DNA of 64,000 nt from a virus. The DNA is taken from the IMG/VR virus record IMGVR_UViG_3300049137_000157, positions 32,001 to 96,000 of that record. One strand, 5' to 3'. The notes beneath the pieces are model-generated. The model saw only the letters and a list, made by a program, of their open reading frames with translations. It was not told the origin of the DNA and did not search any database. The translations under genes were made by a program, and so were the position numbers. Below, in pieces: positions 1-64,000 of this stretch. How positions within the stretch are numbered: position 1 is the stretch's first letter; each line of letters opens with the position of its first letter.

Positions 1-98
1 GCACTGGAACTGCCACTTCATCGGGTCGTCGCCGAAACGGCTGCGGGCCTCGGTGAGAAGTTCCTGCTGCGTGAGCTTGCGGTAGTTGCTGGCCACGA

Positions 99-668
99 TC
101 ATCCCTTCTGGTCGTGCATCAGGTCTCGCACGATGGTGGCGGCGGCGTCCCGGTCACGGGTGTCCCACCAGAAGCCGGGGACGTCCGGGTGGTGCTCGTC
201 CTTGTGCGGGCCGGGATGGGTCGCGATGGCCTCGGCCGCCAGCCGGAGGATCTCGTTGGTACGGGCCTTCTCTGCCGCGTTGCTGTAGGTCGCCTTCTTG
301 TCCGGTTCCGGGGAGGTGGTGGCCAGGAGCCGGAGCATGGCCTCCTTGGGGGTGAGCCCTCGGGCCGTAGTCTGACGCTGGACCGGCCGCCACTGGAGGT
401 CCACCACCTCAACCTGCTCGACGTGGGTGCCCATGACGGCCTTTTCGTCGTTCCAGGGATCGAGACCTTCCTGCATCTCGGTAGCCGGGCGCTCCCAGTA
501 GACCTCGTACGTCTTGCCGTCGTCGGGGGCCCGGAAGATCAGCCGGTGGACGATGCACCATCGCAGCTCGTCCCAGGGTTCGTCGTGGAGGATGATCTCC
601 CGGTTCTTCAAGGGGAGTCCCCACTCCTCCAGAAGTTCCCGGCTGAAGTTCCTCTTGTTGCCGCTCAT
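99..668 (-). CDS. hypothetical phage-like protein (189 aa)
   Basis: ATG preceded by AAAGGAAAAGGG; protein-like composition; end of a leftward gene run. Confidence 0.8.
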   Translation of the reverse strand: MSGNKRNFSRELLEEWGLPLKNREIILHDEPWDELRWCIVHRLIFRAPDDGKTYEVYWERPATEMQEGLDPWNDEKAVMGTHVEQVEVVDLQWRPVQRQTTARGLTPKEAMLRLLATTSPEPDKKATYSNAAEKARTNEILRLAAEAIATHPGPHKDEHHPDVPGFWWDTRDRDAAATIVRDLMHDQKG

Positions 669-679
669 CCCTTTTCCTT

Positions 680-898
680 TCAGAAGATCTTCGTGACCTT
701 GTATGTGGTCGTCAGCTCCACGAGCCGAAGCCTTCGCCCCTCGAATTTCCGGTTCCTTGCGGCACGCTCAGTCCTCTCCGGAATCTCTCCTGCGGAGAAG
801 GAGCCTCCGGCCATCACCCAGGACCCGTCCAGTTCCCGCACTTCGATCCGGTACTGGATCTCCGTGGAGTTCGGGCGGGGGTCGAAGTCGGAGTTCAT
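680..898 (-). CDS. hypothetical protein (72 aa, MNSDFDPRP...)
   Basis: ATG overlaps the stop of 895..1164; the 5' extension in the ORF track is judged spurious. Confidence 0.7.
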   Translation of the reverse strand: MNSDFDPRPNSTEIQYRIEVRELDGSWVMAGGSFSAGEIPERTERAARNRKFEGRRLRLVELTTTYKVTKIF

Positions 899-1164
899 CC
901 GGCGCTGCGCCCGTGCTTGACGAGGTAGTTGATGAAGGTGTCCAGCACCTGCTGGGCCAGGATCTTCCCCTCGTCGAGAGAGGTGGTGAAGCGGTCGAGC
1001 GAACGTTCCCCGGGGACCATGGACGGCAGTGCCGTGGTCAGCTTCCACTCCCGGCCGTCGACAGGACGGGGCAGGCGACAAAGACTGAACAGGTAAAGAT
1101 CTCCGACGCGACCATCCACCTGGGCGGAGTCCTCGTCGCCGTCATCCCAACGGATCATTTTCAC
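895..1164 (-). CDS. hypothetical protein (89 aa)
   Basis: GGAGGG RBS; upstream TAGAAT -10 box and GGCCTAGGCC site. Confidence 0.75.
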   Translation of the reverse strand: MKMIRWDDGDEDSAQVDGRVGDLYLFSLCRLPRPVDGREWKLTTALPSMVPGERSLDRFTTSLDEGKILAQQVLDTFINYLVKHGRSAG

Positions 1165-1214
1165 CCTCCTTGTCGGATCGCTTTTCCTGCGACCCTGTTC
1201 CTCGATTCTATCAC

Positions 1215-1224
1215 GGCCTAGGCC
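1215..1224. promoter_or_regulatory. GGCCTAGGCC palindromic operator candidate
   Basis: exact palindrome 4 nt from a TAGAAT -10-like box on the minus strand; recurs across the window. Confidence 0.65.
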
Positions 1225-1228
1225 AATA

Positions 1229-1260
1229 GGAAGGGCCCCGTCTGTGGACGAGGCCCTTCC
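1229..1260 (-). terminator. intrinsic terminator-like hairpin after cspA
   Basis: GGAAGGGCC...GGCCCTTCC inverted repeat just past the cspA stop. Confidence 0.7.
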
Positions 1261-1271
1261 TGTTCGGATCT

Positions 1272-1475
1272 TCAGACAGTGCTGACGTCAGCCGCCTGGG
1301 GACCCTTCGAACCCTGCTCCACCTGGAAGTAGACGCGCTGCCCCTCTTCGAGACTGCGGTACCCACCACCCTGGATGGCGGAGTAGTGGACGAAGACGTC
1401 CTTCCCGCCCCCGTCCGGGGTGATGAAGCCGAAACCCTTCTCGGCGTTGAACCACTTCACGCTGCCCTGCGGCAT
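1272..1475 (-). CDS. cspA: cold-shock protein (CSD RNA chaperone, 67 aa)
   Basis: [18 protein letters not shown]...DVFVHYSAI: RNP1/RNP2 motifs; long 5' UTR with TACGAT -10-like box upstream. Confidence 0.95.
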
Positions 1476-1749
1476 GTCAGTCCTCACACATTGCTCGTTG
1501 GAAACCCCGGGGAAGAGTGACGCGAAACCCACGAACACCAAACTCGGAGTGCTCTGAAATCGTATCGACGATCCCCGACATGACCAGCGTAAAGATCAGA
1601 GGGAATCACGCCACCCACTGTTTCCTCACAAGCGAATGTCCCGACTGGTGAAGATTCTCCCAAAAACGTGCGGAGAAAAACGACTGACCGCCCGGAAGGA
1701 AGAACCCTCCGAACGGTCAGCAGTCATCCGGCTTGACGGCCTGCTCGGG

Positions 1750-3399
1750 TCAGGACATCCACGGCCAGTGGGCGTTGCGCCCCGACTCCAGCAGCGGAAT
1801 CATCCGGAACGCGGCGTCGGTGAGACCGCCGAACGTGTGCCGGTTGCCCTTGCCCGACGGACCGTGACCTGCCTGGTAGCCCGCGAGGTTCCAGGTGTAC
1901 ACCGGAATGTTCTTCGGGACCTGCTCGGTCGGGTCACCGCCGTGGGCGCTGTCGGCCTGCTCGTCCGTGATGATGACGACCCGGTCGTGTCGGGCGAACT
2001 TCTCCTGGACCGCAAGTGCGGTCGCGGTGCCGCCGCCGAGGAACCAGCCGCCGTCCTTCCACCGGCCCACCGCTCGCAGCAGGGACTCGCCCCGCTTGAG
2101 CGGGAAGTCCTTGGTGTTCGCCCCGGGTAGGTCGTTCCAGTACCGCTGGGTCGAGGAGAACGACACGACGTCCGCCGAGGCGCAGCGCTGTCCCAGGGCG
2201 ATACCGAACAGGGCGGCGGCGTCCCACCGCATGAGGCTGCCGTCCTTCGAGAAGGCTCCCTTCATGGACGTCGAGGTGTCGACCAGGATCAGCGTCCGCC
2301 CCTTCAGCTCGGGCACGTTGGCCAGCGAGTGACCGAGCGCCTTCTCCAGCGGGTAGCCCCAGCGCAGCGACGGGGCCGCCTGGTATGCCGAGTAGAACCG
2401 CATCGGGAACTGCTTGGACCGGGCAACTTCGGCCGGATCGGCGAGCTTCTTCGAGACCAGTTCCGCCGACTCGTCCGGCACACCCGACTCGTCGAAGTTC
2501 CGCAGGTTCCGCAGCAGCGCCATGTAGCCCATCGACGGGATCATCGACTGCCACAGGTCGCTCTTGTTGACCTTCGAACCGAGGGCGGACAGGACGTCCT
2601 CCCAGGTGAGTCCGGAAGCCTTCAGAGCGGCGGGGTCGAGGAGGCGGGCGAGGGTCTCGTGCTTGTCCGCCACGGTCCCGTCGATCACCTGCTGCGTCTC
2701 GCTGCGCCACCGGCGCTCACTGCGGAGCATGGCCAGCGAAGCCGGAAGCGGAGCCTCGTTGCCCTTGCTCTTGTGGTCGAGGATGTAGCCGAACAGTTCT
2801 CGCTGTCGCTGGTCGAGCGGGCTCGGGTGGACGATCCGCAGGGCGTCGGCGAACTTGACGTTGTTCTTGGCCGAGTCGTACTTGAGCCAGTTTCGCTCCG
2901 TGTACATTCGGCCGATCGCCGCCTCCAGGCCCTTGTACACCGCCGTGTAGCGCCGGGGCTTCGCCTTGCCTGCGATCGAGAACCAGTAGGCGAGGAACTC
3001 ACCCACCTCGTCCGGCCGCTGGAGCGAGCCGTCGATCATCTCGGCGATGCCGTCGTAGCGGTGGGCGTCGGCCAGCACCTTGGCCACCTCAGCCGCGCCG
3101 ACGACGGCCGCCGTGCGCATGAAGCCCTCGGAGCGCAGCCAGGGCAGAAAGCCCTGAACCCAGGCCGGGTCGTCGAGTGCGACCTTCTGGATCAGTTCGG
3201 CGTAGCGGGTGTCACGCCTGTCGGCCTTCTCGTAGAAGGTGTTCTCGCCGACCATGTTGGCGAGGGCGAGCAGGTACAGCTCGCTCTTGGCGTCGCGGAG
3301 GTATCCCGTTCCGCCCTGGTGGTTGATGGTGGTGGTCCCGGTCGAGGTGACCGGCGAGGTGACGAGCGGCCGGGTCGACCGGGTGTTCAGCTTGGCCAT
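1750..3399 (-). CDS. Ro60/Rsr-like TROVE-domain RNA-binding protein with C-terminal vWA domain (549 aa)
   Basis: TROVE-like N-terminus (ELYLLALANMVGENTFYE, MGYMALLRNLRN, FPMRFYSAY), MIDAS LILVDTSTSM and VIITDEQ; adjacent Y-RNA-like array. Confidence 0.92.
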   Translation of the reverse strand: MAKLNTRSTRPLVTSPVTSTGTTTINHQGGTGYLRDAKSELYLLALANMVGENTFYEKADRRDTRYAELIQKVALDDPAWVQGFLPWLRSEGFMRTAAVVGAAEVAKVLADAHRYDGIAEMIDGSLQRPDEVGEFLAYWFSIAGKAKPRRYTAVYKGLEAAIGRMYTERNWLKYDSAKNNVKFADALRIVHPSPLDQRQRELFGYILDHKSKGNEAPLPASLAMLRSERRWRSETQQVIDGTVADKHETLARLLDPAALKASGLTWEDVLSALGSKVNKSDLWQSMIPSMGYMALLRNLRNFDESGVPDESAELVSKKLADPAEVARSKQFPMRFYSAYQAAPSLRWGYPLEKALGHSLANVPELKGRTLILVDTSTSMKGAFSKDGSLMRWDAAALFGIALGQRCASADVVSFSSTQRYWNDLPGANTKDFPLKRGESLLRAVGRWKDGGWFLGGGTATALAVQEKFARHDRVVIITDEQADSAHGGDPTEQVPKNIPVYTWNLAGYQAGHGPSGKGNRHTFGGLTDAAFRMIPLLESGRNAHWPWMS

Positions 3400-3405
3400 G
3401 ATCTT

Positions 3406-3873
3406 CTAGTCCTTTCCGGTGGTCGCGTTCGGTGAGACCGTCGGGGCCTCCTTGAGTGCCTTCAGTTCGGTGAGCAGGGTGATGACGTGGGACATCAGTC
3501 CGGCATGCTCGGTCGCCCCCACTGCGAGAGCCTGGTCGCGGTGCTCGATGACCCCTTGCCGGACGCGATCGACATCTGCCGTAGTGGAGTCGATGCCAGT
3601 CGAAATTGCTGAAGACTTCGACGTTCCCACGTTGGGTGCTTCCCGGTAGGGCCGGAAAGCCGCAAGGGTCTCGATCCCCTCGACAATGACCCGGAGGTCT
3701 CCGTACAGATCCGAGAAGACGGCCTCGGCGTGCGGGTTTTGCAGGTAGTCGGGGTGCGGGTTCTGGGCGAGCGACCGCAATGCGCGCAGTTCCTCGTGGT
3801 CGACGGCGAGGAGGATGGTCTGCTCGTTCAGCGACTTGCCGGTGCTCTCGTCAGGGTTGGTGGCGTTCCTCAT
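3406..3873 (-). CDS. hypothetical protein inside the ligase-Ro operon (155 aa)
   Basis: AGGAG RBS before ATG at 3873; tightly packed between the ligase stop (3893) and the Ro start (3399). Confidence 0.75.
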   Translation of the reverse strand: MRNATNPDESTGKSLNEQTILLAVDHEELRALRSLAQNPHPDYLQNPHAEAVFSDLYGDLRVIVEGIETLAAFRPYREAPNVGTSKSSAISTGIDSTTADVDRVRQGVIEHRDQALAVGATEHAGLMSHVITLLTELKALKEAPTVSPNATTGKD

Positions 3874-3892
3874 GGACAGCGTCTCCTGTTGA

Positions 3893-4648
3893 TCACTTGC
3901 TGCGCAGAGTGCGGGCGTAGTCCTCGAAGCGGGCCTTGGCAATGATCTTGCGGTCCTCGGTCCGCAGGACGATCCCTTCGGCCTGACCCTTCGCTCCGTC
4001 GTCGAGTGCGACACGGGTGGAGGGGAGGGCGTCGAGAAGCCACTGCTGCATGCCCGCGATGCCCTTGGGGAGAGCCTGGGCCGGGACGCGACCGAGTCGC
4101 GGGGTCAGGGGGATGTTGACGGCGAGGGCGTAGTTCAGCATCTCGGTCTCGGTGTGGAAGTCCTGTCCGCCGTTGTCCCGCCAGGAGGCGATGCGCTCCC
4201 GGTTCCAGGTGAGGACGTCCGGGTTGAAGCGCGCGATGTCGAAGAGGCGGTAGCCGGTGAGGCCGGTGGTGGAGTACTGCTTGGCTGCTGCGCCGATGCC
4301 CGAGCCGTAGACCTCCAGGAAGAGGGTGTAGATCTGACCCGTGTCGGTGGGCTTGGCGAGCTGCTCCGCAAGGGGCCGCAGGGCGCTGACGATGCCGAGC
4401 GTCGGGTTGGCCACCCGGTCACCCTTGGCGTACAGGAGTTCCTTGCGCGAACCGATGAGGTAGTCGCCGTCGGGGAAGAGGACGATGCGCCCGTTGGTGC
4501 CGTCGACCTTCTCGGTGAGGACGACATCGCCCTCGAACTCCGTGGCCTCGTCGGTGAGGCGGCCCTTGTTGCCCAGTGCGTGGTACGTGAAGATGCTCGG
4601 GTACTGCGTGGCCGAGTCGATCTCCGGAAGCCTGTTCGGATCGAACAT
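3893..4648 (-). CDS. ATP-dependent RNA ligase, Rnl2-like adenylyltransferase domain (251 aa)
   Basis: nucleotidyltransferase motifs TEKVDGTN, FLEVYG, LFDI, EGIV, AKAR; RBS GGAGAAGGAC before ATG 4648. Confidence 0.88.
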   Translation of the reverse strand: MFDPNRLPEIDSATQYPSIFTYHALGNKGRLTDEATEFEGDVVLTEKVDGTNGRIVLFPDGDYLIGSRKELLYAKGDRVANPTLGIVSALRPLAEQLAKPTDTGQIYTLFLEVYGSGIGAAAKQYSTTGLTGYRLFDIARFNPDVLTWNRERIASWRDNGGQDFHTETEMLNYALAVNIPLTPRLGRVPAQALPKGIAGMQQWLLDALPSTRVALDDGAKGQAEGIVLRTEDRKIIAKARFEDYARTLRSK

Positions 4649-4678
4649 GTCCTTCTCCTTTTCCATCAGAACGCAGAA

Positions 4679-4708
4679 CGCCCCCTCTCCCGAATTGGAG
4701 AGGGGGCG
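4679..4708 (-). terminator. hairpin between the Y-RNA array and the ligase gene
   Basis: CGCCCCCTCTCC / GGAGAGGGGGCG 12-bp stem; only a weak U-tail on the minus strand. Confidence 0.7.
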
Positions 4709-4712
4709 CTTC

Positions 4713-4885
4713 CTGTGGTGCGAGGACGAAGTGACCGGCTGAAAAAGTCGGCCCCGGCGTGTGGAGTCTGATGCTCTACCAATTGAGCTACGGGCAGCTT
4801 GGCTGCTCGACGGGACTTGAACCCGCAACCGCCAGAGTGAAGTATCCGGAACCTGCGCTCCGGTCACCACGTCCTCGCATCACAG
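4713..4885 (-). ncRNA. YrlA-like Y RNA with circularly permuted tRNA domain (~173 nt)
   Basis: ~25-bp terminal stem; order is T-arm (GCGGG-TTCAAGT-CCCGT), loop-closed acceptor-like stem, then D-arm (TAGCTCAATTGGTAGAGC); near a Ro60 gene. Confidence 0.85.
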
Positions 4886-5042
4886 CTTCACAGATCCAGA
4901 GGAGCCACCGGCTGAAAGATGAGCCCCGGCGTTTGCCCCGTGCCAGATTTGGGCGTTGACGGATTCGAACCGTTCCATTTCTTGTTTCAGGAAGAAGTAA
5001 CCGTTGCTGCGGCACTCCGGTAACTCTTCTGAACCTGTGAAG
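4886..5042 (-). ncRNA. second Y-RNA-like unit with T-arm only (~157 nt)
   Basis: long terminal stem with G-U pairs on the minus strand; shared CCGGAG..TACTTC and CCGGGGC..TTTCAGCCGG motifs; ACGG-TTCGAAT-CCGT arm. Confidence 0.75.
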
Positions 5043-5045
5043 TCG

Positions 5046-5123
5046 AGCGCCCCCCGGCTGAAAAGTCGGCCTCGGTCTAATTTCACCGAAGAAGTATCCG
5101 AAGCCTGCGCTCCGGGGGTGCAC
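5046..5123 (-). ncRNA. third, minimal Y-RNA-like unit (~78 nt)
   Basis: terminal stem plus the same two conserved motif blocks; starts about 6 nt below a -10 box. Confidence 0.7.
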
Positions 5124-5128
5124 TAAGA

Positions 5129-5157
5129 ACACTAGGCCATTCGACAGGCCACCACAA
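5129..5157 (-). promoter_or_regulatory. sigma70-type promoter of the Y-RNA/ligase/Ro unit
   Basis: TTGTGG-17 nt-TAGTGT on the minus strand; the -10 overlaps a GGCCTAG half-site. Confidence 0.7.
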
Positions 5158-5217
5158 CTCGTTTTACGAATAGTCTGCCAACCTGGCCCGGTGGGCCGGA
5201 GGTCTCTTGATCGCCCG

Positions 5218-5553
5218 TCAGGCGACGATCAGGTACGTTGCCTCGGCATCCGTCACGGTGAAGGCCCGCTTCAGATCGGGTGTCACAGCGGCGAGGACCT
5301 CTTGCCGTTCGTCGTAGCACGAGACGAGGAGCTGCATGCACCCCGGGCACAGCCGGGCCAGCACGTCATCCCGGATCCGGGCCAGTCGGCTCTTCGACGC
5401 ACAGGCGTCACACACGATCGACCGAGGGTACGCCATGACCATCACCCGGTCGTCGTACGTCGCGTGCGCGACGAGCCGGATCATCTCGGTCCCGTGGTCG
5501 CCCTCGTCGAGCCACTTCTGTACGGCGTCGCGCAGATCGGTCCTCTTGCCCAT
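5218..5553 (-). CDS. hypothetical protein with CxxC pairs (111 aa)
   Basis: GGAAAGGAAGAGG RBS; CDAC...CPGC. Confidence 0.75.
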   Translation of the reverse strand: MGKRTDLRDAVQKWLDEGDHGTEMIRLVAHATYDDRVMVMAYPRSIVCDACASKSRLARIRDDVLARLCPGCMQLLVSCYDERQEVLAAVTPDLKRAFTVTDAEATYLIVA

Positions 5554-5604
5554 CTTCCTCTTCCTTTCCGGTCGCTCAGGTGTATCACCGCCGAGTGCGG
5601 TGGA

Positions 5605-5796
5605 TCAGTACACGTGGTCGCAGCGGATCCAGACGTTGTACTTCACGACGAACCCGCGCCCCGCGCACCAGGGGCAGCTCTTCTTCTGCCGGTGCTCAGG
5701 GCAGTGGAGCCGGAGATTCTTCCGCTCCAGGCATCCCTGACACCCGTTGTTCGGCGGCGGCTCCACGCTGGTGTACGCCACCCTCTCCTCTGCCAC
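5605..5796 (-). CDS. small Cys-rich zinc-ribbon protein (63 aa)
   Basis: strong purine-rich RBS before GTG; CQGC, CPWCAGRG. Confidence 0.6.
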   Translation of the reverse strand: MAEERVAYTSVEPPPNNGCQGCLERKNLRLHCPEHRQKKSCPWCAGRGFVVKYNVWIRCDHVY

Positions 5797-6136
5797 GTTC
5801 CTCTCTCTCCTTCCTCCTTACGCGAACGCCGGTCCCCTTGCAGTCCCGGCAGGGCGCTCCGGTCGTCGGGTTGAACATCCCGGCCTCGGAGACCCAGTCC
5901 TGCTCGCTGTCCGGATCGGCTCCGGTGCCCGCACAGGTGTCGCACTGGTTGGGCATCCGCATCTGCACCTCGACCACTGGGCAGTCCGTCTCGTGCAGGT
6001 ACTCACCGCCCTGGCACCACGGGCGACATCGACACAGGGTCGACTCCAGCGCATGGGCGTACGCCTGAGTCTCCCGAAGGACCTTCAGCACGGCTGCCAC
6101 CCTCCGTCCCTCATCGTCAGCTTGGTTTCGCTCCAT
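5696..6136 (-). CDS. DnaJ-type zinc-finger-repeat protein (CDTCAGTG...CRDCKGTG)
   Basis: two CxxCxGxG repeats; 3' end overlaps the next ORF by 101 bp so the end is uncertain. Confidence 0.55.
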   Translation of the reverse strand: MERNQADDEGRRVAAVLKVLRETQAYAHALESTLCRCRPWCQGGEYLHETDCPVVEVQMRMPNQCDTCAGTGADPDSEQDWVSEAGMFNPTTGAPCRDCKGTGVRVRRKEREERGRGEGGVHQRGAAAEQRVSGMPGAEESPAPLP

Positions 6137-6460
6137 CACTCCGTTTCGCCTTTCAGTACGCAGCTCCACCGATCCGATCGGAGAGAACTCCAACATCAAC
6201 TTTGTGTCGATAATCAACCTGCACAACAGAGGTGGGTTTTCCCCAGCAAGTTGCGCTACGATGACGTCCTGGATGGCATGCCTGACGGCTGCTTTCTGGT
6301 CGCAAGCGAACCTCAGGAACTTCCGTAGTAACCCAGTTGACGCTGGACGGGATGCCTTAGGTGTCGCACCGAGCGCCCTCGACCCTTGCAGCAGTCCGGT
6401 TGGCTCCGGTGTGAGGATCGGGGGCGCTTGGCATGTCCCCGCGAAGTGGAGAAACTTCGG

Positions 6461-6814
6461 TTACGACCGGATCACCGCGCTCGACGAGAATTCCGTGAAG
6501 CCCTCGAACCGCTCGTCGAGCAGCGGCATCAGCCGATTGGCCACTTCCGCTATCCCGATCGTGTTGGGCAGGGTCTGCAAGGAACACTCGGGGCACGCGA
6601 ACGGCTCACCGAAGATCAGGTTCTTCAGCCTGCCGCGCGACCGGCATTCGACGCACTTCTCCGACACCGGCACCACTTTCACCCACACGGCATGACCCGC
6701 GTCTTCGGAGTGAATGTCGAGACGCACGACCTTCCTGAAGTCACCCAGGACAGCGTCCTCCTGCTCCGCCACGAAGGACTGCACCTCACGGAGCAGAGCC
6801 CTACGGTCACTCAC
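6461..6814 (-). CDS. hypothetical protein with CxxC pairs (117 aa)
   Basis: GTG start after AAAGGGGAG; CVEC...CPEC. Confidence 0.7.
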   Translation of the reverse strand: MSDRRALLREVQSFVAEQEDAVLGDFRKVVRLDIHSEDAGHAVWVKVVPVSEKCVECRSRGRLKNLIFGEPFACPECSLQTLPNTIGIAEVANRLMPLLDERFEGFTEFSSSAVIRS

Positions 6815-6815
6815 G

Positions 6816-7193
6816 TCATCTCCCCTTTCCCGTCTTTTCCTCGTCCTGCCGCCGGGCTTCCGCTTCCCAGTCGATGTGTTCTTGCATCGTCCGACGAATG
6901 TGACTGAGGTTGTCCCTCTTGACGCCAACCCGAACGTTGACCGTCAACGCCCGCAGGCGCTCCAGCTCGCCGGGGTACTCCTCGTAGTCCGGCTTGCGGT
7001 AGTCGGCGATGTCTTCCAGGTGATTCAGCAGGTCCTCCCATCCTTGGCCGTACCACTGCGGGCCGACGAGAGCGGTGCCCCCGACCGGAATCGACCGGCA
7101 CCGCGCGATCAGCGCCTGGATCACCTCCAAGCGATACGCATCCACCTCCTCATCCGTGACGCCCTTGACGAGAAGAGCTTTGCGGGCGTTCAC
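6816..7193 (-). CDS. hypothetical protein (125 aa)
   Basis: coupled to neighbouring ORFs; protein-like composition. Confidence 0.7.
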   Translation of the reverse strand: MNARKALLVKGVTDEEVDAYRLEVIQALIARCRSIPVGGTALVGPQWYGQGWEDLLNHLEDIADYRKPDYEEYPGELERLRALTVNVRVGVKRDNLSHIRRTMQEHIDWEAEARRQDEEKTGKGR

Positions 7194-7486
7194 CGGGTGT
7201 CTTCGGCGGGATGTGCATCGATCTCCACGGACACCCCGACCGCACGGGCGTACCCCATGAGCGAAGACATCCGGGGGTCTGCGCCGAGGCGTTCGAAGTC
7301 TCGCACCTCCGAAAGGGGCATCTCCATGGCGACAGCCACCTGCTCGACACTGAGGCCGAGCTGGGTGCGGCGTGCCACCAAGGCGGCGATCAGCGACGTG
7401 ATCGTGGTGACGTCCTGGAGCGCCGCCAGCACCTGCGGATCGTCGGGGTCAAGGCCGAGGGACTTGCCGATCGATTTGGTGCTCAC
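7190..7486 (-). CDS. XRE-family HTH protein (98 aa)
   Basis: LVARRTQLGLSVEQVAVAM...DFERLGADPRMSSLMGYARAVG matches an XRE HTH. Confidence 0.8.
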   Translation of the reverse strand: MSTKSIGKSLGLDPDDPQVLAALQDVTTITSLIAALVARRTQLGLSVEQVAVAMEMPLSEVRDFERLGADPRMSSLMGYARAVGVSVEIDAHPAEDTR

Positions 7487-7908
7487 GTCGTTTCCTTCGT
7501 TCGGGGTGCGTCCACCGCGACAGGCACCGGCTTGGGATTGCCCAGGCCGATCGGCCGCTCGGGGCCGCAGGCGTTGAACAGCACCTGACCCGCGAGGGTT
7601 GCCGGATAGGCGGCACCCTGCGGGCGCATGCCTCGGATGCGTGCCGCGTACAAGGGGGCCGTGACGTATGCGAGACCCGCGCCGGACGCGTCCGCGAACG
7701 CCTTCTCCAGCACCGACAGGGTTTCGGGCGTGATCTCCTCGGCGTCGGCCGCGCCCCAGGCGAAGATGTCGCTGACGTTGACCGACAGGCTGATCTTGTT
7801 CTCCTCGGTGACACTCCAGAGGAGATCCTCGCGAACGTCTGCGAGGTAGAAGATCCGGAGGACTCGGGTCAAGAACGGGACGTCGTCTTGTGTGCGCGTA
7901 TCGGTCAT
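7483..7908 (-). CDS. hypothetical phage-like protein (141 aa)
   Basis: 4-bp overlaps with both neighbours. Confidence 0.7.
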   Translation of the reverse strand: MTDTRTQDDVPFLTRVLRIFYLADVREDLLWSVTEENKISLSVNVSDIFAWGAADAEEITPETLSVLEKAFADASGAGLAYVTAPLYAARIRGMRPQGAAYPATLAGQVLFNACGPERPIGLGNPKPVPVAVDAPRTKETT

Positions 7909-8267
7909 CGGGCACCACACCATTCTGGGAAGTTTCGCTTGATCTGCTCGTACTCCGCCCGGATCACGGACAGGACATCCCGTCCTTCCGGGAATTCAAA
8001 CCACTCGCCGCGAATGCGGTACCGGCCGAAGCTCTCGTGTAGCGCCCACTCCAGGTCGCGCCCGCCCGGGAAGGTCTCCAGGAGTTCGAGCGCGAAGGGT
8101 GAACCGGTCTGGAAGGAGGACAGCCGTTCCTCGGGAAATCCGTAACCGACCTTCACGGCACGGAACTCCGGCGAGCCGATCACGTAGACGCACGTCCTCT
8201 TCCGCCACTGTCGGTAGACCTGTCGGCGGCGTTTCTCCTCGTCGGCGACGACCTCTTCGGTCTTCAC
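7905..8267 (-). CDS. GIY-YIG-like T5orf172/Mug113 domain protein (120 aa)
   Basis: CVYVIG...AVKVGY...ERLSSFQTGSP...EWALHESF...RGEWF. Confidence 0.85.
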   Translation of the reverse strand: MKTEEVVADEEKRRRQVYRQWRKRTCVYVIGSPEFRAVKVGYGFPEERLSSFQTGSPFALELLETFPGGRDLEWALHESFGRYRIRGEWFEFPEGRDVLSVIRAEYEQIKRNFPEWCGAR

Positions 8268-8659
8268 CGGCCAGCCTCCGTACAGTCGCAGTCCTCGACG
8301 GTCGTCGCATCGCAGACGTGACTCCCGAGGGGACGGCCCGCGTCCGCGTGCAGCCGGTACCGGTTCACCATGTCGTTGATCTCGTGCCAGAACTTGCTGC
8401 TCTCGCCGTGACGGTCGTGACGGTCCCGCTGATCCTGGAGCCACTTGTCGACGGCGTCCCCGTGGACCGGCTGGAACGTGAGGCGCACACCGTATCGCTT
8501 CTTCCAGTTGTAGCGGACGAACAGGATCGCCCACCCCGGCATGGACGCGATGCGTTTCACCGGCTTCTTGAGGGGGGCCGCGAGCCCCACCTGCATCGTC
8601 TGGGGATTGACGCTTCCCCAGAGGGTGAGCTTGACGCCGGGCCAAACCGGGATCCTCAC
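8264..8659 (-). CDS. hypothetical protein (131 aa)
   Basis: GTG start overlapping the upstream stop; coupled run. Confidence 0.6.
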   Translation of the reverse strand: MRIPVWPGVKLTLWGSVNPQTMQVGLAAPLKKPVKRIASMPGWAILFVRYNWKKRYGVRLTFQPVHGDAVDKWLQDQRDRHDRHGESSKFWHEINDMVNRYRLHADAGRPLGSHVCDATTVEDCDCTEAGR

Positions 8660-8901
8660 GACGCCGCCCCCTGAGTGATCTGTCGGATGTACTCGGGATC
8701 GCACGTACAGCAGCGGGGCGAGCACTTGCACCCCGGACACGTCGGGGGGTTCAGGTCGCCCAGAGCCCGCAGGACTCGGATGGCTCGCGTCATCCCGCGA
8801 AGGAAGTCTGCACTCTCTCCGATGGAGGCATCCCTGTCCCGTTCCAGACTCTGGGCTGCCGTCTCCAGTACGAGGTGCACGTCGTTCGGGTCCAAGGTCA
8901 T
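8656..8901 (-). CDS. hypothetical protein with C-terminal Cys cluster (81 aa)
   Basis: GGAGAAGG RBS; CPGCKCSPRCCTC. Confidence 0.7.
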   Translation of the reverse strand: MTLDPNDVHLVLETAAQSLERDRDASIGESADFLRGMTRAIRVLRALGDLNPPTCPGCKCSPRCCTCDPEYIRQITQGAAS

Positions 8902-8972
8902 CGCCTTCTCCTCTCTGATCGCTGTGGATCATCTGCTTGCCTTGCCGTCAGGACTGACGTAGGGCCTTTGGG

Positions 8973-9356
8973 TCAGTTGACCCAGCGGCCGTCCTTGATG
9001 ACCTGTCGCCCGTCCTTCAGGGTGAGGTCGGTGATGAAGCTGGAGAGCTTCGTTCCGTCCAGAGCGCGCCGGTCGTAGTCGACGATCCACCACATCTCAC
9101 CGGGCTTGCCGTCGGTGTGGACACGGGTGGCGTAGGCGGGCTCCAGCAGCGAGGCCGCTTCACGCGCCCGAGATTCGGTCGGGAAGTGGATCCCTCCGCA
9201 GGAGTCGTTGATGCCGACCAGGAAGAGGTCGTAGAGGTCGAAGCCGCGCACGTCCAAGATGCTGAGAATCGGTTCGGTGGAGCCGACGGTGTACACGTTG
9301 CGCGGGTGGGTTCGGGTCCATCGGTTGGGCTTGAAGTTGTTCATGTCGATGGTCAT
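8973..9356 (-). CDS. hypothetical protein (127 aa)
   Basis: GGAG RBS; GC3-rich codon usage. Confidence 0.7.
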   Translation of the reverse strand: MTIDMNNFKPNRWTRTHPRNVYTVGSTEPILSILDVRGFDLYDLFLVGINDSCGGIHFPTESRAREAASLLEPAYATRVHTDGKPGEMWWIVDYDRRALDGTKLSSFITDLTLKDGRQVIKDGRWVN

Positions 9357-9502
9357 GAAGACTCCTGCATCGTCGAAGAGGGACTCCGCCCCTTGACGCA
9401 GGGGCGGAGTCCCAGGTTTTCGTTGCTGCCGATTCCGGCTTTTCGGGCCTCGGCCGACGAGGTGCGTTTCTTGCTGTTACATCAACCCCAGGCTTCCGCA
9501 GA

Positions 9503-9733
9503 TCAGGAGACCGCGCGGAGACGGGATCCTCCCTGGCGACGCCCGGACAGCAGGCTCTCGATGTCCTCCAGGGCGCTGTCGAGGGCGTTGATGTAGATCT
9601 CGCGGGCCTGCTCCCGCTCACCCTCGGGGAGCTTCTTGATGTCGGCGAGGAGCTTCGAGGAGCGAACCTCGATCTGCTCCGCCTGGGTGCTGGCCTCAGC
9701 GAAGCGGTCCATCCAGAACTGGGCACGGCTCAT
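9503..9733 (-). CDS. hypothetical helical protein (76 aa)
   Basis: CGGAAAGGAGGAG RBS. Confidence 0.7.
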   Translation of the reverse strand: MSRAQFWMDRFAEASTQAEQIEVRSSKLLADIKKLPEGEREQAREIYINALDSALEDIESLLSGRRQGGSRLRAVS

Positions 9734-9872
9734 GACCGTCACTCCTCCTTTCCGGAGCCGCTCCATGGCGGCTCTGCATGCCTTCAGACGGCATGTTCTT
9801 TTCCTGTCGGTACAGCAGAGGGGGCGCGGAAGGGTTGAGTAACTTCCGCGCCCCCTCTAGGAGTTCAGCCTA

Positions 9873-10145
9873 TCAGGTGGCCTGGGCCATGTCACGAGAG
9901 ACAGGGTTCTGCGAGGCCAGCCGGTTCGCCAAGTAAGCCTGCTCCGCCCAGTCCTCTCCTTCGCAGGCACCTTCGAGCACGTGCCGTCGCACCAGGCTCT
10001 TCACCGCTTCCGGTTCGGAGCCTCGCGCGATGGAGGAGATGGCGAGAGCCCCGAGCATCAGCAGCACTTCTGTCGGGGCACCCGGGTACTCATGCCTGAG
10101 CCAGGACACCAACTGCTCCGTCGTCCATGAGCGCGGCATCGACAT
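9873..10145 (-). CDS. hypothetical protein (~90 aa)
   Basis: follows and overlaps the primase stop; start uncertain. Confidence 0.55.
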   Translation of the reverse strand: MSMPRSWTTEQLVSWLRHEYPGAPTEVLLMLGALAISSIARGSEPEAVKSLVRRHVLEGACEGEDWAEQAYLANRLASQNPVSRDMAQAT

Positions 10146-11643
10146 CCTCCTGGGTCACTTCCTGGATGGTGTCCGGAACCTTCTTCCCCTGCGCCACGAC
10201 GGCCGGGCGCAGAGCCCGGACGTTGCTCTCGTTCTTCTTCTCTTCCCGGACTTCCTGGATCACGTCTCCGCCGAAGACGTCTGCCGTCTCCTCACCGAAG
10301 GATTCGTTCATCCCGGCGAGTCGGCCGGACAGCCACTCCACGCGAACCGACAGCTCCTGGAGCATGCGCTCCAGGTCCACCTGGTCATCGAGACACTTAC
10401 CCGCTGTACGGGTGAGCATCATCTTAATTTCCCTGCGGAACTGTCGTCGATGTACGAGACCGGCCGCCTTGTCCACCTTGGAGATGTCGCTGAACTTGAC
10501 CTTTGGGTTGTTCAGCTTCACCACCAAGGGGCGGAGCTGTTCCGCATCTTTACCCATGTGGGTCAGTTCAGACAAGACCGTCTCGACCGTGGGGGTGACC
10601 CACCTCTTGAGGAGCTTGACGAGCGCGGTGGCCACGTCTCGCAGCTCCTGACTCGTGCGGATGTCCTGCGGGTCCATCCCCGGGTTGTAGCTGTACTGGA
10701 GGATCGACGCGACCAGGCTTCGCTCCACCTCCGCCTCGCCGTAGTCGGGGAAGACCACCGGCTTGCGCCGCTCCTCCTCGGGGATCCGGAGAATCATCTC
10801 GGGACTGCGCTTCACCTGCTCGACGGGCACGTCCTCGAAGTCCTCGGGGGTGAAGCCGTGGTCGTAGTGGTCCGAAAGGTCCGCCTTGTGGTGCGCCAGC
10901 GGAGTGCAGACGATACGCACAGGACACGACAGCTTGCTGATGTCCTTGTACACCGTCTGTCCGAACTGGAGGCCCGCGTTGTCCCGGTCGATGACCACGA
11001 TGATCTCGCTGGCACCGTGGAGGTACTTGGTGAAGCTCCTCCGCCACGTCTTGCAGTTGGTGCTCGTCTCGCCGATCTCCGCGATGTTGCGGTCGGCGTC
11101 CTTCTCGCCTTCCACAATCCAGATGCGCCTGTTTTCGCGGGCCGCGCGGAGGACGTCAGGCAGGTGGTACAGGGTGCGTTCGACAGGTCCAAGAGACCAC
11201 CTTTTTCCGTACCGGGCAGTAGGGTCCGGACGGTAGTAGGAAAAGCCCCTGGGGCAGCCGTCGTTTTTCCGGGAACAGCGGACAACCGTGTAGATCCATT
11301 GCCCGTTCTCGTCGGAGTAGGTGTACTCCCGCTCCTTGTAGCCGGTGCACCCTTCCTTGTGGCACGGCATCCATCCGTCGGTGTCGTCACCTTTGCGGGT
11401 GGTGCGGTGCTCGCTGTCGAAAAGATCATTCATGCGCAGGTCAAGCGCCTCGACGACATGTTCCGTCTCGCAGCCGACCCAGCACTTGACCGTTGCACCC
11501 TTGTCGCCTTGGCGAACGCTGACGGACGGCTTCGTGTCGTTGTGCACCGGACACTGCATCTTGTAGTGAGCGCCTTCGGGCTTCACCTGAAGTCCGTGCT
11601 TCTGCGCCGCGTTGAGGACCTTTTCCACGGCCTCTCCGGCCAT
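10090..11643 (-). CDS. DNA primase (Zn-binding domain, TOPRIM, helical C-terminus; 517 aa)
   Basis: CPVHND...CWVGC zinc domain; IWIVEGEKDAD and VVIDRDNAG TOPRIM motifs. Confidence 0.9.
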   Translation of the reverse strand: MAGEAVEKVLNAAQKHGLQVKPEGAHYKMQCPVHNDTKPSVSVRQGDKGATVKCWVGCETEHVVEALDLRMNDLFDSEHRTTRKGDDTDGWMPCHKEGCTGYKEREYTYSDENGQWIYTVVRCSRKNDGCPRGFSYYRPDPTARYGKRWSLGPVERTLYHLPDVLRAARENRRIWIVEGEKDADRNIAEIGETSTNCKTWRRSFTKYLHGASEIIVVIDRDNAGLQFGQTVYKDISKLSCPVRIVCTPLAHHKADLSDHYDHGFTPEDFEDVPVEQVKRSPEMILRIPEEERRKPVVFPDYGEAEVERSLVASILQYSYNPGMDPQDIRTSQELRDVATALVKLLKRWVTPTVETVLSELTHMGKDAEQLRPLVVKLNNPKVKFSDISKVDKAAGLVHRRQFRREIKMMLTRTAGKCLDDQVDLERMLQELSVRVEWLSGRLAGMNESFGEETADVFGGDVIQEVREEKKNESNVRALRPAVVAQGKKVPDTIQEVTQEDVDAALMDDGAVGVLAQA

Positions 11644-11711
11644 GTTCACCCTCCCTCGTTCCCCCAAAAATGACGTCCCGTCAACTCCCCATTGGCGGGA
11701 GGCAGATTTGG

Positions 11712-12200
11712 TTAGTCTGCCATGGGATCCGCTTCGTTGTTAGACGTTCGTGATGCCTTCACGGTTGTACCGTCCGGCAGTCGAATCTCTTCCCGCCCCA
11801 CGGCTATCACCGAGGTCATGCCGGGCATGGCCACCGTGACGACGGGGACGGAGTAGCCGGTCGCGATCCGTGTCGCCACCCACTTGTCGTAACCGCTGAC
11901 GCAGACGAGATCCGCGTGTTCGGCGTACCTTTCGCCCGTTCCGTTGCACGGGGCGAGAAGGCTCAGGTTCCGGAGTTCGGTCTCCGAGTCCAGGAGCCTG
12001 AGGCATGCCGTCCAGATGGGGTCCTTGTCGCGTTCCCCCTGGATGAGCAGGAGGGTGCGGAGCTGGGACGTGGCCGCCCCGAGCAAGGTCTGGGCGATGT
12101 GGTCGACGGCGCTTCCGCCGTCGCCGACGTAGCCGTACACCCGGCCTGGTTCAAAGCCGAAGGCAGGGTGGGCCACGCTGATGGGCCCAGCCTTGATCAT
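11712..12200 (-). CDS. hypothetical protein, possibly a degenerate RecA/DnaB-fold fragment (162 aa)
   Basis: GFEPGRVYGYVGDGGSAVDHIAQTLL sits where a Walker A would be but lacks GKT; own promoter TTGGAA-18-TACCGT with an operator variant. Confidence 0.6.
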   Translation of the reverse strand: MIKAGPISVAHPAFGFEPGRVYGYVGDGGSAVDHIAQTLLGAATSQLRTLLLIQGERDKDPIWTACLRLLDSETELRNLSLLAPCNGTGERYAEHADLVCVSGYDKWVATRIATGYSVPVVTVAMPGMTSVIAVGREEIRLPDGTTVKASRTSNNEADPMAD

Positions 12201-12437
12201 TTCTTCTCCTTTCCGCGTGTTCCCGCAAGAACACGGTACTGCATGACCTAGGCCAGTTCCAAGGGTGTCGGAGTGTCTGGCCACATGTGGACGGCCCTGT
12301 CCGATTGGTCCTCTCAGACAAGACGGCAGGCGGCCCCCGGACATACACGTCAGCATCCGGAGACCGCCCCGCAGAGATCCCACGGGCCACAGGCTAACAT
12401 CCGGAGCATGTCTGGATGTTGACCGGCAAGACGTGAA

Positions 12438-13127
12438 TCAGAAGAGGGTCTTCCGTCCGTCGAACCGACGAACCGATCGAATGATGACCTCGCCTTGCCC
12501 GACCGCATACTCCACCACGACTCCGAGGGTGACCTGGACGATCCGTTCCTGGTCCGCACCTGCCCGCAGGGGCTGGGACGGGGCGGCGTACGGGTTGTTC
12601 CCGAGTACCGCAGCGGCCTGATCCACCGTCCGCCGTCGGTCGGCATCGAGTTCATCGCGCGCCGCAGCAGCCTCTTCAGACCACTCCACCTGATACCTCG
12701 ACCCGGGAATCTCATCCGCCTGTTCACCCGAACGGATTACCCGATCACCATCTCGCCAGGTCACCGGCTCGCCATCCGGGGTCAGCCCCATGTGAGCGCC
12801 GTGTCCCGGACGTTCAGGCAGGGTGCACATCACACTGGCGAGCCACCCGTTCCTGTTGACGGTCACCTGCCTGCCACACCCTCCGAGTTCGGGCACCTGA
12901 AGGGTGACGATCTGGTATTCGCCATGCCGGATCCGCGTCAGGTACCCGTCGTCCAGCATCCGTTTGTACCAATAGGAGACGTTGGCCGTGCTGGTGTTGA
13001 GCGCCTCGGCGACCTCCACCTGCCCCGGAGCCGAGAAGCCCGGCTCGTACCCCATGGACCGCAGTAGCTCCAGCACCGGTCGGTACACCGGCCTGTCGCT
13101 GGATTCGCGCTTCCGCCCCGTCACCAC
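12438..13127 (-). CDS. winged-HTH protein with RelE/ParE-like C-terminal domain (229 aa)
   Basis: QVEVAEALNTSTANVSYWYKRMLDDGYLTR HTH; C-terminal YQVEWSEEAAAARDEL...NPY...VVEYAV resembles the RelE fold. Confidence 0.6.
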   Translation of the reverse strand: MVTGRKRESSDRPVYRPVLELLRSMGYEPGFSAPGQVEVAEALNTSTANVSYWYKRMLDDGYLTRIRHGEYQIVTLQVPELGGCGRQVTVNRNGWLASVMCTLPERPGHGAHMGLTPDGEPVTWRDGDRVIRSGEQADEIPGSRYQVEWSEEAAAARDELDADRRRTVDQAAAVLGNNPYAAPSQPLRAGADQERIVQVTLGVVVEYAVGQGEVIIRSVRRFDGRKTLF

Positions 13128-13216
13128 CCCTCCCTTCCCGTCGTCCTGTCCTTGTCCGGCATCGGCATCCTTTCGTCCGGTGAACGGGTCCCCGCAAGGT
13201 CTTTTTCACAGGCTCG

Positions 13217-13648
13217 TCAGAACCGGGCCCCGTCCACGATCTCGGCGTCCGTGGCGGCGAGCATCTTCTTCCTCACGCTCTCCACCTGGGGCATATCTGA
13301 TATCCGGAAGCGTCGAGGAAGATCGAGAACCGCTTCCTCCCCTCGCTGGAGAAGCCCGAGGATCCGCTTGAGGCAGTGGCCCACGTAGACCAGCTTGGCC
13401 GCCTCCCAGGTCCAGATCTCGAACATGTCCCGAACGTGCTCACGCCGCATTCCGAGGTGCGCCGTCTTCAGCCGCACCCGGGCCCGGTCCGCCTTCTCCT
13501 TCGCCTCGTGGTACTTGGACCCGACCCACTCCAGCTCCCGGCGGACGAGGTCTTCCTCGCCGGGGGAGAGCACGAGTAACTCCCCCGGAGCGACGAGACG
13601 ACCGAGAGGCCCGAGATCGTCAGCCACCAGGAATTCTCCTCGTATCAC
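13217..13648 (-). CDS. hypothetical protein (143 aa)
   Basis: 4-bp overlap with the dnaB stop. Confidence 0.7.
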   Translation of the reverse strand: MIRGEFLVADDLGPLGRLVAPGELLVLSPGEEDLVRRELEWVGSKYHEAKEKADRARVRLKTAHLGMRREHVRDMFEIWTWEAAKLVYVGHCLKRILGLLQRGEEAVLDLPRRFRISDMPQVESVRKKMLAATDAEIVDGARF

Positions 13649-15036
13649 TTCGCCATCACCGGCCCGTTGTTGGTGCCCGAGTAGGAGAAGCTCGCGCTCG
13701 GCGGCAGGAACCGCTGGCGCGGACCGTCGAACTTCAGCGGAACATCCGCGAGACGGCCGCTCCGGTTCTTCGTGACGATCAGCTCGGCGTTGTGGTCGGT
13801 GGCCTCTTCGGACTCACCCAGCAGCCTGCGGATCATGATGATCAACCAAGCCGCGTTCTCGATCTTCGTGCCGTTGAGCAGGTCCGTGTTCTGCGGAACC
13901 GAGTCCTCCTGGCCCGCCGGGGGCTTCTTGAGCTGCGAGCCCACCATGACGTGGACGTTGAGCTTGAGCGCCGCCTCGTTGAGCGTGGTGATGACCTCCT
14001 GCATCCGCTGGTTGTCATCGGCCCGGTCATTGTCCGACCGGATCGCCTGCGCGTAGTCGACGATCACGAGCTGGACGCCCAGCTCCCGCACGGCCCGCTG
14101 GGCCCGCAGGTGGATCTCACTGGCCGAAGCTCCGGGGATGTAGGACACGTAGTACGGCACGTCGTCCTGCCGGGCGGCCCACGCGGTGGCCCGCTCCAGC
14201 TCCGCATCCGTGAGGGTGTTCTCCTCCAGGTGCTTCAGCGGGATGTTGCACTCCGAGGCGACCGCCTTGTGGGTCATCGACTCCCGGTTCATCTCCAGAC
14301 TGAAGAAGATCGTCGGGATGCCGAGCACCACGGAGGCGAAGCGGGCGATCTGCGACATCAGCGTGGTCTTGCCGTGACCCGAGCGGGCTCCCACGGCAGA
14401 GAGTGCCCCGAGCTTCAGCCCCCCAATGATCTCGTCAAGATCGTCGAGACCCGTCCGGATCCGGACGCCGGGTTCGGTGATGCCGAAGACGGTGCCGAGT
14501 CCCTCCATCACCAGCTTGGATCCGCCGTACGGCGCTCCGTCCTCGGACACCCCGACGTCTGCGGCCTTCGTGACCAGATCGGACGCCTCGGCGATAGCGT
14601 CGTCCGTGGGCTTCTCGCCGGACTCCACCAGGATCTGGGCGTCCCTCAGGGCTTCGCTGACCATGCGCCTACGGGCCATGTCCCGGATGATCCTGGCGGA
14701 GGCGATGACCTGGGCGGGGTTGATCACCATGCCATTGAGGTCGTACAGGTGGTCCAGCACCTCGTCGGTGGCGTCGCCGACCTCGTTGAGCTGCTCATGG
14801 ACCAGTTCCAGACGGCAGGATTCCTCGACCGCGACGGCCCTGAGGATCGCCTCAAAGATGATCTTGTTGGTCTGCTTCGTGAAGGCGTCCCGGCCGACGT
14901 CGAGAAGGCTCTCGAAAACCTCGGGGCCGACGTCGAGCGTGCGGCCCGAAGTGTTGATGAGCCCGGCGAGGACATTGTCCTCCGCCCCCTGGTTGATCAG
15001 GGGGATCCGGCGCTCCATCTTCAGGACTTCACCCAT
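13645..15036 (-). CDS. dnaB: replicative DNA helicase (463 aa)
   Basis: N-domain AEDNVLAGL; Walker A GARSGHGKT; FFSLEM, VIVDYAQ, SQL, KNRSG motifs. Confidence 0.93.
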   Translation of the reverse strand: MGEVLKMERRIPLINQGAEDNVLAGLINTSGRTLDVGPEVFESLLDVGRDAFTKQTNKIIFEAILRAVAVEESCRLELVHEQLNEVGDATDEVLDHLYDLNGMVINPAQVIASARIIRDMARRRMVSEALRDAQILVESGEKPTDDAIAEASDLVTKAADVGVSEDGAPYGGSKLVMEGLGTVFGITEPGVRIRTGLDDLDEIIGGLKLGALSAVGARSGHGKTTLMSQIARFASVVLGIPTIFFSLEMNRESMTHKAVASECNIPLKHLEENTLTDAELERATAWAARQDDVPYYVSYIPGASASEIHLRAQRAVRELGVQLVIVDYAQAIRSDNDRADDNQRMQEVITTLNEAALKLNVHVMVGSQLKKPPAGQEDSVPQNTDLLNGTKIENAAWLIIMIRRLLGESEEATDHNAELIVTKNRSGRLADVPLKFDGPRQRFLPPSASFSYSGTNNGPVMAK

Positions 15037-15061
15037 CTCTTTTCCTTTCCGGAGTAACGCG

Positions 15062-16102
15062 TTACGGACGCTGGAGGAGCTTCAGAGCCTGCTGCGACAG
15101 ACCAGAAGCAGCACCCGCCTTGGGCAGGATCGGGGCCGACTGAGGTCGCTTCCGATCCGTCCGAGGCAGATCCCCGTGGAGAGAGTAGTTCTCCAGTCCG
15201 ACAGTCAATTCATCGTCCCGCTGTCGCTTCTTCTCCGTCCTGACCTGGGGCGCATCCTGCTGCTCCAGTTGCGGGACAACCGTCTTGCACAAGAAGAGGT
15301 GAGGGACGTTGATCCGGGGCGTGACCCTCGACGTCATGTGCTCGACCAGGTCGCGAACGCTCCACCCCTTGCGGAGCAGACCTGCCGAGGCGAGAGCGAC
15401 TTCCTGCGCATGTCCGTAGAGCAGCGGTCGCTTGTTGTCCGCCATCTTCTGCATCAGAGCGGTCGTCAGCTCGTTGACCGGGGTCGTCAGCTCCTCGGCA
15501 GAAACTGCCTCCGGGGGCTCTTCGTGCCGAATCTCTTCCAAGGTCTCCCCACGCGGAGAGGGCATCTCCACGTCCTGGATCTTCGGCCGCTCCGTGAAAG
15601 TCTTCATGCCGCCCCAGGGGTCCGTGGGGACCTCCGCCTGCGGAGCGTCCATGTCGTCGGGCCAGGTGTCTTCGATCTCGTCGACCTCGGGCTTCGACAT
15701 CTTCGCGCCGTCCGGCAGGACCGGCGTGTAACCGCCGTCGCGGTGCTTGTCGTCCCGGTAGCACATGCCCTTCTCGCCCTTGAAGTCCTTCGGCGGTTCG
15801 AGGACGAACTCGTAGATGCCGGGACGTCCCCGCCCACCGAGAATCCGGCGGAGCAGGCCGAGCTTCACCAACTCCTTCAGTCCCTCGGAGATCCAGGCGT
15901 TGGATCCGAGTTCCGGACGGCGCTCGGCCAGACGCAGGGCGTTCACGGAGAAGGCGTGCTCGGGGATGCCCTGAGCGTTGTGCCGAGTCCGCGCCCGGAG
16001 AACGAGGTAGAGGCGGAGCGCGTTGCCGGACAGACCCGGGGTGTCGATGACCCAGTGCGGGATACCGGCAAAGGGGTAAGGACGCCTGGTGTTACGACGC
16101 AT
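15062..16102 (-). CDS. phage/plasmid replication initiator-like protein with N-terminal wHTH (346 aa)
   Basis: FAGIPHWVIDTPGLSGNALRLYLVL...ISEGLKELVKLGLL; directly upstream of dnaB. Confidence 0.72.
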   Translation of the reverse strand: MRRNTRRPYPFAGIPHWVIDTPGLSGNALRLYLVLRARTRHNAQGIPEHAFSVNALRLAERRPELGSNAWISEGLKELVKLGLLRRILGGRGRPGIYEFVLEPPKDFKGEKGMCYRDDKHRDGGYTPVLPDGAKMSKPEVDEIEDTWPDDMDAPQAEVPTDPWGGMKTFTERPKIQDVEMPSPRGETLEEIRHEEPPEAVSAEELTTPVNELTTALMQKMADNKRPLLYGHAQEVALASAGLLRKGWSVRDLVEHMTSRVTPRINVPHLFLCKTVVPQLEQQDAPQVRTEKKRQRDDELTVGLENYSLHGDLPRTDRKRPQSAPILPKAGAASGLSQQALKLLQRP

Positions 16103-16262
16103 TTTTGTGTAATCTCCTTTGCGGATAGTGGGTTTTCGTTCTGATGGCACTTGCTCCGCTTCGTGGGGAGGCGGACGCCAGGACCGAAAACAGGTCACGA
16201 GGGTTCGAGTGGCGCTCGAACTTCTTGAAGGGCTCCCGTGGGGACGGGGGCCCTTCTGCTTT

Positions 16263-16682
16263 TCACGCAGGGATGGGCAGGTTCTCCACACCCTGGAGTT
16301 CGGGGACGTCGCTGCGGTCGAGTCGTCCCGCCAGGACATCCCGGATGCGTGGGGGGTACGTCTCCCACTGGATTCGCAGGGAGTTGTCGCGGTGCCGTCG
16401 GAGCAGCGTCAGCGCTCCGACCCGCAGGAGTTCGTTCATCAGGTAGCCGGGCTGCTTGACCCCCGTGACGCCGATCGCCCACTCCGGAGTGATGGTCACT
16501 TCCCAGCCCTGCCGGTCGCTGCGCAGGTCCCCGCTGCGGAACGACTCCCTCACCACATGGACGAAGAGCTTCGTCGCGCCCGGCGAGAGATCGAGGTCGA
16601 AGAGCCAGCGCGGAATCTCCACGAAGCCCCCGAAGTAGTCCATCTCGTGACCGCTCAAGGGCATACGGATCTTGGTCGTCAT
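16263..16682 (-). CDS. wHTH initiator-like paralogue (139 aa)
   Basis: FVEIPRWLFDLDLSPGATKLF...LMNELLRVGAL; CGGAAAGGAGAAGG RBS. Confidence 0.7.
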   Translation of the reverse strand: MTTKIRMPLSGHEMDYFGGFVEIPRWLFDLDLSPGATKLFVHVVRESFRSGDLRSDRQGWEVTITPEWAIGVTGVKQPGYLMNELLRVGALTLLRRHRDNSLRIQWETYPPRIRDVLAGRLDRSDVPELQGVENLPIPA

Positions 16683-16820
16683 GCCTTCTCCTTTCCGGTG
16701 CCTCGACTGTACTAGGCCACTTTGCCATCTGTACAGCGGCACCGCTGAAGTTTCGCGGACCGATTGAACCCACCCGCCGTCCGGGTGCCGACCGATGTCC
16801 GCTTTGGCAGGACACGCTCC

Positions 16821-16945
16821 CTTTTGCCTTCCCTAGAAAATGCCCGTTTCGTACCGGTTCAAGTTTCAAGTCTGGTTGAACCGGTTTCAACTCAACTTGA
16901 AAATGTTTCCACCCCAGTTGAAAGGCAAAAGCCTCTGACCTGCGG
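16821..16945. other. AT-rich nested inverted repeats, replication origin candidate
   Basis: CTTTTGCCTT/AAGGCAAAAG (16821/16922) flank ACCGGTTCAA/TTGAACCGGT (16853/16876) and several TTCAA/TTGAA units; upstream of the rep-dnaB-primase run. Confidence 0.5.
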
Positions 16946-17694
16946 AAATGGGGCCCCGCAGCCACCAACAAGTAAAAGAACTATATGTTGGCCGCTTCGG
17001 CCAAGCCACGACTTCGTCGCGTCTCGTCCTTCGCTCCGGACCTTCCGGTCCCCTACGGCGGCCAGCCGCCATCCCGGATGGGCTTCGCCCACCGGGCTGT
17101 CACCTGTCCACCTTCAGGAACCTCCAGGTCTTTCTCTTGAACCCGCGCGTGCGCACAAGGATCAGCCCCTGCTGATGTGATCGAAGATCAACTCCTCCCC
17201 CTCCAGCCGTGATCGCTTCGCGATCACTCCGTTTTTCGCGCGCGCGAGGCTCTCGCCGGGGAGGGAGGAAGAGGATTTGGATCTTCGATCCGGACAACCC
17301 CGGGCCATCGCGTCGGCCGGGCCCCGTGGTCGGGTGCGGGACTGCTGCGGCCTACCGGGGCCAGGGTCCGGTCCTCGCCTCCGGGTCCCACGGGGATCTC
17401 TGAGCGGCCTTCTCCGGGCTTCCCGGCCCATTCGGGTCCCCGAGTCCGGGCTGGACCCTCACAGGGCCTCTCGGGGCTTTCTGGCGGACCGCCGTCACGG
17501 GACCCCCGCCGGACACCACGCCTGCGCACCCTCGGGTTCCGACCCGGGCCCGACGACCCCGGTGTTCGCCTCGTCGCGGTCCAGCCGTCGTCCGGGGCAC
17601 CTCAAGGGAAAGACAACGAAAGGAGGAAAAAGGGGGACCTTCGGTTCCGCTTGAATGTTCGGCTCACCACCGGCTTTTGTGACAGAGTCGGTCC

Positions 17695-18015
17695 ATGTCT
17701 TTCTCGAACACCTCTCCGGATGGACTGCCCTCGCTGCGGACCCCGGAAGGGTTCCTCGCAGACCGGGCCGAGTACTTCGGCGTGGCGGTCGTTCCCCGGT
17801 TGACAGGGTCGGACGGCTGGGACGTCGTACTGCGCCTGGACGGCTCCTACACGGACCGCTCGGATGCCGAGCAAGTGCGTAACGACCTGGCCCTGAAGGT
17901 GTGCCAGCTCGTGCAGGCCATGGCGATGCGAGGTGAGCTGGACCGGTCGGTGGCGGTCAGCTCCCTGACTGAACAGGCTCGCTATGTCCCGAAGTTGAAA
18001 CCTTCCATGGACTAG
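17695..18015 (+). CDS. hypothetical protein (106 aa)
   Basis: GC3-rich ORF; first gene of a rightward unit. Confidence 0.65.
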   Translation: MSFSNTSPDGLPSLRTPEGFLADRAEYFGVAVVPRLTGSDGWDVVLRLDGSYTDRSDAEQVRNDLALKVCQLVQAMAMRGELDRSVAVSSLTEQARYVPKLKPSMD

Positions 18016-18065
18016 GCCAGAGGGTATGCTGGAGTCTCTACCCCGAACGAGGAAGGGCGGCAGAG

Positions 18066-18383
18066 GTGGCAACCTGGAACGAGCTTCTCCAGCGCAACAG
18101 GACGGTGACGGTCCACGATCCGGTGATCGCCCACACCTACGCATTGAGCGACGACAACGCTCAGGTGGCTCTGGTCTACGTCTGGGTGGTGTCGCACACG
18201 GGCTTTCGCGTCTTCGTGGCACCCTCTTCGGAACGGCCGGACGGCAAGAACGCGATCGCCTTCTCCTACGACGTCGAAGATCAGTTGCTGCCGATGCATC
18301 TGGCTCACTGGCGTCAGTTCTTCACGGGCTCGACGGGCGACCTTCACATGTCGGACCCGTTCCCGGAGGCGCTGCTCAAGTGA
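18066..18383 (+). CDS. hypothetical protein (105 aa), paralogue of the next gene
   Basis: TATGCT -10 box and GGACTAGGCC upstream; shares a YDV...L..HLA.W motif with 18380..18739. Confidence 0.7.
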   Translation: MATWNELLQRNRTVTVHDPVIAHTYALSDDNAQVALVYVWVVSHTGFRVFVAPSSERPDGKNAIAFSYDVEDQLLPMHLAHWRQFFTGSTGDLHMSDPFPEALLK

Positions 18384-18739
18384 CCGACGAAGACAGCTCG
18401 AAGCCCGATCGGTTCCCCGTCCCGTTATCCGGTGACGAGGTCGTACAGCCGGATTTCGCGGCCGTCGAGGAGCGGGCCGGAACGGGTGCCTTCGACCCAG
18501 TGTGCTCGCAGTCCTGGTACCCCTGGGGAGGCGCGACCCGCTGGTGCGGCTATCTCGCCTACCAGCTTGCCTCGGGGAGGCTCCGGCTGGTGGTGGTCTT
18601 CTTCTGCAACGACCTCACCAAGGCGAAGCCCGACATGATGTTCTACGACGTAGTTCCCGAGGATCTGGCGCAGCATCTGGCGAACTGGACGACCGTCTTC
18701 AGCCAGATCCCGCCATCACCTCCGGATGACACCGAGTGA
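18380..18739 (+). CDS. hypothetical protein (119 aa)
   Basis: GTG overlaps the upstream stop; paralogous motif. Confidence 0.7.
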   Translation: MTDEDSSKPDRFPVPLSGDEVVQPDFAAVEERAGTGAFDPVCSQSWYPWGGATRWCGYLAYQLASGRLRLVVVFFCNDLTKAKPDMMFYDVVPEDLAQHLANWTTVFSQIPPSPPDDTE

Positions 18740-18757
18740 CAGGAAAGGACAAGGAAC

Positions 18758-18976
18758 ATGGCTCTGTACGACGTTCCCCTGGAGGGCACGGCGGGGATCA
18801 CCGTGACCATCGAGACGGACGAGACGGACCCCGAGGTGATCGCCGAGCAGGCTTCGCTGGAGGCCAAGGCGAGCCTGTGCAGCAACTGCTCGGGCAAGGT
18901 CGCCCTCGGGGACGAATGGCTGCCGACGATGGACCCCACGACCGGCAAGGCCGAGGTCACCCGGAAGGACGGGTGA
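18758..18976 (+). CDS. small acidic protein with CxxC (72 aa)
   Basis: GGAAAGGACAAGG RBS. Confidence 0.75.
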   Translation: MALYDVPLEGTAGITVTIETDETDPEVIAEQASLEAKASLCSNCSGKVALGDEWLPTMDPTTGKAEVTRKDG

Positions 18977-18980
18977 GCCG

Positions 18981-19409
18981 ATGGACAGCACTCGGGCCGC
19001 GACGGCCCCACGGCGACCCCGGGATCAGGTTGACGAGTTCGCGGCACTGGTTCTGGCCGAACTGCGAGATCGGGGTCTGAGGCGTGGAGCTGTCGCCCCA
19101 GGGCCTCGCGAGATGTCCCGGGACATAGGCGCTCCGTACGAGTTGATGGTCCGCGTCTACCAGTGGCTCCTGGAGAAGCGTCACCTGGTCCGAAGCGCCG
19201 GTACGGCCTTCCGGATCATCACTCTGGAGCGGCAAGAAACGCGATGCATGGCGCGCAGTTCCGTGCCCCATCAGGGTCGGGTGACGGCCGTCTTCTGTGA
19301 AGTAACCAAACCTCACGGGGCTCACCGGGGCGAAGGTCCTGGCGGATCCGTCGTGGAGTGGACCGACGGCCAAGTTCCCAGACAAGTCCGGCGTGCCCCG
19401 GTAGGGTGA
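18981..19409 (+). CDS. GntR-like winged-HTH protein (142 aa)
   Basis: GAVAPGPREMSRDIGAPYELMVRVYQWLLEKRHLVRSAGTAF resembles a GntR wHTH. Confidence 0.6.
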   Translation: MDSTRAATAPRRPRDQVDEFAALVLAELRDRGLRRGAVAPGPREMSRDIGAPYELMVRVYQWLLEKRHLVRSAGTAFRIITLERQETRCMARSSVPHQGRVTAVFCEVTKPHGAHRGEGPGGSVVEWTDGQVPRQVRRAPVG

Positions 19410-19443
19410 GAGGTGAAACCCCTTTCGGCAGGGGCGTCACAAA

Positions 19444-19475
19444 GAGGGCGGCTTCTTCATGAAGAAGCCGCCCTC
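19444..19475. repeat. perfect 32-bp palindrome (terminator or operator)
   Basis: GAGGGCGGCTTCTTCATGAAGAAGCCGCCCTC between convergent genes. Confidence 0.7.
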
Positions 19476-19735
19476 CTTCGCGTCCGGAAGAGGGGCGAAC
19501 CCCGTCCATCAGGATCCTGGGTGGGGGTTCCCAAGAGGGGGTTTCCCAAAGGAGGGGTTCGCCTGGGGCCCGTACGCCGTCTGGGGGTACAACTGGCGCG
19601 GGCACCCGGACGAGTGTAGTGGATCAAGCCTGGGAAGCGGTGTGAAGGTTTGGCGGGAACTTACCTTGAGACGCAGAAAACGCACCCCCGGGAGTCGGGC
19701 TTCCAGGGGTGCGTTTTCAGGTCGGCGGACCGGCG

Positions 19736-21487
19736 TCAGGCGGCGTTCTGCGGGGCTTCCTCGCGGAGCTTGAGGTGGTCGTTGAAGTGCTGGGCAAGGG
19801 CCAGCACGTACGGGGCCTGGCTGGCGTGCTGGTCCCACCAGCTCTGCGGCATGGCGTAGGGACGGCTCTCCAGCACGGACTCGACGGCCAGCAGCAGGTG
19901 GTACATCTTCAGGTCGTCGGAGATCACGCCCTTGAGGATCTTCTCCGCCGCGTCCGTGGCGAGGACGGAGGGCTTCCGCCAGGCGGACTTGTGGATCCTC
20001 TTCCAGTTGTCGACCACCGCCATGACGGACTGCCAGGCCAGGTCGTTCTCGGCGATGACCCCACCGAAGTAAGCGCTCGTGGCCTGCTGGAGGTTCCGGC
20101 GTGCGGTCAGGTACGCGGTCCACTGCTCCAGGCCGTCGTGGCCGTCCGACAGGTTCTGGGCGGTCGCCTTGTCTCCCAGTCCCAGGTCGAGCAGGTCGAA
20201 GAGCTGCTGGGGGGTGAAGTTGGGGTGGTGGGCGGAGACTCGGGTCAAGGCGTTGAGTGCGTCGGTCGTCAGCCCCTTCTGCCGCGCGGTGATCATGGAA
20301 GTGGCGAAGTTGTCCTCGCTCCAGGTGTGGTGTTCCATGAGCTTGGCGAACGCGGTGACGTACGACGGTGCGATCTTCGCGCGGGCCGCGTCGAGAAGGC
20401 GGTCGGGGTAGACCTCGCTCCAGGGGAAGGTCGCCATGCGCTGGGCCTTGTCGTACATGTAGGCCGCGCTGTGCCAGTTCTGGTCGTTGGGCAGGGACAG
20501 CTTGTTCTTGTCCCAGTGGACGAGGGAGAGACCTTCCTGAGCGGCTTCGGCCAGCAGCCGGAAGTCGATCAGGCCGTCCTTCTCGTACTTGTGCCGCTGG
20601 ACCAGGGGCAGGAGCGGCTTCCATTCCTCGGCGGTGAGACCGTTTCGCGCGGCTCGCAGGGCGAGGTCCGCGTCGGCATCCCGGTCGATCAGCTCGGCGA
20701 TCTCGTCGGCGGAGCGGACACCGGCCTCGGCGAACTTCTCCGCCGTCCACGGGGAGATGCCCTTGCGGTACACCTCGACGACCTCGGCATGAGGCATGCC
20801 GTTCTCGATCATTCCGCTGAACACGTGCTCCCGGTAGTGCTCGTGGGCGAGGACGTCGGCGGGGATCGGCTCGTCGCCGATCATCTCCAGCAGGTCCTTC
20901 AGGGCGACACCGGAATCCAGGGCCTTGACGCCGAGATCGTGCAGCGCGTCAGGGGTGTACCCGGAGGCGATCACCTGGTCGATGAAGGTGGCCACGTCCT
21001 CGTCGTAGGCGTTGGGGCAGGGCAGCTCGGTGTCCTGGCCGCGCTGAACAGCTTCCGCCTGGAGGCGGGCGCAAGCCATGAACCAGGGGTAGGTGTCGTC
21101 CGCCGCCTTGGGTGCGTCGTCCCCGAAGTACAGGCTGGCCAGGATGTGGTCGATGGTCGAGGGGCCGCCCGGCAGAGCGTGCTCGGGGTGTCCGTCGAAA
21201 TCGACACCCTGGTCCGTGAGTTCCCGGTGCCGGTCCGCCAGTTCCAGCATCTTCGGCAGGGTGTCCACGCCGACGCTCTCCAGGAGGTGCGTGATCCCCA
21301 GGTCGTTGAGGTAGGTGATCGCTCGCAGCACAGCTCGGCCGAGTGCCTTCTCGGCTTCGGGGGCGGCGGACCGGATCTCGGCGACGACGTCGTTGTACTT
21401 GGTCAGCCGGACCGGCTCCGGCCCCAGGTTGTCGATGACCTCGGTGAGGCTGTCGCGGAAGTCGGTGAGGGACATCTCGGGGCTCAT
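19736..21487 (-). CDS. 583-aa protein with N-terminal Phd/YefM antitoxin-like domain
   Basis: MSLTDFRDSLTEVIDNLGPEPVRLTKYNDVVAEI; RBS GAAAGGAGAAGAG before ATG 21487. Confidence 0.75.
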   Translation of the reverse strand: MSPEMSLTDFRDSLTEVIDNLGPEPVRLTKYNDVVAEIRSAAPEAEKALGRAVLRAITYLNDLGITHLLESVGVDTLPKMLELADRHRELTDQGVDFDGHPEHALPGGPSTIDHILASLYFGDDAPKAADDTYPWFMACARLQAEAVQRGQDTELPCPNAYDEDVATFIDQVIASGYTPDALHDLGVKALDSGVALKDLLEMIGDEPIPADVLAHEHYREHVFSGMIENGMPHAEVVEVYRKGISPWTAEKFAEAGVRSADEIAELIDRDADADLALRAARNGLTAEEWKPLLPLVQRHKYEKDGLIDFRLLAEAAQEGLSLVHWDKNKLSLPNDQNWHSAAYMYDKAQRMATFPWSEVYPDRLLDAARAKIAPSYVTAFAKLMEHHTWSEDNFATSMITARQKGLTTDALNALTRVSAHHPNFTPQQLFDLLDLGLGDKATAQNLSDGHDGLEQWTAYLTARRNLQQATSAYFGGVIAENDLAWQSVMAVVDNWKRIHKSAWRKPSVLATDAAEKILKGVISDDLKMYHLLLAVESVLESRPYAMPQSWWDQHASQAPYVLALAQHFNDHLKLREEAPQNAA

Positions 21488-21546
21488 GTGATCTCTTCTC
21501 CTTTCGGGAGGGGCGGCGGTGACCCGCCGCCCCAGGGGTGTTCCGG

Positions 21547-22044
21547 TCAGGCGCGGTCGTCGATGGTGACGAACGCCTGCTCGCCCGCCGCCCAGATCTG
21601 GTAGCGGATGAGGTCGTTGTCGTCGGCCCCGAGGTTGTAGATGTGAACGGCGTAGCCGTAGGAGTTGTCCCAGGTCTTCAGCCGGTCCGAGGGGCGGGCC
21701 TCTCTGGCGTAGTAGTAGTACTCCCAGCAGGAGGCCCAGTTGGCGAGGGTGCCGACCGTCAGCGTCTCGTCGACCTTGAAGATGTAGGTCTCGGGGGCCA
21801 GGTCGTCGGCCTTGTAGTTCCGCCCGGCGTCGGTGAGGACGGCCAAGGGGATCTGAAGGTCCCCCATCTTGATCAGGCCCCGCTGCTGAGCTGCCGTCAT
21901 GGCGTCCAGCAGGGTCAAGGGGTCGAGTGCGAAGCCCTTGATCGCGGTGGCGAGGTTCTTCGGTGCGCCGAGTTCGTCGGCGGGTCGGTCGAGCAGGGTC
22001 CGCATCACGTCGTCGATGAGGACCGGGTACTTGTGGGGGTCCAT
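21547..22044 (-). CDS. hypothetical protein (165 aa), first gene of the Phd-fusion operon
   Basis: CGGAAAGGGAGAAGG RBS; AT-rich operator region upstream. Confidence 0.8.
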   Translation of the reverse strand: MDPHKYPVLIDDVMRTLLDRPADELGAPKNLATAIKGFALDPLTLLDAMTAAQQRGLIKMGDLQIPLAVLTDAGRNYKADDLAPETYIFKVDETLTVGTLANWASCWEYYYYAREARPSDRLKTWDNSYGYAVHIYNLGADDNDLIRYQIWAAGEQAFVTIDDRA

Positions 22045-22085
22045 GCCTTCTCCCTTTCCGGTGGCGTCTCTCGGTGAGGACGCTC

Positions 22086-22165
22086 TGTAATCTTGACACA
22101 CCCAAAGTCAAGATCACAAGTACAAACTTTTCGATCTTGAAAGTTGCAAACATTTCGATCATGAA
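22086..22165. promoter_or_regulatory. AT-rich operator array (inverted plus direct repeats)
   Basis: TGTAATCTTGAC-9-GTCAAGATCACA containing TTGAC -35-like boxes; two 19-bp direct repeats CAAACWTTTCGATCWTGAA (22123, 22147). Confidence 0.7.
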
Positions 22166-22341
22166 CTGAGATCCGTCGGCTGCCGAGCCCTCCCCAGGTG
22201 CGCGGCCGAACATGCAAGAAGCCCCCCGGACCGAGATCCGGAGGGCTTCTCTGAGCAACTAACCAGGCTGACGCGTATCTGACACGTCCTGGGCAAAATA
22301 CCAGGATCTGCCGTGCGGTCACCACCCGGTCCCGGGGTGAA

Positions 22342-22668
22342 CTACCGTTCCGGCGGAGGACAGATCCCGATCAAGTTGCCCTCGCTGTCCGCCTTCCCGC
22401 AGCAGTCACCTCGGCCGGGGAAGGCTACGCAACGCGGAATGCCCCAGAGCTGACTTCCGGCCCACGCGCCCGCCTCGTATTCGGCCATCGCGTCCAGTGC
22501 GGCGTTCACGCCCTCCGCCCAGATACAGGTGCTGTCCGGGCAGGCGTGATCCCCACTCTCCGGAAGGTACGTCAGGCGGAATCCGTCGATGCTGCACACG
22601 CAGCCCTCGCCGCAGTGATGAGGCGGAGGTGCGCTGCTTTTTCCTTTACTCGCTTCCGGTGGTGTCAT
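22342..22668 (-). CDS. Cys/His-rich small protein (108 aa)
   Basis: 4-bp overlap with the upstream gene; HHCGEGCVC, HACPDSTC, DCC. Confidence 0.6.
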   Translation of the reverse strand: MTPPEASKGKSSAPPPHHCGEGCVCSIDGFRLTYLPESGDHACPDSTCIWAEGVNAALDAMAEYEAGAWAGSQLWGIPRCVAFPGRGDCCGKADSEGNLIGICPPPER

Positions 22669-23237
22669 TGCGAAATTTCTTCACCCTCTCCGATGGCTTC
22701 CTCGGCGCGTTCCGCAAGGATTTCTCGAACCACGTCGATCACGCTTTCCCGGACGTTCTGCTGGGGTACGCTCGGCACGAATCCCCGGGATGGGTTCACA
22801 CCCCGACGCCCGCTCCCTGCTTCCCCCAGGCCGGAGCGGGCGTTGCCCGTCTTCCGCCACGTTTTCACGTAGGCGGCGAGCTTCCTTCTCGCTCCGGTCC
22901 ACCCCATGGCGTTCTGAGGCTCGTCCAGCACGTCGTACCGGCATGCAGCCCCGGAGCTTGCGGCCCCATCCGTGAGGTCGATCAGGACCCCCTCGGCCAG
23001 CAGGCAGTCGAGGGCTTCCCGCACCCGCGTCTTGCTGCTGGGCTTCCCGTTCACTCCGGGCAGCAGCCAGCACACCTGATCCAGAGTCAGAGGCGGGATC
23101 TCTTTTCCTGGCCCCAGCTCGAACTTCAGCGCACGAAGGATGCACCAGAGCCGGAAGGCGGTGGGGGTGAGCCGGTCGCAGAGCATGATCCAGTCCGGGA
23201 TCTTAGTGAAGGCCGGACGGGTTTTTCTCCTGGTCAC
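22665..23237 (-). CDS. wHTH initiator-like paralogue (190 aa)
   Basis: FTKIPDWIMLCDRLTPTAFRLWCIL...VREALDCLLAEGVL. Confidence 0.7.
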   Translation of the reverse strand: MTRRKTRPAFTKIPDWIMLCDRLTPTAFRLWCILRALKFELGPGKEIPPLTLDQVCWLLPGVNGKPSSKTRVREALDCLLAEGVLIDLTDGAASSGAACRYDVLDEPQNAMGWTGARRKLAAYVKTWRKTGNARSGLGEAGSGRRGVNPSRGFVPSVPQQNVRESVIDVVREILAERAEEAIGEGEEISQ

Positions 23238-23281
23238 GTCTCCCTCCTTTCCGGCTCCAAGTCTAGCTTCTCCGGGGCCTC

Positions 23282-23311
23282 TTGACGGCCTAGGCCACTC
23301 TGTGTCAGAGT
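23282..23311 (+). promoter_or_regulatory. promoter TTGACG-18-CAGAGT with GGCCTAGGCC (23287-23296) in the spacer
   Basis: read directly from the sequence; lies between divergent genes. Confidence 0.65.
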
Positions 23312-23365
23312 CGTTCTTGTCGCCGGGGACGGCGGCCCGGACTGGAGAAGAAAAGGGGCTACACC

Positions 23366-23656
23366 ATGACGAACAAGATCGCGCCCATGGGCTTCGACAC
23401 TGCCGCCGCCGTCCTCACGATGAGTCTGAGTGACGAGGCCAAGCAGAACCTGATCGCCCTCGTGAAGGACGTCGCCGAGAAGCACGGCCACCACGAGGGG
23501 CAGGCTCTGCGGGTCCTTCGCCTGCGGATCCAGCGCGCCGGATGGACGGTCCGCCAGGACGAGAGGCGGACGATCGTCCCCAAGCGGAACGGCGACTGGG
23601 CCCGGGAGGTGTGGGCGAACATCTCGCAGCCCAGGTCCCTGTACGCCACCGCCTGA
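23366..23656 (+). CDS. hypothetical protein (96 aa)
   Basis: GC3-rich ORF downstream of the promoter. Confidence 0.75.
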   Translation: MTNKIAPMGFDTAAAVLTMSLSDEAKQNLIALVKDVAEKHGHHEGQALRVLRLRIQRAGWTVRQDERRTIVPKRNGDWAREVWANISQPRSLYATA

Positions 23657-23722
23657 CCCGGAGGGGGACCCGGCCCGGCCCGCACCGTTGCGGAGCCGGG
23701 CCTTTCTCGTGAAAGAACAGAG

Positions 23723-23911
23723 ATGAAGGAAGTCCTGATGTTCGCGGCGGGGCTGCTGCTCACCGGATGGGTCACCTGGTTCACGGATCTTTCCCTGCTG
23801 CATCGCGTATCCCTGACGGCTGGTGAATTCCTGCTCTTCCAGGCAGCCCGGGGATTGAACCGCCGCGTACGAAACGACCGAACCGACGAAACCGAGGAGC
23901 CGTCACCGTGA
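23723..23911 (+). CDS. small membrane protein (62 aa)
   Basis: two hydrophobic segments. Confidence 0.6.
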   Translation: MKEVLMFAAGLLLTGWVTWFTDLSLLHRVSLTAGEFLLFQAARGLNRRVRNDRTDETEEPSP

Positions 23912-24015
23912 AGAAGATCAGGAACTGGGCCATGCTGACACTCGCGTCCGCCGCCGTGATTCTGCTGGGCCAGCGAATCGCGGAATCGGTCCCCCTGGAT
24001 CCCGACAACCTGTAA
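23908..24015 (+). CDS. small membrane or secreted peptide (35 aa)
   Basis: GAGGAG RBS; GTG overlaps the upstream stop; KK then a hydrophobic stretch. Confidence 0.45.
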   Translation: MKKIRNWAMLTLASAAVILLGQRIAESVPLDPDNL

Positions 24016-24231
24016 TGATCGCTAGCCTGTAGTATGCGGAATCCTCCGCAAAAACCGTGTCGCTCCTGGGCATCTGGAAGCGAACATTCCTGGAAGGGGT
24101 GGGACGTGACGATATCGTGCACGGACACTTCGGACAGGAGCGGAGACACCCCGGCCACGGCCGGGGTCGTTTTTGTTTAAGTTGCGCGGCAAGTGGTGTT
24201 AGCCTGCCAGGGGTTGAGGGGAGATACACGT

Positions 24232-24585
24232 ATGCAGAAGGTGCTCATGAGCGACGGCGATCTGACCAAGGACTCCTTGACGAGCCTCGTCGCCGATGTC
24301 ACCGGAGTGTCGAAGCCGGTGACAGCCCACGTCCTGGAGACCGCTTTCGACGCCATCGCCAAGCGCGTCGCGTCGGGGTACAAGGTGACCGTCTCGAACT
24401 TCGGATCCTGGGGTCGCATCGAGAGGCCCGAACGCTTCGCCCGCAACCCGCAGAACGGCGAGCGGATTCTCGTCGAGAAGCGCAACGACGTGAAGTTTCA
24501 TCCGGCGGCACGGTTCGTGGCGTTCACGAACTCCGACCGTCCGGAGGAAGCCACCATCCGAAAGATTCCCAAGGGCCAGGCGTGA
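24232..24585 (+). CDS. hup: HU-family DNA-binding protein (117 aa)
   Basis: LTKDSLTSLVADVTGVSK...VTVSNFGSW...ARNPQNGE...VKFHPA. Confidence 0.92.
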   Translation: MQKVLMSDGDLTKDSLTSLVADVTGVSKPVTAHVLETAFDAIAKRVASGYKVTVSNFGSWGRIERPERFARNPQNGERILVEKRNDVKFHPAARFVAFTNSDRPEEATIRKIPKGQA

Positions 24586-24677
24586 AGGCATAGTGGCCCA
24601 GGCCAATCTCTGATAGAGTGAAGGCACGAACTTCCGGTACGGAGATACCAGAAGACCCCTCGGAAAGGGAGAAGAAA

Positions 24678-25121
24678 GTGTTTCGTCTGAAGACCCCCGC
24701 GCGCAGTGTCGCCCGCACCGTCCGCAACCGGTTCGAGGGCGCGAACGCGGCCGACGTGGACGCCTTCGCCGAGATGGCCCTCGTCGTCGCCTACCGCAAC
24801 CGCACGGCCAGCGACGACGAGGCCATCAGCGCCCTCATCTCGGAGCAGTTCGCCAAGGACGTCGAGAGCGGCGTGGAGTACGCGGTCAACCTGACCAATC
24901 TCCGTGTCGACAAGGTCCTGCGTCCGGCGTTCCAGGAGGCCGTCAGCCTCGGCGTCGACCCGGTGACGACTCTGGTCGTCAAGGCCGGTGTCACCATCGA
25001 CGAGGCCGCTGAGATCGTCGCCAAGCTGTCCGCCGAGACCGACACCGCCGACGAGCCGCAGACCTCGGTCTCCGCCATCGACGCGGCCGACGACGACTAC
25101 CCGGCCGCCGACGCCGCCTGA
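24678..25121 (+). CDS. hypothetical acidic protein upstream of the TraB-like gene (147 aa)
   Basis: CGGAAAGGGAGAAG RBS; TAGAGT -10 box and GGCCCAGGCC upstream. Confidence 0.8.
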   Translation: MFRLKTPARSVARTVRNRFEGANAADVDAFAEMALVVAYRNRTASDDEAISALISEQFAKDVESGVEYAVNLTNLRVDKVLRPAFQEAVSLGVDPVTTLVVKAGVTIDEAAEIVAKLSAETDTADEPQTSVSAIDAADDDYPAADAA

Positions 25122-25134
25122 TCCACCGCCAGCG

Positions 25135-25180
25135 CCCACCAGAGGCCCGAGTCCCCGCACCGTGGGCTCGGGCCTCTGGG
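25135..25180 (+). terminator. GC-rich hairpin between 24678..25121 and the TraB-like gene
   Basis: CCAGAGGCCCGAG...CTCGGGCCTCTGG. Confidence 0.55.
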
Positions 25181-25233
25181 CTGTTCCCGTTCGCACGAAT
25201 TTCCGACTGATCATCAGAAAGGAGTTGAACCCC

Positions 25234-26520
25234 GTGCTCACCGCATCCGAGGAGGAGCAGCGGCTCCTCGACCTGCTCACCCCCAAGTGGTGGGCGGAGC
25301 AGAGCGTCACCAAGGGAATCAGGGACACCAAGCTCCTGAAGGTTGACCTCACGGAGTCCGGGGTGACCGTTGGTCTGGAACTCACGGGAAGTTCCGACAT
25401 CGTCGAACTGCGCAAGAAGATCGGAAGCCTTCGAGTTCTGCTTCAAGTCGAGGACGAAACGATCCTCGACCTGCTTCCCGGCGGGCGCGCCCACCTTGTC
25501 TCCGTCTCTGTGCGCACTCGATATGTGACCGACGACGAGGACCTGCTGTGGCACCCAGGTCGAGAGGGCCTCGGGCTGGACACCCTGACGGGTAAACCCG
25601 TGTCGGTCCCGTACCACGAGCGTCTGCTTCTGGGCGGCTCCTCGGGATCGGGCAAGTCGTGGACCATGCGCCCCTACGTCGCGAGGACCCTCACGATCCC
25701 GCACATCGAAATCGGCTGGTTCGTGGACGGAAAGGTCGACGAGGGGAACAAGTGGAAGGGCATTCTTCCCCGGATCTACAGCGGCCCGTCCGGGTGCGTG
25801 GAGGCCGTCGAGGACGGTTTCGACGAGCTGACGCGCCGTACGTTGCTGATGGAGCAGGAGGGCCTGTCCAAGTGGGACACCCGCCTCGGCCCCATCAAGA
25901 TCTTCTTCGTGGACGAGGGCTTCTCCATCATCTCCAGCCTCAAGGACGAGGAGAAGTACCGCAAGGAACAGCGGGAAAGGGGTGACCCTCAGGAACGCAG
26001 GTTGACGGTCCGGCTGAGCGAGCTGTCGACGCAGGGCCGGAGCAAGGGCATCGTCGTGGTGTGGTGCACGCAGAACCCGACGCGCGCCGGAGAGCAGCCT
26101 GGAATCCTGCCGCAGGTAGTGGCGAACATCGACTACCGGATCGGTCTGCGTACGCAGGACGAGGACAACACGAAGGTCATCTTCGCGGGGCGTCCGGCTG
26201 GCCTGGACACGCACCTGATTCCTCCGGGGGACAGGTACCGGGGGTACTGGTACCTGAACGCTCACGGCCCGAGCCTCGTACGTTCTTGGACCATCTCGGA
26301 CGAGATGATCCCGCTGCTCGCTTATCCCGATCTCGGGCGTGGCCGGTGGCCTCGCGACATCGCACTGAAGACCCTGCGGTCCCACGACGGCTGGTGGGAT
26401 GCCGAGCGGCTGGCGGCGAAGACGGGGTGCGGCACGGAGCAGGCTCGCAAGTTCCTGAACTCGTTCAGTCGAGAGGGCCTTGGCCGGATGGATCAGGGAC
26501 GCTTCGAGTTGGTGCGATAA
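25234..26520 (+). CDS. FtsK/SpoIIIE-family DNA translocase, Streptomyces TraB-like (428 aa)
   Basis: Walker A GGSSGSGKS, Walker B FFVDEG, QGRSKGI...CTQNP, C-terminal wHTH; AAGGAG RBS before GTG. Confidence 0.85.
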   Translation: MLTASEEEQRLLDLLTPKWWAEQSVTKGIRDTKLLKVDLTESGVTVGLELTGSSDIVELRKKIGSLRVLLQVEDETILDLLPGGRAHLVSVSVRTRYVTDDEDLLWHPGREGLGLDTLTGKPVSVPYHERLLLGGSSGSGKSWTMRPYVARTLTIPHIEIGWFVDGKVDEGNKWKGILPRIYSGPSGCVEAVEDGFDELTRRTLLMEQEGLSKWDTRLGPIKIFFVDEGFSIISSLKDEEKYRKEQRERGDPQERRLTVRLSELSTQGRSKGIVVVWCTQNPTRAGEQPGILPQVVANIDYRIGLRTQDEDNTKVIFAGRPAGLDTHLIPPGDRYRGYWYLNAHGPSLVRSWTISDEMIPLLAYPDLGRGRWPRDIALKTLRSHDGWWDAERLAAKTGCGTEQARKFLNSFSREGLGRMDQGRFELVR

Positions 26521-26532
26521 AAAAGCAGACTG

Positions 26533-26562
26533 TTGACTCCTGAAAGCAAGAACCGGTAATCT
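26533..26562 (+). promoter_or_regulatory. sigma70-type promoter TTGACT-18-TAATCT
   Basis: near-consensus hexamers in an AT-rich patch. Confidence 0.75.
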
Positions 26563-26569
26563 TAAAGCA

Positions 26570-26925
26570 GAACGAGGGGATGCCAACCCCTCGCAGGGCA
26601 CAGACCCGCGAGCACTGGAGCCAACCAGAACTCGCGGGGACCCGCCTTCTTCCGCTTCAGTCGGTCTATCCCCCACTGAATCGGAGCATCTCGCAGTCTG
26701 CCGCCAGGAGTCAGGCGGGCAGCGGGGCGGCGACCGCACGTGATGCGCACCCGACGGCCAATCGGGTAGGCGGGCTCGCGACCCGCGTCGTCGACTGGTA
26801 CCGCCTTGCGTCGAGGGGAAGCTGGACACTTCACAAGGGACGACGCGGGGCGGTACTTCTTAGCTGGGCGGCGGCTGCCGCTCTCGTGACCTCCGGACGG
26901 GACGCGAGAAGCAGCCGCCGCCCTT
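26570..26925 (+). ncRNA. candidate structured ncRNA or long leader with three GCCAA-loop hairpins
   Basis: at least 7 stems seen by eye; starts just after a strong promoter; no credible ORF. Confidence 0.5.
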
Positions 26926-26960
26926 CCGTATCCGGAAAGGCAAAAGGAAGAGGTATCAGC

Positions 26961-27200
26961 GTGGCTAAGCGTGGCGGAAACGGTGGCAGGGTCGGCCGAG
27001 AGCCCGGACCGCAGGGCGGTCGCGTCAACTACAGCAGCCCCGGCCGAGCGGGCACCGCAGCGGTCTCCCCGCACGGCCCCTGCAACGGCTCCGGAGTGAT
27101 CGAGACCGTCCAGCCCGAGACCGGGAACGTTTCCTCGCAGGACTGCGAGCCGTGCCGGGGTAGCGGCCGGACCTTCTGGGGCAAGAAGAACGGCGCGTGA
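26961..27200 (+). CDS. small protein with DnaJ-type zinc motif (79 aa)
   Basis: strong RBS; PCNGSG...CEPCRGSG. Confidence 0.65.
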   Translation: MAKRGGNGGRVGREPGPQGGRVNYSSPGRAGTAAVSPHGPCNGSGVIETVQPETGNVSSQDCEPCRGSGRTFWGKKNGA

Positions 27201-27390
27201 GGATCGGATAACAGCAAGATCCGCCACTTGCTCTCCAGGGCCAAGCCGACGGATCCGAGATCCTGAATAGCCAGTGAAGTCGGTGGTATTGCTTGCAGCA
27301 TCACAGGGCCCCTCTTCGGAGGGGCCTTTTGCTCTTGTCCGAAATCGGTACGATCACCGTACTGTCCCGTGGGGAATAAGGGGATCCGAC

Positions 27391-27759
27391 GTGCCGGAGC
27401 AGGTAGAGATCGGTGGCGAAATCCTCCGTCCGGGTGATGAGGTTCTCGTCTGTGGTGGTCCGTTCGGCAAGCCTCAGCGGCGGGCCCGGGTCGCAGGGAT
27501 TGGGACCCGGCGAATCATCCTGAACGAGGGTGGAACCGAGACGGCGTACAGCCTGGAGACCCGTTCCACCGGGGGGAACTACCGGAACCGACGGACCTTC
27601 CGCACCCTCACGGAGCAGGCTGGAATCGACGAACGAGAAGACCTGAAACGTCAGCTCTTCGATCTAGGTTTCATGGAAACCAGCATTGGCAGACTGAACG
27701 TTTATTCAACATGTACGCTGCATCAGATCGTGGAGATTCTGAAGGAGAACGCAGCGTGA
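27391..27759 (+). CDS. hypothetical beta-rich phage-like protein (122 aa)
   Basis: GTG after AAGGGA; EILRPGDEVLV SH3/KOW-like start. Confidence 0.65.
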   Translation: MPEQVEIGGEILRPGDEVLVCGGPFGKPQRRARVAGIGTRRIILNEGGTETAYSLETRSTGGNYRNRRTFRTLTEQAGIDEREDLKRQLFDLGFMETSIGRLNVYSTCTLHQIVEILKENAA

Positions 27760-28079
27760 TCGAGCTGAAGAAGTGGCACATCCAGTGCACCGACGAGGCC
27801 CGCAAGGCGATCCAGAACCTCTCCCCGGAAACCAGGGAGAAGCTGCACGAACAGCTCGACTTCCTCTCCGGCCGTCCGTACGAACACGGAGTTCCCACCT
27901 GGAACCTGAAGGAGCGGCGACTCCTGATGGAGGAGGGCGGGGTCGGCATGACGGTGTGGGTTTCCGACGAAGTGCAGACTCTGACGGTCGCGCACATACA
28001 CCCTGCCGTCGCAGACGAGGTGAAGTCCGGCGAGCCGGAAGCGGAGGGCGTTCTCCAGGAGGAACTCGAAGCCGCCTGA
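27756..28079 (+). CDS. RelE/ParE-fold-like protein (107 aa)
   Basis: WHIQCTDEARKAIQNLSPETREKL...RPYE...MTVWVSDEVQTLTVAHI. Confidence 0.55.
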   Translation: MIELKKWHIQCTDEARKAIQNLSPETREKLHEQLDFLSGRPYEHGVPTWNLKERRLLMEEGGVGMTVWVSDEVQTLTVAHIHPAVADEVKSGEPEAEGVLQEELEAA

Positions 28080-28141
28080 TTTCGTCAACTTCCCAAACCT
28101 TTCGGGGGGTTGGGTCGATCGAGTCTCTCTCGTGATAGACT

Positions 28142-28151
28142 GGCCTAGGCC
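28142..28151. promoter_or_regulatory. GGCCTAGGCC operator candidate
   Basis: exact palindrome immediately after a TAGACT -10-like box. Confidence 0.65.
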
Positions 28152-28164
28152 GAAAGGGGGAAAG

Positions 28165-28455
28165 ATGCAGGAGTACCACGACGCTCATCGCGTCGCCCGG
28201 CACCTGGGGGTTCCTCGGGGAGACGTCGTCAAGTGGGCGCACAACCCGCTCGACGGATTCCCGATGCCGGACGGATGGCTGCACGCCGGAACGTCCGTCA
28301 ACCCCACCCCCATCTGGCGCGAGAGCAAGCTGCGCGAACTGCGTTCCTGGCTCGCCTCTCGTCTCGAAGTCGCCGACCCGGACATCTACTGGGCCAAGGT
28401 CGACGAACTGGGTGCCCCGAAGGTGCCCGACGGCCAGATGGAGATGCTCTTCTGA
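28165..28455 (+). CDS. AlpA/excisionase-like HTH protein (96 aa)
   Basis: DAHRVARHLGVPRGDVVKW...FPMPD...PIWRES. Confidence 0.6.
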   Translation: MQEYHDAHRVARHLGVPRGDVVKWAHNPLDGFPMPDGWLHAGTSVNPTPIWRESKLRELRSWLASRLEVADPDIYWAKVDELGAPKVPDGQMEMLF

Positions 28456-28510
28456 CGACAGCAGCCGTCGCTCCACGAGAGAGCGCCGGTCTCGGAAAGG
28501 AAAAGATCAC

Positions 28511-28765
28511 GTGAACCCGGATGAGAAGAACGAGTTCATCGACTCCCACCTTGTCGCCCACGATCTGACGGTCGTGGCAACCTCCGTCGTCGCGGGCGGG
28601 GTCGGAACCCTGGTCGGCGGGTCCGCCGAGGGGCTTCTCGGCGCGGGCGTCGCCCTCGCGGTAGGAGTCACGGCGCTTTCCGTCAGCCCGATGCGCCGGG
28701 GGATCAACCGGCTGGCCCTCAAGGCCGTCGAGGCGAGTTCGCCGCACACCCGCCCGCAGGACTGA
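28511..28765 (+). CDS. small membrane protein (84 aa)
   Basis: CGGAAAGGAAAAG RBS; Gly/Val-rich hydrophobic segments. Confidence 0.7.
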   Translation: MNPDEKNEFIDSHLVAHDLTVVATSVVAGGVGTLVGGSAEGLLGAGVALAVGVTALSVSPMRRGINRLALKAVEASSPHTRPQD

Positions 28766-28780
28766 ACGACAGGAACCGGC

Positions 28781-29053
28781 ATGACCTGGGAAGACCTGGC
28801 CCTTGAAGTCGAACTGACCTACCGCGACCCCGCCAATCCGGAACGTGTGTTCCGGGATGTGTGGTACGAACGCGGCTACCTCGGTCAAGCCTTCACGGGT
28901 TGGGTCTTCTCCTACATGGACCGGACTTTCATGGTCCGTTACCGCTGGATCGATTCCAACGGTCTGCACAGCCCCCGCTCCTATTGGAGCCGCAGTCGAG
29001 CGAGGAAGGCGCTCCAGAAGTGGAGCATCCATCAAGAACTCCCCGCCCTGTGA
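28781..29053 (+). CDS. hypothetical protein (90 aa)
   Basis: aromatic-rich ORF in a coupled run. Confidence 0.7.
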   Translation: MTWEDLALEVELTYRDPANPERVFRDVWYERGYLGQAFTGWVFSYMDRTFMVRYRWIDSNGLHSPRSYWSRSRARKALQKWSIHQELPAL

Positions 29054-29073
29054 TCTCGGAAAGGACCAGCAAC

Positions 29074-29358
29074 GTGGCGAAGTACGAGGACGACGCGATA
29101 GCCGTCCACCCGACTGCCCGGGATTTCCGGCCTGTGGAGGTCGGCCTTGCGGCCAAGAAAGTGCTCGGCTGGACGTACTCGACCCGTCAGGACAACGGCG
29201 ACGGTATCCCCTTGAGTGCATTCCCTCAGGGGTTCGGATGGGTCACCGTCCAAGGCGACGTCTCGCGGGACGTGGCCGCATCGCGGAGGGACGCCATCCG
29301 CAACATGCGGGCCTTCCTTCGGACCCCGCTCACCCTGCGGAAGGGATCAGGAACGTGA
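29074..29358 (+). CDS. hypothetical protein (94 aa)
   Basis: CGGAAAGGA RBS before GTG. Confidence 0.7.
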   Translation: MAKYEDDAIAVHPTARDFRPVEVGLAAKKVLGWTYSTRQDNGDGIPLSAFPQGFGWVTVQGDVSRDVAASRRDAIRNMRAFLRTPLTLRKGSGT

Positions 29359-29546
29359 CCGCTCCGACCGAGAAGCGTTGCCAGGGCGTTCCGCACGGCC
29401 CCGACGACCCATGTACCTGCACCGGCTGCTGGGCCTGCCCCGGTAACGAGGTCGGCTGCACCTGTGACATCGACTGGGGGTGTGTGTACGGGCGTTGCTC
29501 CTGCCCGACTCCCCCCGTTAGCCCGGAAGGAACCGCATGCCTCTGA
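29355..29546 (+). CDS. Cys-rich microprotein (63 aa, 11 Cys), metallothionein-like
   Basis: CTCTGCWAC...CTC...CSC; GTG overlaps the upstream stop. Confidence 0.6.
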   Translation: MTAPTEKRCQGVPHGPDDPCTCTGCWACPGNEVGCTCDIDWGCVYGRCSCPTPPVSPEGTACL

Positions 29547-29779
29547 CGTTCGGCAAGCTCAAGGCAGCCATCGCCCAGCTCGAAAAGATCGACGTGTCCG
29601 ACGAGACCCTGGTCGTCATGGCCAAGCGGTCCGAAAGCGGCGACGCCTCACCCCTCGACGAGGTCGACCTCGGAGTCTACGAGGCGGAGAACGACTGGTC
29701 GGGTGAACTGACCGGCGACGACGGCAAGCCGCTCGGTCCGGGCGAAGTGCAGGTCATCGCCCTCTGGCCGGTCAACTGA
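29537..29779 (+). CDS. hypothetical acidic protein (80 aa)
   Basis: GGAAGGA RBS; GC3-rich. Confidence 0.75.
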   Translation: MPLTFGKLKAAIAQLEKIDVSDETLVVMAKRSESGDASPLDEVDLGVYEAENDWSGELTGDDGKPLGPGEVQVIALWPVN

Positions 29780-29797
29780 CAGGAAAGGAGAAGAAAC

Positions 29798-30199
29798 GTG
29801 GGTGACTACCTCGAAGCCATGAGGCACTTCATGGCGGCCAACGGCACACCAGTCGAGATCAACAAGGAGGAGCGGGCGAAGCGTCCGGATTTCCCCGAGT
29901 CGTGGATCGGTCAGTTCTCGTGGCAGGACTTCAACGCCACCCGGCACATCGAGAGTTCCGAGTGCAGGTGGGAGGTGCCGAAAGGGGCTGTCCTCCACGA
30001 GGTCACCTACACCACCTTCGGCGACACGTACAACGACGACATCACGGTAGGGATCAACGCCAACTCCACCCCCGAAGCGGACATCCACTGCACCTGTGGC
30101 CAATACACCGACATGACCCTGCGGTGGAACGGCACCATGAAAGACGCCCTCTGGTCCCTTCTGGGATTCCCGCCCAGTCAGACCGAATGGACTCTCTGA
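29798..30199 (+). CDS. hypothetical protein (133 aa)
   Basis: GGAAAGGAGAAG RBS. Confidence 0.78.
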   Translation: MGDYLEAMRHFMAANGTPVEINKEERAKRPDFPESWIGQFSWQDFNATRHIESSECRWEVPKGAVLHEVTYTTFGDTYNDDITVGINANSTPEADIHCTCGQYTDMTLRWNGTMKDALWSLLGFPPSQTEWTL

Positions 30200-30209
30200 A
30201 AGGACCGAC

Positions 30210-30479
30210 ATGCTGACACATGGCGAAGTCGACTTCCCGCACGAGGAACTGCTCCAGGGCGAGTACCCGGGCTCCGGCAACGTGATCACTGTCTTCGAGA
30301 GCCTCACGGGGCGAGGCGCGCTCCTCCCGCTCGGCTGGGTCTTCCAGACCTTCGACGGCAAGCACGGATGGATCTCCGTCGAGGGTGTCGTCTGCTTCGG
30401 TTTGGAGGAGACCTCCCAGCAGGCCCGTGCCGCCCTCCGCGACTTCGTGGACGGAGGTGCCCTGCCGTGGAGCGCCTGA
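30210..30479 (+). CDS. hypothetical protein (89 aa)
   Basis: AAAGGA RBS. Confidence 0.7.
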   Translation: MLTHGEVDFPHEELLQGEYPGSGNVITVFESLTGRGALLPLGWVFQTFDGKHGWISVEGVVCFGLEETSQQARAALRDFVDGGALPWSA

Positions 30480-32026
30480 CTCTGCGGGACTACCAGGTGG
30501 ACGCTGTGCGGATCCTGAAAGATGGGGGCATCAACGCCTCCGGTCTCGGCGCGGGGAAGACCCTGATGTCCGTCATGGCAGCCGCCACGCTGAAACTCGG
30601 CAGGAAGCCTCGCATACTCGTCATCTGCCCGCCCACGGTGACCGGGCAGTGGAAGGGAACCTTCGAGCTTCAGTTCCCGAGCCTCCGTGACGGGGGTGTA
30701 CGCATCCTCGGCACCCACCGGAAGGACCTGGAGGGCTGGGCCGAGCTGACCGCCCGGAAGAAGACGAACGGGGTCTACATCATCGGCTGGAACGCCATGT
30801 ACGGCGGCGTACCGGACGGCGTACGCCGGGATGCCTCCCGGGGACAGAACGCCCAGCGCAAGAACCCGAAGGTGACGCAGGCGTCCGTGAAGCTGGCCAT
30901 CAAGCAGGGCACGGTCCCCCCGTGGACGCGCGCCGGAACGTTCGACCTCGTGATCATCGACGAGGCGCACCGGGCACTGAACACGAGCGGAGTCCCCTGG
31001 AACGTCCTGAAGGTCATCAAAGCGGACCGAAAGCTGGCACTCTCGGGGACCCCGGCAGGATCCAAGCCGGAGAACCTGTGGGGGCTGCTGAACTTGGTCT
31101 GGCCAAGGGAGTACTCCAACCGGTGGGACTGGATCAACAGGTACTTCCACGTGACGCAGGATCAGGTCTCCGACACGAGGACAATCACGGTCATCGGCGA
31201 GGAGATCATTCCGGGAAAACTCTGGGATGACATCCCGGCGGTGGTCCGGGTGAAGACCGAGGACGTCGTCGACATGCCGCCGGTCATCGACCGGCAGTGC
31301 GTCATCCCGATGGCCCCCGAGCAGGCTCGCCAGTACCGCGAATTCGAAGAGCAGTGCCTGGCGTGGCTCGGAGACCAGCCGGTGGGCGTGTCCCTCGACA
31401 TCGAGAAGCGCAGCAGGCTCCGTCAAATCGCACTCGGCACGGCCCTGGGGGCCGGGTACAAGCTGGTCGACCGCAAGATCATGGGAATCGATCCGGAAAC
31501 TGGAATCATCTCGGCCCGAAAAGAAAAGGTCGAGGTCCCGGACGTCCAGTACGACCCGGACGCCGAGCAGCCGAAGATCGACGCTATCAAGGAGATCCTT
31601 GCCGATCTCCCGGACGGCGAGCCCTTGCTGGTCTGGACAAACTCCGCCACCTGGGCCCGAATGGCGGCCGAGAAGCTGGGTTCCAAGGCCGTCTCCTGGT
31701 CGATGAAAACGACCAAGGCCCGTCGAGAGAAGATCAAGGCCACGTTCGGCAGGGAGGGCGGCCCGCGCATCCTCGTTGCCCAGCTTCAGTCCCTGGCGGA
31801 AGGCGTCGACTGGCTCAAGGACGTCTGCCGCTGCGAGGTCATCGCCTCGCAGACGGAGGATCCAGTGATCAACGAACAGGCCGAAGGACGTCTGTACCGG
31901 CCAGGACAGAAGCACTCCGTCCAGCGTTGGCGTCTGATCTCGGAAGACACGATTGACGACGAGGTGCACCAGAAGGACATCGAGAAGCGGGTCCGTCTCG
32001 CCAAGACGTACAAGGACGCGGCATGA
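30467..32026 (+). CDS. SNF2-like SF2 helicase/ATPase (519 aa)
   Basis: LRDYQ, GLGAGKT, IIDEAH, ALSGTP, EGVD, QAEGRLYRPGQ. Confidence 0.9.
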   Translation: MERLTLRDYQVDAVRILKDGGINASGLGAGKTLMSVMAAATLKLGRKPRILVICPPTVTGQWKGTFELQFPSLRDGGVRILGTHRKDLEGWAELTARKKTNGVYIIGWNAMYGGVPDGVRRDASRGQNAQRKNPKVTQASVKLAIKQGTVPPWTRAGTFDLVIIDEAHRALNTSGVPWNVLKVIKADRKLALSGTPAGSKPENLWGLLNLVWPREYSNRWDWINRYFHVTQDQVSDTRTITVIGEEIIPGKLWDDIPAVVRVKTEDVVDMPPVIDRQCVIPMAPEQARQYREFEEQCLAWLGDQPVGVSLDIEKRSRLRQIALGTALGAGYKLVDRKIMGIDPETGIISARKEKVEVPDVQYDPDAEQPKIDAIKEILADLPDGEPLLVWTNSATWARMAAEKLGSKAVSWSMKTTKARREKIKATFGREGGPRILVAQLQSLAEGVDWLKDVCRCEVIASQTEDPVINEQAEGRLYRPGQKHSVQRWRLISEDTIDDEVHQKDIEKRVRLAKTYKDAA

Positions 32027-32322
32027 ACAAGTCCTGGGAAAATTGCACGGACTGCGCGGATCCTCTGCGGCGTCCTTGCGACGCACACTGGGGCCAGTGG
32101 TGCGAACACGGACATCGGTTGATCGAGCCGGTACAGGTTGAGCACATCTGCGAGACGGGCGGACGTGACTGTCCCGGCTGCTACCCGGAAGGTCGCTTTG
32201 TCGACCCGTGGCCCTGCGGCACCTGCACTCGGGAAGACCTGGAGGCCGAGCAGAAACGGATGGAAGAGGAGTACTGGGAAGAGATGTGGAACGAGTACGC
32301 CCGGATCACCTACTACGCCTAG
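32023..32322 (+). CDS. Cys-rich hypothetical protein (99 aa)
   Basis: 4-bp overlap; several CxxC motifs. Confidence 0.7.
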   Translation: MNKSWENCTDCADPLRRPCDAHWGQWCEHGHRLIEPVQVEHICETGGRDCPGCYPEGRFVDPWPCGTCTREDLEAEQKRMEEEYWEEMWNEYARITYYA

Positions 32323-32345
32323 CTCTCGTCCGGCTGCTCGGATCC

Positions 32346-32361
32346 TGTATCGCGCGATACA
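32346..32361. repeat. 16-bp palindrome TGTATCGCGCGATACA, copy 1 (parS-like)
   Basis: perfect palindrome; identical copies at 34667 and 36061. Confidence 0.8.
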
Positions 32362-32399
32362 ACTTCGGAGGTCGTCTTGCGTGACGGACGGCCTCCGAA

Positions 32400-32639
32400 G
32401 TGGGGGGTGAAGTGGAGTCATCACGGCAGATTCGTTGGGTGGCAGACGGGCCGGGCTCGTTCCTCCGGCCGACCGGCGTAACGACAGTACGCGACCGGCA
32501 GGGAATCATCTGGCGTCTGAACCCCAGCTTGAAGACGAGATGGAACAAGGACGGCAGCAACTGGATCCGGTGGCGGGTCCTCGTCGAGAACCACGGTCCG
32601 CTGGTCCTGCACCAAGACTCGGAAGGAGAAGAAGCGTGA
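32400..32639 (+). CDS. hypothetical protein (~79 aa)
   Basis: stop overlaps the DUF4031 start; start uncertain. Confidence 0.55.
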   Translation: MGGEVESSRQIRWVADGPGSFLRPTGVTTVRDRQGIIWRLNPSLKTRWNKDGSNWIRWRVLVENHGPLVLHQDSEGEEA

Positions 32640-32926
32640 CCGTCTATGTGGACGAGATTAAGGACTACGGCGTGATCGCCCGCGCCAAGGGCCTTCGGTA
32701 CACGCACTGGAGTCACCTGCTCGCGGACACCGAGGAAGAATTGCACGCTTTCGCCATGCGTCTTGGCCTGCGCCGAAGCTGGTTCCAGAACCCGAGCAAC
32801 TATCGGTGGCACTACGACGTGGTGCCGACGAAGCGGGCGCAGGCCATCGAAATGGGTGCGGTCGAGATCGACCGACAGCAAGTGGCGGAGCTGATGGCCC
32901 GGCGTCGGGCCGCCGCCAGTACATAG
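32636..32926 (+). CDS. DUF4031 family protein (96 aa)
   Basis: TVYVD...WSHLLADTEEELHAFAMRLGLRRSWFQ...HYDV...RAQAIEMGA. Confidence 0.88.
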   Translation: MTVYVDEIKDYGVIARAKGLRYTHWSHLLADTEEELHAFAMRLGLRRSWFQNPSNYRWHYDVVPTKRAQAIEMGAVEIDRQQVAELMARRRAAAST

Positions 32927-32951
32927 AACTCTCGGAAAGGAAAAGATCAAG

Positions 32952-33488
32952 ATGAACAAAGTGACCCAGATGACCCTTCGCGACGTCGAGCGGATCGCCC
33001 GTGAGGCGCACACCGATGTGGACAAGATCGGGGTGCCGTACTTCAACCACGTCCGGGCCGTGGCCGATGGCCTCGAACCCCTCGGCGTCGAACTGGAGAT
33101 GGCAGGACTCCTGCACGACATCATCGAAGACACGCCCTGGACCGCACAGGCGCTGAAGGATGCGGGCGTCCCGGTCTCGGTGGTGGACATCGTCGAGTCG
33201 GTGACCAATACCCCCGGCCAGCGCTACCTGGAGAAGATCGAAGCGATCACCCGGCACCCGGACGGCCTCCTGGTGAAGATCTCCGACAACGCACACAACA
33301 GCCGTCAGGACCGACTCGACAAGCTGCCCGAGGACACGCGACGACGGCTCATCCAGAAGTACGAGAAGACTCGCCGGATCCTGTGGACGGCGGCCCGTCC
33401 GGACGACGTCCGCACCATCGTCAACATCGTGAACCCGGCGCTCTTGCAGACGGAGAGGCACCTCCTCTCCCGGGGCGAGGTGACGTGA
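32952..33488 (+). CDS. HD-domain small alarmone ((p)ppGpp) hydrolase-like protein (178 aa)
   Basis: AREAH...DKIGVPYFNHV...AGLLHDIIEDT...VKISDNAHN. Confidence 0.85.
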   Translation: MNKVTQMTLRDVERIAREAHTDVDKIGVPYFNHVRAVADGLEPLGVELEMAGLLHDIIEDTPWTAQALKDAGVPVSVVDIVESVTNTPGQRYLEKIEAITRHPDGLLVKISDNAHNSRQDRLDKLPEDTRRRLIQKYEKTRRILWTAARPDDVRTIVNIVNPALLQTERHLLSRGEVT

Positions 33489-34192
33489 ACGTGGGCATCC
33501 GCGTGCACAAGATCCTGGGTTACGGCCTCACCGATGTGACCCACACGGACTGGGACATCGCCGACCCCCGGATCAACCCGGACAGCTTTTGGGTGACCCG
33601 TTCCGAACCCGAGACGACCTACTTCGAGTTCCTCACGGAGAAGCTCTCGAAGGTCGAGGGTGATCGTGACTTCGCGCTGGAACTGGAGCTGCATTTCCAC
33701 CGGGACCAGGAAGAGGACGGCACCGACTCTTTCACGTGGAAGAACGCGGAGACTGGACTTCCGAACGTGTTGATCGTTCGGCCGATCGGTCATCCCAGGT
33801 GGTACCGGTTCGACGATCCCCTGGACTACGAAGAGGAGTACCTCCGGGGATCTTCCATGGTGCACCGGGTCGACCTCCTGGAGTCCGGGCCGCACCCGTA
33901 CGAGGGTCTCTACATGGACGCCGAGACGGGTGAGAGACTGACGAACGACGGCGCGGTCATCTCGTGGAGGCGTCTCCTACGCAAACTTCCCGAGGACGAC
34001 AGCGACAAGCGCATGCGCCTCCTGGACATGCTGGCCACGGCAATCGGCTACGAGAGTCACGACGAGGCCATGCGACGCGTGGTGCCCCTCGTGCCGGAGG
34101 AGGTCCGCCGCGTCTGCGAGTGGGCTGGATTGTTCACCAGTCCGACAGGGTGGAAAGACCTGAGGCCCATGCTGTACACGTACTGGGCCTGA
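33485..34192 (+). CDS. hypothetical protein (235 aa)
   Basis: GTG overlaps the upstream stop; GC3-rich. Confidence 0.8.
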   Translation: MNVGIRVHKILGYGLTDVTHTDWDIADPRINPDSFWVTRSEPETTYFEFLTEKLSKVEGDRDFALELELHFHRDQEEDGTDSFTWKNAETGLPNVLIVRPIGHPRWYRFDDPLDYEEEYLRGSSMVHRVDLLESGPHPYEGLYMDAETGERLTNDGAVISWRRLLRKLPEDDSDKRMRLLDMLATAIGYESHDEAMRRVVPLVPEEVRRVCEWAGLFTSPTGWKDLRPMLYTYWA

Positions 34193-34208
34193 CGGAAAGG
34201 AAAAGGGC

Positions 34209-34619
34209 ATGGGTGCCTACGACAGCAAGGTGGCCGGGAAACTCCACATCGAGCCACCGCTGAACGACCGGGAGATCCGAGCGCTGCACCTCGGAACCCA
34301 CCACAGCATCGTCCTCTCGGTGAAGACCCGGGAAGAGGAGCTGGACGACGGCCGTATGGTCGTCTCGCACACGGCCTCCCAGGTCCGTCCGATGCATCAG
34401 GGCTGGTCGAGCTTCTACACCCTGAAGGACGACACCACGGTTCTGGTCTCGCGGGTGACAGGATTCGGCAAGACGGTGTTCGGTCGGTTCATTCGGATGG
34501 GTATCGACTCCGGCGACATCGAGGTCATCTCCGTGAAGGACGGTCAGGTGACATCCGAGCAGGCGCAACTCGTCATCCCGTCCACGGGTGAGGTCATCGC
34601 GGCCTCCGACCTGCCGTGA
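34209..34619 (+). CDS. DUF6205-like actinophage protein (136 aa)
   Basis: YDSKVAGKLHIEPPLNDREI; paralogue at 40084; family name from memory. Confidence 0.55.
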   Translation: MGAYDSKVAGKLHIEPPLNDREIRALHLGTHHSIVLSVKTREEELDDGRMVVSHTASQVRPMHQGWSSFYTLKDDTTVLVSRVTGFGKTVFGRFIRMGIDSGDIEVISVKDGQVTSEQAQLVIPSTGEVIAASDLP

Positions 34620-34626
34620 CGACAGC

Positions 34627-34663
34627 CACCCAGGGGCGGGCACTCGAACCCGCCCCTGGGTGG
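34627..34663 (+). terminator. GC-rich hairpin preceding palindrome copy 2
   Basis: CCACCCAGGGGCGGG...CCCGCCCCTGGGTGG. Confidence 0.6.
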
Positions 34664-34666
34664 TGC

Positions 34667-34682
34667 TGTATCGCGCGATACA
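34667..34682. repeat. TGTATCGCGCGATACA copy 2
   Basis: identical palindrome, followed by ACTTCGG as in copy 1. Confidence 0.8.
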
Positions 34683-34702
34683 ACTTCGGAAAGGGAAAGA
34701 AC

Positions 34703-35878
34703 GTGGGGAAGAAGCCTCCGGAGAGAGTCCGTCGGGCCAGTGAGGCCAACGACGCAGTGGAACGGATCCTCTCCGAGACTCAGCAGCTCTGGGAAGAACT
34801 CGGCAAGATTCCCCAGGGTCAGGAGAACGCAGTTCGTGTGAGACGCGGAGACATGCCCGTCTGGCCCGTCCAGCTCGAACGCGCTCTGGGCTTCGGAGGG
34901 CTGGCGCATGTCATGGACCGGGTGGTCAGGTATTCGATCGTCGATATGTGGCGCAAGCAGGGGCGGGTTGCCTACGACCTGCATCCGGAGATTGCGGCGC
35001 AGCTCTATCGGACAGACCTGAAGGGCAAGATGCCGGGAGGACTGTTCCATAGGATCAGTCACATCAACCCCATGATCCCGCTCCCTCGCCCTTGGCCGTT
35101 CAAAGAGAAGAACCGCGAGGGGCTGATCCGGGGATACTTCCTCACCGGTCGGACGGGTACTGCGATCTGCACGACTACGGACAAGCGATCCGAGGGCCTC
35201 ATGCTGTCCGCCTGGATCGAATTCCCCGACCGGACCACCGGTGAGATCGAGACGGTCACCCCGTTCTTCGCCCTCCCGGACATGGGCGAGGACCCTTTCA
35301 CTTTCGACGACGTCCTCCAGGCCACACATGCCTGGCACGACCAGGAGATCACCGCAGAGGACCGCAAGCTCATCAAACAGATCGTCCCGGGCGCGCTGTC
35401 CATCCTCACGTACCTGTGTTGCGACAACCGGGACGTACAAGAGCCGCCTCCGGAACGGCCGAACGCCAAGCGAAAGCAGGCCCCTCCCCGGGATCCGTAC
35501 TACGTCCGGGTCGGATGGAAAATCGGACCCAAGCTCCACGCGAACCGGATGCGCGTCCAGGGGCGCACACGCGACGGAGTGTCCTTCCCTTCAGGCATCG
35601 AACAGGAGCCGCAGCATCGAGCAGGGCACTACAAGGTCATTCATCATGGCCCCAGGAAGAGCCTCTGGAGTCTGAAATGGGTGGACCCGTACTGGACCAA
35701 GCTGGATCTGCTGGAGGAGGGGAAGGAGCCGGTCACCTCGGTCGTCCCGGTGGACGCGCAGAGACGGGATCCTGCCGGTCACCGCGACGTCCGGTTGGCG
35801 AACCTCGGTACCGAGAAGGCCAAGGAGATCAGAGACAGGGAGCGTCAGCAGGCCCGAGAGGAGCGGTGGTCTTGGTAA
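34703..35878 (+). CDS. phage-like hypothetical protein (391 aa) with C-terminal HRAGH...GP...KWVDPYW motif
   Basis: CGGAAAGGGAAAG RBS before GTG; the motif type is common in phage proteins of unknown function. Confidence 0.8.
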   Translation: MGKKPPERVRRASEANDAVERILSETQQLWEELGKIPQGQENAVRVRRGDMPVWPVQLERALGFGGLAHVMDRVVRYSIVDMWRKQGRVAYDLHPEIAAQLYRTDLKGKMPGGLFHRISHINPMIPLPRPWPFKEKNREGLIRGYFLTGRTGTAICTTTDKRSEGLMLSAWIEFPDRTTGEIETVTPFFALPDMGEDPFTFDDVLQATHAWHDQEITAEDRKLIKQIVPGALSILTYLCCDNRDVQEPPPERPNAKRKQAPPRDPYYVRVGWKIGPKLHANRMRVQGRTRDGVSFPSGIEQEPQHRAGHYKVIHHGPRKSLWSLKWVDPYWTKLDLLEEGKEPVTSVVPVDAQRRDPAGHRDVRLANLGTEKAKEIRDRERQQAREERWSW

Positions 35879-36012
35879 GGAAGGGCGTGCTGAAGACGGT
35901 GCTGCGACGAGTCTTGCAAGAAGTGGGGATCATGCTGGTCATCTTCATCGTTTTCTCGGTCCTTTTCATCGTGTGCAGTTTGCTGATCCATGGCACGGTG
36001 AAGTGGTACTGA
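35866..36012 (+). CDS. small membrane peptide (~48 aa)
   Basis: single hydrophobic helix; start uncertain. Confidence 0.45.
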   Translation: MVLVRKGVLKTVLRRVLQEVGIMLVIFIVFSVLFIVCSLLIHGTVKWY

Positions 36013-36021
36013 CGGGTGGAT

Positions 36022-36060
36022 GAAAAGAGGGCGGACCCCGGCAGGGTCCGCCCTCTTTCC
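36022..36060. terminator. bidirectional terminator-like hairpin
   Basis: GAAAAGAGGGCGGACCC...GGGTCCGCCCTCTTTCC between convergent genes. Confidence 0.7.
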
Positions 36061-36076
36061 TGTATCGCGCGATACA
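36061..36076. repeat. TGTATCGCGCGATACA copy 3
   Basis: 9 bp beyond the stop codon of the parA partner gene. Confidence 0.8.
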
Positions 36077-36085
36077 ACTCCGGGG

Positions 36086-36967
36086 TCACTCCTCCAGAGA
36101 GTCGACTCCGAGTTCCTTGAAGATCGTGCGGGCTACAAGGAGGGACACCTCGGGCTGACTTCGAGCGACCCTCCGTACGAGGTCCGGATCGAAGGCCCCC
36201 GGCCGGGACTGGAAACGCAGCACCGGGACATCGCTCTTGCTTTCGTTGCTCTCACCCTCAGAGACCTCTTTGACCGAGTCCAGACCGAACTGTTTGCGCA
36301 GACGCAGCAGAGACGGTGCGCTGGTGTCATTCAGGTCGAGTGCGGCCTCCCAGACAGTGCGTACCTTCTCGGGTCCGTGGCCGGTCAGAACGGGTGACAG
36401 GGCGTCGATCTGACGAACTCCCAGGGATTCCACCGAGAGTCCCGCCAAGGCGTCCCTGAGAGGCTCCTCGCGCGTCATCCGGTAGGCATGCTGCCGGGAA
36501 ACCTTGACCAGCTTCAGCCAGGCCGACCAGGATCGACACGGCTTGCCTGTGGAAGGATCTACCGCTTCTCGCCAGGACTCCGTCGACCAAGCCAGCCGCA
36601 CGGCCGGACCCGCGTACTGGAAATACGACGACAGGGCCTTCTGCTGCATAGCGTCCAGCAGGGCGTTCGCCGCGTGCAAACGCTTCTCGCAGGCGACAAC
36701 GATCTCGGCCGGGCTGTGCGAGATATCCGGCAGTTCCGCCACCAGGGCCTTACCGACGACGTCAGGCAGCAGTCTGTCCGGTTCCGCTGCGGGTGCCGGG
36801 GCGGCCTCGGCCTCTTCGACCGGCTGAGCAGTGTCCTCGGAGGTCTGCTGCTGGGAGGGGACGGGCGAGGTCTCCCCGTCCTTCGTCACCTCGATCGGAC
36901 CGTGGCCCGACGGGGGGAGCATCCCTCGTCGCGGGGTTTTTGGGCCGATGATCTGTCCCTTCGACAT
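36086..36967 (-). CDS. ParA partner / putative centromere-binding protein (293 aa)
   Basis: coupled to parA; disordered N-terminus; HTH-like WSAWLKLVKVSRQHAYRM; no recognisable ParB GxxR box. Confidence 0.7.
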   Translation of the reverse strand: MSKGQIIGPKTPRRGMLPPSGHGPIEVTKDGETSPVPSQQQTSEDTAQPVEEAEAAPAPAAEPDRLLPDVVGKALVAELPDISHSPAEIVVACEKRLHAANALLDAMQQKALSSYFQYAGPAVRLAWSTESWREAVDPSTGKPCRSWSAWLKLVKVSRQHAYRMTREEPLRDALAGLSVESLGVRQIDALSPVLTGHGPEKVRTVWEAALDLNDTSAPSLLRLRKQFGLDSVKEVSEGESNESKSDVPVLRFQSRPGAFDPDLVRRVARSQPEVSLLVARTIFKELGVDSLEE

Positions 36968-37758
36968 CAGATGCTCACCTTCTCGACCTCGCGCTGGGTC
37001 ATCAAGCCGGAATCCAGGACTTCGCGGGCCGTCAGAATCTCCGTCTCCAGGAGCAGCGGCAGGAAGCCCACGAGGTCCTTCCAGCGGGGGCAGTCCTCGT
37101 CGACGGCGGACCCGCGCATTTGCGGAACCCGCCCGAAGGCCCGCTTGTAAGCCACCAGCATCGGGATGTCGGTGTCGACGAGAGGATAGGACCCGTCAGG
37201 TCCGTTCTCCTCCTCCAGCAAGAGCTGGTACCGGGCGTCGTCCTTGTCGCGGGAGTTCTCACACCTGGACAGGACGTAGTACATGGCGCAGCCGCCGACG
37301 GAGTTCCGGCTGGCCGCCATCAGCGCGGCGTCCCGGGTCTTCGGGGCCTGCTCCAGATCACCTTCGTCGGGGCACAGGGGCACGAGCAGCTTGTGGGCCC
37401 GCTTCACCGCCGCCTGGAACGCGGCGACGTTGCCGCCGCCGACGTCCACGATGACGTAATCGACATCGCCCCTGGCGAGGACCTTGTCGATCTCCCGGTC
37501 CAGGGTGTCGAAGGGGTGCCGAATCACTTCCACCGGCCAGTCGTAGCCGCGCTGCTGGGCCTTGACCGGCCAGTTCGAGGAGGTCTGCGAGCCGGAGTCC
37601 GCGTCGAAGACCACGACCGTCCGGCGGAAAACTGTCGAGAGAATGAGGGCGATCAGCATAGCCAGTCGCGTTTTGCCGGTTCCGCCCTTGAGCGCGCCGA
37701 CGACGTAGACCTTGGTTTCCACCCTGTCCGCAGGCGGGGTCGGGGAGGGGACCTTCAT
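36967..37758 (-). CDS. parA: ParA-family partition ATPase (263 aa)
   Basis: deviant Walker A LKGGTGKT, VFDADSGS, VIVDVGG, LLVP. Confidence 0.9.
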   Translation of the reverse strand: MKVPSPTPPADRVETKVYVVGALKGGTGKTRLAMLIALILSTVFRRTVVVFDADSGSQTSSNWPVKAQQRGYDWPVEVIRHPFDTLDREIDKVLARGDVDYVIVDVGGGNVAAFQAAVKRAHKLLVPLCPDEGDLEQAPKTRDAALMAASRNSVGGCAMYYVLSRCENSRDKDDARYQLLLEEENGPDGSYPLVDTDIPMLVAYKRAFGRVPQMRGSAVDEDCPRWKDLVGFLPLLLETEILTAREVLDSGLMTQREVEKVSI

Positions 37759-37901
37759 GTGTGTTCCTTTCCGATGGACCGCACCAGAGTAGCGGGCACG
37801 TTCCACGGAGCTTCGTGGGGAATCACTAGAACATCACACGAAGTTGACCAGCAACGCAGAAGGCCCGGCGCTGTGGCCGGGCCCTGCGAGACCAGACTTC
37901 C

Positions 37902-38276
37902 CTACACGCCGGTCCGGTTGTACTCCTTCACACGCTCCGGCGGGTCGGGCGGCTCGATGTGCTGAGTTCTCATCTGTGCCGTGAGGTCCGAGACGTACAT
38001 CGTGAAGGCTCTGACCAGTGACCGCAACGAGAGGGCCTCCGCTTTCAAGTTGTCGATCTCGTGCTGCATGTCGTCCCGGATCGCCTGGAACGCGGCGAGA
38101 TCGGCTGCCCTCTGAGCGGGCTCGGCGGCCATCTGTGTTTGGTACCTCTGGGCCTCTGCCGTGGTACGGGCGGCTGCCTTCGTCGCCCTTGCCGCGAAAA
38201 GCCCGCTCGCAAGCAGGGCGGATGCCCCGAGGAAGGCACTGACTACCCCGGCCAGGACACCCCAAGTTCCCGTCAT
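37902..38276 (-). CDS. lysis-cassette membrane/coiled-coil protein (124 aa)
   Basis: N-terminal TM helix then coiled coil; last gene of the lysis run. Confidence 0.75.
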   Translation of the reverse strand: MTGTWGVLAGVVSAFLGASALLASGLFAARATKAAARTTAEAQRYQTQMAAEPAQRAADLAAFQAIRDDMQHEIDNLKAEALSLRSLVRAFTMYVSDLTAQMRTQHIEPPDPPERVKEYNRTGV

Positions 38277-38701
38277 CGTCTCCTCCGCCAGAGTGAATAA
38301 GGGAGAGAATGCTCCGGGATGGTGGAGATCCAGAGGATGACTCCGACGTGACTGGTGGCGAACCAGAGGAACACCGCGAGACCTCGCGTATACCCGTAGA
38401 ACAGCGCGGAAGACAGGTAGGCGATGCCCCAGATCAGCGGAGGAGTGAGTGCGGCGATGAATCCCAGCAGGTCACGGCCGATCCGGAGCCAGGCGCAGGC
38501 GAATGTGAGCGCACCGCACACCACCCAGGTCAGCGACCACAAGCGGATCCCACCTGCTTCCTGAAGAAGGACAAGGCCCCGAGGGACCGGCCCTGTCGCC
38601 TGGACCGCCAGTCCGTACGACACTTTGCCGATGCCGAGGAGCGCGAGAGCAGTGCCTCGGCGGCCCAGGAGCTTTCCGAGCCGCCGGACCGCCGAGAGCA
38701 T
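38273..38701 (-). CDS. lysis-cassette multi-pass membrane protein (142 aa)
   Basis: about 4 hydrophobic segments; directly after the holin. Confidence 0.75.
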   Translation of the reverse strand: MLSAVRRLGKLLGRRGTALALLGIGKVSYGLAVQATGPVPRGLVLLQEAGGIRLWSLTWVVCGALTFACAWLRIGRDLLGFIAALTPPLIWGIAYLSSALFYGYTRGLAVFLWFATSHVGVILWISTIPEHSLPYSLWRRRR

Positions 38702-38704
38702 GGG

Positions 38705-38965
38705 TCAGACCCCCTTGACGGTGGAGGCCGAGTTCTTCGTGCCGAGGTAGCGGGCCACCAGTCCCTTCACGAGGGACCCGACGGCTGCGACCCCAGCGGC
38801 GAGGGTGGTCTCCCAGAAGGAAGCGGAGAACAGATCGCCGGGTCCGGCAAGAACGGCGACACTGCCTGCCGCGAACAGGAACGTCCACACGATCCGTTCG
38901 AGCAAGTCCTTGGCGTACGTGGTCCCCGTCTTGACGACGGTCTCCATGTCGGGGATGTCAGTCAC
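38705..38965 (-). CDS. phage holin (actinophage r1t-like, 86 aa)
   Basis: AKDLLERIVWTF...W...AGVAAVGSLVKG...ASTV; follows the endolysin. Confidence 0.85.
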   Translation of the reverse strand: MTDIPDMETVVKTGTTYAKDLLERIVWTFLFAAGSVAVLAGPGDLFSASFWETTLAAGVAAVGSLVKGLVARYLGTKNSASTVKGV

Positions 38966-39002
38966 TGCTTGTCCTTGTCGTGGTTGGATTCAGTTGGTTC
39001 AG

Positions 39003-39914
39003 TTACGAGACGACCTCGAAGCCGTACTTGTTGCCGAGGCGGGTCAGGGAGTCTCGTCCGGGGATTCCGTCGGCGGCCTGTCCGGTGTAGCCACACTTGC
39101 GCTGCCAGGCGGAGTAGGCGTCGAGAGTGGTCGTCCCGTAGTGGCCGTCGGAGAATCGCTTTTCCAGCAGACCGGCATTGACGAGGGCAACTTCGACTGT
39201 CTTGACGCCGCTGTAGCTGACGGGTGTGCCCCTCTTCTCCGGGTCGGAGTTCGCCGCGATGATCAGCTTGGAAAGGTCGACCTTCGGCTTCTGTGGGGCC
39301 GGAAGCGGTGCGGGCTTGTTCTGCTGCTTCAGCCGGTCCGCGATACGGGCCCGCATGGTGTTCATCGAGAACCCACGGGGGTCGGGTTTGCCCGGCTGCC
39401 ACTCCAGGTGACCGATGACGCTTCCCGAGGACCAGCGGTGATAACGGCACAGGGCGGCTGCGGCCATCTCGATTGCTTCAAGTTGGGCCTCCGGCCACGG
39501 ATCCTTCCCGTCGCCCAGGTTGACGCACTCGAAACCATAGAAATGGGCGTTGCCGTCGACCGTCGCTTGGTTGTCGACGGGAAGTGCGGTTTCGGCGACG
39601 ACGGCGCGCAGCACGTCCGGGTCACCGAGACCGGCGTGATTGGCGCGGCCGTAGCCGACGAGGTGAACGGTTCCGTCCTTGGCGATGACTCCGTGACACA
39701 GCGGGCCCGGAAGGGTGGAATGTCCGTCCCGACAGAGCTGAACGCTGTAATTGGTCCCCTCGGTGACGGTGTGGTGGATCATCACGCCATTGAGTGGACC
39801 CCAAGCACCCTTGGAGTTTCGGTTGTGCGTCTCCCAGTCACCATGCTCGATGACTTTGAGGCCCTCACTCCGAAGGAGGTCCGCGAATTTCGCGGCGGTG
39901 GGCGGCTTGGCCAT
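39003..39914 (-). CDS. endolysin, N-acetylmuramoyl-L-alanine amidase with C-terminal PG-binding domain (303 aa)
   Basis: VMIHHT, RANHAG, FYGFECVN, VIGHLEW...KPDP; C-terminal DGHYG...WQRK...ADGIPG. Confidence 0.92.
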   Translation of the reverse strand: MAKPPTAAKFADLLRSEGLKVIEHGDWETHNRNSKGAWGPLNGVMIHHTVTEGTNYSVQLCRDGHSTLPGPLCHGVIAKDGTVHLVGYGRANHAGLGDPDVLRAVVAETALPVDNQATVDGNAHFYGFECVNLGDGKDPWPEAQLEAIEMAAAALCRYHRWSSGSVIGHLEWQPGKPDPRGFSMNTMRARIADRLKQQNKPAPLPAPQKPKVDLSKLIIAANSDPEKRGTPVSYSGVKTVEVALVNAGLLEKRFSDGHYGTTTLDAYSAWQRKCGYTGQAADGIPGRDSLTRLGNKYGFEVVS

Positions 39915-40083
39915 GATTCCCTCCTTTGTTTCGCAGCCAGCATCCCACAGGATCTTTTCAAGGTTTTGGTGAAAGGTTCCCTGTTCTGTGAAATGCGGCT
40001 AGGCAAAAGGGAATTCCTCTGGAAGAATCGAATTGACGAGAGGCAGGGTGAAAAGGTCTCTCGCGGGAAAGGAGAGAGAAAAG

Positions 40084-40515
40084 GTGACGCACTACAGCAA
40101 ACTCGCCGGAAAGCTGGAGATCTCCCCGGCTCTCGACTGGGAAGAGATCCAGGCGCTGGACTATTCGCACAGGGTCAACGGCCTCGTCGTGAACCTCGGC
40201 CATCGGGCAGCACCTCGGTCGGTTGTCGTGGACGTGGAAACCGAGGAGAAGGAGATTCCGGGTGGTGTCGAGTTCAACTACATCGCCAAGGCGATCGTCC
40301 CGAACTACGAGGAGGGGGACCACGACGGCTTGGAGAGGGATCTCGAAGACATCCTCGCCGCCCTCCCTCGATACAGCAGGGTCAGCGGGGAGCTGGTCCG
40401 GGTCGGCCAGAGGGACGTGGTGGACATCGAGTACTTCACGATCGTCAGCCGGACCGTCCTGACGGAGAAGGCCGTCATCTCGCGCCCGAGCGGCAGCGAA
40501 GTCTGGATGCCGTAG
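40084..40515 (+). CDS. DUF6205-like protein (143 aa), paralogue of 34209..34619
   Basis: YSKLAGKLEISPALDWEEI. Confidence 0.6.
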   Translation: MTHYSKLAGKLEISPALDWEEIQALDYSHRVNGLVVNLGHRAAPRSVVVDVETEEKEIPGGVEFNYIAKAIVPNYEEGDHDGLERDLEDILAALPRYSRVSGELVRVGQRDVVDIEYFTIVSRTVLTEKAVISRPSGSEVWMP

Positions 40516-40571
40516 TCCAACTCCTGCTACTTTCGTTGTACGTCCCACGCTGTCGTACGTGGGCCCTCGGT

Positions 40572-40615
40572 GAAACGCCCCCTGGAGAAGCCCCCAGCCA
40601 TCCAGGGGGCGTTTT
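40572..40615 (+). terminator. hairpin AAACGCCCCCTGGA...TCCAGGGGGCGTTTT
   Basis: inverted repeat followed by a T-run. Confidence 0.65.
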
Positions 40616-41127
40616 GCGTGTCCGGGAAGAGGAGTTCGAGAGTCCGGTTCTCCCGGATGGGGTCTACGTAACCTTCACGAACTCACAAGAAGTTACTGGG
40701 AAGTCAGTCGAATCCGGATGGAAGCCCTCCGAATCCCGAGGGCGAATCAGGCGAAACGGACACGCATGGAAGGCGCTCCGACCTGGGCGAACAGAGCGAA
40801 TGTCCAGATTCGCTGCGATTCGCCCGGCGGAGAATGCACCGGGATGTCCGAGTTCACCTCCGAGGGGTCGGCCGTTCCCTTATGTCGGCCCAAAGGCTTC
40901 GCCTCGATTACCCAGGTGTGTCCGTATTCGCCGTGATTCGCGAACGGGTTCGGCTGGTGGGGTGAATCGGGCGTATCACCCGAACATGTACATACAGGAT
41001 CTTATGTGCGCAGAGACGTGGGTCGAGGGATCCGAGAGCGCACCGGGGAGGGGTCGCGCAGGGGATGTCCCTATTCGGGGGCGTTCGCCCGATGCGTCGG
41101 ACCACGGCTCGTGAAGTGGCCTGGCGT

Positions 41128-41151
41128 GACCTAGGCCATTGCTGCTAGGGT
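41128..41151 (+). promoter_or_regulatory. GACCTAGGCC operator variant plus TAGGGT -10 box
   Basis: upstream of the SLOG gene. Confidence 0.5.
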
Positions 41152-41188
41152 TTGAGGACCTACTTGAATCCCACTGGGAGGAACCTCT

Positions 41189-41602
41189 GTGAAGGTTCTG
41201 ATCACCGGCTCCCGCGAATGGCGCGACCGATGGGCCGTCGAGGACGTACTGAACCGACTGCTCCGCAGGTACGGGGTCTTCACTCTGATCGAGGGTGAAG
41301 CGCGGGGTGCCGACAAGCTGAGTGGGGTCTGGGCGGCGCGCCACCTACCCGAAGACAGCCTCGTCAAGGTGCCGGTCACTCCGCAGGAATGGGATCTGCA
41401 CGGCAACGGGGCAGGCCACAAGCGCAACCAAAGGATGGTCAACATGGGGCCGGACATGGTGCTCGTGTTCGCCCTGGCCTGTACCTCCAGCCGCTGTCGA
41501 CGACCCGAAGAACACGCCACGCATGGCACGGAAGGTTGCGTGGCGATGGCTCGCAAGGCGAACATCCCCGTGTTCTTCTGCCCGCAAGGTCTAAGGTGGT
41601 AG
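41189..41602 (+). CDS. SLOG-family DUF2493 (YspA-related) protein (137 aa)
   Basis: KVLITGSREW, LIEGEARGAD, AGHKRNQRM, HGTEGC. Confidence 0.85.
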   Translation: MKVLITGSREWRDRWAVEDVLNRLLRRYGVFTLIEGEARGADKLSGVWAARHLPEDSLVKVPVTPQEWDLHGNGAGHKRNQRMVNMGPDMVLVFALACTSSRCRRPEEHATHGTEGCVAMARKANIPVFFCPQGLRW

Positions 41603-41767
41603 GGGGAGTTCGCCTGGAATTACAAGGCGAATCGCGTTCGAACCGCAAGAACACCCAGATCCCCTTCACGTGAAGGTCCGTCACCACCTCGTCAAGATCG
41701 AAAGAATGGCCAGGTGGAGCGAGGTCCACAACACCTCGGACGTCACGATCCCGAAGGAGAAATCACC

Positions 41768-41920
41768 GTGAAGGACGCCAGCGAGGAGCGCTGCACCCGC
41801 TGTACGCACTCCGCTCAGCAGCACACCGGCACCGGAACCGCCTGTCAGGCGCGCCTCCAGCAGCGGAAGCTCACCTGCGCCTGCCGGTCGCTGCACCGCC
41901 CGACGGGCACCGTCGGGTGA
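41768..41920 (+). CDS. small Cys/His protein (50 aa)
   Basis: GAAGGAG RBS; CTRC..H...C...CAC. Confidence 0.6.
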   Translation: MKDASEERCTRCTHSAQQHTGTGTACQARLQQRKLTCACRSLHRPTGTVG

Positions 41921-41974
41921 CCTCGGGTCCGCAGGCCAGACCCTGCGGACCCCCATCGGAAAGGAGAAGAGATC

Positions 41975-43396
41975 GTGGACACGAAGAAGATGTCCGTCCC
42001 CCGGGTGCTGACCGACCTCAAGCAGGCACCCGAGATCAGTGACGCCAAGAAGGGCGTCGCCAACATGCTTCGACGGGGGCTGCACGGCATCAAGAACTGG
42101 GTGCTGGAGGACGGCCGGGACGGTCCCGCAGGCCCCGGCCTGAAGTGCGGCAGGCTGACCGTTCCCGCCCTTCCCGCCCTCATCGTGATCGCCTCCGCGA
42201 CGAGTCCTTCCCGCCCCGGAGAGCCTGGACCTCCCGGCATGCCGCAGGCGTTCCTCCTCGCCTTCCTGGTGGCCGTCGGTCTGCTCTGCTGGTTCTCCGC
42301 CAGGGAGCGCAAGCTGGGCCGTGAGGAACCGTGGAAAACGGCGTCGGATGGCAAGAAGTCGACGGTGGTTGCTCCCGGCGAAGAGAGTGCGGACGCGTCG
42401 GAAAATCCGCAGGTCAACAAGGTGAGCCTCGTGAAGGACGACGTGCCCACTCCGGCAAACCGGAACGAAACGGGTGAAAACAACCCCACGATCCCGGTGG
42501 CTGCCCCGGTGGGTGGGCACCCGACTCTTCCGGAGACCCCGGAAAGCGGTCCTGACCTGCGACAGAACCTCCTTGGAGGGGGTGGGCACAGGGTGTCAAC
42601 TCGTCCGGATATGGACCGAAACGCCGGAAACATCGCGATGGGCACCGAGGGAAAGGGTGGGCACCTCCGCCCTTTTGACCCTCCGTTTCCGCAGGTCGCG
42701 GGCGCTTTCGAAGGTGGGCAGACCGAGGTGATGCAGCCTCCGTTGGTGGGTGACGATTCGGCCACCCTCGATCTGAGTGGGCACGCAGATGAGTTCGTGA
42801 TCTTCGACGAACCTACGGTGCCCACTGAATCCTCGCAGGTCAACGCCGGTTTTTCGGCCTCCGGTGCCCAGCCTCCGGAGGGCCCGGAAGAGGTGGGCAC
42901 GGAAGAGGTGGGCACGGAGCCCCTCGGGCCATGGCCCGTAACGGACGAGCCGGTTCGGGATGACTGGTTCAAGATCGACGAGGACGAAGCCAAGGCTCTG
43001 CTGGAGGAGGGCCAGGAGGGCGACGGAGAGGCTTCCGCGAAGCCTGACGCCCCAGCAATCGAGACCGCCCCGGAAGGCGCTGTGGAGGGGCCGGAGAAGG
43101 CTTCCCAGCCCTCGTCGGCCGGAGTGGTCCAGGATTCTCCCGAGGGCGAGATCCCGGTCCAGGTCCTGATGTACTCCTGGGCCAAGGTGAACGGGGACGA
43201 GGCGGCGAAGGAGAAGGCCCGGCAGGACCTGGCGGAGTGGGCCAAGGGTGCCGTGGCGCGGGGCGAGGTCACGCAGGTCCAGTTGGAGAAGATGACCGGC
43301 GTGAGCCGTAAGACGCTTCGGCGCTGGATAGGAGCGGCGGAGCCGGACGAGATCGACCTGATCGACCCCTGGGAGGGGCCGGAGAGCGACGGCTGA
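41975..43396 (+). CDS. membrane-anchored acidic/Pro-rich protein with C-terminal HTH (473 aa)
   Basis: hydrophobic FLLAFLVAVGLLCWF; low-complexity middle; VTQVQLEKMTGVSRKTLRRW. Confidence 0.7.
   Translation: MDTKKMSVPRVLTDLKQAPEISDAKKGVANMLRRGLHGIKNWVLEDGRDGPAGPGLKCGRLTVPALPALIVIASATSPSRPGEPGPPGMPQAFLLAFLVAVGLLCWFSARERKLGREEPWKTASDGKKSTVVAPGEESADASENPQVNKVSLVKDDVPTPANRNETGENNPTIPVAAPVGGHPTLPETPESGPDLRQNLLGGGGHRVSTRPDMDRNAGNIAMGTEGKGGHLRPFDPPFPQVAGAFEGGQTEVMQPPLVGDDSATLDLSGHADEFVIFDEPTVPTESSQVNAGFSASGAQPPEGPEEVGTEEVGTEPLGPWPVTDEPVRDDWFKIDEDEAKALLEEGQEGDGEASAKPDAPAIETAPEGAVEGPEKASQPSSAGVVQDSPEGEIPVQVLMYSWAKVNGDEAAKEKARQDLAEWAKGAVARGEVTQVQLEKMTGVSRKTLRRWIGAAEPDEIDLIDPWEGPESDG
42443..42915. repeat. 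intragenic array of GTGGGCAC 8-mers
   Basis: exact copies at 42513, 42582, 42657, 42777, 42893, 42908 and inverted at 42443, 42818, plus variants; different reading frames. Confidence 0.75.
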
Positions 43397-43509
43397 CCTT
43401 GATCCCGAACCGGCAACGGATCAACACGAGAAGGCCCTCGGAGATCATTTCCGAGGGCCTTTCGTCGTACCCTCGGAAGGCCCGAATGCAGGCCATCTGA
43501 GGGGATTTC

Positions 43510-43983
43510 ATGACCGACATACCGACCGACAGGGTGGCGCTCTCCCCGGACGCCCTGAAGCTCCTGGCGAGCCTCATGCAGGATGCCGGGGTGGACGGCA
43601 CCTATCAGGTGTCCATAGCCGCTCTCTGCACGTCCAGCGGCCTCTCCAAGGCCGCCTTCACCAAGGCGAGGGCGGAGCTGGTCACAGCGGGCCTCGTGTC
43701 GTACGAAGCGCCTCGCTCCGACAAGGGGCTTCGCGGCCCCACCATCTACACGCTGCACCGGTCCGCCGTGGGTGAAGGTCTGCCCGGACGGTCCGTCAGC
43801 ACTGCGGAAGCACCGGTTCCACCACTTTGCGAACCGGTCGAATCGGACCGAACAGGCACAGAAGATCTGCCTCCCGAGAGGGAAGTGCAGGTCCCGCAGC
43901 ATTCGGAGGAGCCGAAGCCGGTTCTCTCCGGCTGGCAGAGGGTGCTCGCGTGGTTCGGCCTTCGTCCGAAGTCTTCGACCTGA
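43510..43983 (+). CDS. winged-HTH protein (157 aa)
   Basis: LSPDALKLL...VSIAALCTSSGLSKAAFTKARAELVTAGLV...TIYTL. Confidence 0.75.
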   Translation: MTDIPTDRVALSPDALKLLASLMQDAGVDGTYQVSIAALCTSSGLSKAAFTKARAELVTAGLVSYEAPRSDKGLRGPTIYTLHRSAVGEGLPGRSVSTAEAPVPPLCEPVESDRTGTEDLPPEREVQVPQHSEEPKPVLSGWQRVLAWFGLRPKSST

Positions 43984-44211
43984 GCGAACCGGAGTTCGGA
44001 AGTCCGGATGAACCCGTCCCGGGGATTCGAACCGGCCTGTAAGACTCCGAATCTCGTCGGCGAAATGGGTGGTTCAGTGTGCGAATCGGACGAATCAACA
44101 CAACCTGTGGCGACACTCTGGTTTATCAGGGTTGAACCGGCGGTTCGTCGGGCGAATCTGGACATACTCGGCTCTGTGGCCCAGGTCACAGATCATCGAG
44201 AGAAAGTGGCC

Positions 44212-44241
44212 TTGACTCGGCCTAGGCCATCCTGGCAGAGT
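44212..44241 (+). promoter_or_regulatory. promoter TTGACT-18-CAGAGT with GGCCTAGGCC (44219-44228)
   Basis: read directly; upstream of the spdB-like gene. Confidence 0.7.
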
Positions 44242-44303
44242 CAGGTGTGTCGCCAGAAGCGGGAAACCGCGAAAACGGTGAAAACGGAAAAGGAGAAGAA
44301 ACG

Positions 44304-45425
44304 GTGCTGAAGAAGCTGAGGGGAAACACGGTTCAGGTCGAGGGCCCCGCCCCGGAGCTGACGCCGAAGAAGAAGAAGTTCACCGGAATGGCGGTCTTCG
44401 CAAGTCTCCTGACCGTCGGAACCATCGCCTGGTCGACCCACTCGATCCTCGACGTGCTGGACGCAGGCAAGATCGGCCTGGCGTTCGCGGGACTGGCCGA
44501 CCTTGGCTGGCTCTCCATCACCTACGCCAAGTGGCGCGGCACCCGGCTCCCCGTTCCTCACCGGGAGAAGTACACCGAGGTCTACGAGGACGGCAGCAAG
44601 GTCGAGCGGAAGGTCTGGAACCCCCGGCGCAGCACCTGGCCGGTCACCCTGATCGGCTGGATCATCGCGGTGATCGTCTCCGGCCTCCTCGTCCTCCACG
44701 GTGTGCAGGACGAGAACCTCGGTACCATGCTGGCCGCCATCTTCCCGATCATCACCAAGCTGATCTGGACTGTCGCCATCGCCGACGCCAAGGACCCGGC
44801 CGACCTGACCGAGGACGATCTGGAGGAGATCGCCGAGACGAAGCGAGAGGCCGCCAAGGTCCTGGCGCTGGCCGAGGCCGAGAAGGCCCAGAAGCAGGCC
44901 GAGCTGGAGGCCGCCCGCATCGACCGGCAGAACCAGAGGGAAGAGGCGGAGGCCAAGGCGGAGATGGAGCGGGCCGAGCGGCGTCGGAAGCACGAGGCCA
45001 ACCTCGACGAGGCCGAGATGTCCGCCGAGCTGGAGTTCGTCACCGCCGAGCGGACCATCGAACACCAGATCCGGATGCAGGACATGTACGGGAAGCTGGA
45101 TGCCCGGCAGGCGGAGGCCGAGCGGGCCCGTCGCTACCTGATGCCGCCGACCTACACGATCCCGGGTCAGATCGTCCGTACCGACCAGCAGGTTTCGGGC
45201 AGCGCCCCGTCTCTTGGGCAGGCTCCGGTCTTCCCGGGGCAGCAGCAGGAGCCGCTCTCCCCGAAGGAGGAGCTGGCACTCAAGTACTGGCAGGAGCACC
45301 AGGCGACCCAGATCACCAAGAAGGACTTCGCCACGACCATCGCGATGGTTCACCCGGCACGCGTGACGGAGGCGACCAAGGACTTCTCCCCCGAGTACTT
45401 CATGGCCAAGGGGCTGCTCGCCTGA
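44304..45425 (+). CDS. spdB: SpdB-like plasmid spread protein (4 TM helices plus coiled coil; 373 aa)
   Basis: IAWSTHSILDVL...GLAFAGLADLGW...LHG...KLIW...DPADLT resembles pSAM2-type SpdB. Confidence 0.72.
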   Translation: MLKKLRGNTVQVEGPAPELTPKKKKFTGMAVFASLLTVGTIAWSTHSILDVLDAGKIGLAFAGLADLGWLSITYAKWRGTRLPVPHREKYTEVYEDGSKVERKVWNPRRSTWPVTLIGWIIAVIVSGLLVLHGVQDENLGTMLAAIFPIITKLIWTVAIADAKDPADLTEDDLEEIAETKREAAKVLALAEAEKAQKQAELEAARIDRQNQREEAEAKAEMERAERRRKHEANLDEAEMSAELEFVTAERTIEHQIRMQDMYGKLDARQAEAERARRYLMPPTYTIPGQIVRTDQQVSGSAPSLGQAPVFPGQQQEPLSPKEELALKYWQEHQATQITKKDFATTIAMVHPARVTEATKDFSPEYFMAKGLLA

Positions 45426-45444
45426 GCGGCTCAGGAACTCCGTA

Positions 45445-45471
45445 AAACCCCCTCTCCGGAGGGGGTTTTTT
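45445..45471 (+). terminator. intrinsic terminator
   Basis: AAAACCCCCTC...GAGGGGGTTTTTT. Confidence 0.8.
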
Positions 45472-45516
45472 CGTTGCCCAACTTGCAGCTATGGTGGGAG
45501 TGTTGACCAATAAGGG

Positions 45517-45855
45517 GTGATTGCCATGTGGTGCATCGAAACATCACGCGCGGCGGGAATGCAGAACCGAATTCGAGTCCAGCCCATGGAGGACAACGAC
45601 CCCAATCCACTGAGCACGAAATACGCCGAGATTCTCGTGAGCCCTTGGAGCGGGGGAGAGCACCCGACACTCCCGCTTTTCCCGCCGGGATTCCTTTACC
45701 GGGATCGAGTGGGACTGAGCTACCGGATCATTCAGGGTGTCGTCGAGGAGACGGTGCTCCAGGGTGACGACGGGAACACGGACCCGCTTGACAGCCCTCA
45801 GACCACCGTGTGGGTGTACCGATACATCGCGGTGATCGAACTCAACAGTCCCTGA
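45517..45855 (+). CDS. hypothetical protein (start uncertain: 45517, 45559 or 45586)
   Basis: protein-like C-terminal 90 aa. Confidence 0.5.
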   Translation: MIAMWCIETSRAAGMQNRIRVQPMEDNDPNPLSTKYAEILVSPWSGGEHPTLPLFPPGFLYRDRVGLSYRIIQGVVEETVLQGDDGNTDPLDSPQTTVWVYRYIAVIELNSP

Positions 45856-45887
45856 AACATCGACAGAAAACGGAAAGGGAGAAGGGC

Positions 45888-46361
45888 GTGGGAGTTCAGT
45901 CCGTGCACATCCGGGTCTCGGCCTATCGAGTCCCGTACTGGGTCACCAAGAGCGAGAATCACTTCTACACCGTCGAGCGGCAGTCGGATCGTCATGGCGG
46001 TGAGAAGTGGGGAATCTTCGAAGGGGACCAGGCTTGGGTCGGAGACCAGTGGATCCCTTCCTTCCGGCACCCGGACTCGTACGCCTGGGACGAAGACCTT
46101 GCCAAGGCGTTGGCGGGCCGCCTCGCCTTCGAGGAAAACCAGCGGATCGTCGACATCATGGAGAACCGCTTCCCGGGAGAGTTCCGTCACGGCCCGTACG
46201 ACATGTCCGAGCACATCGCGGTCCACTACTACAGCTTCGACGACGAACCGGGGATCAACATTCCGGCCGAGATCTGTGAACGCTGCTCCTGGATCAGCAA
46301 GGGGATCCTCGTCCCGGCCTCCTTCTGCCCGGAGGCCCGCCTCGTGATGTGGGGCGTCTGA
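45888..46361 (+). CDS. hypothetical phage-like protein (157 aa)
   Basis: CGGAAAGGGAGAAGG RBS before GTG. Confidence 0.78.
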   Translation: MGVQSVHIRVSAYRVPYWVTKSENHFYTVERQSDRHGGEKWGIFEGDQAWVGDQWIPSFRHPDSYAWDEDLAKALAGRLAFEENQRIVDIMENRFPGEFRHGPYDMSEHIAVHYYSFDDEPGINIPAEICERCSWISKGILVPASFCPEARLVMWGV

Positions 46362-46570
46362 TGCTGGAGAAGATACTCGGGGCCGTGGTCGAGAAGGCCC
46401 TGGAGAGCAGCACCACCGGCACGAGCGTCGGAGCCAGCGCAGCGCTCGGTGCCGTCACCACGGGTTCGACGCTCAAGGGCCTGGGTCTGCCGAGTACGGC
46501 AGCCGCTGCGGCAGGGGCTGCCGCCGGAGCGGCGGGCGCGGTTTTCGAGAAGCGCAGGAAGAAGAGGTAA
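46361..46570 (+). CDS. Gly/Ala-rich small protein with basic tail (69 aa)
   Basis: TGATG coupling; glycine-zipper-like AAAAAGAAAGAAG then KRRKKR. Confidence 0.55.
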   Translation: MLEKILGAVVEKALESSTTGTSVGASAALGAVTTGSTLKGLGLPSTAAAAAGAAAGAAGAVFEKRRKKR

Positions 46571-46596
46571 CCCGTCTTTTCTTTTTGGCCAAAGAT

Positions 46597-46606
46597 GGCC
46601 TAGGCC
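46597..46606. promoter_or_regulatory. GGCCTAGGCC operator candidate
   Basis: exact; 4 nt before a TAGCCT -10-like box. Confidence 0.65.
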
Positions 46607-46645
46607 GTGTTAGCCTGGCTGTACGGAAACGGAGAAGGAGAAGAC

Positions 46646-46777
46646 ATGGGCAAGTGGTCCGGCGAATCGACCGACTCCAACGAACGCTGGTGGAGCACCC
46701 AGCAGGAGGAAACTCCCCAGCAGAACGGCAACGACTGGTGGAACAAGGAGAAGGACTCCGATGCCTCCGACCGATGA
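46646..46777 (+). CDS. acidic WW-repeat peptide (43 aa)
   Basis: GGAGAAGGAGAAG RBS; MGKWSGESTDSNERWWSTQQEETPQQNGNDWWNKEKDSDASDR. Confidence 0.55.
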   Translation: MGKWSGESTDSNERWWSTQQEETPQQNGNDWWNKEKDSDASDR

Positions 46778-47429
46778 CCGCTGGTGGGAGCGTCCGGCCG
46801 AGAACGGGCAGTGGTGGCACAACCCGCCCGTCGCTCTCGACGAGGAGAAACCCCGTCCGGCTGTACCGTCAACTCCCCCCGCCCTGCCCGTTCCGGCCGC
46901 ACCGGAGGAGTTGACGGAGGACGGAAGTCGCAAGAGGAACAGGCTTGCCGGAGCAGGGGCGGCTGCCGCCCTGATCGCGGTCTTCGCCCTCGGGGCCACA
47001 GTCTTCGGCGACGGCCCCGACAAGCCCGCCACGCAAACGCCCGTCTCCATGCAGACTGCACCGGCCGAGCAGACACCCTCGGAGAACCCCGCACCCCCGG
47101 CGTCCAAGCCTTCGGCCACAGCCAAACCGTCGTCGCCCAGCGTCTCGGCCCCGGCTGCCAAGCCGTACGAGATGTCCTCCTCGATCATCGGGTCAGGCAA
47201 CTATGGCGCGAAGGTCGAGATCACGTTCACGAACAACACCAGCAAGCCTCTGACCCTCAACCCGTCGGCATTCGAGGCAGACGGAGAAGGTGTCATCGGG
47301 CAGTGGGTCCACCAGGTGCCTGCCGGGGAGTCGATCACCGTGGTCGTCGAGACTCAGACCGACAAGCCCCGACAGGTCACCTTCGACGCCACCGGCATGG
47401 GCGAGGTGTCCGCCGTGTCCGACATTTAG
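46761..47429 (+). CDS. single-pass membrane protein: WW-repeat N-terminus, Pro-rich linker, Ig-like C-terminal domain (222 aa)
   Basis: TM AGAGAAAALIAVFALGATVF; beta-rich C-terminus. Confidence 0.75.
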   Translation: MPPTDDRWWERPAENGQWWHNPPVALDEEKPRPAVPSTPPALPVPAAPEELTEDGSRKRNRLAGAGAAAALIAVFALGATVFGDGPDKPATQTPVSMQTAPAEQTPSENPAPPASKPSATAKPSSPSVSAPAAKPYEMSSSIIGSGNYGAKVEITFTNNTSKPLTLNPSAFEADGEGVIGQWVHQVPAGESITVVVETQTDKPRQVTFDATGMGEVSAVSDI

Positions 47430-47471
47430 GCAGGGTTGACGGAGTGACTTACGGCGATCGAACGGAGCATC

Positions 47472-47771
47472 GTGAGGACTGAGATGACAGATCGCCTGGC
47501 CGAGCACATCAAGGAGAAGGGGGGCGTGTGGGACGGAGAACGGGCTCTCGCCTTCTACCGCTCCATCGGCTTCGGCTGCACGCTCGGACGCGCCGAAGCC
47601 AACCTGGGCATGGCCGCTGAGGCGAACCCGGACCTCCTGACTCGTATGCCGGACAAGCGGTTCACCTGGACGACCGAGCCGCTGGACCTCTCCGGCGGCG
47701 AGACGGATCCCGACGACAGCGCCTCGGACCTGAAGATGGGAAGAATTCGGCACGAAGGAGAGGCTTCATGA
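47472..47771 (+). CDS. hypothetical protein (99 aa)
   Basis: GGAG RBS; coupled to the next gene. Confidence 0.65.
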   Translation: MRTEMTDRLAEHIKEKGGVWDGERALAFYRSIGFGCTLGRAEANLGMAAEANPDLLTRMPDKRFTWTTEPLDLSGGETDPDDSASDLKMGRIRHEGEAS

Positions 47772-48118
47772 GCTGTAACTACCACGCCTTCGGGCCCTTC
47801 CCGGGAGGGGAGGAGAACGGCGAGGGCCTGCACATCGGCCTGCACACGGGGGGCTACTGCTTCCTGCTCAGGGCCTACTGGGGGCGAGGTCTGTTCAGTT
47901 GGCACACCTGGCAGCTCTTCTTGCAGCACCCCGATGTCATCATCAAGTCGGACACAGGGGAGGAGGTCTCCTTCGCCGAGTTCCGGGATCTCGTGACTCG
48001 GCGATACGACCGGCACGGCCTTCCTCTGCGGCAGCGGTGGAGGTCGGAACCTCTCCGGCACCTGGGTCAGCTTCGCGACGCGGACGGATACGAACTGGAC
48101 GAGAAGGAGTTCTGCTGA
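47768..48118 (+). CDS. hypothetical phage-like protein (116 aa)
   Basis: 4-bp overlap; GLHIG...W...WQLFL...IIKSDTGEEVSF. Confidence 0.75.
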   Translation: MSCNYHAFGPFPGGEENGEGLHIGLHTGGYCFLLRAYWGRGLFSWHTWQLFLQHPDVIIKSDTGEEVSFAEFRDLVTRRYDRHGLPLRQRWRSEPLRHLGQLRDADGYELDEKEFC

Positions 48119-48165
48119 GATGGACGACCACACCTGATCTGTCCACCAGGACTGAAGCCGGACAC

Positions 48166-48208
48166 AGAAGGACCCCCGAGCGGAACCTCAAGCTCGGGGG
48201 TCCTTCTC
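48166..48208. terminator. bidirectional hairpin
   Basis: AGAAGGACCCCCGAG...CTCGGGGGTCCTTCT between convergent genes. Confidence 0.7.
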
Positions 48209-48327
48209 GCGTACGGGCCTCGGGCCCGTTGCCGCGTGATCACTCACCGGTAATAACTTACGGGAAGATCCGGTGCATCGTCCGGGGAAACGACAGCACG
48301 CGCGCAGCGCCATGGCAGGTCACTTCC

Positions 48328-49059
48328 TCAGACCTCTTCGTTGGCGACGAGGGGGATGCTTCCCTTCTGCACCTTGGTCGCGACCTCGACGATCTTGCCG
48401 TTCTTCAGCCGGACGATGCGCAGGGCCTGGAGGACCGGGGTGTACGGGGACGGCAGGCCCAGGGACTCCATCTCCTGCTCGGTCGGGACCCGGCCGGTGG
48501 TCAGGATGCGGCGCTTCTTCATCGGGCTGCCCATCCGCTCGATGGCCAGCTCGCGAGATCCGGACGGCATCGACTCGGCGACGGCCAGTTCCGGGGTCTT
48601 CTCCGAGACCTCCGGCGGGTAGAAGCTCCGACCGGTGGCCATCGGCTGGTCGTCAATGTAGTTCACCCGCTCCCGGCAGATGACCGGGGTGCCGGGCTCG
48701 ACTTCCATGTGGACGGCGATGTCCGGAGGGCAGGGCATCCATCCGGCGAACAGGATCTCGGTCCGCTCGTTCTTCGCGAGAGCCCGACCTGTCTGTGCAG
48801 CGAGACCGGCACGGTCGGCGACAGTGAGCATCCTGCTCTTTATGTCGGCGATGACGTGCGGTCGGTTGCGGTCGGAGGGCTCCACGGTTCCGTCGGCGAC
48901 GAGCATCTGCACGGCCCCGTCGACAGTCTGACGGGACGTGGCGTACTCGGTTGCCAGCTTCCGGTGTGAGGGCAGCTTGTCGCCCGGGAGGAGTTCCCCG
49001 GAGAGCACCTTGTTGCGGATGCTGGTTGCGATCTGCTGCGCCTTCGTGGGGCGAGCCAT
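48328..49059 (-). CDS. GntR/HutC-family repressor with UTRA domain, KorSA/TraR-like (243 aa)
   Basis: QQIATSIRNKVLSGELLPGDKLPSHRKLATEYATSRQTV; UTRA-type C-terminus; divergent from the membrane/hydrolase genes. Confidence 0.9.
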   Translation of the reverse strand: MARPTKAQQIATSIRNKVLSGELLPGDKLPSHRKLATEYATSRQTVDGAVQMLVADGTVEPSDRNRPHVIADIKSRMLTVADRAGLAAQTGRALAKNERTEILFAGWMPCPPDIAVHMEVEPGTPVICRERVNYIDDQPMATGRSFYPPEVSEKTPELAVAESMPSGSRELAIERMGSPMKKRRILTTGRVPTEQEMESLGLPSPYTPVLQALRIVRLKNGKIVEVATKVQKGSIPLVANEEV

Positions 49060-49087
49060 CTTTCGTTTTCCCCTTCCTTTCGAGTGC

Positions 49088-49117
49088 TTGCGGCCTAGGC
49101 CACTAGTGTGCCATGCT
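49088..49117 (+). promoter_or_regulatory. promoter TTGCGG-18-CATGCT with GGCCTAGGCC (49092-49101)
   Basis: lies between the gntR start and the divergent operon. Confidence 0.6.
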
Positions 49118-49346
49118 GAAGACACGAAAAGCCAGCCGAGAAAGGCGGAAAGGCACCGAAGAGCGTAACAATCTGTGCCTCTGGGCACCTTTGTGCCCTG
49201 GGACGCGTACCCAGCGTGACGAAACCGTCCGCCGGGAAACGTTGTAACCCTGCTCAGGATACAGAGAGACGCTCACTCCGCCGAGTGGCCAGGGCCATTG
49301 ATTTGACCTTGATCCAACGGTTGCAACGGTGAGGAGAGGAAGCGTG

Positions 49347-50378
49347 ATGGCCGCGACAACACCCGTTTCGCAGCCTTCCATCCCTCCCGCCCCCGAGATG
49401 AAGGCCCCCCCTCGCAAGAGGCTGGACGCCTTCAAGGACCGAGTGGCGGCAACCTTCCAGAACCAGATTGCCGCAGCTCGGACGAAGTGGGCCGAGGGGC
49501 GGAAGGCGTCGGAGAGCAAACAGCAGGAGGTTCGCGAGGAAGCCCGGGTTGTGATCGACCCGGTCAAGGAGAAGATCAACGAAAGCAAGGACCTCGCCGG
49601 GCAGATCGTCGTCCCCGTCCTGAGCGGCATACAGGACACCGTCGATCCGATCGTCCAGGCATCGGGACGCGAGAAGGCCAAGGGCAAGTCCCGGCCACTG
49701 GTGACATCCTTCGGCTGGTCGATGATCCTGGCGTGGGCCGTCAACCCCATCATGCTGATGGAGGCGATGTACGACAGGGCTCTCGGCTCGAAGGCACCCC
49801 GCGACTGGGGGCTGCTGATGGGCCCCGGCCGCTGGTTCCGGGACACCATCGTCATGGCCTGGGAGACCGGACAGAAGGCCAGCTTCACCTGGGCGGTCGT
49901 CATCGGCCTCCTCCCGATGGTCATCGGTACCTGCAAGAACGTCGCACAGAGCAACCCGGAAGGCGCGCTCTACAACTCGATGAGGTTCCTGGACCGGGCA
50001 GTCGGCACGGTCTGGGGGGTCATCCGCTGGGCCCTCTGCCTTGTTCTGCCCTTCCTGCGGGGGAGCATTCCGCAGAAGTCGCAGAACGAGAGCCCGGTGA
50101 AGTGGCTCACCCGCCTCTCCTACGCCACCCCGCTGTTCTACCTGCTCGGCCTGTCCTACCCCGGCGCGACCCAGTGGCTGTTCGGGGTGACCTGGACTCT
50201 CCAGTGGTGGCAGGTGGGGGTCATGGCCCTGACCTGCTTCTCCTACTACGGAGTCATGTGGGCCCTCGACCGCATGGAAGACGGCAAGGGCTTCGACATG
50301 ACCCACGTGATCATCATGATGCCCCTGGCGAGCATGATCTCGGGCTACGCCCTGAACGGCATGGACGCCGCCATGTGA
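49347..50378 (+). CDS. multi-pass membrane protein (343 aa)
   Basis: basic helical N-terminus then about 5-6 hydrophobic segments. Confidence 0.8.
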   Translation: MAATTPVSQPSIPPAPEMKAPPRKRLDAFKDRVAATFQNQIAAARTKWAEGRKASESKQQEVREEARVVIDPVKEKINESKDLAGQIVVPVLSGIQDTVDPIVQASGREKAKGKSRPLVTSFGWSMILAWAVNPIMLMEAMYDRALGSKAPRDWGLLMGPGRWFRDTIVMAWETGQKASFTWAVVIGLLPMVIGTCKNVAQSNPEGALYNSMRFLDRAVGTVWGVIRWALCLVLPFLRGSIPQKSQNESPVKWLTRLSYATPLFYLLGLSYPGATQWLFGVTWTLQWWQVGVMALTCFSYYGVMWALDRMEDGKGFDMTHVIIMMPLASMISGYALNGMDAAM

Positions 50379-50572
50379 CGGCGGACCTTCCGCAAGGCCG
50401 TGACACCGCCGAAGCCATCGGCGAGACGGTGCCGGATCGAATCCGGCCGGAAGGACTCAGAGCACCACCAGCCTGACGGAAAGCGAGAAGAGACGTGAAC
50501 AACGACAACAACGGCATGCCGGTTCTGATCCCGTCGCGTCCCGGCGGCAACTGAGAGAAGGGAACCATCGAG

Positions 50573-51205
50573 ATGAACATCGCGGCAGCGCAGACCGCCA
50601 TCGAGACCGGCGCGACACTGCCCACCACCTCCTGGGTCGGGAACATCACGTTCTTCGGCCTCGGCTTCACCATCCTGCTCCTGTCGTTCCTGTCCCAGCC
50701 CAAGGCGGCCTCCGCCGACGGCAAGAAGCCTGCTCGAAATGGTCGCCTCTTCTGGAGCCCGGTCGTCATCGGCCTTGGTAACCGATTCATCGGTGAGCCG
50801 TCCGTCCGGCTCAAGAAGAAGGTCATCGGCAAGGCGAACAAGGACGCCTCGGGACAGGTGATCATCGAGGACCCGGAGCCGTTCGACTGGATGAGCCTGC
50901 TGAGCTTCTTCATCGGGTTCATCGGCATGACGTCGATCCTGATGACCAGCAACGGAGACATCACTGTCGTCCTGGACTTCCTGTGGTCCGGGGTCTTCCT
51001 GATCATCGGCTTCCCGGGCATCTCCGACATGGGGGCCGGTGCCATCGCTCTGATCCTCCTGTTCTTGGCGATGGCCAAGCAGGGCGACAGCAAGAAGGAC
51101 CTGGTCTTCGGCATCGTGTGTGCCGTGTTCTTCTCCGTCGCGGGTGGCGGTTTCGCCAGCCTGTCGAACGCCATCAGCAATTGGATCCCGACGCTGTTCG
51201 GTTGA
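50573..51205 (+). CDS. multi-pass membrane protein (210 aa)
   Basis: about 5 TM segments; AAGGGA RBS. Confidence 0.8.
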   Translation: MNIAAAQTAIETGATLPTTSWVGNITFFGLGFTILLLSFLSQPKAASADGKKPARNGRLFWSPVVIGLGNRFIGEPSVRLKKKVIGKANKDASGQVIIEDPEPFDWMSLLSFFIGFIGMTSILMTSNGDITVVLDFLWSGVFLIIGFPGISDMGAGAIALILLFLAMAKQGDSKKDLVFGIVCAVFFSVAGGGFASLSNAISNWIPTLFG

Positions 51206-51250
51206 TCCTCGCCACAAAGGGGCGGCCTCTCCGGAGGTCGCCCCTTTTGC

Positions 51251-51280
51251 TTGTCCTACTGGCCTAGGCCGTGCTAGTTT
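51251..51280 (+). promoter_or_regulatory. promoter TTGTCC-18-TAGTTT with GGCCTAGGCC (51261-51270)
   Basis: directly after a terminator-like hairpin; upstream of the three hydrolase genes. Confidence 0.7.
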
Positions 51281-51301
51281 CGAGGTACGGAAGGAGGAGA
51301 A

Positions 51302-51958
51302 ATGAGACGACGATCGAACGGGGTTTTTCTCTTCGGATTCGGTGCAGTGTTCGTGGTTCAGATGGTCACTGGATTCGTTCCCGGAGTCCCGTCCATTGCT
51401 GCTCCTTCGACACCTGCCGAAGCCAAGGAAGTTTCGAAGGAGTTCAAGGTGCCGAAAGGTGCGGTGAAGCCCGCACTGATCAGCGCCGACAAGCCCGTCC
51501 GCAAGGGGTCCATCCCCAACAAGCGCTTCGAGGACCTGATCAACGTCTGGGGTAGGCAGTGTGAAACTCTCAGCCCTGCCATCCTCGCAGCGCAGATGTA
51601 CCAGGAAAGCGGATTCCGGACGAGCAGGGACACCGTGTCCAGCGCCAACGCACAGGGCTTCGCGCAGTTCATACCTTCCACCTGGAAGGTGCACGGGAAG
51701 GATGGCGACGGAGACGGAAAAGCTGACGTCTGGAACCCCGAGGACGCCATTCCGTCCGCCGCCATGTACGACTGCTACCTCGCGCGGATCGTACGAAATG
51801 AGCCCGGCGACGACGTCGGAAACATGCTCGCTTCGTACAACGCCGGAGCGGGCCGGGTGAAGGAACACGATGGCGTTCCTCCGCCGACTTTCGCCCGAGG
51901 CGAGACCTACAACTACGTGAAGAACATCAAGGCGATGGCGAAGGAGAAGTTCTCGTGA
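51302..51958 (+). CDS. secreted lytic transglycosylase (SLT, 218 aa)
   Basis: signal/TM N-terminus; QMYQESGF, AQGFAQF..TW, ASYNAG. Confidence 0.9.
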   Translation: MRRRSNGVFLFGFGAVFVVQMVTGFVPGVPSIAAPSTPAEAKEVSKEFKVPKGAVKPALISADKPVRKGSIPNKRFEDLINVWGRQCETLSPAILAAQMYQESGFRTSRDTVSSANAQGFAQFIPSTWKVHGKDGDGDGKADVWNPEDAIPSAAMYDCYLARIVRNEPGDDVGNMLASYNAGAGRVKEHDGVPPPTFARGETYNYVKNIKAMAKEKFS

Positions 51959-52566
51959 AGCGACGGACGTTCCTCGTCGTCCCGGCCGGGGTTCTGATCA
52001 GTGGGTGCAGCGCACTTCACGCAGCCCCGATCTCGAACTCCACGAACAACCCGAACCCGAACATCAAGAAGATCAACTTCTACTCGGACGGCTATCAGCC
52101 CACCGAGGAAGACGAAAAGGCGCAGCCCGAAAAGGTCCGGATGGACAAGCCGGTGAAAACTCGCAGGTGGGTCCAGCCGGTCGACGCACCCATTGGCACC
52201 CCTTACCGGCAAGCCGGATCGTCATGGTCCAGCGGCTACCACACCGGCACCGACTTCGCCGCACCGAACGGAACCCCGATCCGGGCTGTCGGTGCGGGCG
52301 TCGTCATCTACGCCGGAGCGGCCGGACAGTACGGCAATCAGGTCGTCATCCAGCACGACCACGGCACGTTCAGTCAGTACGCACACCTGAGCAAGGTTCA
52401 GGTCAAACGTTGGCAGGCAGTCGATGCAGGGCACGTCATCGGCCGCGTCGGATCCACCGGCAACAGCTCCGGCCCGCACCTCCACTTCGAGATGCGCAAC
52501 GGCCCCGCCTACGGGTCCGACATGGACCCCGTGAAGTTCCTCAGGAACAAAGGCGTCAGCCTCTAA
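51955..52566 (+). CDS. M23 metallopeptidase, probable lipoprotein (203 aa)
   Basis: HTGTD, YAHL, GPHLHFE; lipobox-like LISGC. Confidence 0.92.
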   Translation: MKRRTFLVVPAGVLISGCSALHAAPISNSTNNPNPNIKKINFYSDGYQPTEEDEKAQPEKVRMDKPVKTRRWVQPVDAPIGTPYRQAGSSWSSGYHTGTDFAAPNGTPIRAVGAGVVIYAGAAGQYGNQVVIQHDHGTFSQYAHLSKVQVKRWQAVDAGHVIGRVGSTGNSSGPHLHFEMRNGPAYGSDMDPVKFLRNKGVSL

Positions 52567-52593
52567 CAGACATGCACGGAAAGGAGGAAAAAC

Positions 52594-53286
52594 GTGAAGA
52601 GGCGAAACGTGGGCCTCACTGTCGCTGCGACAGTTCTCTCGATCGGCCTCACCGGCTGCGCCAGTGACCCGCAGGAGGGTGGAGAGGGATTCAGCGTGGC
52701 GGACACCCTGCGCTCTCTCGGCAACCCCGGTGACGAAGTGCAGCGGCATGCCGACCAGACCTCCAAGAAGGCCGAGGAGGACAAGGCGTCCGCCGACGCT
52801 GCGGAGAAGGCCGAAAAGAACAAGAAGGCCGCGTCCCGCGAGGACCCGGTAGTAACCCGCAACGACAGGGCCGTGAAGGAGGCACCGTCCGGAGTGCCCG
52901 CCTTCGTCACTGCCACCAACTGGGCACAGACCAAGCTCGGTCACAAGTACGTCTGGGGCGGTGAGTCGGACGAGGAGGGTGGCTTCGACTGTTCGGGGCT
53001 CATGCAGGCCGCCTGGGCCGAGGCCGGGGTCAAGCTGCCCCGCGTGGCGCACGCCCAGTACTACGCCTCCAAGGTTCACCCGAAGCGCAGTCAGCTCAAT
53101 CCCGGGGACCTCGTTTTCTACAAGAACTCCTCGGGCGAGATCTACCACGTCGGGCTGTATGTGGGCCTCGACGAGAAGGGGCGTCAGACGATGCTGCACG
53201 CCCCCAACCGCAACCGGGTCATCCAGTTCGACCCGATCGACTACATGAACGGCTACTTCGGAGCAACGAGGGTGGGAGAAGAGTGA
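52594..53286 (+). CDS. NlpC/P60 peptidoglycan peptidase, probable lipoprotein (230 aa)
   Basis: YVWGG, FDCSGL, HVGLY, MLHAP; lipobox-like LTGC. Confidence 0.92.
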   Translation: MKRRNVGLTVAATVLSIGLTGCASDPQEGGEGFSVADTLRSLGNPGDEVQRHADQTSKKAEEDKASADAAEKAEKNKKAASREDPVVTRNDRAVKEAPSGVPAFVTATNWAQTKLGHKYVWGGESDEEGGFDCSGLMQAAWAEAGVKLPRVAHAQYYASKVHPKRSQLNPGDLVFYKNSSGEIYHVGLYVGLDEKGRQTMLHAPNRNRVIQFDPIDYMNGYFGATRVGEE

Positions 53287-53516
53287 TGAACACGTACCTC
53301 GCACACGTGCAGGTGAGGGAACCCGGCCACGCCGACCTCGTCGAATTTGACACGGTCGTGGTCACCGAGTCCGCTGAGGACTCGGAGCTGCGCAAGGCGG
53401 CGGAGCGGGTCTGGTCGGACGAGGTGCAGGAGGGCTGCCGGGTCCACGTGGATCTGCTGGACCTGGCGACCGGTAAGGCGCTGGTCTCCACCGGGGATCA
53501 GGTGATGACGGCATGA
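53283..53516 (+). CDS. hypothetical protein (77 aa)
   Basis: coupled run. Confidence 0.7.
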   Translation: MMNTYLAHVQVREPGHADLVEFDTVVVTESAEDSELRKAAERVWSDEVQEGCRVHVDLLDLATGKALVSTGDQVMTA

Positions 53517-53734
53517 GTACCCAGATCGACTTCGGACAGGACTACGCCCGCTTCGTCATCGCCGATTTCCTGGAATGGCTCCAGGGGAAGGGCGGGGTCG
53601 AAGGGCGCAAGGGTGTCTACCACTTGACCCGTCACGTCCCGGGCGGCACTCCCGACACCGAGACCCCCGACGACCAGGAGAACCTCGACCTCGTCGAGGC
53701 GTTCCTCACGGAGATGGATTCCGTGCCCGAGTGA
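53513..53734 (+). CDS. hypothetical protein (73 aa)
   Basis: 4-bp overlap. Confidence 0.7.
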   Translation: MSTQIDFGQDYARFVIADFLEWLQGKGGVEGRKGVYHLTRHVPGGTPDTETPDDQENLDLVEAFLTEMDSVPE

Positions 53735-53747
53735 GGGGGGCCGTCGC

Positions 53748-54461
53748 ATGATGGGTCGGACGCATGCCGCGATCGGAGCGGCAACCCCTCTTTCTCTTCT
53801 ACTGACCGGAGGGGCGACGGCGCAGGAGGTGGCGGTCATGGCTGTCGTCTCAGCGGCGTTCTCTCTGCTCCCGGACCTCGACCACCAGGACTCGATCGCC
53901 AGCAGGGCGCTCGGAGGCTGGTCACACCAGGTGGCTCAGAGCGCAAGCAAACTGGCTCTGCGTCTCGCGTCCACCACCCGGGATGTCCGGACTCGACGAC
54001 ACCGAGCCATGCGGGGAATCTCGCCGACTCACCGGACGTTCACGCACACGCTTCTGGCATCTTTTCTCCTCACGAGTTTCGTGCTTTTGGGGGCCGCTTC
54101 CAGTCAGATTTTTGTCGGGGTTCTGTCTGGCGCGGGGGTGCTGCTGCTCCGTCCGGTTCTTCGGCTTCCGTGGCTGCTTACCGGGGTCCTTTCGGTCACC
54201 CTCGGCGTCGGAGCCTATCTGTGGTTTCCCCCGGTTCTCCTGGTTCTTGCCGCAGGTGGGGGCTACGTGGGAAGCATCCTCGCGGACGGGTGTACGAAGC
54301 AGGGCGTCCCCCTGTTCTGGCCGATGAAGATCAACGACAAGCGCTGGTGGGACATCGTCCTGCTGAGACGCCCGGTGGTGGTGGGTGGCGGGCGCGAGGC
54401 GAGTGTGGCTGTCGGGGTGGCGGTGGTGATGAACGGCATCTTGGCGGTTCTCGCCATCTGA
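53748..54461 (+). CDS. YdjM/DUF457-like membrane-bound metal-dependent hydrolase (237 aa)
   Basis: MMGRTH, LLPDLDH, HRTFTHTL, ILADGCTKQGVPLFWP. Confidence 0.85.
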   Translation: MMGRTHAAIGAATPLSLLLTGGATAQEVAVMAVVSAAFSLLPDLDHQDSIASRALGGWSHQVAQSASKLALRLASTTRDVRTRRHRAMRGISPTHRTFTHTLLASFLLTSFVLLGAASSQIFVGVLSGAGVLLLRPVLRLPWLLTGVLSVTLGVGAYLWFPPVLLVLAAGGGYVGSILADGCTKQGVPLFWPMKINDKRWWDIVLLRRPVVVGGGREASVAVGVAVVMNGILAVLAI

Positions 54462-54492
54462 GGGAGTCCGACTTCGGTCGGACTCCCTTTTT
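54460..54492 (+). terminator. intrinsic terminator
   Basis: AGGGAGTCCGAC-TTCG-GTCGGACTCCCTTTTT. Confidence 0.85.
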
Positions 54493-54560
54493 GGTGACAT
54501 TGACTGAGAGTTCCTGCACAATGAGGAACGGAAGTGGAGGGGAAAGGTGATGCGGCTGAC

Positions 54561-55052
54561 ATGAACTACGAGAAGGATGCCTACTACAGCGAGGCACCGA
54601 CGCGCCGTCTCCCGGTGGACCCGAAGACTCGGATCTACGGCGAGCCGGAACGCCCGACCCGCGTGTACCCCGAGGCCCCCACCAGGCGCTTTACCGAGCC
54701 CGCACAGCCTGCTGCTCCCGCTCGGGCTCCCCGTTCGTCCGGATCGTCCGGCACCAACAGCCCTGCCGCTTTCGTGCAGGCCACCGGGGAGATGTACGAC
54801 CTCGTCCGACGCATTCAGGACGATGTCTCCCTGGCGCAGCCCGTGGAGGAGGAGCTGGGGGAGGTCTACGAGCGGACCCACGTCGTGCACGACAAGAACC
54901 TTCTGCTCGGCATGCGACTGACGGCGGGTGTGGGCGGCGTGACTTGCTGGCTGACCCAGTTCCACCTCGGATGCCTGGTCATCACAGCGGTCGCCGTGCT
55001 GTTCTGGATCTACAACGAGACCGGAGTGGAGTACCTGAAGAAGAGCAGGTAA
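54561..55052 (+). CDS. membrane protein with Pro-rich N-terminus (163 aa)
   Basis: GGAAAGG RBS; two C-terminal TM segments. Confidence 0.7.
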   Translation: MNYEKDAYYSEAPTRRLPVDPKTRIYGEPERPTRVYPEAPTRRFTEPAQPAAPARAPRSSGSSGTNSPAAFVQATGEMYDLVRRIQDDVSLAQPVEEELGEVYERTHVVHDKNLLLGMRLTAGVGGVTCWLTQFHLGCLVITAVAVLFWIYNETGVEYLKKSR

Positions 55053-55066
55053 ACCTCGGAAACGGG

Positions 55067-55095
55067 TTGATGTATTACAACGTCACACGTAGTCT
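55067..55095 (+). promoter_or_regulatory. promoter TTGATG-17-TAGTCT overlapping a TGTATTACA palindrome
   Basis: upstream of a ribbon-helix-helix gene; likely autoregulatory operator. Confidence 0.7.
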
Positions 55096-55123
55096 GGATT
55101 CAGTACCGGAGAGGAGGAAAAAA

Positions 55124-55276
55124 ATGGGTGAACCACTCTCGGAACTGATCCCCCTGAGGGTCACCAAAACGATGCGCCTGAAGATCGAGGAAGCGGCCAA
55201 GAAGGACGGCCGGAACCGCTCGAACTACCTCCGCCACTTGGTGGAGAGGGCACTCGTTCAGGAGGGTGCGTCGTGA
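55124..55276 (+). CDS. ribbon-helix-helix (CopG/Arc-like) regulator (50 aa)
   Basis: LIPLRVTKTMRLKIEEAAKKDGRNRSNYLRHLVERAL; GAGGAGG RBS. Confidence 0.85.
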   Translation: MGEPLSELIPLRVTKTMRLKIEEAAKKDGRNRSNYLRHLVERALVQEGAS

Positions 55277-55716
55277 ACGAGCAGGAGATACGCGCAGCCG
55301 CCCTCCATGCCGCAGGCACCTACGCCGGATCCATCGGAGGAGCGAAGCCCGAGGACCTGCTCTACGTAGCAGACGTCTACGCCGTCTACATCACGGACGG
55401 CCGAGATGCGGCCCTCGCCCGCTTCGCCCAGATGGAGGCCGAAAAGGCGGCGGCGAAGAAGTCGGTCGACAGCCCGTCGACGCACACGCTGCCGACGACG
55501 GAGCTGCGGGAAGCGCGTCCTCTCGGGCTGGTGCAGCCCGACGTGCACCCGGAGAAGATCCGAACTGCCCAGAACCTGCTGACGGAGGCGAGGAAGGCCA
55601 AGGTGGCCGCCCACAAGAACCTGTTGAAGCAGAGGGCAGTCAACGCGGGAGTCCTGGACGTACCGATCACTGACGGGAACCGGACGGTGACCCTGAAGGA
55701 CGTCCTCGGCGTGTAG
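55273..55716 (+). CDS. hypothetical protein (147 aa)
   Basis: 4-bp overlap with the RHH gene. Confidence 0.75.
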   Translation: MNEQEIRAAALHAAGTYAGSIGGAKPEDLLYVADVYAVYITDGRDAALARFAQMEAEKAAAKKSVDSPSTHTLPTTELREARPLGLVQPDVHPEKIRTAQNLLTEARKAKVAAHKNLLKQRAVNAGVLDVPITDGNRTVTLKDVLGV

Positions 55717-55794
55717 GAACCTGCGGCAAAATCGCAGAAGACTGTCATGAGGCGCTACCCTGACGTGAAATGATCGCGTCGGGAGGATTTCACC

Positions 55795-56070
55795 ATGTCT
55801 ACGGCTGAAACCATCAGCGCCTCGGTCCGCAACCTGCTCACCCTCGCGATGAGTGAGGACGACGACCGTCTGACGACACCGCCGAACAAGCTGTACAGCA
55901 GGAAGGTCAAGGAACTCGCGGCCAAGCTCGGCGTCTCCGAACCGTACATGTTCCGGAAGATCAAGGATAGTACGTGGACGATCGGAGACCTCGACCGGCT
56001 TGCCGAGTATTTCGGGGTGCACCCGGCAGATCTCGTGCCGGGTCCTCACGACGGAGAGGAAAAGGGATAA
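55795..56070 (+). CDS. Cro/XRE-like HTH protein (91 aa)
   Basis: VKELAAKLGVSEPYMFRKIKDSTWTIGDLDRLAEYFGV. Confidence 0.85.
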   Translation: MSTAETISASVRNLLTLAMSEDDDRLTTPPNKLYSRKVKELAAKLGVSEPYMFRKIKDSTWTIGDLDRLAEYFGVHPADLVPGPHDGEEKG

Positions 56071-56072
56071 GG

Positions 56073-57578
56073 GTGACGTTCAAACTCACGGACGAACAGC
56101 AGTACGCGGTCGACCTTGCAGGCAAGGGCGAGCGCACCAAGGTCATCGCCCCTGCCGGATCGGGCAAGTCCAAGACGGCCGAGGAGATGGCCAGGGCGAT
56201 GATCCGGGCTGGCAAGCGGAACATCCTCTATCTGGTCTACAACACCGAGGCCCGGCGCGACGCCGAACGGCGCTTCAAGGGACTGGACCAGGTCAAGGTC
56301 CGGACGACCAGTCAGATCGGCTACCGGGCCTTCGCCGGTACCCACAAGGATCGCATGAACTTCAAGACGGCCCCCAAGGTCCCGAGCTGGCAGTTGGCGG
56401 AATGGCTCAAGTTGAAGCCGCTGAACTTCGGGGACGGGCTCGTCCTTGACGGGCCCCAGCAGGCCCTGTACGCCACAAGGGCGATCGACCAGTTCTGCTC
56501 TTCCAACCGCCGGTCCATCACCGCCGACGATGTCCCGTTGGAGATGCATGGAGTCGACGACTCCGCGCTGAAGTCGGTCAAGACGGCCATCGCCACACTG
56601 GCGCAGAGCATCTGGTTCGACGCCAAGCGCGCCGGATCCCGCTTCCCGTTCGACATGACCATGGCCTTCAAGCATGTCGCCCTCGACGGCAAGGACGAGG
56701 GCTACGACGCGGTTCTGCTCGACGAGGCGCAGGACTCCAACGACAACACCATGGCGTACCTCAACAACCAGGAGAACGCTCAGATCTGCGTGCTCGGAGA
56801 CCCTGCGCAGACCCTCTACGCCTGGAGGGGGTCGACAGACCAGATCCTTCAGTTCGACGGAGTCCCGGCCCCCCTCACGCAGAGCTTCCGATTCGGCGAG
56901 GCCATCGCCGAGGAGGCAATGAAGCACCTTCCGTTCACGGAGACCGGGGTTGTCGTGAAGGGCCTGCCGAGCATCCGGGACAAGGTGTTCTACGGCGGGA
57001 TGGAGAAGCCGGACGTCGTCCTCACCCGGACGAACGTGGGCTCCATGTCCTACGCGCTCTCCCTCATGGAGGCGGGTTACCGAGTGGCACTCGTCAAGGG
57101 AGCCGACCCCATTCGGTCGCTGGCCTTCGCCGCGATCGAGCTGCGCAAGGGCAAGCGGCCCACCCGGAACATCGAGTTGTCCGCGTTCGAGGACTGGTCC
57201 GAGCTGGTGTCCTTCACGGAGGAGCCCAGCGGTGGCCATCTGAAGGCGCTGGTGAACCTCGTGAACATCCACGGCACCAAGCCCCTGATCGATGCGTGCG
57301 GCAACATCGTCCCGTACAGCGCTCGCAACCCTCAGCACGACGTCGCGGTGACCACGTGCCACTCCATCAAGGGACTGGAGTGGGACAACGTCCTCATCGG
57401 TGACGATTTCGACGAGCCGAAGCCGCACGTCGACCCGAAGACCGAAGAGGTCACCCCGGGAGAGATCAAGCGATTCGACGCGATGGTGAACTACGTGGCC
57501 GTCAGTCGAGCACGTAAGGCTCTCGACGCCGAGGGCCTGGCGTGGATCAACAAGTACCTGGAATCTGCGACGACGTAA
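56073..57578 (+). CDS. UvrD/Rep-like SF1 helicase (501 aa)
   Basis: LTDEQ, APAGSGKS, LDEAQD, GDPAQTLYAWRG, QSFRFG, HSIKGLEWD, YVAVSRAR. Confidence 0.93.
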   Translation: MTFKLTDEQQYAVDLAGKGERTKVIAPAGSGKSKTAEEMARAMIRAGKRNILYLVYNTEARRDAERRFKGLDQVKVRTTSQIGYRAFAGTHKDRMNFKTAPKVPSWQLAEWLKLKPLNFGDGLVLDGPQQALYATRAIDQFCSSNRRSITADDVPLEMHGVDDSALKSVKTAIATLAQSIWFDAKRAGSRFPFDMTMAFKHVALDGKDEGYDAVLLDEAQDSNDNTMAYLNNQENAQICVLGDPAQTLYAWRGSTDQILQFDGVPAPLTQSFRFGEAIAEEAMKHLPFTETGVVVKGLPSIRDKVFYGGMEKPDVVLTRTNVGSMSYALSLMEAGYRVALVKGADPIRSLAFAAIELRKGKRPTRNIELSAFEDWSELVSFTEEPSGGHLKALVNLVNIHGTKPLIDACGNIVPYSARNPQHDVAVTTCHSIKGLEWDNVLIGDDFDEPKPHVDPKTEEVTPGEIKRFDAMVNYVAVSRARKALDAEGLAWINKYLESATT

Positions 57579-57664
57579 TCCCCGCATTCCCGGTCGGCGG
57601 CGCTGGCCTCCTGCTCGTTGGGGGACCAGCGCCGCTGCCCTATCCAAGCGTCAGGAGAAGAAAC

Positions 57665-57940
57665 GTGACGAAGCGAAAGTCTGTTACCCGACTGGTTCAG
57701 CTAGAGGAGCGATTCAAGACCCTGGGTGCGGTGTTGCTCGAAATTCGGAAGATGCACAGCGAGGTATATCTGGAATACATCGAAGAAGCGGGACGGATCC
57801 TTGACAAGGATCCGTCGACTTTCGTCTTGGGTACACGGAACTGCCTCACGTCCCCCATCACGAAATGTGTCCATTCCTTCTCCGAAGAGATGGGAGTGGA
57901 CGAATGCATCTTCTGCGGGAAGCCGGAGGGGCGTAAGTAG
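57665..57940 (+). CDS. hypothetical protein (91 aa), lower GC3
   Basis: AGGAGAAG RBS before GTG; C-terminal CVHSF...CIFC. Confidence 0.6.
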   Translation: MTKRKSVTRLVQLEERFKTLGAVLLEIRKMHSEVYLEYIEEAGRILDKDPSTFVLGTRNCLTSPITKCVHSFSEEMGVDECIFCGKPEGRK

Positions 57941-57941
57941 C

Positions 57942-58427
57942 ATGGTGCAAGTGGATCTGACACAGACGGAAAACGGGATTCCCGAACACTTGCAGGACAT
58001 CGCTTTCCACTTGGAACGCTGCCGGTATTTCGTCCGGTACAGCGAGAAGAAGCGGTGCGGGTGTCATGTTCGGCAAATATTGCACGCCGACAATGACCAA
58101 GGAATCTATCTTCGTATCAGCGTGGACGAAGATCCCGTCGGCCGACTTGGCAATCTCCTTTTCGAAGGCCGATTCGAAACTCCGGAAGGGATGAGCACGG
58201 CTTTCCACGAGTTCACCGACGTCGAGAGGTTCCTCGCTTTCGCCCAGGCCGGAACCGGATGCCCTTGCAGGAAGAAGATTTTCGAAGAGAACCGGGCGAG
58301 GAAGGTGCTGGAGGACTCTCTCAAGGCCCGGGTGCTGGAAAGGCGGCTTCACCGCAGAGAATCCAGCCTCTACCTCTGCCCTTTCTGGTGGGTTCAGGGG
58401 AAGGACTACTTTCACGTCTCCGCATAG
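57942..58427 (+). CDS. hypothetical protein (161 aa), lower GC3, C-terminal Cys/His motif
   Basis: follows 57665..57940; CPCRKK...YLCPF...FHVS. Confidence 0.6.
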   Translation: MVQVDLTQTENGIPEHLQDIAFHLERCRYFVRYSEKKRCGCHVRQILHADNDQGIYLRISVDEDPVGRLGNLLFEGRFETPEGMSTAFHEFTDVERFLAFAQAGTGCPCRKKIFEENRARKVLEDSLKARVLERRLHRRESSLYLCPFWWVQGKDYFHVSA

Positions 58428-58460
58428 GGGAGGTGGAGTCGACAGGAAAGGGAGGGTGAA

Positions 58461-58832
58461 GTGTACGGCGGAAGACAAGGAGAGTGGAGCAAGTGGCACA
58501 CTCTGGAAGTCGGTGAACCGTTCGTCGAGAACGGGAAAACGTACCCCCAGTACACCTGGAAGCATGACAAGGAATGCCCTCGTGAAGTGGATTCGGTGAC
58601 ATTCGACGGAGTCAATTACTATCGCGTGGACTTCCGCTGTTACCTGGGATACATCGAAGAAAGCGGTGCGGAGAATCTTCTCGGTGACTGGGTGACCACA
58701 CCCGGCCTGTATCGCGTTCGCGCCCGTACCGTCTGGGACTACTGGGGCGAGGCCGACGAGGACATCGAGGTCGCGATCCTGCACGGCCCCGTCGACGCGC
58801 GCGAGTTCGACGAACCCCTGAAGGACGAGTGA
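58461..58832 (+). CDS. hypothetical protein (123 aa)
   Basis: GGAAAGGGAGGG RBS. Confidence 0.75.
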   Translation: MYGGRQGEWSKWHTLEVGEPFVENGKTYPQYTWKHDKECPREVDSVTFDGVNYYRVDFRCYLGYIEESGAENLLGDWVTTPGLYRVRARTVWDYWGEADEDIEVAILHGPVDAREFDEPLKDE

Positions 58833-59044
58833 AGCCCAGCGGCAACACTCCGGACCCCGACAATTTCCTGAAGGCCCTGGCCAAGATCAGCAAGAAGTAC
58901 GGCGTCGAGATCGGCGGCTGCGGCTGCCAGGGCTCCCCGTACGTCTCCGACAAGAAGGGCCGCGTCCTCGTCGAAGGGCTGATGTTCTGCAAGCTCCACG
59001 ACCGATACGGACCGAGTGCCGAGCACTACCACTGCGACGACTGA
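58829..59044 (+). CDS. hypothetical protein (71 aa)
   Basis: 4-bp overlap; IGGCGCQGSP. Confidence 0.7.
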   Translation: MKPSGNTPDPDNFLKALAKISKKYGVEIGGCGCQGSPYVSDKKGRVLVEGLMFCKLHDRYGPSAEHYHCDD

Positions 59045-59066
59045 CCGAACCGGCAAGGAGAAGAAA

Positions 59067-59708
59067 ATGAAGGAACGCTGGCCCGACTTCACATTCGTCG
59101 GCATCGACCTGGAGTTCCTCCGGGACATTCCCGGTCAGCCCGGACTCATCTCAATGGCCCTGGCCTACCGAGACAAGGACCACCGGACTCACTCCCTCTA
59201 CGTGATCAACGGCGACGTCGACCAGGACGAGGTCCTCAGGCGGCCCTGGATGGTGGACAACGTCTGGTCCAAGCTGCCGCTCGACACCGACGGGCGCTAC
59301 TTGGACCTGCGGTCTTCTGAGGTCCAGGCGTACTACGACATCCCGGGTCTCGTCAGCGACTTCCTCAGCCCGCTGACGGACGGGGAGAGTTACCGCCAGC
59401 ACATCGGTCTGATCGCAGACCACGGCACCCAGGACGTGCAGCGTCTCCACGAGCTGTGGGGTCACGACTGGAGTCCGGGGGCGATGCCCCCGTGGATCCC
59501 GAAGCGACTCTTCCAGGACCTTGCCACGCTGGAAGACGTCGCGGGCGTGAGCGAGGGCAGGATGCCCGACGGGGAGCGTCTCCCCGAGATGGACCCCGTC
59601 AACGAGCACGTGGCCCTCTGGGACGCCGTGCATGACCTCGACGTCCTGGAGTTCCTCCTGGCTCGTTCACGGGCTGTGCGGGTCGCCTGCGGGGTCGAGC
59701 TGATCTGA
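59067..59708 (+). CDS. DEDDh 3'-5' exoribonuclease, Rv2179c/RNase AS-like (213 aa)
   Basis: GIDLEF, LISMAL, PWMVDNVW, D..RL..LW, EHVALWDA. Confidence 0.82.
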   Translation: MKERWPDFTFVGIDLEFLRDIPGQPGLISMALAYRDKDHRTHSLYVINGDVDQDEVLRRPWMVDNVWSKLPLDTDGRYLDLRSSEVQAYYDIPGLVSDFLSPLTDGESYRQHIGLIADHGTQDVQRLHELWGHDWSPGAMPPWIPKRLFQDLATLEDVAGVSEGRMPDGERLPEMDPVNEHVALWDAVHDLDVLEFLLARSRAVRVACGVELI

Positions 59709-59719
59709 CCCAAGGCGCA

Positions 59720-59755
59720 AGGGGCGGGTCCCGGACGCAGCCGGGGCCCGCCCTT
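59720..59755 (+). terminator. GC-rich hairpin
   Basis: AGGGGCGGGTCCCGG...CCGGGGCCCGCCCTT. Confidence 0.6.
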
Positions 59756-59855
59756 CCCGTTCCCCGAACCTTTGAGTGGTTGTTTTTTGGTCCACTGGTG
59801 TACTAAACTTGCACCAAGGTCATCGAAGGATGGCCTCGGAGGGGAGAGGAAAAGA

Positions 59856-60599
59856 ATGAGGACTGGCGACCGGTACGAGAACGTGAAGACCGGCGAGATC
59901 GTCTCCATCCTGAACATCCGCACCGAGGACGGGCAAGCGACTGTCGCCCATCTTGACGACGAGGGTCGTCCCGTGAGTGCGTTCTCGGTTCCGCTCAGTC
60001 GATTTCGTTCGGGAATCTGCGGCAGGAACGGCGCTCCGTACAAGACCGGGTACATTCCGATGGACAACCCGGCCGCGCGGAATGAAACGGAGAGCGCCAT
60101 CGACGAGGAAGCGCTGAATTCTCTCGACAAGGATCAGCTCGCCGCCTATCTCGAAAACCTTCCGGACGACCAGCTCACCAACCTGGGTGCCAAGTACCAC
60201 GAAATCCAGGCGAAGGCGAAGGCGGTCGAAGACGCGGTCAAGAAGGTGATCGTCGCGAGGAAGAGGCCGCACGGTACGTACGTCCACGGCAATTCCACGT
60301 ACGTCGTGTCGCCGAACTCCCGTTTCGACGACGCCACGGCCAAGAAGAACCTCCCCAAGGAGGAATACGCGCGGATCTGCGTGCCGAAGGCCGATTCCAC
60401 CCTCGCGAAGAAGATGTTCGGAGGAGAGGACTCTCCGCTCTACCGGCTCTGCCAGAAGGACCTCGGGGCACCGAAGGTCACCCTTCGGGCGGCCACCGAC
60501 AAGGACCGGGCAGAAGCCGTGAACACTCCGGTCCAGGGCGACGCGTTCAACGGGGACATCCTCGAAGACTTCGACCTGGGAGACATCGAGATCGGCTGA
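59856..60599 (+). CDS. hypothetical phage-like protein (247 aa)
   Basis: GGAGAGGAAAAG RBS; beta-rich N-terminus, helical middle. Confidence 0.8.
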   Translation: MRTGDRYENVKTGEIVSILNIRTEDGQATVAHLDDEGRPVSAFSVPLSRFRSGICGRNGAPYKTGYIPMDNPAARNETESAIDEEALNSLDKDQLAAYLENLPDDQLTNLGAKYHEIQAKAKAVEDAVKKVIVARKRPHGTYVHGNSTYVVSPNSRFDDATAKKNLPKEEYARICVPKADSTLAKKMFGGEDSPLYRLCQKDLGAPKVTLRAATDKDRAEAVNTPVQGDAFNGDILEDFDLGDIEIG

Positions 60600-60660
60600 C
60601 GAAAAAGCAGATTCCGCCCGTCCCCTGCTCGGGCGGAATCTGTCGTGTCAGGATACCTGC

Positions 60661-61371
60661 ATGTTTCGAGACGTCGCCGTTCTCATACCTTTCGGCAACG
60701 AGACGCCCTTGAGGAAACAGGCTCTGGGGCACGTGGCGAAATGGTACCTGGAGACCCTTCCTTTGGCTTCGGTCGGGACCGGAGGAAGCGACGGCGTCTG
60801 GTGCAAGGCGGAAGCCGTCGCCGAAGCCCTGAAGGAGACCTCGGCCGAGATCCTCGTGATCGCCGACGCGGACTGCATCGCACCTGGAATCCACGAAGCC
60901 ATTCGCAACGTGCGTCAGGGGGCCTCCTGGGCCATGCCGCACACCAAGGTCTACCGGCTCAACGAAAGCGCGACCCAGACGGTCCTGGGCGGGCGCAACC
61001 CGGCCGAACTGGCAGGAGTGCCCGCCCATCAGGACCAGGACCCGTACATCGGGTTCGAGGGCGGCGGGGTGACGGTCCTTCGGCGGTCCGTCTATCTCAA
61101 CTGCCCACTGGATCCGGAGTTCCGGGGGTGGGGTCAGGAGGACGAAGCGTGGGCTGTCGCCCTGAACGCCCTCCACGGCCCGCCCCGGCGAAGCCCGGCC
61201 CCGCTCTACCACCTGTTCCACGAGAAGCCGTCACGGATCAACCGCTACGCCGGTTCCGTGGCCAGCGTCCAGCGCCTCTGTCAGTACAAGGAGGCCGAAG
61301 TGACAGGAAGTTGGAATGAAATTCTCGAAACTGCGAGGAATCTCCTGAGGAGTGTCAGTGGTGTTCCCTAA
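60661..61371 (+). CDS. GT-A fold glycosyltransferase (GT2/GT7-like, 236 aa)
   Basis: VAVLIPF, WCKAEAV, IADAD (DxD), GGGVTV, FRGWGQEDEA. Confidence 0.85.
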   Translation: MFRDVAVLIPFGNETPLRKQALGHVAKWYLETLPLASVGTGGSDGVWCKAEAVAEALKETSAEILVIADADCIAPGIHEAIRNVRQGASWAMPHTKVYRLNESATQTVLGGRNPAELAGVPAHQDQDPYIGFEGGGVTVLRRSVYLNCPLDPEFRGWGQEDEAWAVALNALHGPPRRSPAPLYHLFHEKPSRINRYAGSVASVQRLCQYKEAEVTGSWNEILETARNLLRSVSGVP

Positions 61372-61380
61372 GCTGGCGGC

Positions 61381-62226
61381 ATGAGCAACCAAACCAGCGA
61401 CGAAATGACAGGGGAGCAGCTCGACGACTTCGCCCTGGGCCTCGCCACTGCCACGATCATGCGCCCCTCGAAGCGCGACCAGCAGAGCGCCCCCGGTCCG
61501 AGTGATCTGGCCGACGACTGCGACCGGTGCCTGGGCGGAAAGATCGCCCACTACCTGGGGCTCGGCTCTCCCGTGATGTCGGGGTTCTCCTTGGCCGCCT
61601 GGGTAGGAACGGCCGTCCACGAGAAGATGGAGCGCGACCTTCCCAAGGTGTACCGACATGCGGAGATCGAGATCGATGTCGAGGTCGGTGATGTCCCGGA
61701 TCTCGGGCACATCACCGGGCACACCGACGTGTTCCTGACCAACAAGTACACGGTCATCGACTGGAAGACCGCGTACAAGGAGGCCATCTTCCGGTACCGA
61801 AAGGCGGCTCGGGTTCCGGCGGAACTCCTGTCGGCGAACGAGGTCAGGGAGCTGGAGGACCTGAAGGCACTGGACCGGGAGAGCCGGTCCACTCCGGAGA
61901 GCCTGCTCCGCCTGGTCGAGCTGATGGCGAAGGCCAACCCGGACGGCAACGGACTTCCGGGCAACTATGTCCGGCAGACGCAGGTGTATCTCTACGGCCT
62001 GCACCGCATGGGTCGCAAGGTACGTCGCGCCGTCCTCGTCTTCATCCCCCGGGACAGCAACAGCATCGACGACGTCTGGGCGGCGGGCTTCACGTACCGA
62101 CCGGAGATCGCCGAGGCCGTACTCCAGAGGGCCTCCCACCTGGCACGACTCGTCAAGGCGGGCAAGCTCAACGAGCTGCGTACCAAAAGTGGATGCTACG
62201 TGTGCTCAAAAGCTCGACGCCTCTGA
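61381..62226 (+). CDS. PD-(D/E)xK Cas4/RecB-like exonuclease (281 aa)
   Basis: PSDLADDCDRC, GTAVH, E...ITGHTD...VIDWKT, Y..QTQVY, C-terminal CYVC. Confidence 0.85.
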   Translation: MSNQTSDEMTGEQLDDFALGLATATIMRPSKRDQQSAPGPSDLADDCDRCLGGKIAHYLGLGSPVMSGFSLAAWVGTAVHEKMERDLPKVYRHAEIEIDVEVGDVPDLGHITGHTDVFLTNKYTVIDWKTAYKEAIFRYRKAARVPAELLSANEVRELEDLKALDRESRSTPESLLRLVELMAKANPDGNGLPGNYVRQTQVYLYGLHRMGRKVRRAVLVFIPRDSNSIDDVWAAGFTYRPEIAEAVLQRASHLARLVKAGKLNELRTKSGCYVCSKARRL

Positions 62227-62313
62227 CTCGAATCTGGTACGCTGGAAGCACAGAAAGAGAACACACGAAATCAACGAAGCGATGAAGAAGACACCGGCAG
62301 TGAGGACAACAGG

Positions 62314-63489
62314 ATGAGCGAACTGGTCAAGAGGAACCCGGACTTCGATCCGGAGGCGATCAAGAAGAGCAAGCTGCTCCCGGAGCATCTCCAGAACGAC
62401 CGGGCTTCCCTGGAGTTCATGGCGATCATCGCCGACGGTCTGGGCATCAAGCCCGGCACTGCCATCCAGCACATCTACGTCTTCAAGCCGAAGAACGGCA
62501 ACCGCCTCCAAGCAGGGATGTCGGCCCACCTGTACGGTGCTCTCGCCATCGCCGCAGGTCATGACCTGCACGTCTCCGGCAACGCCATCGAGGCCAAGGG
62601 TGTCCTCATCCGCAAGGCCGACAACGAGAAGATCCAGCGATACCGGATCCTCGCCGAGGACGAACGCCGCAATCGTCAGCAGGCCATCGAAACAGCCCAC
62701 GGCCTGTACCGGCACGAACGCGAGTTCCTCCGGGACCAGATCGAGGACCTGGAGAGGCTGGCCCTGATCGCCGCCGAGAAGCCCGACAGCCCCGAGGCCA
62801 AGGGAGTTCAGGCGGAGATCGCGAAGATCCAGAAGCAGCTTCAGGGATTGCAGAAACAGTACGGCTTCGACACTCTTCGCCAGAGCCTCACCCAGGGTTC
62901 ACCGTTCGATCTGGAGAAGATTCTCCGGCACGAGGTGGTCTGGACGATGGCCATGGCGCAGCAGGCGGGCTTCACCAGCAATCCGAAGTACGGAACCCAG
63001 CCTCGCGAGATGTTGGAAGCTCGGGCTCAGGTCAGCGTCGTCCGGCGAGGTGCGATCGACGTGATCCTCGGCGTCCGTTCCTTCTTCGCCGACCTTGGCG
63101 TGGAGTACGACGGCGACCCGAACAAGGACCTGGCGATCGACGGTCTCCTTCTCGACGAGGACGAGATGCACCTCATTCAGGGCAGCGACGGCGAACCGAT
63201 CATGGACGCGGAACTGGTCGACGTCACCTCTCCAAAGGTCAGCCCCCGGCAGGCCCAGCTTCTGGACCTCGCGGCGGAAGGTGTCTCCAAGCGTGACGCC
63301 GACGGTGTCGCCCGATGGGCCCAGAGCATCCTGGCCAACGAGAAGCGGTCCGCCCGGCAGCGGGAGACCCAGCTCATGGCTATCCAGAGCGTCCTCCTGG
63401 AGGACCCCAAGGGGGACACCCTCCTGGAGAACGGCAACACCCTGAGGGACGAAATCCGCACCCTCACCGACTCACTCACCGCCAAGTAA
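62314..63489 (+). CDS. RecT/Bet-like single-strand annealing protein (391 aa)
   Basis: LLPEHL...GLGIKP..AIQHIYV; WTMAMAQQAG...QPREMLEARA...DVILG; follows the exonuclease. Confidence 0.72.
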   Translation: MSELVKRNPDFDPEAIKKSKLLPEHLQNDRASLEFMAIIADGLGIKPGTAIQHIYVFKPKNGNRLQAGMSAHLYGALAIAAGHDLHVSGNAIEAKGVLIRKADNEKIQRYRILAEDERRNRQQAIETAHGLYRHEREFLRDQIEDLERLALIAAEKPDSPEAKGVQAEIAKIQKQLQGLQKQYGFDTLRQSLTQGSPFDLEKILRHEVVWTMAMAQQAGFTSNPKYGTQPREMLEARAQVSVVRRGAIDVILGVRSFFADLGVEYDGDPNKDLAIDGLLLDEDEMHLIQGSDGEPIMDAELVDVTSPKVSPRQAQLLDLAAEGVSKRDADGVARWAQSILANEKRSARQRETQLMAIQSVLLEDPKGDTLLENGNTLRDEIRTLTDSLTAK

Positions 63490-63526
63490 ACCCACACGAA
63501 AACACGAAGAAGAGAAGGACATAGAG

Positions 63527-64000
63527 ATGAGCGACGAGTTCCAGGACGACCCGTTCAACAGCACCGACAACGACGGCGAGGGTGTGGTCGACGCCGACAT
63601 CGTCGAGGAGGACGAGACCGAGGAGGACGAGTTCGACATCCTCGGCGACGACGACCTCGAAGGCTTCTCCGAGACGGAGGACGGCGAGGCCCTCAAGGCC
63701 CAGGCCGACTCCGGCAAGAAGTACCGCGACCCCACCGAGGTCGGCCTCAAGGACCGTCAGTGGGTCCCCGTGGTCGTCAAGGAGATCACCGTCCACAAGA
63801 AGTACGCGCCGGAGTTCGGCGGCAACCCCGTGGTCCTCGCCAAGGACAAGACGGGCAAGCTGAAGTACCTCTTCAACGATGTCGCAGCCGCCATCCAGGA
63901 CGGTGCGACCCCGATGATCGGCGAGTACAAGCTCCCCTACGTCGTCGTCAAGATGAACCACGTGGCCCCGGCCTACGGCGAGCGGTTCTTCGACTACCAG
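63527..64000 (+). CDS. partial CDS with very acidic N-terminus (runs off the window)
   Basis: GAAGGA RBS; MSDEFQDDPF...; open to position 64000; not in the ORF track. Confidence 0.8.
   Translation, partial: MSDEFQDDPFNSTDNDGEGVVDADIVEEDETEEDEFDILGDDDLEGFSETEDGEALKAQADSGKKYRDPTEVGLKDRQWVPVVVKEITVHKKYAPEFGGNPVVLAKDKTGKLKYLFNDVAAAIQDGATPMIGEYKLPYVVVKMNHVAPAYGERFFDYQ

What the first reader, a model, noticed from the sequence alone, without database searches (positions are those of the whole stretch)
1750..5157. Mobile-element RNA repair/decoy module: Y-RNA array, Rnl2-type RNA ligase, unknown gene, Ro60
Seen: one minus-strand unit with a promoter (TTGTGG-17-TAGTGT), three tiled structured RNAs, a hairpin, a KxDGxN ligase, an unknown 155-aa ORF and a TROVE-vWA protein. 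Known: bacterial Ro60 (Rsr) binds Y RNAs, and in the well-studied Salmonella locus it is linked to RtcB/RtcA, which join 2',3'-cyclic phosphate to 5'-OH ends. Here the partner is instead an ATP-dependent Rnl2-type ligase (3'-OH/5'-P chemistry), with no kinase/phosphatase recognised in the window. Inference: a counter-defence or stress module in which Ro plus tRNA-mimic RNAs bind or decoy damaged RNA and bring it to the ligase, perhaps against host anticodon nucleases. This is the best candidate for an undescribed system here.
Basis: partly seen in the sequence, partly recalled or inferred. Interest (0 to 1): 0.9.

Follow-up and report, generated by a model that had tools for sequence, protein, structure and literature searches.

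The report
Phage Ro60, Y RNAs and ligase
A 199-kb soil Streptomyces-type phage carries one operon with three Y RNAs, a small ATP-dependent RNA ligase, an unknown gene and the RNA-binding ring protein Ro60; every part is real, but the same layout stands in cultured relatives and the Ro60-plus-ligase pairing is already in the literature, so it is a new member of a known kind.

Summary
On the minus strand, between a promoter-like site (5157-5129) and a strong terminator (1721-1683), lie three tiled Y RNAs, a hairpin, a 251-aa RNA ligase, a 155-aa unknown gene and a 549-aa Ro60.

The RNAs are bona fide Y RNAs. A covariance model finds relatives directly upstream of Ro60 in nearly all related loci, and 28 of 31 base pairs show compensatory changes.

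The claim of an undescribed system does not hold.
- Cultured cluster-BM Streptomyces phages share the three-RNA array and Ro60.
- JustBecause and Kela also have the ligase next to Ro60. In JustBecause it lies between the array and Ro60.
- That ligase (AYD81305.1) is cited in a 2021 jumbo-phage survey as a divergent actinophage ligase outside Rnl1 and Rnl2.

The linkage is sporadic but recurs independently: in Dactylosporangium chromosomes, and in a provirus with another ligase family plus Pnkp. The complete phage genome has no RtcB, kinase or phosphatase of the five families searched.

I read it as a Ro60/Y-RNA particle with an accessory ligase that needs no end-healing and probably acts on tRNA-like RNAs. 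Cooperation between them is unproven. This scan has noted Ro60-like genes with RNA arrays in many other phages.

The parts
5129..5157 (-). Promoter-like site: TTGTGG (5157-5152), a 17-nt spacer, and TAGTGT (5134-5129). The second hexamer ends 7 nt before the GCACCCCC start of Y1.
   Evidence: Read. It is not called by the consensus scan. JustBecause, Satis and Frankenweenie have TTGCGA and TAATGT hexamers with the same 7-nt distance from the second hexamer to the first RNA.
5051..5118 (-). Y1: a short Y RNA with a 7-bp closing stem, the shared scaffold, and a small hairpin as its insert.
   Evidence: Model R1 hit at 34.8 bits, E 1.6e-5. Fold. Orthologous first units are present in JustBecause, Satis and Frankenweenie.
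4886..5042 (-). Y2: a Y RNA with a 26-bp closing stem (one mismatch, counted by hand). It carries a T-arm mimic with loop UUCGAAU and no D arm, like M. smegmatis YrlB.
   Evidence: R1 hit at 28.1 bits, E 5e-4. MFE -65.4 kcal/mol, z -4.6. Orthologues.
4720..4878 (-). Y3: a YrlA-type Y RNA. It has a closing stem of 18 pairs, a GGUUCCGG/CCGGGGCC helix, a T arm, a closed acceptor-like stem and a D arm.
   Evidence: Rfam YrlA 41.5 bits, E 1.3e-7. R1 150 bits. Covariation. The MFE structure reproduces all helices.
4674..4715 (-). G+C-rich hairpin (13-bp core stem) between the RNA array and the ligase. It has no U-tract in this phage.
   Evidence: MFE -32.8 kcal/mol, z -5.9. Not flagged as a terminator. 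The homologous hairpin in relatives is followed by T-rich sequence.
3893..4648 (-). ATP-dependent RNA ligase, 251 aa, consisting of the nucleotidyltransferase domain only.
   Evidence: PF09414 E 5.7e-14. AlphaFold2 pLDDT 93.9. Foldseek: T4 Rnl2 2e-9, Naegleria RNA ligase 4e-8, archaeal RNA ligases about 2e-6. About 1,100 homologues. 50% identical to JustBecause gp136.
3406..3873 (-). Unknown 155-aa helical protein, apparently a fusion of two small-protein families. It starts 19 nt after the ligase stop and ends 6 nt before the Ro60 start.
   Evidence: No Pfam, PHROG or NCBIfam hit. Its two halves match separate 62-105-aa metagenome proteins at E 3.5e-8 to 6e-4. GC3 0.81. AlphaFold2 pLDDT 50. 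Absent from IMG/VR and GenBank phages.
1750..3399 (-). Ro60 (Rsr) orthologue with TROVE and vWA parts.
   Evidence: It is 38-46% identical to the 'Ro-like RNA binding protein' of cluster-BM phages and 50-53% identical to Dactylosporangium Ro60.
1683..1721 (-). Intrinsic terminator closing the unit: 17-bp stem followed by TTTTT.

Best explanation
This is a phage-borne Ro60/Y-RNA ribonucleoprotein operon of the actinobacterial YrlA/YrlB type. A stand-alone ATP-dependent RNA ligase and, in this phage only, a small unknown gene have been placed between the RNA array and Ro60.

Shown:
- One promoter-to-terminator unit holds three Y RNAs, a hairpin, the ligase, the unknown gene and Ro60.
- The genes are 19 and 6 nt apart.
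- The RNAs belong to a family that sits upstream of Ro60 across actinophages and is held by covariation.
- The ligase has a complete nucleotidyltransferase active site and an RNA-ligase fold.

Inferred:
- The three RNAs are cut from one precursor and bound by Ro60 through the shared 5' scaffold ((A/U)GCG(C/A)AGG, then a helix, then N-UACUUC).
- The hairpin, which lacks a U-tract here, stabilises the RNA 3' end and lets some transcription run on into the ligase, unknown gene and Ro60.
- The particle displays tRNA-like modules that either decoy tRNA-directed nucleases or recruit host enzymes such as PNPase.
- The ligase reseals RNA breaks that already carry 3'-OH and 5'-phosphate. None of the end-healing families searched for is encoded anywhere in the genome.
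- Nicked host tRNAs are the most likely substrate.

Whether Ro60 and the Y RNAs hand substrates to the ligase or simply act in the same conflict is not shown.
For: Identity of the parts.

RNA family:
- Model R1 finds full-length relatives just upstream of Ro60 in about 30 independent loci.
- 96.8% of cells are paired against 66.5% in shuffles. 28 of 31 pairs have changes on both sides. The covariation score is 0.60, against 0.07-0.10 when partners are slid.

Conservation of the array: the same three-unit order (short, T-arm only, full YrlA), promoter and hairpin stand in JustBecause, Satis and Frankenweenie.

Linkage of ligase and Ro60 recurs.
- JustBecause has the ligase 19 nt upstream of Ro60. 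Kela has both genes side by side.
- 10 Dactylosporangium chromosomes have the two genes divergent and adjacent.
- IMG/VR locus L003 has them 3 kb apart.
- Provirus L123 has, behind Ro60, a Metallophos phosphoesterase, an OB+PF09414 ligase of another subfamily, and Pnkp.
- The ligase tree needs at least 2 separate origins of linkage.
- 3 of 17 viral contigs with this ligase also encode a TROVE protein.

No RtcB, AAA_33 kinase, PNK3P, Metallophos or RlaP was found in the complete genome. JustBecause also lacks RtcB and AAA_33.

Host plausibility: S. coelicolor tRNA halves were cloned by direct adapter ligation without kinase or phosphatase treatment. That implies 3'-OH and 5'-P ends (PMC2241913; this is my inference from their method).

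Literature: Rsr and Y RNAs have been proposed as ligase cofactors and are occasionally next to other ligase families (10.1101/312249).
Against: - 18 of 20 viral contigs with a close Ro60 relative have no PF09414 ligase at all, including all 8 that are at least 90% complete.
- Satis and Frankenweenie keep the array and Ro60 without a ligase.
- 29 of 30 viral ligase loci and 70 of 80 bacterial ligase loci have no Ro60 within 6-10 kb, and the ligase has no other conserved neighbour.
- The ligase clearly works without Ro60 in most genomes, so the adjacency could be a mosaic insertion at a permissive site.
- 7 of the 10 Dactylosporangium pairs have no detectable YrlA between the genes.
- There are no expression or binding data. 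The tool for sequencing runs was closed.
- The ligase's substrate, RNA or DNA, is inferred from fold and family only.
Confidence: 0.5

Rival explanations
1. Two independent functions that happen to be neighbours. Ro60 and the Y RNAs work as in Deinococcus or Thermus phage phiLo, tethering or hijacking host PNPase for decay of structured RNA or for RNA quality control. The ligase is an unrelated accessory gene that landed in a permissive gap between the RNA hairpin and Ro60.
For: - Most Ro60 phages lack the ligase, and most ligase genes lack Ro60.
- The slot between the hairpin and Ro60 is empty in Satis and Frankenweenie. In this phage it has also taken up an orphan gene.
- phiLo Ro60 and its Y-RNA-like RNAs form a complex with host PNPase without any ligase (PMC12135203).
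- In other actinophages Ro60 sits inside tRNA arrays, not next to ligases.
Against: - Adjacency has arisen at least twice for this ligase family and once more for another ligase family with Pnkp.
- It has been kept while the proteins diverged to 45-50% identity between this phage and JustBecause.
- 18% of viral contigs with this ligase also have a TROVE protein, whereas only 77 of 50,697 phage records have a Ro60 match.
Confidence: 0.35
2. The ligase acts on the Y RNAs themselves. The long closing stems of Y2 and Y3 (26 and 18 pairs) are cut out of the tiled precursor by a metal-dependent nuclease such as RNase III, which leaves 5'-P and 3'-OH ends. The ligase then rejoins or circularises the RNAs to make them resistant to exonucleases.
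For: - The units are tiled with only 7-8 nt between them and have long perfect stems.
- The ligase needs exactly 5'-P and 3'-OH ends, and no healing enzyme was found.
- The only solved ligase the family profile touches by sequence is the archaeal Rnl3-type enzyme 5D1O, at E 0.22. From my own knowledge, that enzyme type circularises single-stranded RNA.
Against: - The same RNA array with the same long stems exists in Satis and Frankenweenie without any ligase.
- More than 1,000 homologous ligases occur in genomes where no Ro60 or Y RNA is nearby.
- The sequence match to Rnl3 is not significant.
Confidence: 0.07
3. The ligase is a DNA or mixed-strand nick sealer used in replication or repair, and has nothing to do with RNA repair.
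For: - The covalent nucleotidyltransferase fold is shared with DNA ligases, which appear lower in the Foldseek list at E 1e-4 to 1e-3.
Against: - The best fold matches are all RNA ligases: Rnl2, the Naegleria RNA ligase, archaeal RNA ligases and REL1.
- Pfam places it in RNA_ligase.
- It has no OB or DNA-binding domain.
- It sits inside an RNA operon.
Confidence: 0.08

Closest known systems
Streptomyces phages JustBecause and Kela (cluster BM): gp136/137 'RNA ligase' and gp135/136 'Ro-like RNA binding protein'
   Same: JustBecause has the same order on one strand: promoter, three Y RNAs (short, T-arm only, full YrlA), hairpin, ligase, Ro60. Its ligase is 50% and its Ro60 45% identical to the window's. 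JustBecause also has no RtcB or AAA_33 kinase. In Kela the ligase and Ro60 genes lie side by side in the same way; I did not read its RNA array.
   Different: JustBecause has no 155-aa gene between the ligase and Ro60. The Y RNAs are not annotated there, and one is called tRNA-Cys.
M. smegmatis and mycobacteriophage Rsr with YrlA and YrlB (Chen et al. 2014, PMC4201824)
   Same: Several Y RNAs lie upstream of Ro60 and are made from one precursor. One has a full tRNA-like domain (T arm, acceptor-like stem, D arm). A second carries only a T arm. A conserved 5' motif is thought to bind Ro60.
   Different: This phage has three units rather than two. The 5' motif reads GCGCAGG in Y1 and Y3, rather than the published GNCGAAN0-1G. 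A ligase and an orphan gene lie between the RNAs and Ro60.
Salmonella rsr-yrlBA-rtcBA RNA repair operon
   Same: Ro60, Y RNAs and an RNA ligase are in one operon. The proposed role is in repair or protection of damaged tRNA.
   Different: The ligase here is an ATP-dependent lysine-adenylate enzyme (3'-OH/5'-P), not RtcB (3'-P or cyclic-P with 5'-OH). RtcB is absent. I did not search for RtcA or RtcR. The setting is a lytic-type phage.
T4 Rnl2 and the Naegleria/Deinococcus nick-sealing RNA ligases
   Same: The nucleotidyltransferase fold and motifs I, III, IIIa, IV and V are shared. These enzymes are the best Foldseek matches.
   Different: Only 15-17% identity. There is no C-terminal domain (Rnl2) and no N-terminal OB domain (the Naegleria type). 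Motif V reads K-x-R. A family-specific N-terminal segment is conserved. PMC7824862 places it outside Rnl1 and Rnl2.
Thermus phage phiLo Ro60 with Yrl1 and Yrl2 (PMC12135203)
   Same: A phage Ro60 with Y-like RNAs just upstream. It is the best solved-structure match to the window's Ro60.
   Different: The phiLo paper does not mention a ligase at all. Its proposed action is capture of host PNPase.

Membership tests
Ro60 / Rsr (TROVE + vWA ring protein) | TROVE domain | tested here: met
   Pfam PF05731 at 60 bits against a cut-off of 23. PHROG 850 matches over residues 18-549.
Ro60 / Rsr (TROVE + vWA ring protein) | C-terminal vWA domain with a MIDAS motif | tested here: met
   Residues 264-541 align to phiLo Ro60 chains 9KOP and 9L5Y, E 4e-28. 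The DxSxS motif (D-T-S-T-S) is visible in the translation. No separate vWA Pfam hit was reported at E <= 0.01.
Ro60 / Rsr (TROVE + vWA ring protein) | Binds Y RNA | not testable with these tools
   Only the conserved adjacency of the RNA family to Ro60 is shown.
YrlA-class Y RNA (Rfam RF02553) | Reaches the Rfam gathering score | tested here: not met
   41.5 bits against 69, E 1.3e-7, full-length match to model positions 1-114. No match at the gathering threshold.
YrlA-class Y RNA (Rfam RF02553) | Closing stem plus a tRNA-like module (T arm, closed acceptor-like stem, D arm) encoded next to Ro60 | tested here: met
   MFE structure. Covariation was counted on 50 sequences: 96.8% of cells paired, 28 of 31 pairs with compensatory changes. 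The alignment was fitted to the model, so the counts lean towards it. The slid-partner control gave 0.07-0.10 against 0.60.
YrlA-class Y RNA (Rfam RF02553) | 5' motif GNCGAAN0-1G thought to contact Ro60 (PMC4201824) | tested here: inconclusive
   Y1 and Y3 have A-GCGCAGG and Y2 has GUGCCGCAG. Several related phages have U-GCGAAGG, which contains CGAA.
T4 Rnl2-type RNA ligase | Lysine nucleotidyltransferase motifs I, III, IIIa, IV and V | tested here: met
   E112, F136/D137, E224/G225 and K238/R240 are invariant, and the motif I lysine K47 is nearly invariant, in 36 sequences.
T4 Rnl2-type RNA ligase | C-terminal domain needed for nick recognition | tested here: not met
   The protein ends at residue 251, right after motif V. 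The model is a single domain. The match is to the Rnl2 N-terminal domain (1S68, 2HVR).
T4 Rnl2-type RNA ligase | Sequence-level membership | tested here: not met
   Neither phmmer nor a 36-sequence profile finds Rnl2 among solved chains. The best match is an archaeal RNA ligase at E 0.22. PMC7824862 places its 50%-identical JustBecause homologue AYD81305.1 outside Rnl1 and Rnl2.
rsr-yrlBA-rtcBA RNA repair operon | RtcB ligase | tested here: not met
   No PF01139 match in the complete 199-kb genome.
Heal-and-seal RNA repair (Pnkp plus ATP-dependent ligase, T4 type) | Polynucleotide kinase and 3'-phosphatase | tested here: not met
   No AAA_33, PNK3P, Metallophos or RlaP in the genome. Other phosphoesterase families (2H, HD, HAD_PNKP as such) were not searched.

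The most novel reading that the evidence does not exclude
The ligase is a bare catalytic domain with no substrate-binding module. In these phages the Ro60/Y-RNA particle, or the orphan 155-aa protein, may supply that module in trans. The result would be an ATP-dependent RNA repair particle that needs no end-healing. Its target would be the 3'-OH/5'-P tRNA halves that Streptomyces makes under nutrient stress, a chemistry different from every studied Ro60-linked repair system.
Probability: 0.12. Interest if true: 0.7.

Novelty: new member of a known kind. Interest (0 to 1): 0.3.

Why it matters
It matters modestly.
- The window gives a clean, fully delimited example of a phage Ro60/Y-RNA operon with an ATP-dependent ligase.
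- It shows that cultured, genetically tractable relatives exist with the ligase (JustBecause, Kela) and without it (Satis, Frankenweenie). That is a ready-made comparison for asking what Ro60, the Y RNAs and the ligase do for a phage.
- It flags tRNA annotations in GenBank phage records that are probably Y RNA parts.
- It defines a large, uncharacterised clade of minimal RNA ligases, with about 1,100 members, mostly in Actinomycetota.

Tried and rejected
- Rfam at gathering thresholds found nothing in the window. Only the relaxed search showed YrlA.
- The 3' motif TTTCAGCCGG is specific to this phage and does not mark the family. The 5' motif CGGNTACTTC does mark it, but it also hits the ligase coding sequence in Dactylosporangium (KYP codons), which I discounted.
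- A conserved partner gene for the ligase: clustering the neighbours of about 80 ligase loci gave none outside Dactylosporangium synteny.
- Homologues of the 155-aa protein: none in Pfam, PHROG, NCBIfam, GenBank phages or IMG/VR. The joint alignment was too weak to search with. The single-sequence AlphaFold2 model has pLDDT 50, so I made no fold search with it. The ESM Atlas gave no usable hit.
- The cold-shock gene at 1272-1541 as part of the unit: rejected. A strong terminator separates it, and in relatives the cold-shock homologue is about 40 kb from Ro60.
- Burroughs and Aravind 2016 and the 2020 Sim et al. review are not held. What I say about them comes from papers that cite them.
- The careful tree search did not finish, so the quick tree was used.

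Full report
**Where the window lies.** The window is bases 32001-96000 of a 199,468-bp IMG/VR virus record with direct terminal repeats, judged complete. G+C is about 64%. Its nearest cultured relatives are the cluster-BM Streptomyces phages Satis, JustBecause, Kela and Frankenweenie, of about 185-200 kb.

- *Ro60.* The 549-aa ORF at 1750-3399(-) is a Ro60. It has Pfam TROVE at E 3e-16, PHROG 850 over nearly its whole length at E 3e-48, and a match to the solved Ro60 of Thermus phage phiLo at E 4e-28. A DxSxS MIDAS-type motif is visible in the translation.
- *Ligase.* The ligase runs from the ATG at 4648 to the stop at 3893, 251 aa. It has Pfam RNA_ligase at E 5.7e-14, and the motif I lysine and motifs III, IIIa, IV and V are invariant or nearly invariant in 36 homologues.
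- *Unknown ORF.* The 155-aa ORF (3406-3873) has coding-type base composition, with GC3 of 0.81 and GC2 of 0.45. It starts 19 nt after the ligase stop and ends 6 nt before the Ro60 start.
- *Terminator.* A 17-bp terminator with a T-run at 1721-1683 closes the unit. This leaves the cold-shock gene at 1272-1541 outside it.
- *Promoter.* TTGTGG-17-TAGTGT (5157-5129) is present but too weak for the consensus scan. Its support is that relatives carry TTGCGA and TAATGT hexamers, with the same 7-nt distance from the second hexamer to the first RNA.

**The RNAs.** Three units are tiled with 7-8 nt between them.
- Y1 (5118-5051) has a 7-bp closing stem and a small hairpin.
- Y2 (5042-4886) has a 26-bp closing stem and a T-arm mimic.
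- Y3 (4878-4720) has a closing stem of 18 pairs and a full tRNA-like module: T arm, closed acceptor-like stem and D arm.

Y3 matches Rfam YrlA over the whole model at 41.5 bits, E 1.3e-7, below the curated 69 bits.

All three share a scaffold. On the 5' side it reads (A/U)GCG(C/A)AGG, then a helix strand, then N-UACUUC. On the 3' side it has the partner strand, a U-rich loop and the closing stem. The 5' part recurs upstream of Ro60 in most related phage loci.

I built a covariance model from Y3 and its three cultured-phage orthologues and searched 39 sources.
- Full-length hits fall directly upstream of Ro60 in about 30 independent loci, at up to 108 bits for sequences not used in training. 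All three window RNAs are found.
- On the resulting 50-row alignment, 96.8% of cells pair against 66.5% in shuffles, and 28 of 31 pairs have changes on both sides.
- The covariation score is 0.60, against 0.07-0.10 when partners are slid.
- The alignment is fitted to the model, so these counts lean towards it, but the slid control keeps that bias.

These are Y RNAs of the actinobacterial YrlA/YrlB kind. Chen et al. 2014 described YrlA and a T-arm-bearing YrlB upstream of M. smegmatis Rsr, made from one precursor, and YrlA-like RNAs in 22 phages (PMC4201824).

**The same module is in cultured relatives.**
- JustBecause, Satis and Frankenweenie carry the same promoter, the same three units in the same order and the same hairpin.
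- In Satis and Frankenweenie the hairpin is followed directly by Ro60.
- In JustBecause it is followed by gp136 'RNA ligase' and then, 19 nt later, gp135 'Ro-like RNA binding protein'. In Kela the ligase and Ro60 genes lie side by side in the same way.
- The ligase is 50% and Ro60 45% identical to the window's.
- The 155-aa gene has no counterpart in JustBecause.
- JustBecause gp136 is AYD81305.1. This is the accession Iyer et al. 2021 give as an example of rare divergent actinophage ligases outside Rnl1 and Rnl2. The same paper notes ROT/TROVE proteins in a subset of jumbo phages as RNA-repair platforms (PMC7824862).

**The ligase.**
- The AlphaFold2 model is confident (pLDDT 93.9) and forms a single domain.
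- Foldseek ranks T4 Rnl2 first (E 2e-9), then the Naegleria nick-sealing RNA ligase, archaeal RNA ligases and the trypanosome editing ligase, all at 15-17% identity. DNA ligases rank much lower.
- By sequence, neither the protein nor a family profile finds a solved ligase at a significant E-value.
- It has neither the Rnl2 C-terminal domain nor an OB domain.
- There are about 1,100 homologues, mostly annotated 'RNA ligase family protein' in Streptomyces, Kitasatospora, Nocardiopsis and Micromonosporaceae, and also in Nostocales, Corallococcus and Planctomycetes.
- The tree largely follows host taxonomy.

**Is the linkage to Ro60 conserved?** The answer is mixed.

*Against.*
- 29 of 30 viral ligase loci and 70 of 80 bacterial ligase loci have no Ro60 within 6-10 kb.
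- Clustering of neighbours gave no other conserved partner.
- 18 of 20 viral contigs with a close Ro60 relative have no PF09414 gene, including all 8 that are at least 90% complete.
- In BRock, GiJojo and Atuin, Ro60 sits inside tRNA arrays.

*For.*
- Besides the BM sub-lineage, 10 of 12 Dactylosporangium loci have the ligase and Ro60 adjacent and divergent. YrlA lies between them in 3 of the 10. One of the other 7 (L063) has a spacer of only about 65 nt.
- IMG/VR locus L003 has them 3 kb apart, with a YrlA upstream of Ro60.
- Provirus L123 has two YrlA-type RNAs, Ro60, a 122-aa gene, a Metallophos phosphoesterase, an OB+PF09414 ligase of a different subfamily and a T4-type Pnkp in a row.
- The tree needs at least two origins of linkage within this ligase family, and L123 adds a third with another family.
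- 3 of 17 viral contigs with this ligase also encode a TROVE protein. Only 77 of 50,697 phage records have a Ro60 match.

**End chemistry.** The complete genome has no RtcB, AAA_33 kinase, PNK3P, Metallophos or RlaP, and only one tRNA. JustBecause also lacks RtcB and AAA_33.

An ATP-dependent ligase needs 3'-OH and 5'-phosphate. It therefore cannot by itself repair the cyclic-phosphate breaks made by PrrC-type or HEPN nucleases (established enzymology, from my own knowledge).

Streptomyces coelicolor cleaves most tRNAs in the anticodon loop during growth on minimal medium. Those halves were cloned by direct adapter ligation without kinase or phosphatase treatment (PMC2241913). That implies 3'-OH and 5'-P ends. 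This is my inference from their method, not their statement. Such breaks would suit this ligase.

**The 155-aa gene.**
- It has no family hits.
- An exhaustive HMMER search found only nine weak relatives. Each covers either residues 1-79 or residues 89-153, in separate proteins of 62-105 aa.
- It therefore looks like a fusion of two small-protein families joined by a linker with weak coding signal.
- None is in IMG/VR or GenBank phages. The model is helical but of low confidence. Its role is unknown.

**Verdict.** Its reading as an RNA-protection or repair module is reasonable but not new. The Ro60/Y-RNA array is a standard feature of cluster-BM and many other actinophages. The ligase insertion is shared with sequenced, annotated relatives. 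The idea of Ro60/Y RNA working with non-RtcB ligases, and of YrlA as a nuclease decoy (PMC7790460), is published. 'Rnl2-type' is right only for the fold. What is particular here is the absence, across the whole genome, of the end-healing families searched, and the extra orphan gene. Cooperation between Ro60 and the ligase remains unproven, at about even odds. This scan has logged Ro60-like genes with RNA arrays in more than 200 other genomes.

Noticed in passing
L132 2335-2405 (JustBecause gene 137) and L134 3245-3335 (Frankenweenie gene 148): The GenBank features 'tRNA-Cys' and 'tRNA-Pro(tgg)' (91 nt) lie inside Y-RNA hits of model R1 (L132 2319-2468; L134 3253-3433). They are probably tRNA-like parts of Y RNAs rather than decoding tRNAs.
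   Followed up: partly
L123 5618-12112 (IMG/VR provirus 637000198_000003): A complete operon with Ro60 in front: two YrlA-type RNAs, Ro60, a 122-aa ORF, a Metallophos phosphoesterase, an OB+PF09414 RNA ligase (427 aa), and Pnkp (AAA_33 kinase plus HAD_PNKP phosphatase).
   Followed up: partly
L059, L063, L074, L082, L088, L105, L111 (Dactylosporangium): In 7 of 10 Dactylosporangium Ro60/ligase divergent pairs, model R1 finds no YrlA near Ro60. In L063 the spacer between the two genes is only about 65 nt. The three other loci (L089, L103, L106) have a YrlA between the genes.
   Followed up: partly
window 3406-3873 (-): The 155-aa ORF looks like a fusion of two small-protein families that are separate 62-105-aa ORFs in metagenomes. 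The linker (3580-3663) has a weak coding signal.
   Followed up: partly
window 1272-1541 (-): A cold-shock (CSD) gene lies just behind the Ro60 terminator. In Satis, JustBecause and their relatives the homologous gene is about 40 kb away from Ro60, so the proximity here is not conserved.
   Followed up: partly
whole genome G000: This phage has one tRNA gene (tRNA-Val, window 56247-56330), whereas Satis and JustBecause have 13 and 14 (PMC6687918).
   Followed up: no
L135, L137, L138 (phages BRock, Atuin, GiJojo): In these actinophages Ro60 and its YrlA-type RNAs are embedded in long tRNA gene arrays. This points to a link between phage Ro60 and tRNA biology.
   Followed up: no
window 5218-5553 (-): A 111-aa ORF upstream of the promoter has two Cys-x-x-Cys pairs and no family hit. 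It may be a small zinc-ribbon protein.
   Followed up: no

What the first reader, a model, noticed from the sequence alone, without database searches (positions are those of the whole stretch)
4713..5123. Three abutting Y-RNA-like units of graded complexity with shared motif blocks
Seen: units at 5046-5123, 4886-5042 and 4713-4885 with 0-3 nt spacers. Each is closed by its own terminal stem with a different sequence, yet all keep the 5' block CCGGAG(C/T)GC...TACTTC and the 3' block CCG(G/A)GGC...TTTCAGCCGG. The insert between the blocks is a short hairpin (unit 3), a hairpin plus T-arm (unit 2) or a full tRNA-like domain (unit 1). Inference: a polycistronic precursor processed into three RNAs with a common Ro-binding module and different effector modules. 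The conserved blocks could seed a new Y-RNA covariance model.
Basis: partly seen in the sequence, partly recalled or inferred. Interest (0 to 1): 0.8.

Follow-up and report, generated by a model that had tools for sequence, protein, structure and literature searches.

The report
Phage Y-RNA array upstream of Ro60
Three back-to-back small structured RNA genes in a 199-kb Streptomyces-type phage are Y RNAs, the partner RNAs of the Ro60 protein encoded 1.3 kb downstream; this is a real, unannotated example of a kind of locus already known from mycobacteria and other phages.

Summary
On the minus strand, 5123-4713 holds three independently folding units with 3-nt and 0-nt spacers. Each has its own terminal stem and the same two sequence blocks.

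- **Structure:** the blocks form a stem / asymmetric internal loop / 8-bp stem module. Covariation across 150 related units supports it (93% paired, score 0.54 against at most 0.10 for slid controls).
- **Unit types:** unit 1 carries a YrlA-type permuted tRNA-like domain, unit 2 a T-arm, and unit 3 a short loop.
- **Context:** promoter-like site, array, terminator hairpin, RNA ligase, 155-aa ORF, Ro60 (TROVE).
- **Relatives:** the promoter-to-hairpin stretch, with all three units, aligns with cluster-BM Streptomyces phages. A core-module model finds 1-6 such units upstream of rsr in related viral contigs, four other GenBank actinophages and all 80 actinobacterial loci searched.
- **Prior work:** M. 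smegmatis YrlA/YrlB, cut from one precursor (Chen 2014), and Thermus phage phiLo Yrl1/Yrl2 (2025) are close precedents.
- **Verdict:** a new member of a known kind.
- **Practical value:** Rfam gives no match at gathering score, and ARAGORN and GenBank call tRNAs inside such units.

Earlier notes of this scan cover the same locus.

The parts
5129..5157 (-). Promoter-like site: -35 TTGTGG (5157-5152), 17-nt spacer, -10 TAGTGT (5134-5129). The predicted start is near G5123-G5121, at the base of unit 3.
   Evidence: Read from the sequence. Both hexamers align with TTGCGA / TAATGT of JustBecause, Frankenweenie and Satis at the same distance from the first unit. The E. coli-consensus scan did not flag it.
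5046..5123 (-). Unit 3: short Y RNA (YrlB-like). It has an ~11-bp terminal stem, the Ro-binding internal loop, an 8-bp helix 2 (GGCUUCGG/CCGAGGCC) and a loop holding UACUUC...UGAAA.
   Evidence: Fold z -3.0. Core model R1 70.9 bits; R2 58.6 bits, E 4e-12.
4886..5042 (-). Unit 2: medium Y RNA with a ~24-bp terminal stem, a divergent Ro-binding loop (AGUGCCGCA / CAUCUUUCAG), helix 2 with tandem A.G mismatches, a UGAAA segment, a T-arm and a further hairpin.
   Evidence: Fold z -4.7. R2 gives only 14.9 bits, E 0.25, at 4903-5025. It is nonetheless syntenic and alignable with the medium unit of JustBecause, Frankenweenie and Satis; Satis has A-U pairs where the window has the A.G mismatches.
4959..4973 (-). 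T-arm of unit 2 (ACGG-UUCGAAU-CCGU).
   Evidence: Read from the sequence. The same T-loop is found in the medium units of relatives.
4713..4885 (-). Unit 1: long, YrlA-type Y RNA with a ~23-bp terminal stem, the Ro-binding loop, helix 2 (GGUUCCGG/CCGGGGCC) and a permuted tRNA-like domain.
   Evidence: Fold z -5.4. R2 33.5 bits, E 6e-6, at 4730-4868. It aligns with 30 long units; 24 of the 33 consensus pairs show compensatory changes.
4748..4852 (-). tRNA-like domain of unit 1: T-arm, 7-bp closed acceptor-like stem, then U8-A9 and the D-arm. The order is permuted relative to a tRNA.
   Evidence: Rfam RF02553 YrlA 41.5 bits, E 1.7e-6. ARAGORN calls no tRNA here.
4679..4709 (-). G+C-rich hairpin (about 13 bp) with a weak U-rich tail: a terminator or attenuator between the array and the ligase RBS.
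   Evidence: A hairpin at the same place in JustBecause, Frankenweenie and Satis has a stronger U tail.
3893..4648 (-). RNA ligase, 251 aa (PF09414), preceded by the RBS AAGGAGAAGG.
   Evidence: Pfam E 2.8e-14. PHROG 548 'RNA ligase'. JustBecause also has an annotated RNA ligase between its array and Ro.
3406..3873 (-). 155-aa ORF of unknown function.
   Evidence: Translation. No Pfam or PHROG match. No such ORF is annotated between ligase and Ro in JustBecause.
1750..3399 (-). Ro60 / Rsr orthologue, 549 aa (TROVE).
   Evidence: PF05731 E 3e-16. PHROG 850 E 3e-48. Best solved relative is Thermus phage phiLo Ro60, 9KOP/9L5Y, E 4e-28.

Best explanation
This is an array of three Y RNA genes of the actinobacterial YrlA/YrlB type, carried by a complete 199-kb Streptomyces-type phage. 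It also forms the leader of the phage's RNA ligase / ORF / Ro60 operon.

**Transcription (inferred).** It starts at a host-type promoter at about 5123-5121. Most transcripts stop at the hairpin at 4709-4679. The rest read through into the ligase, the 155-aa ORF and Ro60.

**Processing (inferred).** The precursor is cut at the 0-3-nt junctions between the long terminal stems, by RNase III or by single-strand nucleases followed by trimming back to the stems. This gives RNAs of about 78, 157 and 173 nt.

**Ro binding (structure shown, binding inferred).** Each RNA presents the same module: terminal helix 1, a conserved asymmetric internal loop (5' AGCGCA, 3' GACUUUUCAG), the 8-bp helix 2, then an invariant UACUUC. 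The phage Ro60 ring is expected to bind this module.

**Distal modules (inferred).** These are a tRNA-like domain, a T-arm plus hairpin, and a short UGAAA loop. By analogy with Ro-Y RNA-PNPase complexes of Deinococcus, Salmonella and Thermus phage phiLo, they would tether Ro60 to different partners such as host exoribonucleases, tRNA-recognising enzymes or the neighbouring ligase, for RNA surveillance or repair during infection.
For: **Context.** Ro60 lies 1.3 kb downstream on the same strand.

**Sequence and structure.**
- Rfam YrlA gives a partial match to unit 1.
- The shared blocks are unique to this locus in the window, and core-model hits in the whole phage genome lie only here.
- The 5' strand GGAGCGCAGGU resembles GGUGCGAAGGU of relatives. 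By my recollection it also resembles the metazoan GGUCCGAAGGU. Chen 2014 gives the contacted metazoan motif as GGUCCGA and the bacterial motif as GNCGAAN0-1G (PMC4201824); the phiLo paper describes a CGAA motif in a large internal bulge (PMC12135203).
- Covariation of helices 1 and 2 on 33 units: 14 of 16 pairs change on both sides, score 0.59 against at most 0.105.
- On 150 units: 93% of cells paired, 474 double changes, score 0.544 against at most 0.095, 0 of 500 shuffles as high.
- RNAalifold, run independently on the long units, recovers helix 1, helix 2, the T-arm, the acceptor-like stem and the D-arm; 24 of 33 pairs are compensatory.

**Distribution of core-model (R2) hits.**
- 74 hits in 24 viral/phage loci, all on rsr's strand and nearly all within about 900 nt upstream of rsr.
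- 195 hits in 80 actinobacterial rsr loci, all on the same strand, 194 of them upstream of rsr.
- Only 2 hits in a 9.7-Mb Rhodococcus genome, both at its rsr locus.

**Synteny.** Promoter, short unit, T-arm unit, tRNA-like unit, hairpin and RBS align in JustBecause, Frankenweenie and Satis. Compensatory changes occur in the long stems. JustBecause also places an RNA ligase before Ro.

**Literature.** M. smegmatis YrlA and YrlB are Rsr-bound, lie upstream of rsr and come from a single precursor; YrlB has a T-arm (PMC4201824). The phiLo Ro60 binds two upstream Yrl RNAs and forms ternary complexes with host PNPase (PMC12135203).
Against: There are no expression, end-mapping or binding data for this phage or any cluster-BM phage.

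Rfam YrlA stays below its gathering score (41.5 against 69).

Unit 2 scores only 14.9 bits (E 0.25) with the core model. Its status rests on synteny and on conservation in four phages.

The Ro-binding loop of this lineage departs from the family consensus:
- A instead of U at the first position of the 5' loop.
- G-C instead of the near-universal G.U pair that closes helix 1.
- A different 3' loop.

Binding is therefore assumed, not shown.

The promoter was not found by the E. coli-type scan, and the terminator's U tail is weak in the window.

The covariation alignments were fitted to the model.
Confidence: 0.82

Rival explanations
1. The region is mainly a cis-acting leader of the ligase-Ro60 mRNA. 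The three modules would be Ro60 binding sites that let the protein autoregulate read-through of the hairpin or mRNA stability. They would not be sources of stable, separately acting small RNAs.
For: No room exists for a separate promoter between the hairpin (4679) and the ligase start (4648), so the operon probably depends on read-through from the array promoter. In relatives the arrays abut rsr, with a terminator-like hairpin just before the start codon.
Against: The homologous M. smegmatis RNAs accumulate as discrete Rsr-bound species (PMC4201824). Each unit is closed by its own long stem, which suits excision and end protection. The distal modules are conserved and covary, which a mere Ro operator would not need. 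The two roles are not exclusive.
Confidence: 0.1
2. The units are decayed or aberrant tRNA genes, remnants of a phage tRNA cluster, with no link to Ro60.
For: T-loop and D-arm sequences are tRNA-like. ARAGORN calls 'tRNAs' inside the orthologous units of Frankenweenie, GiJojo, VanLee and JustBecause. Related phages carry real tRNA clusters next to Ro.
Against: The T-arm precedes the D-arm, and the acceptor-like stem is a closed hairpin. Unit 3 has no tRNA element. All units share a non-tRNA module with strong covariation. The position is fixed upstream of rsr in more than 100 loci. ARAGORN finds nothing in window 1-12000. The ARAGORN calls in relatives place the anticodon at odd positions, 30-32.
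Confidence: 0.03
3. Chance or selfish intergenic palindromic repeats (REP/MITE-like) with no RNA function.
For: Three abutting imperfect palindromes with shared sequence blocks sit in an intergenic gap.
Against: There are no other copies in the 199-kb genome or in the window. Strand and position relative to rsr are fixed across phyla-wide samples. The changes are compensatory rather than simple sequence identity.
Confidence: 0.01

Closest known systems
Mycobacterium smegmatis YrlA and YrlB (Chen et al. 2014, RNA 20:1715, PMC4201824)
   Same: Actinobacterial-type Y RNAs encoded in tandem upstream of rsr on the same strand and processed from one precursor. One (YrlA) has a permuted tRNA-like domain with a 7-bp acceptor-like stem, and one (YrlB) has only a T-arm. 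The complement of the published YrlB probe (..GGCGACUUCAAGGUUCGACU) reads like the UACUUC-then-T-arm layout of the medium units found here.
   Different: The window has three units rather than two, and it is phage-borne. Its terminal stems are 23-24 bp, against a family median of 9 bp. A ligase and an ORF sit between the array and Ro60. The Ro-binding loop is a variant (GGAGCG, a G-C closing pair). I could not fetch the M. smegmatis locus to score it with the model.
Thermus phage phiLo Yrl1/Yrl2 with phiRo60 (NAR 2025, PMC12135203; PDB 9KOP, 9L5Y)
   Same: A phage-encoded Ro60 with more than one Y RNA-like gene directly upstream. The RNA has a stem / large bulge / stem layout with a CGAA-type motif. 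This protein is the closest solved relative of the window's Ro60 (E 4e-28).
   Different: Different phage and host phylum, and two units rather than three. The paper text holds no mention of a tRNA-like domain.
Rfam RF02553 YrlA (Salmonella-type model)
   Same: Unit 1 aligns over the whole model: helix 2, T-arm, acceptor-like stem and D-arm.
   Different: The score of 41.5 is below the gathering score of 69. The 7-bp stem between helix 2 and the tRNA-like domain is missing in unit 1. The model does not cover the Ro-binding loop and cannot see units 2 and 3. Ten related viral loci gave no YrlA match at gathering score.
Unannotated arrays of cluster-BM Streptomyces phages (JustBecause MH744418, Frankenweenie OQ921725, Satis MH576962)
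   Same: Orthologous layout: promoter, short unit, T-arm unit, tRNA-like unit, hairpin and RBS, with long terminal stems. JustBecause and Frankenweenie share the GGAGCG loop variant. JustBecause has the array-ligase-Ro order.
   Different: The Ro60 proteins are only 38-46% identical, and the nucleotide sequence gives no megablast match. The 3' loop differs (nnYUUGUUGG against GACUUUUCAG). The 155-aa ORF is not annotated in JustBecause. In GenBank these regions carry only ARAGORN-type tRNA calls.
Metazoan Y RNAs (hY1-hY5, Xenopus Y3)
   Same: Terminal stem formed by the 5' and 3' ends, a Ro60 site in a conserved bulged or looped helix, a 5' strand similar to GGUCCGAAGG (my recollection; Chen 2014 gives GGUCCGA), and variable distal modules that recruit other factors.
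   Different: Here the Ro site is a large asymmetric internal loop rather than a helix with a single bulged C. The RNAs come from an operon precursor rather than single Pol III genes. The distal modules are tRNA-like.

Membership tests
Bacterial/phage Y RNA (Yrl) | Encoded within about 4 kb of a Ro60 (TROVE) gene, on the same strand. | tested here: met
   The array at 5123-4713(-) and Ro60 at 3399-1750(-) are 1.3 kb apart.
Bacterial/phage Y RNA (Yrl) | The 5' and 3' ends pair into a terminal stem that flanks a large internal loop or bulge followed by a second stem. | tested here: met
   Single-sequence folds. Covariation of both helices on 33 and on 150 units.
Bacterial/phage Y RNA (Yrl) | CGAA-type motif (GNCGAAN0-1G; metazoan GGUCCGA) on the 5' strand of the Ro site. 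| tested here: inconclusive
   Units 1 and 3 have GAGCGCAGG (CGCA, not CGAA), and unit 2 has GAGUGCCGCAG. Relatives show both GUGCGAAGG and GUGCGCAGG at the same aligned position. The match is close but not literal.
Bacterial/phage Y RNA (Yrl) | Bound and stabilised by Ro60. | not testable with these tools
   Needs RIP, EMSA or Northern blots in a Ro60 deletion.
YrlA subfamily (Rfam RF02553) | Permuted tRNA-like domain: T-arm, closed acceptor-like stem, D-arm. | tested here: met
   Unit 1 only. The Rfam alignment spans model positions 1-114. The consensus of 31 long units has compensatory changes in all three stems.
YrlA subfamily (Rfam RF02553) | Score at or above Rfam's gathering threshold (69 bits). 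| tested here: not met
   41.5 bits. The whole window gave no match at gathering score.
   u3 58.6 bits, E 4e-12, and u1 33.5 bits, E 6e-6. u2 gave only 14.9 bits, E 0.25. u3 was in the seed of R1.
tRNA gene | Cloverleaf in standard order with an anticodon loop and an open acceptor end. | tested here: not met
   ARAGORN finds none in 1-12000. The Rfam search of 1-12000 at E up to 1 listed no tRNA match. The T-arm precedes the D-arm.

The most novel reading that the evidence does not exclude
The array, the ligase and Ro60 may together form a phage counter-defence device. The sealed, anticodon-less tRNA mimic (u1) and the T-arm RNA (u2) would act as decoys or sensors for host tRNA-targeting nucleases, or would recruit damaged tRNAs to Ro60 and the adjacent RNA ligase for repair. 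The three module types would then be a small 'adaptor library' that points one Ro60 ring at different RNA targets. The lineage-specific change of the Ro-binding loop in all three units at once would reflect co-evolution that keeps phage Y RNAs from being captured by the host's own Rsr, and host Y RNAs from being captured by the phage Ro60.
Probability: 0.15. Interest if true: 0.7.

Novelty: new member of a known kind. Interest (0 to 1): 0.35.

Why it matters
1. **Annotation.** Standard pipelines miss these RNAs. Rfam gives no match at gathering score, and ARAGORN and GenBank label parts of the orthologous units in four cultured actinophages as tRNA-Pro, tRNA-Arg or tRNA-Cys.

2. **A working model.** It is specific and shows that arrays of 1-6 modular Y RNAs, most often three among the best 150 matches, are the norm upstream of rsr in the actinobacterial and actinophage loci searched. 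This goes beyond the two RNAs shown experimentally in M. smegmatis.

3. **A way to test function.** Cultured relatives such as JustBecause on S. lividans carry the same array-ligase-Ro module. What phage Ro60 and its different Y RNAs do during infection can therefore be tested directly.

Tried and rejected
- **Megablast of the locus against GenBank phages:** no match. Protein-level searches were needed instead.
- **Exact-motif searches in the related loci:** almost nothing, because the window's loop variant is lineage-specific.
- **Degenerate pattern scan of IMG/VR for the window's 5' block:** only chance single hits, none with the 3' block. A wasted scan.
- **Model R1, built from short units only:** it could not bridge the long inserts of u1 and u2. 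It was rebuilt as R2 from 33 units.
- **First regex-based attempts to delimit units:** both failed, one from an indexing slip and one from a loose pattern. They were replaced by cmsearch coordinates.
- **Fetching the M. smegmatis YrlA/YrlB locus:** searching 401 Mycobacteriales genomes for the published YrlB probe found nothing, because the species was not in the sample. No direct scoring of the experimentally validated RNAs was possible.
- **A fourth core-model hit at 31823-31948(+), E 0.027:** it lies inside long ORFs and is taken as chance.
- **Tandem G.A or other pairings inside the internal loop:** considered, but no consistent scheme fits both the window and the consensus, so this is left open.

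Full report
**What is there.** The window is bases 32001-96000 of a complete virus record of 199,468 bp with direct terminal repeats. Read 5' to 3' on that strand, the order is:
- a promoter-like site, TTGTGG-17-TAGTGT (5157-5129);
- unit 3 (5123-5046), a 3-nt spacer, unit 2 (5042-4886), no spacer, unit 1 (4885-4713);
- a G+C-rich hairpin (4709-4679);
- an RBS and an RNA ligase (4648-3893; PF09414, E 2.8e-14);
- a 155-aa ORF with no family match (3873-3406);
- a 549-aa Ro60/TROVE protein (3399-1750; PF05731 E 3e-16, PHROG 850 E 3e-48).

The Ro60 protein's best solved relative is the Thermus phage phiLo Ro60, E 4e-28.

Each unit folds on its own into a structure closed by its own terminal stem (z -3.0, -4.7 and -5.4). 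Folding the whole 521 nt gives the same three closed domains plus the hairpin. The 5' block occurs three times in 64 kb against 0 expected, and the 3' block TTTCAGCCGG occurs exactly three times, only here. No tRNA is called. No Rfam family reaches its gathering score anywhere in the window. Rfam YrlA does match unit 1 end to end at 41.5 bits, E 1.7e-6.

**Anatomy of the shared module.** The blocks are not two independent motifs. They form terminal helix 1 (CCGG/CCGG plus its extension) and a conserved asymmetric internal loop (5' AGCGCA, 3' GACUUUUCAG). An 8-bp helix 2 of variable sequence follows, with U-A in unit 3 where unit 1 has C-G. Then comes UACUUC, then the variable insert.

The 5' strand, GGAGCGCAGGU, is close to GGUGCGAAGGU of relatives. 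By my recollection it is also close to the metazoan GGUCCGAAGGU. Chen 2014 gives the Ro60-contacted metazoan motif as GGUCCGA and the bacterial motif as GNCGAAN0-1G (PMC4201824). The phiLo paper describes a CGAA motif in a large internal bulge (PMC12135203).

**Relatives and covariation.**
- *Loci.* The Ro60 protein retrieved 20 IMG/VR loci at up to 57% identity. nhmmer and folding showed similar units directly upstream of rsr in those loci.
- *Models.* I built model R1 from eight short units and iterated it to R2.
- *Viral and phage hits.* R2 gives 74 hits in 24 viral and phage loci. All are on rsr's strand and nearly all lie within about 900 nt upstream of it, with up to six per locus.
- *Bacterial hits.* It gives 195 hits in 80 actinobacterial rsr loci (Streptomyces, Nocardia, Amycolatopsis and others). 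All are on the same strand, and 194 are upstream of rsr.
- *Specificity.* There are only two hits in a 9.7-Mb Rhodococcus genome, both at its rsr locus, and hits only at this locus in the phage's own genome.
- *Helices 1 and 2.* On 150 units, 93% of cells are paired, 14 of 16 pairs change on both sides (474 cells), and the covariation score is 0.544 against at most 0.095 when partners are slid. None of 500 shuffles reached this (33-unit version). These alignments are fitted to the model.
- *Independent check.* RNAalifold on a MAFFT alignment of 31 long units recovers both helices plus the T-arm, the 7-bp closed acceptor-like stem and the D-arm. Of 33 pairs, 24 are compensatory.

**The 'graded complexity' is a family trait.** Among the 149 aligned units outside the window, 45 are short (60-90 nt core), 25 medium (90-130) and 78 long (130-170). 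Among the best 150 matches, three units per locus is the commonest count. Medium units carry a T-arm, placed either after a hairpin or directly after UACUUC. The second layout matches the complement of the published M. smegmatis YrlB probe. In core coordinates the window's units are 73, 123 and 139 nt, so they are one of each class.

**Orthologous arrays in cultured phages.** JustBecause, Frankenweenie and Satis (cluster BM Streptomyces phages, 184-200 kb) align with the window from the -35 hexamer to the RBS, at 74% mean column identity. They have the same short, T-arm and tRNA-like order and long terminal stems with compensatory changes, and a terminator hairpin. JustBecause and Frankenweenie share the GGAGCG loop variant, and JustBecause has an RNA ligase between the array and Ro. 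BRock, GiJojo and VanLee carry 4-5 units. None of these RNAs is annotated. Instead ARAGORN-type calls sit inside or across the units, with anticodons at unusual positions: tRNA-Pro(tgg), tRNA-Arg(cct), tRNA-Arg(tct) and tRNA-Cys(gca).

**How it most likely works.**
- *Shown:* the structure, its conservation, and its fixed link to rsr.
- *Inferred from geometry:* one promoter drives the array. The hairpin ends most transcripts and lets some read through, because no room exists for another promoter before the ligase.
- *Inferred from M. smegmatis (PMC4201824):* the precursor is processed into separate Ro-bound RNAs. The 23-24-bp stems and 0-3-nt junctions suggest RNase III or trimming to the stem. 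Long stems are in the upper tail of the family but not unique (median 9 bp, 90th percentile 13, maximum 27).
- *Inferred from Deinococcus, Salmonella and phiLo (PMC4201824, PMC12135203):* the distal modules tether Ro60 to other factors such as PNPase. A role in RNA repair or counter-defence together with the ligase is plausible (compare PMC7824862) but speculative.

**What is unusual here.**
1. The pair closing helix 1 is G.U in 134 of 150 units, but G-C in the window units and in JustBecause and Frankenweenie. In the same phages the first 5'-loop base is A rather than U, and the 3' loop differs. All units of a genome changed together, which suggests co-evolution with the cognate Ro60.
2. Unit 2 is a weak match to the core model (14.9 bits), yet it is conserved in four phages.
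3. UACUUC is nearly invariant in all classes without an evident partner.
4. A ligase and an orphan ORF are inserted between the array and Ro60.

**Comparison with what is known, and verdict.** Bacterial and phage Y RNAs next to Ro60 are established. Precedents include several per locus, processing from a single precursor, one tRNA-like RNA, one RNA with only a T-arm and one short hairpin RNA (Chen 2014), and a phage Ro60 with two upstream Yrl RNAs (2025). The window's array is therefore a new, unannotated member of a known kind.

The added value is practical. A working core model now exists, arrays of modular Y RNAs turn out to be the rule upstream of rsr in the actinobacterial and actinophage loci searched, and several GenBank 'tRNAs' can be corrected. 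Earlier notes of this scan on the same genome describe the same locus and agree with this reading.

Noticed in passing
L224:335-405 (JustBecause), L021:2745-2835 (Frankenweenie), L023:2769-2843 (GiJojo), L024:2626-2697 (VanLee): GenBank 'tRNA-Cys', 'tRNA-Pro(tgg)', 'tRNA-Arg(cct)' and 'tRNA-Arg(tct)' lie inside or across Y-RNA-like units just upstream of Ro. ARAGORN reproduces the calls, with anticodons at positions 30-33. They are probably false tRNAs built from a Y RNA 5' strand plus its T-arm.
   Followed up: partly
window 1228-1592 (-): Rfam cspA thermoregulator match below its gathering score (50.6 against 78 bits). It overlies a cold-shock-domain gene (1272-1541, PF00313 E 2e-31) just downstream of Ro60 on the same strand. 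Much of the match is coding sequence, so it is unclear whether a thermosensing leader exists.
   Followed up: no
window 4679-4709 (-); L224:~667-700; L021:~2947-2975: A terminator-like hairpin sits between the last Y-RNA unit and the next gene's RBS in the window and in cluster-BM phages. Similar hairpins precede rsr in L001 and L004. This suggests attenuated read-through as a conserved way to set the ratio of Y RNA to Ro60 mRNA.
   Followed up: partly
alignment A5, columns 9/717; window units: The near-universal G.U pair closing helix 1 (134 of 150 units) is G-C in the window's units and in JustBecause and Frankenweenie, together with the GGAGCG 5'-loop variant. This is a possible specificity switch for the cognate Ro60.
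   Followed up: partly
L019:475-1293 and L013:5040-5973: These viral contigs carry six consecutive Y-RNA-like units upstream of Ro, the largest arrays seen here.
   Followed up: no
window 3406-3873 (-): A 155-aa ORF between the ligase and Ro60 has no Pfam or PHROG match and has no annotated counterpart between ligase and Ro in JustBecause. It may be an accessory factor of the module.
   Followed up: no
window 56247-56330 (-): The only ARAGORN tRNA in the window is tRNA-Val(gac), 84 nt with the anticodon at position 37, which is longer than usual. It was not examined.
   Followed up: no
window 31823-31948 (+): Weak core-model hit (18.8 bits, E 0.027) inside overlapping long ORFs. It is taken as chance.
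   Followed up: yes

Follow-up and report, generated by a model that had tools for sequence, protein, structure and literature searches.

The sponge RNAs CsrB and RsmZ carry several hairpins with differing stems and one loop motif, behind a strong promoter. In the E. coli thrS operator, an mRNA leader mimics an anticodon arm. Phages lambda and P22, with boxB-nut, and HK022, with put, use promoter-proximal RNA elements for antitermination. The tRNA gene cluster of phage T4 also encodes two small stable RNAs, species 1 and 2, whose function is unknown. To our knowledge, almost no non-coding RNAs have been described for Streptomyces phages, and we know of no CsrA-type partner in actinobacteria. 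Here we analysed a hairpin-rich locus of a virus genome, referred to below as the leader, against the background of these systems.

The leader resembles each of them in part. As in CsrB and RsmZ, several hairpins with differing stems and one loop motif follow a strong promoter. Those RNAs have many GGA loops, whereas the leader has three GCCAA loops (in hairpins H1, H2 and H5) and a GGA in the loop of hairpin H4 only, and no terminator defines a free RNA here. Like the thrS operator, the leader is a 5′ element with hairpin loops that look like an anticodon loop, the loop of H1 reading AUGCCAA where tRNA-Gly(GCC) has UUGCCAA. It differs from that operator in that the downstream gene is not a synthetase, U33 is present in H1 only and the stems exceed 5 bp. 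The likeness to boxB-nut and put lies in hairpins with a fixed loop directly after an early promoter and ahead of strongly structured RNA. However, the loops here are 6–7 nt long rather than GNRA-like pentaloops, neither a boxA nor anything N-like or put-like was identified, and there was no Rfam match. With T4 species 1 and 2 the leader shares the character of a structured non-tRNA RNA in the context of a phage tRNA operon, but the sequences are unrelated and the slot studied here holds no tRNA at all.

The window, the whole stretch of DNA that was analysed, comprises 64,000 nt, bases 32001–96000 of a virus record that is 199,468 bp long, carries direct terminal repeats and has a GC content of 64%; all positions given here are those of the window. 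The upstream neighbour of the leader is a gene for an FtsK/SpoIIIE-like ATPase at about 25165..26520. The best relatives of its product, at 40–47% identity, were found in cluster BM Streptomyces phages and in metagenome and assembly contigs, and a search of 5.8 billion clusters returned nothing above 47% identity. By this protein, the cluster BM relatives are Satis, Kradal, Quantum, EhyElimayoE, Frankenweenie, JustBecause and Kela, with genomes of 184–200 kb. On sequence, the phage so far stands alone, as a remote relative of cluster BM. BM phages carry 13–15 tRNAs each (PMC6687918, PMC10652959). We found no credible tRNA in the whole genome of the window's phage, where ARAGORN's one doubtful tRNA-Val had no Rfam confirmation. 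The genes flanking the leader and the terminator of the unit are all on the plus strand, and a gene for a phage ProQ-C-terminal-like protein comes next after that terminator.

We then considered the extent of the unit. The sigma-70/HrdB-type promoter TTGACT-18 nt-TAATCT, as given in the original prediction, is present on the plus strand at 26534..26563 (TTGACT 26534–26539, TAATCT 26558–26563; read from the sequence), and the predicted transcription start lies near 26570. When the plus strand of the 199-kb genome was scanned for at least five of the six positions of TTGACA plus TAnnnT, 16–19 nt apart, this promoter was one of just two sites that fitted the pattern. The first U-tract terminator on the plus strand is a canonical intrinsic terminator at 27305..27338 (10-bp stem, UUCG loop, T-rich tail), which ends the unit; none was found within 26533–26960, ahead of the small gene. 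Because this is the sole canonical terminator, the default reading of the region is a 5′ leader, and the discrete RNA of about 355 nt that had been proposed lost its support, since no U-tract terminator precedes the small gene on the plus strand. We give an even chance to a unit made up of the promoter at 26534–26563, the leader, a single 79-aa gene at 26961–27200 and the terminator at 27305–27338. As a side observation, a generic promoter scan did not call TTGACT-18-TAATCT, because TAATCT matches TATAAT at 3/6 positions only.

Region 26564–26960 is non-coding. The GC contents at codon positions 1, 2 and 3 were flat over 26580–26960 (0.66/0.68/0.69); they were 0.65/0.66/0.84 over 26961–27200 and 0.63/0.45/0.83 in the FtsK-like gene. 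A 206-aa ORF at 26580..27200 had been named beforehand as the observation that would speak against a non-coding RNA. If this ORF were a real gene, the hairpins would be a codon-level coincidence. Its frame is open, and a gene caller run on a short partial contig began a gene at its ATG. On the full contig, however, the call is a 79-aa product and not 206 aa, and the ORF fails the codon-position GC test, third-position GC staying at 0.69 over 26580–26960 and reaching 0.84 from 26961. Its ATG falls in the loop of H1, some 10 nt after the predicted 5′ end and without a ribosome-binding site, whereas a good one precedes the GTG at 26961, and its N-terminal 127 aa gave no family match. We therefore leave the 206-aa ORF next to no probability, and the non-coding reading of the original prediction stands.

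The hairpins named in that prediction were found where it had placed them, with GCCAA ending the loop in three. H1 (26573..26593, plus strand like all features below) is a 7-bp hairpin, CGAGGGG-AUGCCAA-CCCCUCG, with a 7-nt loop that is predicted to be unpaired (−11.9 kcal/mol, z = −3.6); it follows the predicted 5′ end after about 3 nt. H2 (26605..26638) consists of CCCGCGAG/CUCGCGGG around CUGG-AGCCAA-CCAG, that is, 8 bp and 4 bp flanking a 2×2 internal loop below a 6-nt loop, AGCCAA (−21.3 kcal/mol, z = −5.8). It forms in 93% of the ensemble, where its loop is fully unpaired. Two imperfect hairpins follow, H3 (26651..26687; −14.0 kcal/mol, z = −4.0) and H4 (26689..26727; −19.9 kcal/mol, z = −2.6), the latter with an 11-nt apical loop containing AGGAG. 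H5 (26749..26767), recognized from the sequence, is a 6-bp hairpin, ACCCGA-CGGCCAA-UCGGGU, with a 7-nt loop.

Farther downstream, within 26779..26857, the arm 26839–26857 has two alternative pairings, one with 26779–26792 (13/14) and the other with 26797–26813 (17 bp, 3 G-U). The two are mutually exclusive, and the minimum free energy (MFE) structure differs between runs, with one centroid choosing the partner 26797–26813. As a hairpin, the helix 26797–26813/26839–26857 has −33.1 kcal/mol and z = −5.9. Thus, the 11-bp long-range stem 26782/26839 of the original prediction exists as a pairing, but as only one of two mutually exclusive options. The last element, H7 (26866..26923), is a near-perfect hairpin of 58 nt with 13 + 7 + 3 bp (−45.3 kcal/mol, z = −6.5), and its base is the 13-bp stem 26866–26878/26911–26923. 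H7 was not called as a terminator and has no U-tract downstream; it may stabilise the 3′ side, terminate transcription in part or serve as an RNase III-type site.

Taken as a whole, the 390-nt leader gave z = −4.3 and −4.6 against dinucleotide shuffles in two runs, compared with a genome background of mean z −1.2 (sd 1.2) for 390-nt windows, and one of the 36 sampled windows was as low as the leader. The leader is unusually structured, as had been predicted; its fold is in about the top 3% of the genome and not off scale. The z values of the single hairpins, −2.6 to −6.5, are inflated because the boundaries were picked to fit the hairpins. The domain around H5 (26728–26793) has z = −0.4, which means that shuffles are equally stable, and a cloverleaf-shaped alternative of this domain lies 1.7 kcal/mol above the MFE. 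A tRNA or tRNA relic was tried as a candidate and rejected: ARAGORN found nothing in the region, RF00005 was absent even at E 10 in a 91-nt search, and the cloverleaf is disfavoured.

With z = −5.9, the minus strand folds at least as well, and all the main stems consist of Watson–Crick pairs only, so that folding leaves the strand undecided. The plus strand is favoured because the promoter, ribosome-binding site, gene, terminator and neighbouring genes are all on it, because the 17-bp helix needs three G-U pairs that the minus strand would turn into A-C mismatches, and because the same slot in relatives is an RNA operon. Strand symmetry would also suit an element that acts as DNA, in which the palindromes beside a gene for an FtsK/TraB-like translocase form a clt-like locus or an operator field. 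In Streptomyces plasmids, the clt locus is often found where traB ends, and the palindromes here come directly downstream of the FtsK-like gene, with Watson–Crick main stems that fold equally well on both strands. However, this slot is an RNA operon with tRNAs in all relatives. The palindromes are also unlike in sequence, with no common operator beyond the GCCAA loop ends, an array of 8-bp direct repeats is absent, and a GC content of 0.70 together with G-U-dependent helices suits RNA better. A DNA-level site is thus very unlikely.

We next analysed the loop motif. All three GCCAA in 26533–26960 are at the 3′ end of hairpin loops (H1, H2 and H5) and are unpaired in the predicted ensemble, while TTGGC is absent from the plus strand of this region. 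On this strand of the genome GCCAA occurs 164 times, and three of these fall inside 176 nt at the leader. We searched the whole genome for triads, defined as three hairpins in a short span with a common 5-mer at the loop end. Lax triads (stems of at least 4 bp, G-U allowed) were common, with 20–30 per strand, and several were found per shuffled genome at comparably lax criteria. When we demanded a total of 7 bp or more of Watson–Crick helix and a span not exceeding 200 nt, thresholds that were set after the data were seen, the GCCAA triad was the sole triad in 199 kb on both strands, and none was found in 60 shuffled genomes (0/60). The GCCAA loop motif is probably real, not proven. No other copies of the leader were found in the same genome. 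The GCCAA of the YrlA-like RNA, which had been linked to these loops, proved to be of another kind: half of it is in the stem and half in a 3-nt loop that closes an acceptor-like helix.

The slot right after the FtsK-like gene has one common build in nine distinct relatives (L003–L013). In order, it contains a promoter, a three-hairpin leader, tRNA-Ile(GAU), odd tRNA-like genes, a ribosome-binding site and a small ORF. The promoter, TTGAC(C/A)-17/18-TA(G/A)NNT, comes directly after the FtsK-like gene in 9/9. In two relative contigs tRNA-Ile(GAU) is replaced by tRNA-Met or a tRNA-like gene. The odd tRNA-like genes number one or two and have abnormal anticodon arms, many hairpins stand between the tRNAs, and the small ORF is preceded by a GGAAGAGG-type ribosome-binding site.

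The leader of these relatives, which include Satis, JustBecause, Frankenweenie and metagenome contigs, is present in one copy per genome; it has about 110 nt before the first tRNA and forms three hairpins with loops of 6–9 nt. In the alignment 94% of cells were paired and 11/17 pairs showed compensatory changes; the controls gave 27–49% when slid and 0/500 for shuffles, with an alignment that had been fitted to the model. A covariance model of this leader, R1, scored 73–102 bits in 9/9 relatives. In five of them, two leader loops with differing stems bear UCCGAC on their 3′ side, and the third leader hairpin of the remaining four carries CCCUCCGAA or CCCUCUGAA. The comparison thus leaves the three-hairpin leader of the relatives well supported as RNA. 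This conserved, covariation-backed leader before tRNA-Ile in cluster BM-type phages is the more solid by-product of the analysis, and offers a comparative frame and a testable family.

The window's unit can be laid over this arrangement in part. In the alignment its promoter and H1 occupy the same columns as the relatives' promoter and first hairpin, the first hairpin begins about 11 nt after the −10 element with the same spacing in the window and the relatives, and the first loops begin with AU in all. The promoter placed directly ahead of the leader by the original prediction is therefore conserved in position in nine distant relatives. The two leaders also share the slot, the type of ribosome-binding site and the small ORF, as well as variable stems topped by loops, several of which have a fixed short motif on their 3′ side. 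They differ in the motif itself, UCCGAC/UCCGAA in the BM phages and GCCAA in the window. The BM slot has tRNA-Ile and tRNA-like genes, whereas the window's slot has none, and the RNA body is about 390 nt in the window against about 110 nt before the first tRNA in the BM phages. The R1 model, which recovers the BM leaders, finds nothing here: run on the window with filters off, it gave no match at 26564–26960, and its best match elsewhere had E ≥0.09. A blastn-short comparison with the relatives' slots returned words of the promoter and the ribosome-binding site only. The unit may be a diverged counterpart of the relatives' promoter-plus-leader module, in which about 300 nt of very stable hairpins have taken the place of the tRNAs, a reading that we hold to be just as probable as its opposite.

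Searches beyond these relatives yielded no homologue. A search of Rfam 15, the comparison suggested with the original prediction, gave no family and 0 matches for the whole window at gathering threshold, and noise only (E 2–10) in 26300–27500 and 26715–26805. Blastn of the leader against phages and plasmids found no homologue. The exact H1 pattern had no match in viral contigs, and neither did a loop-anchored pattern with free stems (0 matches). In metagenome contigs the loop-anchored pattern had 42 matches, none with stems around the motifs and all due to chance. No related loci were found in viral or genome contigs. Public copies of the locus, whole or in part, came from four soil-metagenome runs and one JGI contig, and the leader was identical in all; the runs listed as holding it included none of RNA. 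The window's element is a singleton, and a well-defined candidate rather than a functional finding; its letters make it an orphan variant among phage operon leaders or stable RNAs.

These results bear on a simpler explanation, that the leader is an evolutionary leftover after tRNA loss. The promoter would then have kept a decayed GC-rich spacer as 5′ UTR, and the GCCAA repeat would be chance or the trace of an old duplication. This would fit a genome without a credible tRNA among relatives with 13–15, a slot that is hairpin-rich between the tRNAs in those relatives, the frequency of lax shared-loop triads and a motif that no homologue keeps in the pattern searches. Domain 26728–26793 can also be drawn as a cloverleaf at +1.7 kcal/mol, yet its stability equals that of shuffles. 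However, residual similarity to a tRNA or to the relatives' spacers is absent, and simple loss is expected to shorten the slot. Several long perfect helices persist (z to −6.5) that decay would erode, and the triad is unique under the strict criteria. We consider the leftover explanation unlikely, if one to be reckoned with.

In the model that we propose, and that could equally prove right or wrong, the region is transcribed as a structured leader, possibly processed to a stable RNA, with repeated docking sites in its loops. Host RNA polymerase would start near 26570. Hairpins at the 5′ end shield bacterial RNAs from 5′-end-dependent decay, and in the model H1 caps the 5′ end while the hairpin at 26866–26923 closes the 3′ side, which would give a long-lived RNA body. 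A single trans-acting factor, be it a protein or the loop of an RNA, would dock at each of the three exposed GCCAA loop ends. Once docked, it could govern how stable the RNA is, how it is processed, or how the small gene is translated. That the loops are read by something is best argued from the parallel design of the relatives, where a fixed motif stands above variable stems. If the RNA is made and its loops are read by a partner, it would be a new regulatory or decoy RNA of Streptomyces phages, and would also illustrate the rebuilding of a tRNA-operon slot into something else. A sponge logic with CspA, Ro or a CCA reader as the ligand, as first suggested, is speculation, and the loop motif of the relatives, UCCGAC/UCCGAA, contains no CCA, which argues against the CCA-recognising factor.

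A free small RNA of about 355 nt, ending at 26866–26923 and acting in trans as a decoy or sponge, would account for some of the same features. In its sharpest form, the 7-nt loops would mimic the tRNA-Gly(GCC) anticodon loop and titrate whatever host factor reads it. The promoter is strong and nearly unique, stable hairpins lie at both ends, the relatives use the slot for tRNAs, and Y-like RNAs are found in the phage. The loop of E. coli glyV, UUGCCAA, is one position apart from AUGCCAA of H1, with U33, A37 and A38 kept. The hairpin at 26866–26923, however, has no U-tract terminator, and the imitation is less exact in the other two loops, H2 having 6 nt and H5 a G at the position of U33. The stems measure 7, 4 and 6 bp (the 4 bp being those next to the H2 loop) and not 5, the loops of the relatives have 6–9 nt and another motif, no tRNA model matches, and the tRNA-Gly compared is that of E. 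coli and not of the host. On balance, a free small RNA is quite improbable. We regard as highly improbable the more specific proposal that the tRNA operon was replaced by a highly expressed RNA whose three imitations of the tRNA-Gly(GCC) anticodon loop would capture or sense a host factor. That factor could be glycyl-tRNA synthetase, an enzyme that modifies tRNA or an anticodon nuclease of a defence system, and such mimicry, if true, would represent a new type of regulator or counter-measure in phages.

Returning to the structured leader, we considered how it might act on the gene that follows. The Shine–Dalgarno region, AAAGGAAGAGG at 26944..26954, lies 6 nt before the GTG at 26961. CU-rich segments of the leader can pair with this ribosome-binding site in the model. 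One of them, GCCUUCUUCC at 26644..26653, pairs with 26946–26954 in one MFE structure, which is weak evidence. In the ensemble the Shine–Dalgarno partners are mainly 26857–26861 and 26924–26927, with a total pairing probability of about 0.5–0.7. Control of small-gene translation by the leader is possible in this model. A clean switch that sequesters the ribosome-binding site was rejected as a candidate, the ensemble showing several weak competing partners and diffuse pairing.

The gene itself (26961..27200, plus strand, GTG start) encodes an orphan protein of 79 aa whose N-terminus is rich in Arg and Gly and which has a single zinc-finger-like motif, CxxCxGxG. No relatives of the protein were found, Atlas and PHROGs yielded nothing of use for it, and its match to Pfam DnaJ_CXXCXGXG was weak (E = 4.9e-4, below the cut-off). 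The AAGGAAGAGG(T) of its ribosome-binding site recurs in Satis, ahead of the first small ORF in the slot.

In cluster BM-type Streptomyces phages, a leader of about 110 nt with three hairpins is conserved in the slot directly after the FtsK-like gene, where it separates a strong promoter from tRNA-Ile. We located it at nine relatives' loci: L003 (5346-5456), L004 (5345-5460), L005 (5370-5481), L006 (4338-4452), L007 (4446-4557), L009 (4349-4459), L011 (3835-3946), L012 (3945-4055) and L013 (3882-3988), with one copy per genome. When the nine loci were aligned, in an alignment fitted to the model, 94% of cells were paired and compensatory changes were found in 11 of 17 pairs. Its loops carry UCCGAC or UCCGAA. 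No Rfam family covers the leader, which seems to be an undescribed RNA motif.

Second in the relatives' slot comes a gene for a tRNA-like RNA (L003, 5685-5770; L004, 5685-5754; L005, 5711-5796; L006, about 4455-4530; L009, 4646-4717; L011, 4149-4221). Its acceptor, D arm and T arm are normal, but the anticodon arm is abnormal, having a loop of 3 or 4 nt or a long insert, and ARAGORN labels these RNAs as undetermined, Pyl or with 4-base anticodons. BM-type relatives have 13-15 tRNAs, whereas the 199-kb genome of the phage studied here has no credible tRNA gene. The sole ARAGORN call in that genome, a tRNA-Val at 56247-56330 of the window, was not confirmed by the Rfam gathering scan.

Past the terminator at 27305-27338, the next gene in the window (27391-27759) codes for a protein with a phage ProQ C-terminal-like domain (PF24203, E = 6e-10), and this family is also found after the slot in L011 (5803-6180).

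On the minus strand of the window, the reverse complement of the loop of H1, the first hairpin of this phage's own leader, gives a promoter-like TTGGCA-16-TAAGAT (26559-26586) that faces the FtsK-like gene. H1 and the T-rich run after it also score as terminator-like on this strand. This probably arises as a side effect of the AT-rich patch at the promoter. The only other consensus-like plus-strand promoter in the genome is TTGAGA-18-TAGACT, at about 151865 of G000:C1, which lies beyond the window and would be 119865 in its numbering, with a ribosome-binding site and then a GTG start immediately 3' of it.

Near-unchanged phage DNA of window positions 25500-28000 occurs in soil-metagenome runs from separate studies. 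At least half of its sampled words were present in two runs, one of which is possibly this DNA's source, and JGI sample 3300049171 also contains it. A single base, 27573, was the only difference observed.

Elsewhere in the window, about 650 nt at the strand-switch region (16972-17650) lack codon periodicity and reach a GC of 0.72. At least five hairpins in this stretch have loops of the C(UUCG)G type, among them those at 16994, 17082, 17215, 17282 and 17638, and it may be another large structured non-coding region.
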